DNA of 45,623 bases, filler included, from Sphacelaria rigidula (taxonomy: Eukaryota), in assembly GCA_964200075.2 (NCBI GenBank). It is 2 parts of 2 records of this genome, joined end to end, with 100 filler letters (N's around TTAATTAATTAA, not from the genome) between each part and the next. Parts side by side here need not be neighbours in the genome. Positions count along the whole stretch, not along the records: positions 1 to 22,764 come from CAXNAA020000311.1; 1 more part is not named here. One strand, written 5' to 3'. The notes beneath the pieces were generated by a model. The model saw only the letters and a list, made by a program, of their open reading frames with translations, was not told where the DNA came from and searched no databases. Each line of letters begins with the position of its first letter. Positions within the stretch are counted from its first letter, which is position 1. Positions 1-45,623 of this stretch are shown here, piece by piece. A program made the translations under genes and the position numbers.

Positions 1-76
1 TGTTAGCGGCTTGTTTTACAGCGACGTTGCCACTCGACGCCAACCCAAGAGTCTAGAGGTGAGGGGAGGGGAGGGG

Positions 77-365
77 GTACTCATCTGTTGCTTGCCTTGA
101 TCGTTTGGCCATTCATCACGCACCCCTTTCGAGACGGAGCACGGTTCCTACTCCTAATAGGGACAACTTTAGTATGCTGGCGCTCATCGCGTTTCTTTCA
201 TTTATCACACAAAAGACTTTTACATATCTTGTCCCCGTCCTGTTTCGCCTTCTGTGGCCACCATTTATCTCCTAGTATAGCCACCGTTTTCTTGTCACTA
301 TCTGATGCGTCAAACGATTTCATCCCACCTTCTTTCACGTTTCGCTCCTCCTTGTATAGTTCATA
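77..365 (-). mobile_element. 5'-truncated 3' end of a LINE (non-LTR retrotransposon)
   Basis: The minus strand reads ELYKEERNV..DSDKKTVAILGDKWWPQKAKQDGDK and ends ...GCAAGCAACAGATGAGTAC followed by a C-rich tract. A closely similar block lies at 26341-26625 and shorter copies at 11437, 22723 and 26022. Confidence 0.75.
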
Positions 366-1099
366 TTGGAAGAGGTGGATAATGCATGACATAAACGTCA
401 AGAACTACTGCACCCATGAAACAAACACCTTACCGATGACCGATCACATGGCCAGCGAGAGGGAGCACCAAGCGGTACGTAGACTTCTTGAGATCTTGAA
501 GAATAGAATCTGGCACAAAGTGTGGGGGAATCGTTGGCCAAGCTCTCGGCAGCGAAGATCTCCTCGGAAGCAGAGGTGGAGTAACACCCATGGCGAACCG
601 TACACAGAGTGGGAGGAAGTGATGATGTACGGGATATCCCGATGTGTGAGTAAGACCTTGTGTTATGCAAGCCGTCCTTGATCCTTACACGGTGAAAAGT
701 GACCTCCCCCGAGGAAAGTAACCAGTACAGTTGCGGGGCAAAAAGGTAAAAGATACGATCGTGGGACGCCTCGATGAGTCATCAGGCAGATTGCTTGGCA
801 CAAACATGGGGTACTTGTGTCAAGGGTGTTTGACTCCAGGCTACGAGCCCGTGTTGGAGGCATTATTTTGTGTCGGTGAGCCAGCAAAAGAACTGAAAGG
901 CACCAGACCCCCAACAAGTACTGGTATTGGGATAGCCCAGTGCCTTGACTATTACCCACCACAGTACTTGAAACGAACAAGCTGGAGGTACTCTCGAAAG
1001 AGATCGAGAGAGACGGTAAGGAAGGGTGGATGGAAACGTAGAGAGTGGACTGGTGAAGTACCACTAGTGTTGGTATTCTGAGTCCGTAGCGATATGACG

Positions 1100-3600
1100 A
1101 GAATAGAGTGTAAAAGGAAATGCAATGAAGTTGGACTTTATTGTTCGGCGGTAGGAGAAGTAAAAAGGGAGGGAGAACACTTCTGGGTCGAGCTATAACA
1201 GAGCGCGAGCAAGAAATTTGAGAGGATGCGACAAAGAAGGTGTCGGCGTGGGTTGGGAGGGTAGGATGGAGGCTATGTGTAGTCAATGGAACGGCAAACC
1301 TAAGACGTAGTCCGCGAGTACACGGAGGAAAGGAGATGCAGGAACAAATAAGTGCACGGAAGGGGAAAGGGAGGGGAAATAGCGGCCCAAAGCAAATAGA
1401 CAAAGGCCAAACCGGAAACGGGAAGAAGAATTAAGCAAGGGAAGATATAAGTATAAACGACGGAGAGAGCACAGTAGACAAAAGGAGAATGGATAGTGAA
1501 GAACACGAATGCGTAGAGATGCTGAAGTAACAGCGAGATGAAGGCGGGGAACGATAGAGCACAAAAATCAAAGACGCAACATACATGGACCAGACAATGC
1601 AAGGGAAAATAGTCGGGAAGCTCCACTCTTGACTATGTAGTGGTAGAATATGGATATAGTAAGGAAATTAATGTGCATGGATGCGCAGAGGACGTGGAAA
1701 CTACAGATCATTGCTTATTTTGGACAGCCCACAGACAAGAGCCATAAGAAACAGGCGGGGTAGGAAGTTGTACAAATGGAGAATAGATGAACTAGAGATA
1801 CAAGAAAAACACCAAGAGTTCCAAGAATAGGTCTTAAAAAATGTGGTGAAAATTCTCCGAATTGTAGGAGAGCGTAGGTACAGTGAATACCGAAATGGAA
1901 AGATATCGCGCAGGAGCGAAGATTGTATAAGGGTGAGAGATTTTGGTCAAGGTCACGACAAGCAAAGCCATAAGACACTAATCGTACGCAAGAGAGCAGT
2001 AAAATGGCGGGATAAGGAAGTAAAACAGGCTTCAAGAGTATGGAGAGAGGCACACGCAAGATATATGTATATACATATATATCGAGTACAACTATCGTAG
2101 GGTTGGAGGAGTATATGAAAGCTAGAAAAGAGGTAAAAAAGATGGTGGAGAAGAAAAAGAAGGGAATATAGGAAGGTTTAGTGAATCTAAAAATGAAGAT
2201 TTTGATGGCGGGATGACGCAAATGGGGCTAGAGATAAAAGGGATCATGGGAATTTTCCGAAGTGTTGGGGGAGGGATTGATTACCATGGTGGTAATGCTG
2301 TACAACTAGATACGTGAAAACGAGTACACACCCAAGAGATGGAGAGAAGGAGCGGTAGTCAATCTTTTTTAGATTGGAGACAAGGCTGACCCAGGGAATC
2401 ATAGAGGGATAACGCTACTGTCCACCGCGGGAAAAACGCTCTATAAGATTCTGAATGATAAGGTGGAACGATGCTTGAGAAGGAAGGAAAAATCGGCGAA
2501 GGGCAAGCAAGTTTTAGACCAAACCGTAGTTGCGTAGACTATGAGTACACAGTAGGTAAGCTTATTCAAGGTAGGAAAGACGCCGGGCTAACAACATACA
2601 GTTTTTTTCTAGACGTACAAGAGGCCTATAACTCAGTATGGAGACATGGGCTGTGGAAAAACTTGTAGGAAACAGGGACAGGGGTAAAATGTGGAGAACG
2701 GTGACGAAGATGATGTAATGTGCCAAAAGTGCCATGAATCTAGACGCGGGCATATCGAAATATTTCGATATCTTACAAGAAGTTGCACAAGAATGTACGC
2801 TATCACCCACTTTATTCAAAGTGTTTATTAATGTCCTGACAACAGCAATAGAAACAGCAAAGCAAGGAGACAAGGTGGTGTACTCAGGAGACAAGGTGGG
2901 GGAAAATACGGTATCGAGAATGATGTTCGCGGATGCTTTCGTGGGGATATCAGAAACACCAGAAGGATTGCAGAAGCAATTAGAGAAGGCGCTAAAATAC
3001 AGTAGGGAATGGAGAGTGACAGCAAACGTAAACAAATGCGGGGTACCTTTATGTATCGGAGGGTTCAGATGGAAGTGGGGAGAAGAGAAATTGCCGGTCG
3101 TGGACTAGTATATATACCTTGGCGTAGAGATGCAAAACAACAGTCCTTGGGATACATACATGGAGAAAGTAAAAGAAAAGACTGAAGCACAGATAAGCAA
3201 GATGGACGTGATCCTACGAGGTTCGCACCTGGATGAATATGGAAGAAAGTGACGAAAGGGCAGGCTGGAGTAAGGTGGGATGGGGTAGTCGAAAAAATAT
3301 GGGAGGGGATAGGAGGAAACAAAGACGAGATAATGTCCATGCGTGAATGCTGCAGGTACAAGACAAGAGTAACAGACATGATAGAAATAAGTGCAAAGGA
3401 AGCGCTAGGACGGAAAGTAGACGAGGAGAAGCACCTGCAGATATACGGGGGCTGAGGGAGGGGATAAGGATGAAAGCATATATGCATGGCCCAATGGACT
3501 CCGCGGGAAAAATTGAAACTGCGATTCCGGATGGGAAACCTGGACCTTACAGAAAAAAGGAAGAGGTATACCAGCAGTCGACTGGAGAAGAAAATATATG
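1100..3600 (+). mobile_element. Degenerate LINE ORF2 (AP endonuclease + reverse transcriptase) with many stops and frameshifts
   Basis: Endonuclease C-terminal motif STLDYVVV...TTDHCL at ~1620-1720. RT motifs GDKADPGNHRGITLLST (~2375-2430), GQASFRPNRSCVD...FFLDVQEAYNSVWRHGLW (2471-2668), QECTLSPTLFKVFIN...MFADAFVG (2734-3108) and Y.YLG at ~3110. The 5' boundary is approximate. Confidence 0.9.
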
Positions 3601-4097
3601 CACTAAAATAGCTTGCACGTATGTCGTGGGTTCGAGTCCTGTGTTATTAATAGTCAGATATTTCCAGTAGTTCCAATTTCCTACAGTGTGAAGGTGTGAG
3701 TGAGCAATATAAAGGGTATAGACGGGAGTGGAGGAGCTGCGGGAGTGCTGATCTGATATGCGATAGTAATATCTTCAGCGAAGCACGTTAGCTGGGGACA
3801 GATGGGGTGGTTTCTTAATATTAGATTGTGAAATGGTCCTGCCAAAGCGTGGGGAAGGGTTAAAATGATGACGGAATATGAAGAAGTACAGGAATTCATG
3901 TGAAGAACACAATTAACAACTTGTGCACTTGTAAAAGATGTTGTCGGGTGTTGCTGTTCTCTTCATTGTATCCTCGTTGTTGTGGATTGTGTCCTTTCAG
4001 TCACATCTTGTGTCATCCATTCCCTTGTTTTCCATTATCATTTTATCTCTACTTTTCTCTCTGTTTCTCCTCCACTTTTGTTGTTTACCCCAAACAG

Positions 4098-4312
4098 CTG
4101 ACTCCAAGATAAACGTTCCATCGGGATCGAAGACAGTCAAGATGTACAAGGCCATCGAAAACGTTAACACTGCACTCACGGCCGCCGAGGCAGCAGGGCT
4201 TCGAGTGGTGAACATCGGAGCTGCCGACATCATCAATGGCAGGCCGGCCAGCATTCTGGGGCTGTCGTGGCAGCTCATTCGGGTACACATACGGACACAG
4301 ATGGAGCTCAAG
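4098..4312 (+). pseudogene. FIM: Fimbrin/plastin exon, calponin-homology CH1 domain; probably part of a decaying gene copy
   Basis: The translation ..KAIENVNTALTAAEAAGLRVVNIGAADIINGRPASILGLSWQLIRVH..ELK matches the fimbrin CH1 signature ENxNLALNSAKAIGCxVVNIGAxDLxEGxPHLILGLxWQII. Pyrimidine tract + CAG acceptor at 4095-4097 and GT donor at 4313. Phase 1 to phase 0. Confidence 0.85.
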
Positions 4313-4885
4313 GTATATGCAAACATGTTTCGATCAACCAGCATGAAAGAGTGCTGCAAAACGTTGACAGCTGACTGTCTTGTGCCGTAATGCACCCTAC
4401 ATCGCCCCCTCGCAGGACAATTTGTTGTTTCCTTTTGTTCCGTACATTGACCGATACAAGGACGTAAAGCTACTTGTCATGCCTGAGGGTACTGCATCTT
4501 GTGGGTGTTACTTTACTCTTCCATTCCTTTTTCCCAGACCATACGGAAGTAAGATCATACCCAACTGTCATACTCTTTATTCACCTGGAACCATTTATTT
4601 CCTAGCTGGCCGCGACAATCAACTTCATAATTCAACCAATTTGAAATGTTTGCGCCAACACTTTTGGTGAGCTTGTCGAGGTGTACTTGGGGCTTGGTCA
4701 CAGTGGCTTGAAACTAGGGCAGAAAAGTTCCGAGAATGACGGGGTAAGGAGTTACCATGAACGATTGGATCATGTCTCCCTCAAGTACAAGAATAATGTC
4801 GCATTACACCAACAAGCAAGCAGAGTTGAAGTCCACACGTAAAGACGCAACACCAACGTCACCACGTCCCGTTTTGATGACCGGG

Positions 4886-4912
4886 ATGTATCATGTATCA
4901 TGTATCATGTAT
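4886..4912. repeat. (TGTATCA)n short tandem repeat, possibly a retroelement 3' tail
   Basis: atgtatcatgtatcatgtatcatgtat is directly visible. Confidence 0.8.
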
Positions 4913-6764
4913 GCTGCCGATCATCCCACGTGAGCCCTAGACACTGTCACCAGTAGCCTGTCGCGCTCTATGTGTGCTCTCGAGGTTGCCTGTTCTGGCG
5001 TATTTCCACAAATGCTGCGTTTCTAGTACAGTATACACCTGTGCGTGTCATTTCGGTCAAGTAAACGAAGCGAAGAGCCGCGGTATTCGGGTGGTCTGCT
5101 GTAGTGTATAACCGATATAATAAGTAGAGCATACTGAAACCAAGAGATCTTTGATAACAACTGCACGATTCTCAAGCTCGTACATCCCTCGCGGAAACGT
5201 GGGGTAACAGGTTATGCTGAAAGCGATAGCGGTGGATATGTAGAGTCTCCTGAAATTATAGCCCAAAGGTACACAGGAGCGTAGGTTGTTGCCAGGCATC
5301 TTCTCACCAAAATGGTTGAAAAAAATAGGCGGTTTTTCAACACTAATACAAGGGTACACGATATATATATATATGTACATATACCTTCTTCATCTATGTA
5401 CCTAGTTTCTAATGTTGGACCTCTCAGGGAGGGGGGGGGGGGTACCAGACCATCATGCCCCTTCCCCCCTCAACGCTACACCGACTCCTATATGAACCGA
5501 TCCTATACATCCTGTACGAAATGGGGGTGGCGTCGGAGGGGGGCCATCCCCCCTGATGAGCGCGGTATACTCGTGATCTTGCATGCCATAGTCATGAAAC
5601 CATTGATATCGCATCTTTACAAAGCCGGGACGGAGCACGCCGGATTTTCGCCGGACCAGACTCGCAATCAATTACCAGGCTAAAGGCACCATGATGTTCT
5701 CGGCAAGTCGCATGAAGGGTGAGCTGCATCCTGATAAAATTGTTTCGGCCCGAAGCCTACTACAGAAAATGGCTTGCATGTCAAGGACAGCCTCGAATTA
5801 GTTGCTTCATTTTCTGGTATCCCCACTTCCAGGGATAGTCATGGCTTACACCGCCTCCTGGGTGTCACCATTTGAACGCTACGCAGTACGATCATCTCCG
5901 TTGCGCGGAGGTGACGTTCTGTACCTCGCGCAATATCATCTCGCTCGACCACCATCATGGTCAATGCAAACAGAAGCACAAGCGAGGAAAAAAACAGTAG
6001 CCTGGTTGCCTAGCTTACGCATTGGGTGGCATGTTTCACACCGTCGTTGCCAACCAGCGCCAACCCTCAAAAGGGGGCCCTCCGGTGGGGGTAAGAAACA
6101 TGGCGGTGCGGCAAACATATTTCTTCGTGCACCCTTGACCAATAACGAAGGGAAACGAGGAATACCCCGAGAACGCGAGGTGAGCGTATCCAATCGACTG
6201 TTGTTGCCCACCACGTTACCCTACGACCGCTGTTTCGGTTGTTGAGGCAAATAGATCCCAGAAGTGCAACCCGCTCCGTTGTCATGGGCGCAGCTGTTCC
6301 GTTGAGAGGTGTGAAGTTCAATTTTTTGGAGTGTAAATCCGAAACCGCCAGCGGTAGCTATTAGAATTGTATGTCTCGTGAAAGGAGCACATGATACTCA
6401 CATGTGATTGCTCGATTGCTGGGGTTCGAAGCAAAAAGCACGCTACAATATCTCGCTTTGACAAAAAAAGTATATGATGTGTTGGTTTTCGTTCGTTTTT
6501 TTATCACACTTTGAACCCCTCCCCTTCCTCGGGTGAGTCCATGGTCACAAGGGATCAAGTCAACCCATCTCTCCCCCGGTACGTTCCTTATATTTTGGTA
6601 TCGCGGATTGAATCATGACCATCAGGACTCTCCCATCGTGCTGACTGTCGTCTAACATACTCAGTCAAACATATATATATATACATATATATATTTCTCC
6701 TCAAGTCCTGACGCTTTCAACAAGGGAAGTACGATATCTGTACAAAAAGTCCAAATTGAATGTA

Positions 6765-6845
6765 TCTGGTGCGAATCGAATCCACATTCTTTCTGGCCTA
6801 ACGGTAATGGTATACATTGTGCCATTAGAGCACCGGGGCGCGGCG
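6765..6845 (-). mobile_element. tRNA-derived SINE head
   Basis: Minus strand CGCCGCGCCCCGGTGCTCTAATGG...GGATTCGATTC has A-box/B-box-like motifs and resembles the heads at 20250 and 24546. Confidence 0.55.
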
Positions 6846-6924
6846 GCATCGCATATGTATATATTTCGTTTGTGCCCTATCTCTGAATCTCCATGCTATT
6901 CTGCCCTTGTTGTTGCTCTTGCTT

Positions 6925-6995
<71 letters not shown>
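6925..6995. repeat. (GTT)~23 microsatellite followed by short (CTTCTG)n
   Basis: Directly visible. It explains the poly-V/C/L/N ORFs in the track. Confidence 0.97.
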
Positions 6996-7053
6996 CTCCT
7001 GCTTCTGCTTCTGCTTCCGCTTCTGCTTCCCATCGATCGAAAACAATCTTCAG

Positions 7054-7170
7054 GTGGCCTCCGGACAGGTCGGTGTGACCTCCGATTGCATGGCCAACCT
7101 GGACCCGATCCAGTCTAAGATAGCACAGGGCGCTCGGCCAACAGAGGGTGACGAGCTGCCTGGTTCCAAG
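7054..7170 (+). pseudogene. GLT1: Glutamate synthase (NADH-GOGAT-type, FMN-binding domain) exon relic 1
   Basis: [39 protein letters not shown] vs the conserved VASGRFGVTxxYLxNADxxQIKMAQGAKPGEGGELPGxK. CAG acceptor and GTGAGG donor, 117 bp, phase 0-0. Several invariant residues are substituted. Confidence 0.9.
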
Positions 7171-7314
7171 GTGAGGGTATTCGTTGTCTCAAGGTACTTT
7201 TTCGAAGTCATATTTTGGTCTCTATTATTCGAATGAGGTCGAATTGGGGTGACGACTTTGATCAACTGCGACGTGTGTCAAGTATCTTTTGTTTGTCTTA
7301 TGACCAGGATGTAA

Positions 7315-7606
7315 CAGTGTTTTCGTGAAATTGAGAATAGAGGATGCGATTGAGTGTGAAAAGCGGTGAATTAGTGAATGAATCGTTTCAATTCCGAAAT
7401 GCCCCTCCACTAGGCCCAATGTGCTTTCTGTAGTAGCTTGCCACTGAGGCCCTTAATACCCCTGAGTAGGATATCGGCGTGTAGCCGTGAGCTCACGCAA
7501 ATGATAGAGGCAAAGAAAAGCACACACGGAATGAACATTGGCTAAGTTAAAGCGAGGGATCAAAGCCACTCTCAATCAGCGCTCTACTCTCAATCTCACG
7601 AAAATG
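7315..7606. mobile_element. MITE with degenerate TIRs, same TIR family as the 29487-44409 element
   Basis: CAGTGTTTTCGTGAAATTGAG.. at 7315 and the inverted ..CTCTCAATCTCACGAAAA at ~7587-7604. No clear TSD. Confidence 0.65.
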
Positions 7607-7869
7607 TTTTTCTGTGTGGCTCGAAAGTTCATGAAATCAGACTGCTGTGCAGGACGGTTGTTTTTGCGAGAAATGCTGTTACCTCTGTACATGCAGTGCT
7701 CGCATGCATCACACATCTACCTCGTACGTTCAATCTTGGATCTGTCTCCCAGATGGCCCCGGATTACGTACATCACGTAGAAACATCATATATGTTTCTG
7801 TCGATATGAACCCGAAAGCTATCGCGATGCCGCTCGTACGTGAATGTACCCTCAATTGTCTCACGACAG

Positions 7870-8124
7870 GTGACCACGCACATGGCCGAGAATAGGCACA
7901 CCACACCCGGCGTGGGGCTCATCTCGCTTCCGCCCAACCATGACACTCACTCCATCGTGGACTCGACCCAGCTCATCCACGAACTGAGGAACGCCAACCC
8001 TAACAGGGAGGTGTCCGTGAAGCCGGTGTTCGAGGTTGGGGTGGGTGTCATGGCTGCTGGTGTGGCAAAGGCGAAGGCCGTTCACATGACGGTGTCTGGA
8101 CATGACGGCGGGACCGGAGCGGCG
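7870..8124 (+). pseudogene. GLT1: Glutamate synthase (FMN-binding domain) exon relic 2
   Basis: [44 protein letters not shown]...[29 protein letters not shown] vs the conserved [36 protein letters not shown]...[22 protein letters not shown] acceptor and GTGAGT donor, 255 bp, phase 0-0. It continues relic 1 directly. Confidence 0.92.
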
Positions 8125-8740
8125 GTGAGTGTTCATGCTTGTCTGTTCGTTTTGCATTTTTACTCCGATTTGTCTGTCCTTCTGGAAAGTCAAAGAAGGA
8201 TGTTTGAATTCTCATAGAGTAGGTAGCTTAGTTTTGAGGCGTTTTATGTTTTGGTTTTCGTTGATCTTTCGTCTTGTTTCGTTTTATGACGTGAACAAGA
8301 GCGCCGTACGTTACGTTTGGAAGTGAGTACTTGGTTAGTTTCTCCTTCTTCATCACCATCCCCTTCTTATTATTGTTGATGTCTGCGGCGATGTCGTGAA
8401 CGTAAGCAGCAAGTGAAACGGAGCGGGTACACACATCACCGGTACGAGAGCAGGTAGACAGACTACGGTGTCTCGCGGACGACGGGAGAACGGGCGACGG
8501 GCGACGGGGTTGAAAGCATAGCGCTGTGTGGCTCGTCCGAGAAGCCCATGGTTTATACACGTGATGTGATCGCTGCATTGTTGGGATCCGAAACAAACGC
8601 GAAAAAGTAAAATAAATCGTTGTACGTGATGTCATCGGCCAGGGTAGGAGTACATACCGAGAGACGAGAACACGGGTACTGCAGCAACACGAACGAATGT
8701 ATCCCCTTTTGTTTCCCTTGTCCTGCGTGTGTCGTGTCAG

Positions 8741-8847
8741 CCATGTCCGAGCCCGATCAACCTGTCGGGGGATGACAAATCAAGGGCGAAGTCCTTCGCG
8801 CTTCCTGTAGAGGATGTGTTTCCGCGCTGGTTCAACAACCACATCAG
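8741..8847 (+). pseudogene. FIM: Fimbrin exon (CH1-CH2 linker and start of CH2), degenerate
   Basis: PCPSPINLSGDDKSRAKSFALPVEDVFPRWFNNHIR vs fimbrin xxPELxxLLxxxExxEELxxLPPExILLRWxNYHL. CAG acceptor in phase 0 (matches the donor at 4313) and GT donor in phase 2. Confidence 0.75.
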
Positions 8848-9321
8848 GTATTGTAACATTGCGCATATTTTCAACTTGAACTCCTCGGGCGCTATGGTGC
8901 AAATGTGGATCCCCTCAGATGGATCCATCTATTCGGACCGCGGAAATATTTGGAAAACCATTGCTTTATTTGTTTTATCATCCCCCTCCCCCCCCCCCTC
9001 CCCTCCCCTCGCGCCCATCTGAATAACCCCCCGGGTTGCGCGTGTTTGGCAATTTCTGGTTGTTAGTATATAGGCATCTGTAGTGCTGTGACGGCGTACT
9101 TTGTACATCAGCCCCCCTTGGATGTCACTTCCTGGTGAGGAGATAAGGTGCCCAACACCTTCATCACCTGGGGCTGTGTACACCGTATTCTACTGGAAGA
9201 GTTCTTTGTAAGACATGTCTCGGTTGTACTGTGTAGCACCTTGCCTCTTCACCCCAAGCACGCGGTGTTCCAAGCCCGTCGACCCGACGTCCAGCCGGCG
9301 ACCTGGACGCTCAAAGGGTGA

Positions 9322-9699
9322 TTGTTTACACCGGACAACTACAACTAATAACTATTTCCGTGCAAACAAGTAGTCGTACTCCGTCAGGAACCGTTACAAC
9401 TAGTTGCGAGCAAAAGAGTATTCGGTCAGGGATTTTTTCAACTAATTGTTTGCAAACATTTACTCGATTAGAAGCCCGTACAAGGAGTTGTTTGCAAATA
9501 TTACTCGTTCAGATACCCGTACAACTAGTTGTCTTCAGGCAATTTCTCCGTCACAAATCTGTACAACTGGTTGCGTGCCAACAACTATTCTGTCAGAAAC
9601 CTGTACAACAAGTTATCGAGCATCCAAGTACGTCGAAATACTACTAATAGTTGTGACGAGCAACGACTCAGTTATTAGTTGTTCGGGGTGTGTAAACAA
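9322..9699. mobile_element. MITE-like element with TIRs and internal ACAACTAGTT repeats
   Basis: TTGTTTACAC..ACAACTAATAACT at the left end and AGTTATTAGTTGT..GTGTAAACAA at the right end are reverse complements. Repeated CGTACAACTAGTTG-like motifs lie inside. Confidence 0.7.
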
Positions 9700-9853
9700 A
9701 ATGCGGCAGCCGAAAAAAAAGCGATGATGCTTGCTCGATCTATCGTGTGTCCGGGAACAAGACATTGTCTGAGTTGTTTCTATAAAGTAGGGGTTCGACC
9801 CGAACTATTACTATACTCGTCCTAGAGCTCATGATGACTAACGACGTTTCCGT

Positions 9854-10061
9854 CGATCTCAAGCGCCTCCATCGCGTGAACCCGTCTTGAGCGGCTTTCA
9901 CCATCTCTGTACGCCCAGAGCGCTAAGCGAAGACGCCATTTTGCCCCCTTTCGGTGTTACGAGCTAAGCAGCAGAGGTCGCTTTCGCTCAGCGCTGTGCC
10001 CCTTAAGAGCTGGTGAAAGCCGCTGAAGAAGCGTCCACGCGATCGAGGAGCATTATGATCG
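9854..10061. ncRNA. Long imperfect hairpin, candidate intronic miRNA precursor
   Basis: Arm 9854-~9936 pairs with ~9979-10061 (e.g. AGCGGCTTTCACCA / TGGTGAAAGCCGCT; ATCGCGTG / CACGCGAT). The mismatches are scattered and mostly 1x1. No expression evidence is available. Confidence 0.5.
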
Positions 10062-10243
10062 CAAGTATGCCACCGGCTGCACTTAGCTTCAGGTTACGGA
10101 AAGCGCTGATGTGAAGTTGAACCTCATTTTGGGGGGAGTGTCTTCCCACGTGCGTGCATCTGTTCTTTTCAACGGTACCTTTCTTGGGTTGTCAAATTGT
10201 GATCGTGTGCGTACCTGTTTCCCTGTTGGTGTGCGTATCACAG

Positions 10244-10293
10244 GTGGGGAGCGAGCGAGCGGAGAGTATCGAACCTCTCGGAAGACCTGTCGG
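10244..10293 (+). pseudogene. FIM: Fimbrin CH2 mini-exon
   Basis: The phase-2 start joins the 8847 donor to give ..NHIR-WGASERRVSNLSEDLS, matching fimbrin AGxxRRVxNFSxDxKD. CAG acceptor at 10241-10243 and GT at 10294. Confidence 0.6.
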
Positions 10294-11436
10294 GTGGTTG
10301 CTGCTCCACCATCCTCTTGAAGGTACGACCGAGAGTCAATTGTACCTTTTTGGTGTCATGTTGGAGGCAAAGTCTCGACTTCATTGTCCGCGCCCACGTG
10401 AAAGTGCATGTGCTCGCTAAGACAACTGAAGGTGCAGTCTGGTCTTCGTTGTCCCCTTTTGACATCACGTGCAGTCCCCATTGAGTTGCTCAGTGGCCCT
10501 CATTAAGGTGCCGTTCAGAATGCTGAGTACAGGTTCGCGTCATGTGTAGTACAGTGCGGTAAGGTAGAATCTAGCGTGTACTTTCTACCGTGCCTAGCGT
10601 CCACCCACCATGAAGGCAGTCTAGGGTTGGATATACATCTTTATGCCGCCAACTGTACTGCACAGTACTGTTTTGGTTGTGCTCTCCTCAAGTTGCTTCA
10701 TGTCCCTCCCTCACACACGCACACTCTACAGCTATGTTTATCTGGTTGACGATGCTGAAGCGAGGCGGGTACCATATTCAGCCGTTCAGTCGTACCGCGG
10801 AGATGCATCATGTATCTTGGCCACCCTGTCCACTGCACATCGATTTCATGTACCCCATGTGGCACATATGCCGCAGCAAAACAATAGCTCAGGTCACCGT
10901 GCATTTGACCGGTACGTTGTATATCACCCCTTCGCTTCCTTTGAAGAATATTTCCGGTCGATAAAGTTTCGGCCATTTTTGGTGGCATTCAGCACCTACC
11001 GTACCGTACTCAGGTACGTTGTTTATCGCCCCCTAGCTCTGACTATCACCCCCGTTTGATGAGTGTTCCGTCCTCAATTCTTAGTCACCCGAGGGCTGCA
11101 CACACAACCTACGGCACTTTGAATCCAAGCGGGACGGTTGTTCGAATGCCCAATCGCGTTCGTCATCACGGTACACAAGAAGTACAGAGCAGGAGGGTAT
11201 GTGTATACCCTCTTTATGATTCATGCCATCATATTGACTCGCAAACCGTTGGTTACGGCGTTCTGGGTAAGACGGTTTAGGAGCAATAAGTTATCACCCG
11301 GGGGTGGTTATTTTGGCAGGAATGGTATTCTACATACCCTGGTACAGTACCGTAGTGCTGGTAAGGTGCTGAACATAGCCGAGACGTATTGCCCCGGAGT
11401 TGTTATCCGGGCGGGCGGGCGGGTGGGCGGGGGGGG

Positions 11437-11523
11437 GTACGCATTCGTTGTTTGCTTTAGTCGTTTGACCATTGACCATGCATCACTTTCGAGACAGAGC
11501 ACCGTTCCTACTCCTAATAGAGA
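11437..11523 (-). mobile_element. LINE extreme 3' end fragment
   Basis: Same motif as 77-160 and 26341-26425, with G-rich tracts on both sides. Confidence 0.75.
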
Positions 11524-13668
11524 GGGGAAGGGGCAGGGGGGCACATGTCCTACGCACGGATCTCGAACACCCCATTGTGGACTACCCTGTCGGAGCTGAA
11601 TATCCGGTGAAGTCTCTGTTGCGCGTCCTGCCTCCTCTCCTGTCTATGTTCCTTCGAGAACAGTGCTTTCTATTGTAGAAAAATCACATACCGGCGCTTC
11701 GGCGACGAGGTTCGCCCGAAAAGGTCGGGGAGCAGATCGTGCCCACTCGGACAGACTAGCCGTAATCTCCGAGAGGATTCCAGCGCATCTACTCGACTTC
11801 TCACCTCCCCAGTTCAGCTTTTCGCCTGGTCAAGCGATGTTTCCCGCAGAACAGGAATGGTAGCATTTCTGTGGGCTTCTCTGACGTTTTGCCGGTTGAA
11901 CAAGCTCTTACACAAACCAAGAACGATAGCGTTTCTGTGAGCTTCCCCAAGGATTCCGGAAAAGCTGGAAGTTTTTTTTTTCATTTTGTATTGTCGTAGC
12001 GCTTGACATGCGCAGCTCATTCGCGAGTGCTACCCCCTCCGTCTCCACAAGGTTTGGCATACTAAACCGCACATATCGCGCGCACATGAGCTGGATCGCG
12101 CTGTACGCGCTATCTGTATTGTACTGATCAGTTTGTAGTGACTGTGTAAAGTACAAATCACATCACGAGGGCAACCAGCATCGTCTGGAGGCAGGACTAG
12201 GTCCGAGCAGCATGAGATTCAGCATGAACAATGGTGCCCACACAAGAGTACACCGTACCCTTCATCGCGTGCGATGGCGTTGCTATGTTGCAAGCGATCC
12301 GTGCTCTCTTGCTGTCCCCATCTTTTTCTCAATGCATATGTTCCTTCCTACCGGTGTATGCAAGGGCACTTTGGTGCCTCGCTTCCCCAGGGTCGATGGA
12401 TGCGAGAAACACACCCGTAAGAGTGAGGTCGTAGTCGATGACCCACAATCGGTTTCCACGTCTTTCGTTTTTCTACGATTGATTGGGTGTTAGTGTAGCT
12501 TCGGCGGAAGACCTTTTCCACCGATCCATGTGACGGAGGTCGATCACTTCTAGTTTTCTTTCCTTTTTTTTCTCTTCATTTCTCAGTCTAGTGTATTTGT
12601 CTGTTGTACCTTTTCTGTGTTTTTTCACTTGTCCTCAGCGAGTGTTTAACTTTTGCTCTGTCCCGGATACGTCGATCATATAGTGTGGATAATGACCACG
12701 ACTAGATCCCTGTAGGAACAGCTAAGTGCGGCAATGAATCGATCCATCTATCAATCGATCATAGCGTTTGCGTTCATTTTTCATGGTAAAATGTCAGCAT
12801 AATCTAACGCAATTGTCAGGCCCCTTCTGCCTCTCACCGCATACCGCGTTTTCCACCTGAAAACAGTTTAAACGGAACCCCGATGCCGAGATGGGAAAAC
12901 GCTTTGATAGCACTTATCGGGGAGTACGGTGCGTAACCTTGGGGGTTTGTCTTTCTCTGTGCTTTTCAACCTCCTGAGTTGCAGTATTTGAAAGGAGCTC
13001 GGCGGACAGGCGAACATAGCTTTTTACAGACTGATACTGTATGTCTTGAGAACAGAGTAGTGTTCACCGAGTGGTTTTCGGTAGAGCAAATCCAAGCCCA
13101 TTCGGATACTGCAAGGCATTCATCGCCATAGATCGATTGCTGTCGACTGGCACCACTGCACTTTTGCCCGGTCGCAAGTTGTACTACTGAAACGCTTTCG
13201 CAACAAGACAGGGCCTAAATCATGGCAATATTGGCATCTTAGATCGTTTTGTGAGGGGGCGGGGTGATAAGGTCATAGTAGTACCGTATGTATGGCTTGT
13301 GCGAGAAGCTGACGAGTCATGTCGTACACATACTTGCTGTCTCGTTCAAATTTGGGATTGGTAACAAAGTAGTCTGCTTGAAATATTTGGCACAGGACTA
13401 CAACGACGAGAGCCAGACCAGAACAGCAACGTGAAGGGCTGGAAGCAGCCACCGATCGACACACTATTGTACCACATAATATCCTCCCCTACCCTCCTCC
13501 CTCCGCGCGCCGAAAAAAACGACCGAATCAGAAAACGGCAAATTCTCGTATTTGTCCCGTGAGTTATGATCTGCGATTCCCGTAGTTATCGGGTTTTGAC
13601 TTTTCATATTTGTTTATCCACACTCTTTCCCCCTTGTGATTTCGTTCCTGAATGATTGATGGCCCCAG

Positions 13669-16600
13669 GCGGGGTACCGCACGCTGAGAAGACGGCGAGG
13701 ATCGGCATCTAGTATAAAGCACAGGCGAGTCTGGGCCGCTTTCAATACTCGAATATGTCGACAGAGGACGCTGATGAAACGACAAGAGCAGGCGTGGCGA
13801 AGGGAAGTCCGAGGGAGAGACGCGGCTGGTGCTGTCAGGTAGGGATGCTCCCAAGGCATGAACAAGGGAGCGTACTGGTACGGTATCTAGTGTCTCATCG
13901 TGCCGATAATTGCCACCGATATCGCCGCATCAACGATATTGGCTATGAAACACCAGTGTTGCGCCTGGGTAATATTCACGTTTTTTACCACCCTTGGCAG
14001 ACCGATAGAGCGCTAAATCTCCCATATGTTGCCCTTCAACTATAGTCCGTGGCCATGGCTACCGTCTGCGAGAGCTCTGGCTCGATTTTACCTATCGCAG
14101 CGCACAAACTAGCGATCGATATGTCTCAACCGTTGCCAAAAAAGATACCGGTACCAAAGTGTGCAATCGCGTTGGTCCATTTCCGCAAGCCTCACAAGTA
14201 TACCGCCCGTACGGTACATGCTGCTATTCGCGTATCACCCGTAAATCATGAACCAGAAGACGTGTCATGCACCCTGTACCGTTTTATTTTTTCAATCATC
14301 AGTCAGCGTAAATGTTTACGTTTTATTTCTTCAGTCATGTATTGACATATACGTACCTGGATCATTGACGTTAAGTGAAGAATAAGACCGGAAACGCAAA
14401 AAAAAAACAGGAAAGCAAGGAGACTGGCGGAAAGGGTGTGTGCCCGAGAAACAGGTCGGCAAGCACAAAGACCGGCTGCGACGAGGCTGCGAGCATGGCG
14501 AAGGGGAGTGGTGACCCGGACGGCGTTGGTTGCTGCGGTAACGGTGAGGGGGCTGGCCTCTTTGCGGGGTAGGAGGCGTTTGCGTGAGGTGAGCACACCT
14601 CGTTATGTCCACCATAACTTTCAGAGTTATTTATGTTCACATAGAGTCTTGGGGAGTTTGGTTGGTGTTGGTATCATCGTTCTTATTCCAAGGTGACTGC
14701 GCTGGAGAGAGCTATCATGCAAGGCAGGCGGGAGTTGGAAGAAAAGCAAAGCTCGGTGGAGATCGACGGGCTGCGGTGTTCCAATGCTTGAAAGTTGTTG
14801 GTGGTTAGTGGTCAGGCGGGTACCGGGGGGAGAAGGGCTGGTTGGTTGCTCGAGGCGACGGACTGGTCCCGACGAGAACAGAGAAGAGGAGCAGAGGGCG
14901 GGGGTTGTAAGTATGGCGAAGAGAACGAGTTAATAGAAAACCGAGAAGTACCGATCATATATATGCATGACCATGTCCTGACCTTTTCTGCGATGTTCTC
15001 TTCGCTTGGCTTCACTCTACTCCCTTTTGTGGTTGTTCATCTCTGCTGCTATTTTCAATTTTCGATCATGGCGTGTTGCTGCCATTTCCCACTGTGTCAA
15101 CGTTTCGGTCGCCCATGTTCTCTTCCCTGGACATGTGCTTGCATTGTCTTTGTGCGTGTGATTTCGTTTGCTCACCGCGTCTTGTTTATTATACTTTGCT
15201 TTTCGCTTTTGGGCGTGCTTGCGTGCCGTGTGTCTGTGTGTCTGTGTGTATCTTATGCAGGATGCTCGTCAATCTGAGCTACCGTTCCTATGCCGCCAAT
15301 TTGACCAGATAGATCATCAACACGTCCGGGGATTCCTGTCGCACTCCGTAGTCACCTCTTCCACATCCTTATCGACGTCACGAGCAATGGCTGATCATTC
15401 GCCGGAGTGTATCGGACCGGGAGTTTGGCCTGCCTCGGACTCGAAGAGCGGGGCCGGTTTTGGAAGCAGTGACGACGGGCACGGATGGTCTTCAGTAACA
15501 AGGTACGTCAAAGAGTATCGGTCACGATGTCGATCAGATCAGTTTTACTGCGTCACGGTATCTTGCCTCACGGTACGTAGACGTTCGTCTTATGGAAAAG
15601 GATGAGTGTTTGGTGTGTGCGTGGGTCATTTTTTCGCACTTCATCCGTGAACGGATCAATCAATAGTTTTCACGGATGGTCATTTGTAGCAAGTCAGTTC
15701 GAGGAACGTCGGTCACGATGTCCACCCGCTACACTACGGTACGGTACCTGCGTCGCGTTACTTTACGTTACGGTACGTTACACTGCGTGGACAGTTGTCG
15801 CCTTAAGAAGTGCCAAGCGTTGTTTTCTTGCCTAGATGTTTTCGTGGAAGAATGAACGAATGAATAGTCAACATGTTGAGTCATTGTCCATTGTGTCACG
15901 AGAGTATCGTCATACTCCGAGGAGAGGCATAGCGCACGAGCGCTGTCCATGTGCTGACGTCTCACCCGTGCTAACCTGTGCTTCACGCGAGAACGAACGA
16001 ACAAACACATAACCTCGCCCCAGCGGGTCACCCGTGTGACCCCCCAGGCCACCACAAGCACGCCTTGGGGGTGGTAGGGGTAGTGACAGTGGACAATAGT
16101 TATACAACACAGTTCTTGTGAACGATATTACCCCAATCATTTTATCTTTTGCTTGCTCGCCACTGTTGCACAAGAACAGCTCAGCCGAAGCAGTGTCCAT
16201 CAAGTATCGGAGACCGCGGATGAGGGAAGGGCAGAGGGAACGCGCCAAGTTTGCGAATGAAGTCTTGCGTCTGAGACGCGCCGCATGCACCGTGTACAAA
16301 GCTGACGAGAGCGTTTGGCGCTCAAAGCTGGCAACGAGGAGCAAGGTCAGGTTAGGAAGGAGCTGGCCGCGAAGGAGGAGGTGTGTTTGTACATTGTACG
16401 TTGTAGTGAAGCATCTTCTCCCTGCCCTGCATCTATCGTATTTTTTCAGATTGTTGTGAGCATCTTTAATGATGTCACATATCCCCCCCACCCTACCTTT
16501 CCAAGGCTCCGCACCCACCCCCCCCTGCCCCCCCCCCCCCCTCCCCCACTACTCCCCTTGTGCCCCCTGCGGTTAACCCCTTCGACCAATTGTCCGTTCG

Positions 16601-18437
16601 ACGATACTTGGTGCATGCGTCACCCTCATGAAGGTTTCCATATCGTGTGCCATGATTATTCGTCTCTGTATCTCGTGTCTTTCGTCCGCAGACTCGTCGT
16701 CTACGTTTCGAATAGGGCAAGAGCAGAAGGCGGCCGTTTTCCTTGTGCGATGATGTCGCCAGGTGAGATGTGTGACACGGGTTGTTTACAACAGCAGGTG
16801 GGCGGGGGCGGGGTTCTGTGTGTGTGTGTGTTCTGTTCTCTCGATATTCTCCTTGTGCCCTCACGTACGATGGCCCACCCTCTTTTGTCAAAATCGGGGT
16901 TTCGGCGTTTTGCACATGTACTGTACTTCACACAGACATCGTAATCAGGGTTAGTCTCTGGTCATCGCCGTCGGAGGACTACGTGGTGAGCACGTGCAGC
17001 GTTTTGGTCTTGGCTCCTGGCTCTTAGCACACCGAGCTCAGTGTACAGCAGGCATGAAGCCGGTTCCTCGCACCGAGTTAGTCGAAACAAGAGCTTCACA
17101 GACCGTCATAGGAGGTTTCGTACAACGGCAGACTAACGTCGGTATATTTGATTGTTGTGGTATGGTCTGGTCTGCCTTGTCGTTCTGTACGTGTAATTTT
17201 TTCTCTTTTCCAAGACCTGGCGTCACGGATGCTCTTTTCCGCTTGCTTCCTCTTCTCCCTTCCCTTCTGGTCCTCGTGTTTTCTTTTTCCTTGGAAATAC
17301 TGAGATGAACTTGCGTGTCGTTCGCCTTGAGGCGATGAAACTGAAAGGGGGGGGGAGGGGGCACTTTGGGCCGTTTGACAGAGCCAAATTGATCTGACCC
17401 GCAGAACGCTCTAGCATCTTGCTGGGTCATTTCTGGGTAAGCACCGTTGGATACGCTCATGTACTGTATATAATAGGTTCTTCTTCTCCTTTCTTCTTGA
17501 GCGCTTGAGCACACATGTCACTGTTTACTCACCTACTTTCTGCTTGTCATGATCTATTCCCCCCTGCGATCTCCCGCCGCGCCTGCCGTTGTGGTGGACC
17601 AGCTATTGTTCTTGCAGGGAGGAGCAGATATAGGACGACGAGGAGGGAGGGGCCGAAAACCAGAACGCCAGACAGTCCCGCGGATCTCTGAAGGTGATCG
17701 ATTCATACCATTTGCTTGCATCCATCCACCGCCTTTCGTTTTCAGGGCGATGCGCCTCGTGAGATGATCCACCTGGTTTGTTTGGATTTGTCTCTCATCA
17801 ACTGCGTCTTTTTTCGTGGGCGTGGGCGTGGGCATTAGAGAAGGACAGAGCAGGGTACTTGTCAGCCGACGTCTCCATTTAACGTAAAATACTTGGTGCA
17901 GCAGGTACCCTGAGGCTCCTCCAGGGTACCAATCAGGGTACCTACCTGAGGGATGGTACCCTGCATTTTTATCATGCTCGGTGTGTTTCGGTTATGATCG
18001 CTGTTCACTCTCCACCTAGACAGTCGAGTAGGTAGATGGCAATATTGAACGGTGGCGATGGGGATGGTGATGGCAGTTTCGGAATATATTCCGAGCCTCA
18101 AAAAGAGGACGACGACTTCTCGCTTCGTGTAGTAGGGCTTCTTGTCGAACGGCAGAGGGGGTGGTGTATGCAGTAGCCAATCATTCAGCGTTATATTTTT
18201 GTTGAGCATGATTAGATCGTTTCATCTGAAATATGTGACCCATTCTGAACGTAACTTACTGCCTTTTGGTATTGAATATCGCACGTATACGTGAACATGA
18301 AAAGGCTGAGTCGGAGAGAGGCCCATGCCCAGAGGCGCGGGGGTTAGAATGCGCTTTGGGTGTGGTGAAGGCGCTCCTTGCTGTGGGGGAGGCTCAGGCG
18401 GTGAGGGCTAAGCAGCTCGCACGCGCAGGCACTGGCG
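13669..18437 (+). pseudogene. Cluster of unidentified exon-like relics, several coiled-coil-like (13669-13838, from 14693, 15261-15502, 16180-16380, 17618-17693, 18305-18437)
   Basis: Each is a purine/GC-rich block after an AG, usually behind a pyrimidine tract, and most end at a GT donor. Translations include VTALERAIMQGRRELEEKQ, RERAKFANEVLRLRR..VRKELAAKEE and LECALGVVKALLAVGEAQAVRAKQLA. Some carry stops or frameshifts. No family recognised. Confidence 0.4.
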
Positions 18438-20249
18438 GTGAGTTGCGAAGCGAGACACATTGGTTGGTTGAGAGGTGGCTTGTCTGGACGATCGGTTGAC
18501 CGGTCAGTTGATTGAGATGTTGAATGTAGGTTACTGGATCTGCCGACTCCAGTCGTAATATTTTCACCTGTCACACATCCGTACCTGTATTTGTTTTCAT
18601 CAATTGACTTGTTTCGTTAAAATCAAGTGCTCCAGGTGGAACCGAGTTGTGGTTTAGATATGAATAACGAAACACTCCATTCGAAAATACTCTGAGTGCG
18701 GTACTACTCGCACAGTACTGTTGTGTAGGGAACGTGGGTGCTTCGCTGCTCTATAATATCTTGCATTGTGCTTTGCTGTACTTTGTACTACACTGTATTT
18801 CACCGCTACAGTACACAGTACCCTGTAACGCACAGCAACGCACTACAATGCAGGATGTTGTTTTGCACTCCCATTCGGTACTCCCCTCACGGGCACGGTC
18901 TGATTATTCATAACATGAGACTGCACACACCATGTACGTACCTGCCACGATTACTGAGTACCAAGCGTCATACAAGTTACTCAACGTCAATGTTCGAATG
19001 ACCCCATTCACATGAAACCTGCTGCGCACGGAAATCATTCCGAACGGGCAGCTGGAAGGACTACATAGGTCACCAACACTGAATGAAAGCTCAATATGCA
19101 AACCACCGACAGATACAATGATGCCAACAAGCTAGCTTGCATACAGTTCTGCAAGAATCAGGCATCTGAATTTTGCGGTATGTTTTGTTTGAAAAAATGT
19201 ATAGCGGTCTCAACCCCCCCGCCGCTTGCTCTTCATGGGTTGGTTGTGTCGAAAGATTGATCAACCCATTTCTGCCCGGGTATCTACCTGACACTTCAAT
19301 ATCGAGATATCGAGCATTGAATCAGCGCTCCCGTGACTGATGTCGTTGACCATACAACAGTAGTGCCGGGCTGTACCGGAACATCGATCGACGCCAACAT
19401 GTAATCCTCCTCCGTGGGATGATGTTGCTTGGAAAATGACCCATATTTTCTTCTAGAGTTGAAGAGAGAGTCGTGGGGGAAGTGGATCTTCCAAGGAAAA
19501 TAACTGTGATACTGTTCCCCTAGTCTCCCGTTGAAATGGTTCAGTGCGTGCAAAAGCTCTTTTGCGCTATTGACGGCGAATGTGACCTCCTCCTCGCCCC
19601 CAACCTCCGCACCCTACAGTATTTTTGGCTGCTCGACCATCGTACCTCGTCTATCTCGCGCAGTAACACTGTGCACACAGTACTCGGCATGTTTCGTATT
19701 GTGTTGTCCGAAAGCATGTAGAGGAGATTCGGTGAGGGTCAAAGACGAAGTCAAGAAAGCTAAGGGATTGCGGGGAGTGCTCATCGAATGCTTTTGGTAT
19801 GAAGCTGGCGGCAAGTGCCGCGGGGGAGAGGGGGGTAGGGGTAGGCCTTTAACACAGTGGTGGGACACTTTCGACACACTTAGTACGATATATGACAGGT
19901 GCATACCCATGTAACCAAAATATGACGATTATGAAGATGCGAAAAATATATTCGAGGTATGCTACGGCGCGAAATAACCTTCAGGTCCATGCAACCAAAA
20001 GATGACCATAAAAAATGTCAAGAGGAATGTTGGCGGTATGCAAAAACGCCAAATGAATCTTGGATGTCTGGGTGACTGTGACTGGCAAGTACCTTATTTA
20101 CTTGCATGGATTATCTCGACGGCATTTTCTTGGGACATTTACCGACAGGTATGGGTTCTCGCGGCAAACGTTTTAGAATATCCACTGCAGAAGTATCCTT
20201 ACACAAAAATCAAGTCACGTGTGCTTGTCGCTGTCATTGGTACGAATGC

Positions 20250-20645
20250 CGCCGTGGCCCGGTGATTGAATGGTACAAGGGAAATAAAAGTTATCATCCA
20301 GGAGAATGCGGGTTCGATTTCCAGCAGGTGCGTTTGCTCTCTTTCTTCCGAGAAAATTCTGATCTCCGTTGCTGAAAAAATGAAGACTTAGGTAGCAAAA
20401 ACGGTCTATTTGACGGGCGTCGACGCGGTACTGAAGTGCTGGGCCAACTCGTGATACGAAATTGTAAAGCCTGTTCCGGGGGAGAGTGAGAGAGATAGCT
20501 TGATCCCTCCAGACCACGGACTCGTCCCGACGAAATGAAGGTGTTGAAAGTGTGCCGCCCCCCTCCCCCTGTCCAAGGAAATGAACTATAGGTAACGATT
20601 TCTCGGCAGATACTAGACCTCGACACTTAGGGCTCGTCCCGAGGA
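20250..20645 (+). mobile_element. tRNA-derived SINE
   Basis: Head GCCCGGTGATTGAATGG...GCGGGTTCGATTTCC. The body motif ACGGACTCGTCCCGA..GAAAGTGTG is shared with the 24546 copy. The 3' end is approximate. Confidence 0.6.
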
Positions 20646-21454
20646 AAGCGGCGGAGGGGTCAAGTTGACTCTTTCAGCACCCGCGGATATACATCGAAAT
20701 TTGACGCCTTTTAAGTGAATGTGGTGGTCATTCAATAGATTCATACGTCCGGGTGGTCAAAGGATCATGACTGAAGTGTCGCCGAGAAAGAAAGCAACCC
20801 TGGCAACTGAACCCTACCACCACCACCCTTCAACCCCGTCGTTGCACCGTGTTGTTCGCCGGTGTTCGGCTCGGTTCTGCAGGTAACCCGCAAGATGCAG
20901 CGTCTAGCATGGAATACGGCGTAGTGGTAGCTCTGCTGACCACCGCTGTGGACGTGGATGTTTCACAAGCTTCCGCATCCATCGTCTGAGTCGAGAAGTT
21001 CAGAGTGTAGAGGTGGTGATTAGAGGCGGATGTCCTACGACATACCAGTCATTTTGGGACATGGTGAAGAAAATGTAGGAGACGAAGGGTATATTGGAAA
21101 CCATGCTTTTTGTGTACTGTGCGCATGTAGATATTGTTTGCATCTCTACTTGGTAGGGTCGAGGTGGAAACAAGTTGGGCGTTTGGTTGTGTGATGACGT
21201 TGATGGACGTCGAATCAGTTGGGTATATGTCACAATAATTGTCGGACGCGGTACTTGACCTGACCCCACACGCACATCCCGTACGAGCGTCAGCTTATGA
21301 TATAGTTGAAATATTTTATACTTGCGTTCGAAGACAGCTTAACATTGTGTGAGTTCAACCCTGCACGGTGGACCTACACGTATGGAAACAAGTTGGAACG
21401 GTAATGTAGTTGGAATTAGATCATTTAGCAGTGGGAGAGCTTGCTTATAGAGAA

Positions 21455-22716
21455 AACCGAGCTTGGGATTTGCTTTCGCCCTGTGTGTCATACCTGATAT
21501 ATCACCCATGGTATGCCTAGTGGCAGGGGAAATCTGCGCAGGACGAAGGTGGGAAAAGGGGAGGGCTTGTACGTGAATGCAGTCGTGCTTGGGATTTACT
21601 TTAGCCCTGGGTGTTGTACTACGTATACTACGTATATCACCTACGGTATGCCTCGTGGCAGGGGAGATCGGTGTAGGAGGAGGGTGGAAAGGGGGGAGGG
21701 CTTGTGTGTGAATGCAGTCGAGCTTGGGATTTATGCTCGATTGGGTATGAACGAGGGGGGCACGGCTTGTATGGAATGGTGTTGAGTTCGAGATTTCATG
21801 CAACCCTTCATGGTGCGTATGTGTGGGAGGAAGGGCGAGGGACGGACAGAGCTTGCTTGTGGGTGAAGTTGAGGTTGGAAGCTCTTGTCGCCGTCGGTGG
21901 TATACGTGTGGGAGTGGGGGGCGATGAGTGAGTGGGCTCGCTTGTGGAGCAAGTCGAGTTCGGGATTTGATGTCGCCCTCGACGGTGTACTCCGTAGATC
22001 ACCTGTGGTATGGCTTGTGATTGGTTGTTTCTCCGTAGGAATGGACGGGAGCCGGGGGTGGAGAGCTTGCCCGTTGATTTGGTCGATGTTGAGGTTCGTT
22101 GTCGCCTGGGGTGGTGCACGCGTGGGAGTGGGGGCGGAGAAGCGGCAGGACTTGTCTTGGATGGCCGCGCGTGAGAGAAGGGGCGGTAATAGGGAGCACG
22201 GCTTGTATGGAATGGAGTTGAGTTTGAGATTTGATGCAACCCTTAATGGTGTGTATGCATGGGAAGAAGGGCAGGAAAGGGACAGGGCTTGCCTGTGGGT
22301 TCAGTTGAGTTTGGGGGCCTATGTCGCCGTCGGTGGTATACTTGAGGGAGTGGGGGCCAGTAAGCGAAACGGCTTGCTTGTGGAGCAAGCTAATTTCGGC
22401 ACTCGATATCGCCCTGGATGATGTACTCCCTAGACCACCTGTAGTATGGCTCGCAGTAGGCGGTTTCTCCGTAGGAATAGGCGAGAACTGGGGGTGGAGG
22501 GCTTGACTATGGGCTAGGCAGATAGTGTGGTTCGTTGTCGCCCGGGGTGGTATACGCGTGGGAGTGGAGGCGGAGAAGCGACAGGAATTGTCGTCTTGGA
22601 TGGTCGCGCGTGAGAGAAGGGGCAGAAAGAGGGGGGCACGGCTTGTATGGAATGATGTTGAGTTCGAGATTTCATGCAACCCTTCATGGTGTGTATGTGT
22701 GGGAGGAAGGGCGAGG
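21455..22716. repeat. G-rich higher-order tandem repeat (minisatellite)
   Basis: GCACGGCTTGTATGGAATG recurs at 21760, 22196 and 22636 (period 436/440). GTCGCC..GGTGGT..GTGGGAGTGG recurs every ~215-220 bp. Related ~130-bp units lie at 21461, 21587 and 21722. Confidence 0.9.
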
Positions 22717-22722
22717 GGGGGG

Positions 22723-22764
22723 CGTACTCATTTGTTGCTTGCCTTAGTCATTTGACCATTGACC
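22723..22764 (-). mobile_element. LINE 3' end joined to a G-run of the minisatellite and cut by the assembly gap
   Basis: cgtactcatttgttgcttgccttagtcatttgaccattgacc is the exact reverse complement of 26048-26089. Confidence 0.85.
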
Positions 22765-22863
22765 NNNNNNNNNNNNNNNNNNNNNNNNNNNNNNNNNNNN
22801 NNNNNNNNTTAATTAATTAANNNNNNNNNNNNNNNNNNNNNNNNNNNNNNNNNNNNNNNNNNN
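22765..22863. other. Assembly gap with an artificial TTAATTAATTAA linker
   Basis: N runs flank a six-frame-stop palindrome. Confidence 0.95.
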
Positions 22864-23663
22864 NACAGGTCTAGTTTCAGTATCATCAGACGCCTGGTGT
22901 ACTGTGTTGGGGCGCCTAATCTCCAAAAATACCGCCTCCATAATATTGAAAAGGAGTAAAACTGTGAGTAAACATGGCAGCAGTGGGCTGTAGATTATGT
23001 GCAGTAGAAAGCGATGACACGGTGACTGTTTTATGCTGTTGCGTTCATCTGCTAAATAAAAAAGAGTCTGTATATACGGTACGGCGGCAGCAGCAGCAGC
23101 AGCACAAGTAGTAAGATGGTGAGAACGATTGAGATGACGTGAAATGCGTGCAAGATCAAAACATGCTCGAGGCTCACCCACACGGCTCCGCACCAAGACT
23201 GCGAAACATGACAAAAGAGTATGAATCCTGTTGGTATATATTACAGCCAACAGCAGTTGTAGCTGTCAGCATGCATCACTTGCATAGCATGAAAGTATGT
23301 ACGCGAACAGCTCAGCGAAGATATACATACATGCACTTGGCTTATGGGTCATATCCCGTCAAGGGTTCTGTGGCACTATTTTTTCTTCACACATGCTCAG
23401 TATTCACATGCTCATGTAGAAAAAACGTTTTTTCTTGAAAAAATAATACCTATATCTGTATCCCAAATATACCATACGTGCTTCTGAGGCGACCTGTAGG
23501 GGGGTCTGAGCAAAAAAGCGCAGCTGTTGCCCACATCACTTCGCCGACGTGAATCGCCCACGACTCCCGTAGCCGTGTCATATGTTTTGCCGTGTTGACC
23601 CCTGTTCGTGTTCTTATAATTTGTCGACCCCTCTGCACTCTCGTGCCTGGCGACACTGACCAG

Positions 23664-25195
23664 GTGCTACGCGAGTATGAGCGAAACCGACGCTTAGAAC
23701 AAGATGTCGTTGAGTTTGCTGTTGCGTCCAACAACGTCGATGGTGATGGGCCTGACCAGGTGAGAAGATCACCGTATCCCCCTTGCCACTTCTTCCTCCT
23801 TTAAATTTGGAAGACGACGGAATGCGGTTTGCTGGGGCATAGTCATACTACAGGGGTTACACTTGCGGGACAAAATTAGAGTACCGACTTTGACGACAAA
23901 CTGCAGATCGCGACTCCTCGAAGTCGCTTTTTTTGTGTCGTAAAAAGTGCCCCCCCACCCTGGGCGTCAACCAACGATAAAGCGCCAACCCGCTCTGGCT
24001 CTGCGGGGAGGACACTGCCGAGACTCTCTGCCTGTCCGCTTTGAGCGCGCAATGAATATCGTACGCCTGTCCGTCGCCTCACCCCGGCGCTTGTCACCGG
24101 GAACAGAACGATGGAGTTCTGTGTCCCGTGTGCAAGCGCGACTATCTACTGGAACCTGGACCTCCTTCGGCGGCTATCGTGTGCGCTTGCGGCTTCCGCC
24201 TCGACACTCGAGGGGATCGCCTTGGCCTTGAGTATGTGAAGCAGCAGCTGGCCGAAACGTACGCGGAGCACAGGTGAGAAATGCGTGGGAATAATAGTTG
24301 CCGCGTTGTTGCACAGTGTCAGTGTGCTCTGCCAAATCATCACACCTCTGTTAATTTCCAGGTGAACACCTGAGCGTTGTGGTTTTTGTGTCCTCGTATC
24401 CAATCTGCAGCACAGTGGAGTAAAGTATTGGGCTAGTGCAGCCCTCGTAGGTCTTGCTTGTGTTTCAGGCGGATCTGTCGCGTTGTGCCCTAGTTGTGCT
24501 CCTCCGAGTACTCGCGGTCGGAAAGTGTCTTGCTTGCAAGTAGGGCGCCGCGCCCGTTGGTCTAATTAGTCCAAGTGAAATTTGAGGTCGGAAGGAAGCG
24601 GGTTCGAATGCCGGCAGATCCAGCTGGGCTATATTCCCTCAGAAATATCTGAGCTCAGTCGTTGAAGACACCAGGGCGTGAGTAGTAAAAACGTTTTTTC
24701 AGACGATAGTCGACGTGGTGCGGGAGTGCCGGGGAGTGCCGGTCCAATCCGCGCTGCCGAAATGCAAGGCGTGTACCGGGGGAAAGATGGGTTAATCTCG
24801 TGAGACCATTAGACAAGTAGACAATTAGACCATTAGACCATTAGACCATTAGACCATTAGATGACGGACTCGTCCCGAGGAAGGGGAAGGGGTCGAAAGT
24901 GTGGCAGAAGAAACGCATAGCGTTCTCGAGGTTGTCTGCCAATCATGTATGAGAGCAGATACTCGAAACGCAACACTGGACACATCGGGAACATGACATT
25001 TGATGCCAAACGTGTTCTGGTTCCTCGGTGTGTTGCTGTTCTTTGCCTGCCGCTGCTGGCCCTTTCTTTTTCTCACCTTTCCTTCTCAGCGCTGGCTGCA
25101 GCGCGGAACCGACGTTCTCCGTGGAGGGTACGGGTGGTTTGGAAATTCTGTGGAGCGCTTGCGATGGATGCGGATTCGCGAGAGTGGTCATATGA
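23664..25195 (+). CDS. RPAIN: RPA-interacting protein (RIP/RPAIN), three 3' exons: 23664-23759, 24107-24273 and 25090-25195
   Basis: Spliced product: VLREYERNRRLEQDVVEFAVASNNVDGDGPDQ|NDGVLCPVCKRDYLLEPGPPSAAIVCACGFRLDTRGDRLGLEYVKQQLAETYAEHS|AGCSAEPTFSVEGTGGLEILWSACDGCGFARVVI*. This is the RPA_interact C-terminal Zn finger (CPVC..CxCG..EH..C..P.F..CxxC..V.*). Canonical CAG/GTGAGA sites, consistent phases (0,0,2) and no internal stops. The 5' exons were not identified. Confidence 0.88.
24546..24905 (+). mobile_element. tRNA-derived SINE with an internal (ACCATTAG)n expansion, inside an RPAIN intron
   Basis: Head CGCCGCGCCCGTTGGTCTAATTAG...GCGGGTTCGAATGCC. ACCATTAG tandem at ~24805-24860. Body motif shared with the 20250 copy. 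Confidence 0.6.
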
Positions 25196-26021
25196 TTCAC
25201 ACTCTGTACACGAGTGTGGAGTAATATCGTCTATGTAATCATATTTCAAATACAATCATGTTTTATATAGAGTTATGCCCCAGGAGTGCGGAATACAGCA
25301 CATGGATCCATTGACTAGTAATTCGAGTGCAGGTGTAGTTGCATGAAGTCGTGCGTTAGAGATGAAGAACCGGCGCTGTTACGAATCCAGTCATGCTACA
25401 CGCGTACGAAATACCGTATGCATACGGGGATGCGTCGTGTCATGTTGTGCGACTGTGGTAGGTGCTGTCTTGTCAGATATCGAGATACGTACGCATTGGG
25501 GCTATGCGGTGTCATGAGATGTATGAGACTGCCCACTGGGTGGGAATGTCCTCATTACTTTGCACCTATACTGTCTCGTATGGAACGAGACAATTTCCTG
25601 CCGTTAAAGAGAGATCCCCCTCTATCGGCTGCGCAAGTGGCGCCCGGTGCAGTTTCCGACACTGTATTCGAGCTGAAAGATACTTCTACTGGTGCTCTAG
25701 TTGGTTTCTTGTCACGGTACGGTTTCTCTCGTAGCCCGCCCGGTCAAGTGCCGATATTACGATTGTTGAGGTTGCACTTGTCGAACTTCCAAAGGTCACA
25801 AAAAACCTTGGTGGGAATGACTAGTTGTCGAAGATGGCCGGAGGCGCTCCCAACAAACGAACATGCGAAATTGTGCTGTGATCCATTATTTATGGGTTGT
25901 TTGGCATGGCCCTCAAATAAGCGATAATCGAACGGTGTAGACTCGACCCTTCGGCCATGAAAAGTTTGAAGTCTTGACTGCAGAAGCCATGCCACGATAG
26001 TTCCCCCCCACAAGAAGAATG

Positions 26022-26089
26022 AGTGCTCCGTCTCGAAAGGGATGCGTGGTCAATGGTCAAATGACTAAGGCAAGCAACAAATGAGTACG
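26022..26089 (+). mobile_element. 68-bp LINE 3' end insertion with a 19-bp target-site duplication
   Basis: CCCCCCCACAAGAAGAATG occurs at both 26003-26021 and 26090-26108, flanking the LINE terminus ...GCAAGCAACAAATGAGTACG. Confidence 0.9.
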
Positions 26090-26340
26090 CCCCCCCACAA
26101 GAAGAATGTTTACGCCCCACAAGAAAAATGTTTGGTCTGAGGCGGCAAAATCCACATGATAGCTAAAATGACAAGAGCCGAGCATATCGAGCAGCTGGGA
26201 ACTCCCGTGCTTGGGGATCGTTTTCGCCAATGTCGCACATATAACGGGCTTCAGGAGTCTAAAACCAGCTATCATGCGTTTATGGCCATTTTCTTCGCGA
26301 CAGTTTTGAAGCTGGTTTTGGGGGGGGCGGGGGCCGGGGG

Positions 26341-26625
26341 GTACTCATTTGTTGCTTGCCTTGGTCGTTTGGCCATCGACCATGCATCTCTTTCGAGACG
26401 GAGCACCGTCCCTACTCCTGATAGAGATGCTTCCGACATTTCGGCCCTCACAACGTTTTTTTCCATACATTACACAAAAACCGCTCACATATCTTATCCC
26501 CGTCCTGTTTCGCCGTCTGTGGCCACCATCTATCTCCTAGTAAAACCATCGTTTTTTCGTTACTGTCTAATGCATCAAATGATTTCATGCCACCTTAGTT
26601 CGCGTCCCGTATTTCCCCACCCCTA
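26341..26625 (-). mobile_element. LINE 3' fragment
   Basis: Colinear similarity to 77-340, preceded on + by a G-rich tract. Confidence 0.75.
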
Positions 26626-26659
26626 ACACGTTCGATGCTGCGAAAAAGTTGAAACTGCG

Positions 26660-26845
26660 AAATCTCTCTTCCTTTTTTCTTTTTTGTGTCTTGGTCTACT
26701 GTGTTGTTCTGTTCTATCATTTTTTTTTTTTTTTTCCTCAGCGAGTGTTTCAATTTTGTTTTGTATCGGGTACGTCTATCGTGTGACCACGGCTGGATTC
26801 CTGGGGGGGTCAGTTGAAGTGTGACAACCAATCAAAATCAATCAA
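26660..26845 (+). repeat. Dispersed repeat, probably a retroelement 3' end with a CAAT-like tail; second copy at ~12560-12760
   Basis: Both copies share TCCTCAGCGAGTGTTT..TGACCACG.CT.GAT and end in CAAT/CGAT-type repeats. Confidence 0.55.
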
Positions 26846-27089
26846 AGGGGTAGTTCTGCGCATCCTCCTCCTCCTCCATTCAACCACTGGTGGTGTACCC
26901 CTTTATTCTTTCTGGCAGGTCCAGGTCCCCCACCCGAAATCGCAGTTTCACTTCTTCGGGCACTTGTGTTTTGGGTGGAGTGTCGTGCCATCACTCGTAA
27001 TACAAGGAAATCAATATGAAAATTGACACATCGGCACACATGGTGTCGCGTCTTTTCTTGCACTGTCTTGTCCTGCATGTCCTGACTCG

Positions 27090-28400
27090 ATCGGCATGTT
27101 GACCTGTGCAGTTCCGCTATTTGGCTTTTTCGCACTCTTTTAGTCCGCGTACCATCATGTTGTCCTACAACCCGGTTAACGCCACTACTGGCCTTTTCCC
27201 TAACGAACTCCATCTTGGTAGCTACCCTCGGCTGCCCACCACCGTGTTTGAGCGACACACGTTCGATGGCCACAAGGATTGGATCAGGGTCAGATATCCT
27301 ATCACGAGCTAGCGCATTCACGACAACGCAAAGCGTTTACCCTCGTGCGCGAACATGCTATCAACGCCTCGCGCTTTGAGAGATCAAACACTGCTGTCTA
27401 CAACCTCATGCACAAACGCCCCAACTGGAAAGTTGGTGATTGAGTTTGGATCTACAACAGTTTGTCGACCATCCGCCAAGGCACCAGCAAGGCAGCCAAT
27501 GAAACAATTCTGAAGACAAAATTGTCCCTTGATTGGACAGGACCATTCAAGATCCTGACAGTCGGACCTTCGCCATTATCATCGGATGATGAACCCGTTG
27601 GTGACAAACTGCTCTATCTCGATCTGCTTCGCGACCTCCAGGGCAAGGACACCAAACCCCGTATCTCCGTGCACAGATGGAAACCCTACAGGAATCCGCA
27701 TGATACTAGCGACATGCCCACGTACTTATCTGCCGGACTCACACAGTATGTTTTCAACAGCTACTCGACCAAGTCCCCACCCTATCATGTTACAACCGAC
27801 GACGTGACGGAACAGCCCCTCCGATTGACCGTGTCCACCATCTCCCGCCACCAGATCACTCGTGGTCGAGGTGGCAAAATTGCTGTCATGTACAAGACAC
27901 ACTGGCGAGGTCTTCGGCGAGCGTCTCGGGAACGCAAATCCGACCTTCAATTGCACCGCCGTGCAATCCTCCTGTACTAGACGCAATCCCAACACCAGCA
28001 TCGTGCTCACAGCAAGAAATATCGCAACATGCATCATGGTGCAGCAGCCCGCGAACTTCACCGCGATCAAGGGCTACACGCTTTGTGGCCGATGTCTACG
28101 AACTTGTACCCACCAAGACTCGTAAGACGAAGTTTTTCGCAAACCAGCAAATACTACCCAAGGGCAGCTACCTTTGGTTCGAAGGCAGCGACAACCTCCG
28201 GTGGTTGGATCAGACCCACTCAGCTAACCTGTTTCTGCCGACCCGTATATCGTGCGCTTCATCGATGACCCTGGATCCATCCAGCTCAAGCTTCGGCCAG
28301 CACAATACACCACCAGCCCATCTGCCCCACGCGGATCCTGGTGCCTTCAGCGACTCAAGTCAAAAGGACTTCGCCGCGGTATCCAGCGCAACATCGATCA
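27090..28400 (+). mobile_element. Ty3/Gypsy pol 3' fragment (integrase C-terminus, chromodomain-like region, C-terminal extension), degenerate
   Basis: SYNPVNATTGLFPNELHLGSYPRLPTTVFE and KLSLDWTGPFKILTVGP..KLLYLDL (GPY/F motif), then GRGGKIAVMYKTHWRGL. Colinear with the minus-strand element at 32900-34150. Confidence 0.88.
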
Positions 28401-28903
28401 CACCCACGACGTCCACGCACCGCTTTGAACCACGCCCCTTCACTGCAACCTCCCTTTTTTGCTAGGGCCTGACTCTACGACATACACAACAGGACTCTTT
28501 ACATCGGACTGCGATCGAACACTACTAGGAGCCACTAACCACCTACGACTACTCGGCTACTAGGAGCCACCAACCATCTACGACTATTGAAGCTCCAGTA
28601 CTCCCTTTTTTGGCTGGCGCTCGATCTCGCTGGATCACCGATTTCAGACTCTGATTCCCTTGCTTCCGACCAACATGCGTTGGTCGCTACTGATCTTACC
28701 GTTTTTCTTTGGAATCCCCCAGGTAGCTCTGCTCCCCGTTGTACCTCCCGGGTTTTCCCCTTCGTTTTGCTAGGACGCCGAAGCAACTTGTGCTTCTTCG
28801 TTGATCGCTAGCACGCAGAAGCAGTTTGTGCTCCCGCGTTTCAAAGCAGTTTTTCTGCTCCTCGAAGCAGTATATGCTTTCCTTATTTTTTGAGTCGAGG
28901 GAG

Positions 28904-29385
28904 TGTGGGTACGGGAGTGTTTCCTTAGGTGTGCCTCATTAGCCGCTCATGACTTCACGGGTGAAGAAAAACCTTAGTTTTCGCTGCTTTTGAGGATGAA
29001 TCCTCGCAGCTGTAACAGAGGTTCGTCTGGGTGGGATAGTGTCATGAGGAAGCATATTAGCCTATTGTCATGCCGCCTCAGACCCGTTGACAGGTCTAGC
29101 TCGACGGAATGGTATCTCAGGATTATTTCCAGACTACAGGTCTGTTCAGAGTTGGTCAGATACGAGTATGAACTCGTATACAGCAAGGGATGATAGTCGA
29201 TGGGATCGCCCTCGGTAATCACATCGCTTCATCCCGACAAGGAAACTCTGACATCTTCGGTAAGACTGATAGATTGAGCGACAGAGATTGGGCTCTGAGA
29301 AGTACTTAGGAGAGTATTAAGCAATCAAGAAGTGATACTATCGTACCTGCGCGTGAAACGGATTTGATACCTAGGACACAGGACA
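28904..29385 (+). repeat. Probable 3' LTR of the + strand Gypsy fragment
   Basis: Purine-rich GAGTCGAGGGAG immediately precedes TGTGGG, and a candidate CA end lies at ~29380-29385. There is no second copy in the window to confirm it. Confidence 0.4.
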
Positions 29386-30041
29386 TCACCGTCGTACGCT
29401 GTAGAACTGTTCTCTGCCCCTCAGCTGATGCGCGAGGCCTCTTGTCTGGTCCTCCTGCCTTGCTAGTAAGGCGTGTCTATCATAAACAATGTTTTCGTGA
29501 AATTGAGAGTTGAAGATCCAATTGAGAGTGGCATCGTTTTTCGACCGGCGTGACATTCACCTTTTGAATTGTTACACAACACGTTGGTTTCTAGCATCAT
29601 AAGAGGCCCGTTGACCCTTAGAGCAGTAGATCTGATGAAATCTTCGTACACAATGGTTGGCAGGGATGGCTACTCGATTTTAGAGTTGATGAAGTTCTTG
29701 AAAAAATTGTTTGGGGCAAGTGAGCAGTGGACCCAGCTCGTCCAGAACGTGTTTTTATCGAAATCGGAGCCTGCCGCGACGATTCGAAGCCTGCCAATGC
29801 ACACTTTGCCTAGGGGACACTATGCACCCTCCTCGCTCGAGGGTCTCGTGCGCCTTGGGTCGGGTTTGGTGTTAGTGATAGCCTATAGCATTCAATGATG
29901 TTCCCCATCAAACATTATCTACCAACATTTCTTTAATTTGTTTCTCGATAGACCGCGAGGGTAGGTCAACTGCTGAATCGGTATCAATTTTCACTTGAAA
30001 AAGGAATGCGTGATCCAGATGGACTACCCTCACCGCGGCGG

Positions 30042-30300
30042 TCGCCCCGGTGGCTCAGTTCGTAACCTTGGAATCTTCTGACGCTTGGGTCGTGGGTTCA
30101 AATCTCGGAGCGATCTGGGATTTTTTCTCACACCATGCCCAACAGTGGATAGCGACTATGTCGCGGGTACACAGAATTCGACGTGATGGTCGACGAGAGA
30201 AAAGGACTGCTGAACCCCTTTCGCGATGAAAAAGGAAAGGCAAGCGCCGCAGAAGGAAGATGGAGTACCGAAAACAAATGGGACGACAACACACACACCC
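30042..30300 (+). mobile_element. tRNA-derived SINE
   Basis: GCCCCGGTGGCTCAGTT..GGTCGTGGGTTCAAATC carries A and B boxes. The body GGACTGCTGAACCCCT..GCAAGC.CCGCAGAAGGAAG is repeated at 45560-45623. Confidence 0.65.
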
Positions 30301-31683
30301 GAATCACGGGCTAAGGGTCAACCCTTGGACCGTGAGGGTAGTCCATCCGATTCACGCATACCGTTGTCAAGTGAAGTTGATGCCGATTCAACCGATGACC
30401 TTCTCTCGTCGTCTAAGGGTCAAGTTCCGGCTCGAAACTTCCCTTGGTGTCAGATTCGAAATAATTAACGGCAATCGTACACCTGCACCAGTCACCTGGC
30501 AACAGCATGTCGGTTGTATATGCGACCATTTCATAATATATAGCCCAACAACCGGTCGGAAAATATTCGGAACCAATAAAAATCCAATCTTTGGGGGCCG
30601 GAGCGCAAACATTCTTTGTATCAAAGGAAGAAGTGACGATAGTGAGCATCCAAATCTTGGGAAAGGTACCCGACCGGAAGGGTACCCTCTCATTGTACAT
30701 CACAATCGGAGTAACTTCGTGATGACATGGCGGTTTCACAATTTCACCTATTGGATGGCTGTCGATAGAGTATGGTTGATTTGTTCGAACAATCGGTACT
30801 ACAGTCACTTTGACGATATCAAAATCTCTAATTCGAACTAGTGCATGTAGAAGATTCGTAATTAGGTGACATGAGCCTTGCAACTACCGTTGGGAACATA
30901 GGCTGGGATGTCACTTTTGATTTTCAAAGCGGCGGCCGATGGACGGAGGCTGGTTAGCCCGGAAAATTTAAATGTGCACCCCGGTGCGCCATCGACCTTC
31001 ATGTGCACCCTGGGATAATGGCAAATACACGTGCGGCTAGTCAGCACCGCATGACCACGACCCTGACCGTGGTGCAACTTGGGTCAAACTATTTCATTCC
31101 GAGCCAGCACAACCAACGCCGAGTACAGTAGTAGTACAACAGTAACATGATGTCGCACTCTCTCTCATCTCTCACTACTCGTCGCACGGTCGAGTCTGCT
31201 GGACTTCGCACTGCCAGCTCGAAAACAAAAAAGTGTTCTGTCTTAATTATTTTATTATTTTAAAGCTCAAAATTCTCTGCTCGCTCATATCCATCCTCCA
31301 TCCATATAATATGATGCACACCGACAGACTATGACGGGAAAAGAGGTGCTACTTTGTGTACCCAGAGAAACACAGAAAACCCGAGGTAGAGAGAGTGGCG
31401 TGTACCGGAACAGACAACATCATGGCGACTACATTATATTCTACTGTCTGTCAGTTGCACTAAGTCTATCGGTAACGCCATGATGTCCACCGTGTCATAT
31501 CTACAGCAAAGTGACTTATGGCCTACAGACAGGACGGTACACATGACAGTGTACTCTATAATCGAGTAGCCATCCCTGTCAACCATTTTGTACAAATATT
31601 TCATCAGGTCTGCTGCTCTAAGGATCAACGGGCCTGTTATTATGCTAGAAACCAACGTGTCGTGTATCAATTCAAAAGGTGAA

Positions 31684-32431
31684 TGTCAGGAGACGAACTT
31701 GCGCTCAGATCTCCGACAAGGGTTGGACCACTGTTATGGGGCTGAGGTGGTGCGATTCGTAGAAACGTGTAGAGTCCCAAAAAGTTGTCGAAATGTGATT
31801 TGTTGCCACTTGTATTGATTATTTATGCTACGATACTGGAAGGCCCCAGAAATCAACACAAAACCAATCTATACCCGGAAAACAGACCGAAACTTGACCT
31901 AAAACTGCAGAACAAAGCTGTTGCTGAGACTGAGAGAAGGATGCAGAACGAAGTGATCATCAGGGGGTTTGCGTCGATGCTCGAGTGCACCCCGCTAGCC
32001 TTTGACCCTTTTGTTCTTGCTCACGCACTTGAACCCAAATCTGTGACTTTACCTTTCAAAGAATCGTTCTACTCGGGAGTACCCCCACAGGTTTTCATCC
32101 TTTATCTACCCTCAACACACAAGAGCTCCCAATATCGTATCTTGCTTTGTTGTATTTTCTGAGATAAACTCCAGATTCCGAAACGTGCAAATCCGTCTAC
32201 AAGTTTTCTTGACTTTTGAACAACTCAACTTCGAATATATCTCCCCGCTTGTGTACAAACCTCAACTTGTGGCTCACAATGCCTAGAAACACTATAGCAC
32301 AATTCCTGTACCCCGGACTAGAGCTATTATAAGTTGTTTTACCCCGGTTCCCATACGCACTCATCTTACTTTTACCCGTAGAACTGGTTCGGCACGAAAC
32401 CATGAAGCCTCCGAGAGTTTGGCTCACCACA
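31684..32431 (-). repeat. 3' LTR (748 bp, TG...CA)
   Basis: Direct repeat of 43574-44336. Manual alignment gives about 25 substitutions and 3 indels. Confidence 0.95.
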
Positions 32432-32894
32432 TTAGCCCATTCTGTGAACCTAAATTTCATCTTATGTGCAGATAAATTTGGTGAACAAACTACTGTAAAC
32501 CGCAAAAACCCTGGTGAGCCTCAATATTTCCACTCGATATTCAAACTAACCACCCCCAATTCTTGAACCTGGAAGAGAAAACTCCAAGACAAATTGCAAC
32601 ATCTATTAGTTTACAACACTTTCCACACATACTACTCCACAAATCGGCTCTCTTCCTTGTAAATTCTGCCTGTGTTCGACCCACACAATTATTTCAACAG
32701 TCAAATCCAAAGTAAAACGGAGAAAAACATTCAAACTAAGATCAGAAAAATACCCAAAATATTTCATCGTTCTCCTGGCTCCTTCTGGTCCTCGTTGTCA
32801 TGTACCGATACCAAACCACCCCCAATCATCCACGTCTTCTGATGTTCGTCTTCATATGCGATGATGGTTGATGGGCTCCAACAATCCTCTCCAG

Positions 32895-33733
32895 CTACAA
32901 TGTGTGTGCGAAAATCTTCGATGTCCCTTGCTGCACATGAACATGCCAGCACCAATCCCTTGCTTGGTTCCTAGAGGTCTTCAAATTTCCCGCCAAATGG
33001 TGGACATTGTACCGCCTTCCCAGGTCCAGCATCCTCAGGGTATGCGGGCGACTTTGCAGCGCTGCATTTTCCTGAAGTCCCATTTTTGAGCTAGCTGCCA
33101 CCCTGCTTTCTGCATACAGAAATAAACGTAGCATCCAACAAGTTGCGGATCGTAAACGTGAGGGCCATCATTGACGTTGCCCCTGAGTTCGTAACCTTTA
33201 GCCACAAACATTTTCCCTCGCCCCCTCGCCTCCTCCCGTCGTACCAAGTTAATACGATACCTGCGATACTTTGCGTTGTCGGGCTTTTCTATCTTCGGAT
33301 TTCCCATCCAGTATGTTAAAATCACACGACCCTATTGTTTGACGTCCTCTTCATGTTCCCATCTCGGCCTTCCCAAATTTTCCCAATATAGTAAGTATTG
33401 TACAGACAGCTTCCCCCCCAAACCGCGAGATAAACGAGGGCTCACGATTTTTGTGGGTTTCAACCTGTACTTGTCTAACTGCACTGACAAATCCTCCTCT
33501 GCCAGGTGTAACGGTGGTGACAGTTCTGAGTACTGGTTTAACACGTATTCACTCAGGCCCCAAGGTAACGATTTAGGCGGCTCCGGCTCATCTTTTGAAT
33601 TGTAGCACCGCTTACATCGCAACACCGAAACTCGAGGACTCATAATTACTCCCGCCTCATTTTGCCGAAGTTCGAGCAAGAGTAATTTTTCCCCTACTAG
33701 CTCTCCCTTTTTCGAAATGCCTGGTCCTACCAC
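32895..33733 (-). pseudogene. Integrase C-terminal region: chromodomain-like segment plus a further ~150-aa extension
   Basis: GGKLSVQYLLYWENLGRPRWEHEEDV (chromo-like Y.V.W....WE), then ILTYW..NAKYRRYR..GYEL..GCYVYF..GWQLA..RMLD..WCWHVH across a stop and a frameshift. Confidence 0.7.
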
Positions 33734-34780
33734 AAGATTTTATACGGCCCCTTACATGAGTGAGACAGTTTAGACGATAAAGATGTTTTCCCCCCATCTC
33801 GTACCGCATTTCCTCCCGACATGATCGTACCCTTGGTATCATAAACGAATACCCACTTACCTACTTCCCATTTTGGCCGTCGATTCAAGACTTCCTCCAC
33901 TTGCTCATTGTTTGCCTCATGTTTGGATTCTAGTAAATAGTCTTCTTGTCTCACAAGATCGTACGCTTTTGTTTGACGATCCTTCATCAGCTGCAAAAAC
34001 TCAAGTTGATCTGCCTTCAATCCTTGGCGTCCGGACGCACCCCTCTTTTCCAGGATGGTCATGGGTAACCTGGGATACCTTCCGATATGCACCCCATTCG
34101 GCGCCAATCCTATTCCCCTACTCACGTAATTGTTGTGTGCGGAAATGACGTGTAGCAACAACTTATCCCAATCCTTGTGGTCATCAGCCACCAGATACGA
34201 CAACATTTGACACAACGTGTGGTTTAGTCGCTCTATCATTCCGTTTGTCTGTGGGTGATATACACTTCTGTATCGTTTCACGGCTCCCAACATCTCATAG
34301 ACCAACCTTGCTACTTTTGCTGTGAACTCCGTTCCTCGATCCGACAGTAACGTGTGAGGACATCCCCACCTTGGAATATAGACATGCACTAGAATATTTG
34401 CACAATCTTCTGCCGTTTTATCTTTTTTGGTAAGAGCATACGCTTCCGCGTGCCTACTAAATAGATCCACCATCAAGAGAATGTATGTGTTTCCTCTCGT
34501 TGATCTCGGCAACGGACCCAACAAGTCGAACGAAACCATCTGCCCTGGTTGACTTGGCGGCGGTAAAGAGATGAGTGTCCACCTCACCGTATGTCTTGAA
34601 TTTTTCCTAGCTTGACATGTATAACATCGCCTGACCCAGAATTTTACACTGACCTTCATTCCAATCCACCAGTAATACCGTTACAACAGAGATAGCGTAA
34701 TACCTTCCCCCAAATAGATAGCTTCTTCGTGGGTTTGGTCCATCATCCAAGGTCGCAACAACAGTGGCACGTACGTCCTG
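33727..34780 (-). pseudogene. Gypsy integrase (Zn-binding + DDE core + GPY motif)
   Basis: RRCYTCQARK, SFDLLGPLP, MVDLFSRH, LLSDRGTEF, YHPQTNGMIERLNHTL, KGPYKI. Confidence 0.95.
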
Positions 34781-35008
34781 GTTGGCTCTTCTCCCAAATA
34801 CCCCTCAAACTGTCCCGGATTTCGGTCCATTTGACTGGGCATTGGAGTCTGCGTCTTCCCCAATAGAAAGCTTTCGCCCGCCAGTTCTAAAAGTGTTCCA
34901 TTTTTCAACAATCTTTTGAACTCGCATAAGTCAATTCGTGTGGGGACACCCTTCTCCTGATCTTTCGTCAACACCGTCACTCGTTTTTTCAAATATTCGA
35001 TGACAGTC

Positions 35009-36058
35009 CTAGACGTGAGATCTTCCTGCTGTATCTGAGCCCAATCTGTTGCCGATTTCTGGCATAACTGTTCCCCAAAAATTACAGGCTTCTTCCGCTT
35101 CAAGAGTCGGTGATACCGTTATTTGTGGTCCCGCACTACTGCTTCCTACTTCAGTCATGGGTTCAATTACCGACATTGCCCTGTGCTTTAGAGGCTGTAA
35201 TAATCTCCTCCCTATTTTCGCCCATTGTCCCCTGACCATGTTACTATGATGGGGATAAATCAACGGAGAGTCGTCCGGTACTACGTACGGAGGCTTGTTC
35301 GCTATTTTCCTTCCTATTTTACTTGTATCACTACTACCCTTCGCTCTTCGTAGCTCTATCCATTGTTGGTCAGCTTCCTCGGAGGTCGTGAGCGGTGCTG
35401 TGCTTACTTCTTTCCCCCCAATTTTGAAAACCGATCCAGGGTCCAGCCCATTCAACTTTGAATCTTGGGTATTCACTACCGATCCTATGTGTGTATCCCT
35501 GGTCGGGCTTTCGAAATCACTCGGCCAAACACCACTAGCACCAATGAAACAGACATCCATGTCTCCGGGGTCTGTGATTTGGGCATCCCCAGACATATCA
35601 TTTTCATTCGGCGGCTGTGGTAGACGCGACAACAGATCGGCGTTTGCGGTAACACGCCCTGGCTTGTACTTGATTTCGTACGTGTATGCACTGAGAAAAT
35701 CATGCCAACGCTGAGCTCGCGGAACCTCTTCTGCTAGGCTCAGTAAATTTCTCAAAGGTTGGTGGCCCGTGTAAATCTCGAACGGCACACTATAAAAAAG
35801 TGGCCTATTTTTTTTTATGGCCCATACAATAGCCGCTGCTTCTAATTCAGACAAACTCCAATTCTTCTCGTTGGGGAGTGTTCCTCTACTTGGAAAAACT
35901 AGAGGGCGAACCGTATTGTCCTCTTGACGTTGTTCCACCACCGCGCCCAAACCATCCAGCGATGCATCCGTGGTGAGCATAAACGGTCGTTTCCCCGAAA
36001 CTGCATCTTCATAATTCGGAAATGCTAGAGCATTTGTACCTGTCAAGGATGATAACAT
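35009..36058 (-). pseudogene. Gypsy RNase H plus a long linker
   Basis: FMLTTDASLDGLGAVVEQ, ELEAAAIVWAIK, YKPGRVTANADLLSR. The second catalytic D motif reads YTGH instead of YTDH. Confidence 0.93.
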
Positions 36059-36073
36059 TTCCTTGGCTATAGT

Positions 36074-36960
36074 TTAATGCTTCTGAGTGAACTCAAAATG
36101 AACCCCCTTCTTCAACAGCTGCGTTAGAGGTTTGAGTCTTGCAGCCATACGCGGAATAATTTTCGGGTAGTACCCCAACCCTCCCAACAACGATCTGAGC
36201 TGAGATACATCCTTCGGCATTGACATTTTTTTGAGAGCCTGTACCTTCTTCTGATCCGGGGAGATCCCATCAGCGGAGATGTGATGTCCTAAAACATTCG
36301 TTTCGCTTGTTCCTACGTGTGCCTTTTTCGGTGCTAACTTGAGATTGTACTTGGTCAGTCGTTGGAAAAGACCTTCCAGATCCTCTGCATGTTGTCCTCC
36401 TATTCCACTGAACGTACACACATCGTCAATGTATAGGCGACATCGTGCTAAACCATCACACATTCTTGTCATGATAGATTGGAACCAACCTGGACTTCCG
36501 CTACATCCCATAGGCATGACCAACCAGTCATATAGACCACTCTGCGTGCAAATCGCCGTCAAAGGAATGGAGTCCTGATGTATAGCTACGTTAAAATATC
36601 CGGAGGTGATGTCCAGACATGAAAATATTTTGGCACCCCCCAGTTCATGCAGGAGTTCCTCAATTATTGGAATCGGTAACACCGGAATTATCGTACTATC
36701 ATTAAGCTTCTTGTAGTTGCACGTAATGCGAATGGACCCATCCGCTTTGTTCACCACTACGAGTGGACTACTCCAATTGGAATATGATCTCCTCAAAATG
36801 CCTGCGGCCAACATGCGATCGATTTCCACTTGTAATTTCTTTTGGACCGCCGGATTATATATGCCGATACGGGCGCTGCTTTACGGGCCTCGTTCCCGGT
36901 TTAAGTTCAATCTTAAACGGATCCATCGTACAATACCCCAAATCCATCTTCTCCTTGGAA
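36074..36960 (-). pseudogene. Gypsy reverse transcriptase
   Basis: PVKQRPYR, SNWSSPLVVVNKADGSIR, FSCLDITSGY, VMPMG, LYIDD, LGHHIS. Frameshifted against its neighbours. Confidence 0.96.
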
Positions 36961-37559
36961 AATCGATGTGAATATTTGCACGAGAGTTCTCCCAAATTGT
37001 TGATGTCATTAACCGTCCAATGCGCACCTTCCAACCCAAACTTTATTTTTCGCATATGTGTGGGAAGTTTCACCCACATATCCCTAAACGCTTGTTGCTG
37101 CTCACCGTCCAAGCCTGCTAAGACTGGAGGTTCTTCTAATTGCTGGTCTGCTGTGAATACATCCTCGGGTTCCGGCTCAGTTGTTTCAGAGATCTTAACT
37201 TCTTCCGAAGGACATGGCACTAAAGGTGCTCCAGCGGAACCTAGAGTGGTGTTCGGGGCCAACATCTGTCCTTCTAAACCATTATAACGGAGAGGGATGA
37301 TGGATTCACCTGCTTCTATAATAATATCATGTGGAGACCAATCTGGATCCAGAGTTACATAGTAAGAGCCCCCCTCGGACGGTGTTCCGTCCATGTTACA
37401 GAGTTTGACAGGGACCCATGACAATGTATCTGGACGTATCATATCCTGAGATCCGTTCTAAACTACTATAACTTGAGCTGTCGGCGACTTTGTTTCAACG
37501 AAGCCAACAGCACTGCGGACTTGTTCCGCAAACGCACGATCAACAGAGTAGATGTTATT

Positions 37560-37930
37560 TCCTTGCAGGGTTATGACTATTTCTCGTTGGTTTACATCAC
37601 GATATGTTCTGACCGGGAATAATCCGAGGCCATCACGTCCTACTAAAACGTTATAGTTCATTGTTCCATCAGTACTACATGAGCGTAAATTGCTAAACAT
37701 GCTTGGCCGGTTTGAACTGACATTTTGGGGTTGGGTCTTCTATGCCACAGTCGAATATTCAACCGCACCTGTGAAGAAGTACACAACGGGACACCATTGA
37801 AACCACCCCAGGATACAGGGTCTATCTCCCGAGTACCTTAGATGGTAGCCGCCCCGACATCAACCATTTTTTTCCATATTTTATGATGAATAATTATCGC
37901 GGGACTCCCCGTGTCTATCAAAGCTTTTAT
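37560..37930 (-). pseudogene. Gypsy aspartic protease
   Basis: The minus strand at 37898-37924 reads ALIDTGSPA, and VLVGRD follows at ~37630-37650. Interrupted by stops and frameshifts. Confidence 0.8.
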
Positions 37931-39348
37931 TCCAAAGTTCTAGTTGCCTTCGGGCCTGAGAAAAATTGTGCCCAGGTCGAACTTTCTTTGCGGTATAAGC
38001 TCACTCCCCCTCCCATCATTTGCCGAATTTCTTCCAAGTAAGGTCCTTTCCTCCCTCGCGCAACCTGACTAGATATCGTCGCTGGCACGCGGGCAGGAAC
38101 TGGTTCTGTAGGCAAGCGACTGCCAGTTTTCGGGTCCAGCGCGTAAATACTTTCGGCTGGTGTCCTACTTGGGTCGTTACCATTTTGTACAACTACACTA
38201 CGCACGACGCAACACAAAGATTTATCACTATTTTTTTGACATGAAGTATCTTGGGATACTTCAACGGCACTATCGGGGAAATCAATAGTCATGTAATTCT
38301 GCACATCATTACCGTCATCAGCTGATCCACTTTCGTGCACGGTTGCTACATCGAGAGTAGAACCAACTACGCTTGATCCTCCCTTACCTATCTTACTGTC
38401 GCCCCGACTGTTGCGTGCTGATCGGCTAAGCACATCGGAGTCTCTACTTGAAGAAATTTTATTTCTGCCTGCTTGAATGCTACTAATTGTCGATTTGGTG
38501 TTTTTGTGTTCATCTTGCCCGGTGGAAATTTCGGCGGGGCAATTATCCTTTTTCCCTACCGGAGCATTTCTATTTTCCCGACTGTCACGGGCATTTTTTA
38601 CCGTGCACCGCGGGAGTTCTAGATTCGGCGGGAGAATTATCATTCCGTCCAAATAGGTGACTACTATTACTGTTCCTCCCGGTGCGGGCGGTTTTGCCTT
38701 GCACGGGGGAACTTTCGGCGGGAATATCCTGGCATGTGGTCCCCCGTCCAACTGGGTAGCGAGATTTATTTTGATTACTTTCTCGACCATGCGGAGTTCT
38801 TGCCTCATCCTGGATGCTTACATTATCTACTGGGTGCCCTGTAATATGTGACTGCACAATCACATCTAGTCCATCCATGACCCTAGCGGCGACCGAAGGC
38901 TCAACTGATACAACTCGGCTGCATGCTTTTGCACTCGATGTTGTACTGTCACATCAAATATCGCTAAGAATCGGCGCACATCTAGGGGAGCTACCCCTAC
39001 CCGACACACCATTTCTACGGCCAGACTGGAATGTCCCGCAAGATTTCAACACTGAGACCCTACTTGCACCCGTCTACAATAAATTGCCTACAGACTGGTT
39101 GACATTTTTATCTGTACAGGATTGTGATTTCTATCCAACCTTCAGAATACCGTTACGGGGATGATCTGTCACCGTGCTGGATTCCAACGTTTTAACGGGA
39201 CCACAAAGCTTACCCTTTTGAAGCGGATCTCCCCCGTTCCACCAACTAGATTTCTTCCCGTGCGTGGATGAGCTACTTGAACCGTGCGGACTAGACACAG
39301 TGCTGCTACTTGTGCTTGCATTATCTGCGAGAGGGTCAGATCCTCTAG

Positions 39349-40584
39349 TTAATATAGCGGGCCGAGGTGCTCTCGGTGAATTGGCCAACTCTCCACCGTC
39401 GCATCCTCAATCTGACTGTTCCTATTACGATGGTAGTCACACAGTCTTCGCTGCCATCGTCGCCATTTGGATGACACATCTTGTGACGTGCCATTTCCAA
39501 TTTCATGATGAATGATTCCAGATTTATTCATATAGTCGTGTGGACATTCTCTAGCCAGGAGGTGATCCTCACTTCCACAGTTCAAACAAAAAGGTCCGAA
39601 TGCTTTTCTAGCAGCATCCTTGGCCGCGCGAGAGTCGAACGGTTCATACAAAGAAGGATCTCTACCCTTATTCCCAAACCGATTATTGTTTTTCATACCG
39701 ATGGAGTTGACATATCTCATTTCAATTTCTTCCTCCTCAAACATGTCAGTGATTGCCATTACCCCACCAAATTTTCGACTATAAAGGGCTTTTGCATTAT
39801 GCCTAGCCCTGGTCGTGACGCCACCTACAAGCCCTACTCCGAAACGAGAGGAAGCTATAGCTAAGGAGATGTTTGTGTCAAAATCCCTCAAAGCTGTCAT
39901 CATTTCATCTACATCCCCGAAAGGCAGGGGCCGATGATGTCTACCTGAAAATGCTTGTGCACTGATGTTGGGAAACTGATCGTCTACACCATTCTTCACC
40001 GCCGACTGAATTGAGCCATTGCCTGGGGCTAGTTCCCGACCTACACTCTGCACATTGGCTACCAGCAACCGTGATTCCGACAAATAGGTCGCGAAAGTGG
40101 TTCCCGGTTCAACTGTGAAATCAACTAACAAACCCATAACACCGGCCGGAGTGAATTTGCCCAGGGCTCTACACATCATAGGGAGTAGATGATCAAACGT
40201 CTCGGGATCAGTTGATCCAGCATCTTGCATCTGAATCGCCTGACCGATTAGGTCGGCAATCTGGCTCTTCAGGGAAGACGCGGCCTGGGAATACGGAGAG
40301 TTTTTGTTTGAACGGATAGCCCTCAGTAAGTGTTTCTGCAAACACTTTTCCCACCCACGGTGCCAGTATACCGGCTCAACGTCACCTACAATTACGTGCA
40401 TGTCATGAATAGAGCCGCTTAGGGCCGCACTAAAAGCAACCAAATCCGCTACGTCGTGATCGGGACTCAGAGGCAACTTAGGCAATTCTATCAAAATGGA
40501 CGTGTCCATCTTGGCATATTCTCGCGCTATGTCGGTTGCCGTTTTGGCGGGCGTCGATGCAGGAACATCCGACCTAGGCGCCAA
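39349..40584 (-). pseudogene. Gag core with zinc knuckle
   Basis: 411-aa ORF upstream of the protease with CLNCGSEDHLLAREC (CCHC knuckle variant). Confidence 0.8.
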
Positions 40585-40593
40585 CCCAATTTG

Positions 40594-43521
40594 TTAGGGT
40601 ACCGTGACACTCTGTCTTGGTGCCGACACATTCATGTAATTACTTGCAATGCGAGAAGGTTTTAGGCTCATAGTCGCATTCGGGTGTGATACCTGCACCA
40701 CCTTTGGATCTATCAGGCGGCGTACCTGCGCAATTTCAACCACCGAAGAAGTTTCTGAGGACTGAGGTCCTCCCTGCATACATCTATTGGTTCTCTCGAG
40801 GTTCTACCTTCCACGCGTTCCGGATCATACCTCCTTTGGTGGCCTCCACGTGATGAGGATCGCCCCCCCCCTACCCCTGGAGCGTGATCCCTCAGACCAC
40901 CCGCTAGAGCTCCCACCCTCCGACTCTCCCATATACCCCTGTTGCCCCAGCGGCTGAAAACCTTATGGACCCTGGGATAGCGTCACATCTCGAACAAATC
41001 GCTGGAAGTTGTAGAACTCCACTAAATTTACATCGGGCGGACATGTCCGCTGTAAAACTCGAAAATCCTCCAACGTCAGATTCTGGGGACCCTCCGGCCG
41101 GCTGGGATGGTGGTGAGGCAACACCGGAGCCATCTGTACCGCCGATCGTCGGTGAACCGTCAGGCCCTCTGGCGCCATCTCCCTGGGCGGCATTGTCACA
41201 GCCCTCCCGCACCCCCATATGGGGAGGATCACAGGCCCTGATCCCCATCTCCGCCGGAGTCAGTCGTTGCGGTAGGATGTTGGCCTGCTGCACCAACGCT
41301 GCCCGCACCTCTTCCCTGTTACGGCGGGCCTCGTATACCGCCGCCTCGTCCCTATCCTCTGCGTCATCAAGGCTATCTTGCTCCGCCTGAAACGCGGCCA
41401 ACATCTGCATAGTCTCCTGCATCTTTGAATCTAGTGCTGCCCGCGCAGCGTGCGTGTTAGAGTGCCGTTGTTTGGCCTCGCCAAACTTTGCACTACCTTC
41501 CCTCAACAGCCCCCTAGCATGCTCCTGTTGAGGGTCAGCAGCATGCGGAGGGATACAGGGTTACAACCTAAATCGGTAGTAGCGCAGGGGAGGGTGTCGT
41601 CACAGCCTGAGAGTACAGTTTACCTCTTTTCCCGACTATAGTCCAAGCGGTCTGACTATTTTGCTCTGCCTTACTTGCAGATGGCTCCGTGACAACCAAT
41701 CCTGACAAACTCTTGGCCAAGGCCTCATCTTTTTCCAACCTTACTGCTGCTTGTTTACGTCTACGAGCCGCCGCTCGAAGTTCCGCTTGGTACAGTACCA
41801 GAGCGAGAGCTTCATCACCTTCCGTATCTGAACCGGCGGGTGAAATGACTTGCCGGGAAGGGACCAACTGTACTTGAGATAGAGAGACATCCCTACCCAT
41901 GTTTTCTAGATCAGCTTCTGAAACACGGGCATTTTTTTATCATGGTTTCTACATCTGTGACCCTGGTTTCTGTCTGTACAGCCTGAATAGTAGTATATAC
42001 ACACCCGGGTGCCGCTACAGTAGTGCACGGACGCCGATCATCATTTGCATCGATGCCCACCACTCGGCAACGATCCTCATATGATGGTGAGCCCAACATT
42101 TGCCGAACATTGTCCAACACATCGTCTATCGCTGTCCCCTGGTGCTCTACTTCTACCGTGGTGTTAACCATAGGTGCACCTGGTTCAACTTCAACCGTAC
42201 TGGGTTTCTATACCTCAACTGCCGTAGGAGCCGGAGTATCCGAAGGGCCTGCAGGGTTGCCAGCCCGGGTCTCTTCGGGACGTGAAGTGTGAGGTACCAT
42301 CACCCCCTGCACTCCCACCTCTGAGGATTCCCTAGACTTCCCCTTAACTACCTTGCGATCCTCCGTGTCTGTGGGCGGGAGGACAGTACCAGCAATAGAC
42401 ATGGCGTTCATGGTCACTACAAGTTCCGAGGATGAATCGCGTGGTTGTGTGAGCAAATGAGATTGACTATCCGACTGACCGGTAGTGGCCTGCGGTCTAC
42501 CTTCTGAACCGCACGTTATCTAATATATTACTGGTGCAGCGCGTACCTCCGACATCCGACTATCGTGCCGCTGGGCATCCACCCGCTCGTTGTCTTCCGT
42601 GATATCATCGCCCAGTTCAATTTCTGACAGGACTGAACGCAACTTGGATTCTGTTTTATGCGGCATGATAATTTGTTGAATTACCCCGGATACATTTGAT
42701 CGTGAACTACCTTGCTCAACATCGGGCGTGGACAGACGAGGTGCAAATTCACTAGCAGATGAACTCGAGTATGAACAAATTTCGTTGTTCTGCTCGAGGT
42801 TGATGTCACGCTCATTGTGATTTCGGGACAATGGCGCGAGAGTATCCAATCTTCTTTCAACACTATTGAGATATCGCGTACGATTCTCCGCGGGCTCATC
42901 CTTTACATCACTGGACACCTGCGAAATGTCATCCTCATGGCATGGTGTAGGGGGCAAATCACTACTGGTTTTTTCAGGGGGCGAGGAAACCAACTCTGCA
43001 TCACTTCTATTCCGTACCACCCTGTCAACAACATCAACTGGAGTGCGCTCGGTATCTTCGCCGGTCACGCTTTCTACACATTTCCTGTTGTGTTCTACTT
43101 GGGGTGCAAGATCCAAACTTTGAACGTGGGTGTCTCTCACCCCAACAGTGTCCCTCACGGACCCAGCGTTTCCTACCTGAGGCGAAATATCCACAATGTC
43201 ATGTGAAGTGCCCCGCGAGCAGGTCATGTTCTATACTTCAGGGAGGGGACGTGCTAGCTGAACCTGATTCGTTACACCCCTTTCCCCCACACTTGTGGAC
43301 ACTGCATTTGCTAAAAGTCTCGGCCCCTCGTTCGACACACTCTCAACTGACTTCGTCTGTACCTCTTCATCTTGTACGGCTAACATTTCGGATGCAACTG
43401 TCACTCGGTCTAAACTACCTGTGGGTGGATACAACTCATCGTCTGCTTTCTTCTGGGCTCTGGTACGTACACCACTTGAAAAACTCGCAACGCTGTTCGA
43501 ACGGCTTCTCTTACCGGACAT
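40594..43521 (-). pseudogene. Long low-complexity N-terminal extension of ORF1/Gag (~970 codons), broken
   Basis: Abutting minus-strand ORFs run from the ATG at 43521. The first four (starts 43521, 43227, 42456, 42171) share one frame split by stops, and later pieces are frameshifted. S/D/E/P-rich with an Ala/Glu/Arg coiled-coil-like part. Confidence 0.6.
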
Positions 43522-43555
43522 CTCTGAAGTTACGCTGCTGTCTTCACCCCTGTGG

Positions 43556-43572
43556 ACTACCGTCGATCGCCA
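43556..43572 (-). promoter_or_regulatory. Primer-binding site
   Basis: TGGCGATCGACGGTAGT starts 1 nt after the 5' LTR end. TGG is complementary to the tRNA CCA. The priming tRNA was not identified. Confidence 0.7.
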
Positions 43573-43573
43573 G

Positions 43574-44336
43574 TGTCAGGAGACGACCTTGCGCTCAGAT
43601 CTCCGACAAAGGTTCAATCGCTGTTATGGGGCTGAGGTGGTGCGATTCGCAGAACCTCGAAGTGATGAAACGTGTAGAGTCCCAAAAATTTGTCGAAAGG
43701 TGATTTGTTGCCACTTGTATTGATTCTTTTTGCTACGATACTGGAAGGCCCCAGAAATCAACACAAAACCAATCTATACCCGGAAAACAGACCGAAACTT
43801 GACCTAAAACTGCAGAACAAAGCTGTTGCTGAGACTGAGAGATGGATGCAGAACGAAGTGATCATCAGGGGGGTTTGCGTCGATGCTCGAGTGCACCCCG
43901 CTAGCCTTTGATCCTTTTGTTCTTGCTCACGCACTTGAACCCAAATCTGTGACTTTACCTTTCAAAGAATCGTTCTACTCGGGAGTACCCCACAGGTTTT
44001 CATCCTTTATCTACCCTCAACACACAAAAGCTCCCAATATCGTATCTTGCTTTGTTGTATTTTCTGAGATAAACTCCAGATTCCCAAGTGTGCTACTCCG
44101 TCTACAAGTTTTCTTGACTTTTGAACAACTCAACTTCGAATATATCTCCCCACTTGTGTGCAAACCTCAACTTGTGGCTCACAATGCCTAGAAACACTAT
44201 AGCATAATCCCTGTACCCCGGACTAGAGCTATTTTAAGTTGTTTTACCCCGGTTCCCATACGCACTCATCTTACTTTTACCCGTAGAACTGGTTCGGCAC
44301 GAAACCATAAAGCCTCCGAGAGTTTGGCTCACCACG
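43574..44336 (-). repeat. 5' LTR (~762 bp)
   Basis: Direct repeat of 31684-32431 with a 15-bp insertion. The outer terminal base is changed or lost. Confidence 0.95.
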
Positions 44337-44899
44337 TGAATGTCACGCCGGTTAAAAAACGATGCCACTCTCAATTGCGTCTTCAACTCTCAATTTCACG
44401 AAAACATTGTTCATAAACCCGGCTCAACCCCATTACACACACGAGTCTTGCAGTGTTTTCAAAAACACATGCACGAGTGCACTCGTTTCGACGAGCAATG
44501 ACTCGTCCGACGTTTGGAATATTTACGGGAAAGACGGCCAGATTCTTGCTCGCCCCCTTCCCAGTTTCCTCCCGCCCGTTCCTGCCCCTTCAAGGTAAAA
44601 TCGTTGACGAAGACATGACGCGAGGGGACGGGGGGGTGGGGGAGCTTAATTCCAAGGGAAATAGTCTCAAACGCACGTCTGGGGTGGTGTTTTGAATGTA
44701 TATGTGTTTTGTAGACGTGCGTTCGCGTACGCGAGGTTCATGCGATGTCTTTCTGTCTGTCTGTCTCTGTCTGCCTCTGGCTCTCCCCGTTGCTCAATCA
44801 CGGCTCCACTCAATCAAGTCCTATCTAAATAGTGCACACATTCCATGCTTTTTTAAGGCCTCGGCAAAACCATTGCAGAATTTCTTGGCCCCTTCTAAA

Positions 44900-45310
44900 A
44901 TGTGAATCATTGCAGATACCACTGAGCTGAACATGCAGTCAGCGCTGACGGTTTGGCTCAGCGGTATCTGTGACATCTTGACAAGAGCTAATGATCCCGG
45001 GCGTCGATAACTCCCACGATGATTCTTTTTCATCAGTCATTTCTAGAAGAATGCACGGAAAATCGATCTACGCAACGGTGAGTATGCATCGCTCTCAACG
45101 AGAAGGAGCATAGATATCCTGCTTATATTGTCGATGCGAGCGGGGGTGGCGCTGATTAGAGGAGGCAGCAATCCTGGGGTGAACACCCGGATCCAATCAA
45201 GGACCCCGTGATAAGTGTTTGTTAAGATGTCGCAAATACCCCTCACTGAGGTAAATAGTCAGCGCTGAAGCTGACCATTCAGCTCAATGGTATCGGTGAC
45301 ACTCTCACAT
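44900..45310. repeat. Foldback element whose two arms are each palindromic
   Basis: 44915-44984 is an imperfect reverse complement of 45219-45294. The arm 44913-44970 itself folds (CAGATACC.CTGAGC...GTCAGCGCTGAC...GCTCAG.GGTATCTG). Confidence 0.7.
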
Positions 45311-45559
45311 CCGATATCTTACTGGGTCATTGTCTTTCCACCGCTACCATTCAGGCATTAGGAGCACAAGGTAGGTCTCGCTTCAGAGTAACGGGGTCGA
45401 TCTTCCGTCGAAGAAATAAAAAATCAAGAAATGTTCAAAAATTTTTCAAAGTTGAACACGGCTCCCCAAAGGAATTTCACGAAGTATAATTTACCTTACT
45501 GCGGTGAACCATGTTCTGCATCGCCACATTGAAGAAAACCATCCCATTTTCGCGACTGG

Positions 45560-45623
45560 GAAAGGGACTGCTGAACCCCTCTCGCGATAAAAAATAAAGG
45601 CAAGCACCGCAGAAGGAAGGTGG
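45560..45623 (+). mobile_element. Fragment of the SINE family seen at 30042
   Basis: Matches ~30200-30263. Confidence 0.65.

Follow-up and report, generated by a model that had tools for sequence, protein, structure and literature searches.

The question raised by this locus of Sphacelaria rigidula is how two exons of a glutamate synthase come to lie within an intron of a gene for an actin-binding protein, and if they are spliced into its mRNA. The window, which is the whole stretch of DNA that was analysed, has a length of 45.6 kb. In the initial annotation a fimbrin CH1 exon (here exon A), two glutamate synthase exons (G1 and G2) and two further fimbrin exons (B and C) were proposed to splice to one open frame, in which 124 aa of glutamate synthase are placed between the CH1 and CH2 exons. 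This frame is open as described. Together with two additional exons, D and E, the series A+G1+G2+B+C+D+E amounts to 373 open codons, and A+B+C+D+E to 249. AG acceptors and GT donors are found on all seven exons.

G1 (7054..7170, plus strand) comprises 39 codons and matches positions 119-162 of the PF01645 profile (E 1.4e-10) as well as, by tblastn, residues 1010-1054 of P0004. G2 (7870..8124, plus strand) comprises 85 codons and matches profile positions 157-246 (E 1e-22). Both matches are above the gathering score of PF01645, and both exons are phase 0-0, located on the same strand, stop-free and bordered by canonical splice sites, as was annotated before. Together they represent 124 aa of the FMN domain of glutamate synthase, corresponding to residues ~1010-1135 of five full-length ferredoxin-type enzymes with 56-77% identity (70-77% for G2). 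G2 is present as a single copy in the DNA run X4 (depth 31). Only positions 119-246 of the 369 profile positions are covered at the locus, and a complete enzyme with full FMN, amidotransferase, central and GXGXG domains is not encoded there. Using the five full-length enzymes as queries, no further glutamate synthase pieces could be identified in the 45.6-kb window.

The host exons are arranged around these two. Exon A (4098..4312, plus strand) encodes the C-terminal half of a fimbrin-type CH1 domain (Pfam CH, E 8.8e-9), which is 61-67% identical to P0130 and P0136; the preceding half of CH1 is not contained in the window. The phase 0 end of this exon at 4312 proved correct. Its start has to be read differently, as the two bases from 4098 belong to a split codon: the frame-1 translation contains stops, and the frame beginning at 4100 is open for 71 codons. 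Exon B (8741..8847, plus strand) encodes the CH1-CH2 linker and the start of CH2 (tblastn to P0130 residues 230-276), and exon C (10244..10322, plus strand) the N-terminal part of CH2 (tblastn to P0130 residues 269-301, 58%). The end of exon C, originally placed at 10293, was corrected to 10322 according to the spliced contigs and the splice sites. The joined A+B+C product aligns to P0130 residues 169-301 without a gap (60% identity, E 3e-55). B and C therefore resume exactly where A stops, as had been claimed, and the position of the insert coincides exactly with an ancestral exon junction. In P0130 and P0136 the sequence continues directly from A to B, with no insert. Likewise, glutamate synthase was found in none of 26 more distant fimbrin loci from metagenomes; the search for close relatives of exon A in metagenomes revealed distant fimbrins only (39-56% identity).

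The two additional exons are known from the spliced contigs. Exon D (13669..13838, plus strand) encodes a basic IQ-like region with a weak match to P0130 residues 385-445, and exon E (14411..14588, plus strand) an IQ-like tail, which matches P0130 residues 462-524 (E 5e-6). The assignment of the host to fimbrin may hold for its actin-binding domain, since its relative P0130 is clearly similar to ABD1 of the Arabidopsis fimbrin 1pxy (E 4e-64). However, its nearest relatives of full length (P0130 and P0136) contain two CH stretches each and not the four CH domains in two tandem actin-binding domains of fimbrin/plastin, and P0130 also contains an IQ motif. The host is probably an actin-binding/IQ protein with a domain of the fimbrin type rather than a classical four-CH fimbrin.

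Of the two CH domains, the copy in the window encodes the last part of CH1 and the first part of CH2. As exon D is directly joined to exon C, the C-terminal half of CH2 is missing from the mRNA, and a profile search of the window based on eight relatives gave for this half a best hit of E 2.2 on the wrong strand. The stretch 12369-12422 weakly resembles the CH1 stretch that precedes exon A, which is not significant (E 29-36). Exon A is present in ~4-5 copies of at least 90% identity in the DNA run X4 (depth 177 vs ~33-40), and the host copy belongs to a group of several paralogues. Because of these paralogues and the lost half of CH2, the locus as a whole is most likely a duplicate that is expressed and degenerating. 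It is not obviously a pseudogene, given the gapless A+B+C alignment to P0130.

G1 and G2 appear to be present in the mature transcript. The runs considered here (X6-X9) are only presumed to be RNA, none of them being on record as such, and the evidence consists of assembled contigs. In contigs of three of these putative-RNA runs (X6-X8) G1, G2, B, C, D and E are joined at GT-AG sites with 0 mismatches. The clearest example is X8 record 22 (2625 nt, depth 13.4), which covers 7052-7168, 7868-8123, 8740-8844, 13667-13835 and 14408-14589 without a mismatch. X7 record 16 enters G2 at 7967 and is listed on the G2, B, D and E stretches. For X6 record 12 the listed stretches are G2, D and E, and its record arithmetic is consistent with G1, B and C. 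G1 is thereby covered by X8 record 22, and its presence in X6 record 12 is indicated by this arithmetic together with the bin depth. Each of the three spliced contigs contains 80 bases outside the listed stretches that exon C would account for, and for G1 and C (the latter in bin 10207-10577) the bin depths match the contig depths exactly. The predicted junction 8124>8741 is seen with 0 mismatches as a direct join of G2 and B in X7 record 16 and X8 record 22. This junction is unbroken in the contigs, while single-base bubbles are left unresolved elsewhere, which argues against an abundant skipping isoform. Inclusion of G1 and G2 is apparently constitutive in the three runs. Coverage by putative RNA is not continuous along the locus, with a depth of ~0 in 4642-5383 and uncovered sequence also in 14659-15000.

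The intron that separates the captured exons (7171..7869, plus strand) has 699 nt and is skipped in the spliced contigs. A MITE-like element (7320-7604) whose inverted ends have 23 nt is located within it, and the repeat depth is very high in bin 7239-7609. In P0282, a bona fide glutamate synthase ORF of another genome, an intron read-through ends at the G1|G2 position. Since the fragment has retained an internal intron at the same phase-0 position as in P0282, it presumably arrived as DNA, and the view that it is not a retrocopy, which had been put forward earlier, is supported. A retrocopy, which would be intron-less, does not agree with the splitting of the fragment by this phase-0 intron common to P0282. 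The intron between exon A and G1 (4313..7053, plus strand) contains high-copy repeats at ~5384-6867, followed by a (TTG)n/(CTGCTT)n tract that occupies 6895-7034 and reaches to 20 nt from the G1 acceptor. Neither inverted or direct repeats bounding the fragment nor a target-site duplication were found around it. Transposon capture of the Pack-MULE, Helitron or CACTA kind was also considered and rejected, there being no bounding repeats and only one copy of G2 in X4.

Taken together, the locus is probably best explained by an expressed exon capture at the DNA level, in which glutamate synthase exons are spliced in frame as a tolerated, dead spacer into a degenerating paralogue. The captured piece would have consisted of two whole exons of a ferredoxin-type glutamate synthase gene together with the intervening intron and portions of the introns on either side. 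Its target may have been the phase-0 intron that separates the CH1 exon from the exon for the CH1-CH2 linker in a fimbrin-type actin-binding/IQ gene. As phase 0-0 exons with their own splice sites, both could be included by the spliceosome, and the mRNA would gain 124 in-frame codons. The insert would have no enzyme function and would serve at most as an in-frame spacer, which is probably just tolerated.

The weakest rival is an artefact, either a misassembly, a worry raised in the initial annotation, or a dead fragment left unused in an intron. Such an origin is hardly conceivable. DNA contigs of X4, which comes from an independent study, tile 4243-14539, and one of them (8017-8979) links G2 and exon B, so that a misassembly is excluded; an unused fragment is excluded as well by the joining of G1-G2 to B, C, D and E, in contigs which carry the decayed letters of G1 and G2 with 0 mismatches and not the sequence of the true enzyme. 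More has to be said about the 5' end of the transcript. Both X6 record 12 and X8 record 22 have 52 extra bases upstream of G1 and stop exactly there, although they derive from different runs. A shared stop would be compatible with contigs running into a high-copy repeat, and 5384-6867 of the preceding intron is occupied by repeats of this kind. Transcription may therefore begin at an alternative, for instance repeat-driven, start in the A-G1 intron, and a truncated G1-G2-B-C-D-E product with a leader or a new N-terminus would be made, for which G1 offers an in-frame ATG, and no CH1-GOGAT-CH2 protein would exist. We consider this unlikely. The multi-copy exon A explains the shared break point equally well, and the 52-base piece ends with AG preceded by a non-C base, as exon A does. 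Furthermore, exon A is spliced at its acceptor to upstream exons in contigs of putative RNA (X6 record 9, X8 record 20) and transcribed at a depth similar to that of the insert contigs (11-14.7 vs 13.4-19.7), the exon itself needs a downstream acceptor, and no contig joining A to B was present among the contigs listed. These observations point to an A>G1 junction and make a CH1-GOGAT-CH2 protein likely, with its translation presumed. The 52 bases could, however, belong to another exon.

A further question is if the insert is kept by selection, perhaps as a non-enzymatic module, placed between CH1 and the tail, that serves as a linker or in interactions. The insert of 372 nt contains neither a stop nor an indel in its 124 codons despite ~37-60 inferred substitutions. 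A sister fragment, P0276, which is located on another contig, of 1186 nt, is also decayed, shares seven derived states with it and is still open over 85 codons. The absence of indels and the open frame of P0276 may indicate selection on the reading frame and would then speak against a purely dead locus, and the apparently constitutive inclusion of G1 and G2 is in line with that. Other evidence opposes such a co-option. In the insert 24 of 99 near-invariant columns (at least 98% conserved) are changed, compared to a maximum of three in any of 115 true homologues. With these changes, only a partial domain and no other glutamate synthase domain, the piece is, judged by its sequence, predicted to be enzymatically dead. 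The three differences between strains that are listed for G2 all change the residue, and together with the changed columns they support the relaxed selection that was suggested initially. Exons and introns diverge alike (~1.5-2%), and the insert seems to drift like neutral sequence. The lack of stops was rejected as a sign of selection, since 39-52% of neutral simulations of the insert are stop-free as well, and CH2 is truncated. Co-option is accordingly rather improbable, and the extended version, a non-enzymatic in-frame module that is constitutively spliced, predates the split from P0276 and is selected in at least two genomes or copies, is likewise improbable. If it were true, exon shuffling would have been caught during co-option in a brown alga. 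The tolerated spacer is hence the reading that we prefer.

In classical intron-mediated exon shuffling symmetrical exons are inserted into introns of matching phase. The locus resembles this model: the two captured exons are phase 0-0, the intron around them is phase 0 and splicing causes no frameshift, the donor exons brought their own splice sites and compatible phases, and relatives of the host are free of the insert. In contrast to classical shuffling the piece is only about one third of a TIM-barrel FMN domain, is decayed and does not represent an autonomous folding module. The event is in our judgement a real and expressed case of DNA-level exon shuffling, and of an already known kind. 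To our knowledge, few cases have been documented in which an intron-bearing DNA fragment of an unrelated gene has settled in an intron and contributes in-frame exons to the mRNA of the host, and we know of still fewer outside animals and land plants. The locus combines everything that the textbook model requires (symmetrical exons, a matching phase and retained splice sites) with its usual fate, a drifting and enzymatically dead insert in a duplicate that loses domains. It thus provides a natural, still-decaying example of exon shuffling in an alga.

Chimeric genes of Drosophila formed by partial duplication at the DNA level are, in the sections of the papers considered, mostly due to tandem duplications that join gene ends (PMC5460883, PMC1463047). 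Exons of an unrelated gene are recruited as DNA into an expressed chimeric transcript in both cases, but in Sphacelaria the fragment is an internal one that lies within an intron, and the window contains no parental gene close to it. Transposons such as the soybean CACTA element Tgm-Express, Pack-MULEs and Helitrons are described, in the portions of the source used, as carriers of gene fragments which are spliced to give new combinations of exons (PMC1947982). As in these elements, a host-gene fragment has kept an intron and is spliced into a new transcript, but the Sphacelaria locus differs from them as so far described in having no bounding terminal inverted repeats or target-site duplications and in being single copy in X4.

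Composite genes that originated by domain fusion are treated for brown algae in bioRxiv 10.1101/2024.02.19.579948, the main text of which contains 0 mentions each of glutamate synthase, fimbrin and calponin. Unlike the composite genes of that text, the present one is unrecognised in the public annotation, where the locus is split and G1+G2 appear as a partial glutamate synthase protein in its own right (P0275). This exposes an annotation error, and the P0275 entry could inflate gene counts for nitrogen assimilation.

The window DNA is eukaryotic, and five exons of the host gene are located on its plus strand: exon A (4098-4312), B (8741-8847), C (10244-10322), D (13669-13838) and E (14411-14588). 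Exon A contains an open piece of 71 codons from position 4100, which matches the C-terminal half of the calponin-homology (CH) domain of Pfam (E 8.8e-9). The frame-1 translation of 4098-4312 shows stops because the first two bases are part of a split codon. Relatives of the host protein were sought by an exhaustive profile-free search, and the closest full-length ones were P0130 (524 aa) and P0136 (831 aa). Both comprise two CH stretches, and P0130 contains an IQ motif as well. Residues 113-378 of P0130 match Arabidopsis fimbrin (1pxy) over its first actin-binding domain (E 4e-64). The assignment to fimbrin in the initial annotation therefore holds for the actin-binding domain but not for a classical four-CH fimbrin; the host is a protein with a fimbrin-type actin-binding domain plus IQ. 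The joined product of exons A, B and C aligns without gaps to residues 169-301 of P0130 (60% identity, E 3e-55), so B and C indeed resume where A stops, the ancestral splice is A>B, and the captured glutamate synthase exons lie exactly within that intron. None of 26 more distant fimbrin loci from metagenomes contains glutamate synthase.

These captured exons, G1 (7054-7170) and G2 (7870-8124), are open on the plus strand. In the Pfam family Glu_synthase (PF01645), G1 matches profile positions 119-162 (E 1.4e-10) and G2 positions 157-246 (E 1e-22). They are the only matches in the 45.6-kb window to five full-length ferredoxin-type glutamate synthases used as queries. The matched part runs from about residue 1010 to 1135 of enzymes that are about 1600 residues long, with identities of 56-64% for G1 and 70-77% for G2. 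The best relatives of the insert with a named source are stramenopile glutamate synthases (brown algae, diatoms, oomycetes). AG acceptors and GT donors are found at all exons from A through E, including G1 and G2, and the frame from A through E is open over 373 codons with the insert and over 249 without it. The same-strand, stop-free exons with canonical splice sites and the open frame across the joined exons that were proposed earlier are thus confirmed. Exon C had been ended at 10293; the spliced contigs place its donor junction at 10322|13669.

Of the sequencing runs, X1-X5 are DNA-like and four small-share runs (X6-X9) were guessed to be RNA. Contigs of X6, X7, X8 and the DNA run X4 were compared with positions 3900-15000. 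Record 22 of X8 (2625 nt, depth 13.4) matches five stretches of the window (7052-7168, 7868-8123, 8740-8844, 13667-13835 and 14408-14589) with no mismatch and no gap. The 80 unlisted bases between the third and the fourth stretch agree in number with exon C together with the ambiguous splice letters, and in X6, X7 and X8 bin 10207-10577 has a depth equal to 80 times the contig depth divided by 371. Record 12 of X6 (2287 nt, depth 19.7) fits the same structure; its listed pieces are G2, D and E, while record arithmetic yields G1, B and C, and bin depth also yields G1 and C. Record 16 of X7 (2270 nt, depth 15.1) is built likewise and begins within G2. When letters common to exon ends and intron ends are allowed for, the junctions are 7170|7870, 8124|8741, 8847|10244, 10322|13669 and 13838|14411, all of them GT-AG. 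The second is one of the two junctions by which a chimeric transcript was to be recognized. The exact intron removal is the best sign that X6-X8 are RNA. An assembly chimera of two mRNAs would carry the letters of a true glutamate synthase; the spliced contigs bear the decayed letters of the window and so are not such chimeras. They also cross G2|B unbroken, while single-base bubbles elsewhere (4171) stay unresolved in the assemblies, and by this indirect evidence an exon-skipping isoform is probably rare in the X6-X8 samples.

Both contigs containing G1 extend 52 bases upstream of it, for which no position is found among the listed placements. These bases end in AG after a non-C base, as does exon A (CAAG), an ending common to many exons. 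Exon A is itself transcribed and spliced to upstream exons outside 3900-15000 (355 nt further in record 9 of X6, 165 nt in record 20 of X8), at contig depths of 11-14.7 which are similar to those of the G1-G2 contigs. Its contigs break within the exon (4213, 4275) because exon A is multi-copy: it (3900-4270) is present about 4-5 times at >=90% identity in X4, with a depth of 177 at 4171 versus about 33-40 elsewhere. At the same threshold, one copy each of exons B, C and G2 is found. At least one exon A paralogue is transcribed, as seen in an X6 contig differing 11 times over 118 nt. We consider an A>G1 splice junction likely.

A misassembly, which according to the initial annotation would remove the observation, is excluded by the X4 contigs from a second study. 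They tile 4243-14539, are broken at repeats only and show about 1-2% divergence from the window; one of them (8017-8979) covers G2, the intron and exon B. The locus is thus real and is expressed, and it probably represents exon shuffling at the DNA level, an event of a kind that is already known. Arrival as DNA had been proposed from the retained intron. It is supported by P0282, the ORF of a true glutamate synthase in another genome, which starts with non-homologous read-through ending just before 'VSEY'. This boundary is the phase-0 position of the G1|G2 intron, as expected if the intron was inherited from the parent. Transposon capture is not supported, since the repeat searches of the window found no inverted or direct repeats bounding the fragment, which is single copy in X4. 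P0276, a still open 120-aa ORF on a 1186-nt contig of another assembly, is identical to G2 at 59 of 85 residues, has 14 private changes and runs on into read-through resembling the window intron 3' of G2. Seven derived states at conserved columns are common to both, so decay of the fragment started before the two copies split.

The insert (124 aa) was compared with 115 glutamate synthase segments from the best 120 matches, five being omitted as they did not fully cover its residues. Of the 99 columns with at least 98% conservation, it departs at 24 (true homologues: maximum 3, mean 0.2), and its identity to the consensus is 71% versus 86-100% in true homologues. The insert comprises about one third of the FMN domain, and no further glutamate synthase domain lies in the window. 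It cannot act as an enzyme, in agreement with the earlier reading of its substitutions at invariant positions. The absence of stops is uninformative, because 39-52% of neutral simulations were stop-free; the lack of indels is mildly surprising, as X4 shows about 5 single-copy indels per 102 substitutions. All three listed G2 differences between window and X4 are non-synonymous (N8D, V30E, S32L; a small sample), and at two of them X4 has the family consensus residue. Exon and flanking intron diverge at similar rates in this comparison, also on a small sample.

In the host copy, exon C is spliced straight to exon D in the transcript contigs and the C-terminal half of CH2 has no match in the window (profile from 8 relatives; best E 2.2, wrong strand), thus the actin-binding domain is truncated. 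At the core glutamine of the P0130 IQ motif (LQAWVRG), the window has an arginine (LRAWRRG). The host gene seems to extend to at least 18.4 kb, as the C-terminal part of P0136 has weak colinear matches at about 16.2, 17.6 and 18.4 kb; the comparison with RNA-guessed contigs reaches to 15000. Most likely this paralogue is degenerating and tolerates the insert as an in-frame spacer; co-option of the insert by the host protein is conceivable.

The public annotation keeps G1 and G2 as a separate partial protein and has no model of the chimeric host gene: P0275 (window 7051-8115; 121 aa, 100% identical to the window), titled 'unnamed protein product, partial [Sphacelaria rigidula]', is spliced G1+G2. 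The protein search returned no protein with exon A at 100% identity. Composite genes are reported to form about 7% of the gene repertoires of brown algae in a comparative genomics study (bioRxiv 10.1101/2024.02.19.579948), in whose main text glutamate synthase, fimbrin and calponin do not occur. No description of a glutamate synthase-fimbrin-type chimera was found in the literature searched.

Several other elements are found in the window. A MITE-like element with 23-nt inverted ends (7320-7604) lies within the G1-G2 intron, and related pieces occur at 64-160, 11417-11523, 22709-22764 and 26023-26427. Such families have a very high summed depth in DNA and RNA-guessed runs and cause many false joints, e.g. 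7604>11429. Two repeats lie in the B-C intron at 9377-9615 and 9863-10051: a tandem array of about 6 copies of a 42-nt unit, and an inverted repeat of 69 nt that is 80% complementary and has a loop of 51 nt; the raised depth of the inverted-repeat bin in all runs suggests another small repeat family. The stretch 12369-12422 weakly and non-significantly resembles (E 29-36) the CH1 stretch which precedes exon A in relatives. It lies where the DNA depth is 4-7 times the usual, with some RNA cover, and could be what is left of a paralogous exon. The plus strand at about 1000-3650 is purine-rich and strongly skewed, and at 2719-3108 it matches a reverse transcriptase in decayed form (RVT_1, E 4.5e-6, below gathering score); this region, in the intron upstream of exon A, probably represents a dead non-LTR retroelement. 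The stretch 21749-22716 consists of 2.2 tandem copies of a 436-nt unit, with 81% matches. A Ty3/gypsy-type LTR retrotransposon lies on the minus strand at 31684-44335; its direct repeats (31684-32430 and 43574-44335) are 94.6% identical, and at 33.7-36.9 kb it has matches to integrase, RNase H and reverse transcriptase, which are divided among several frames.
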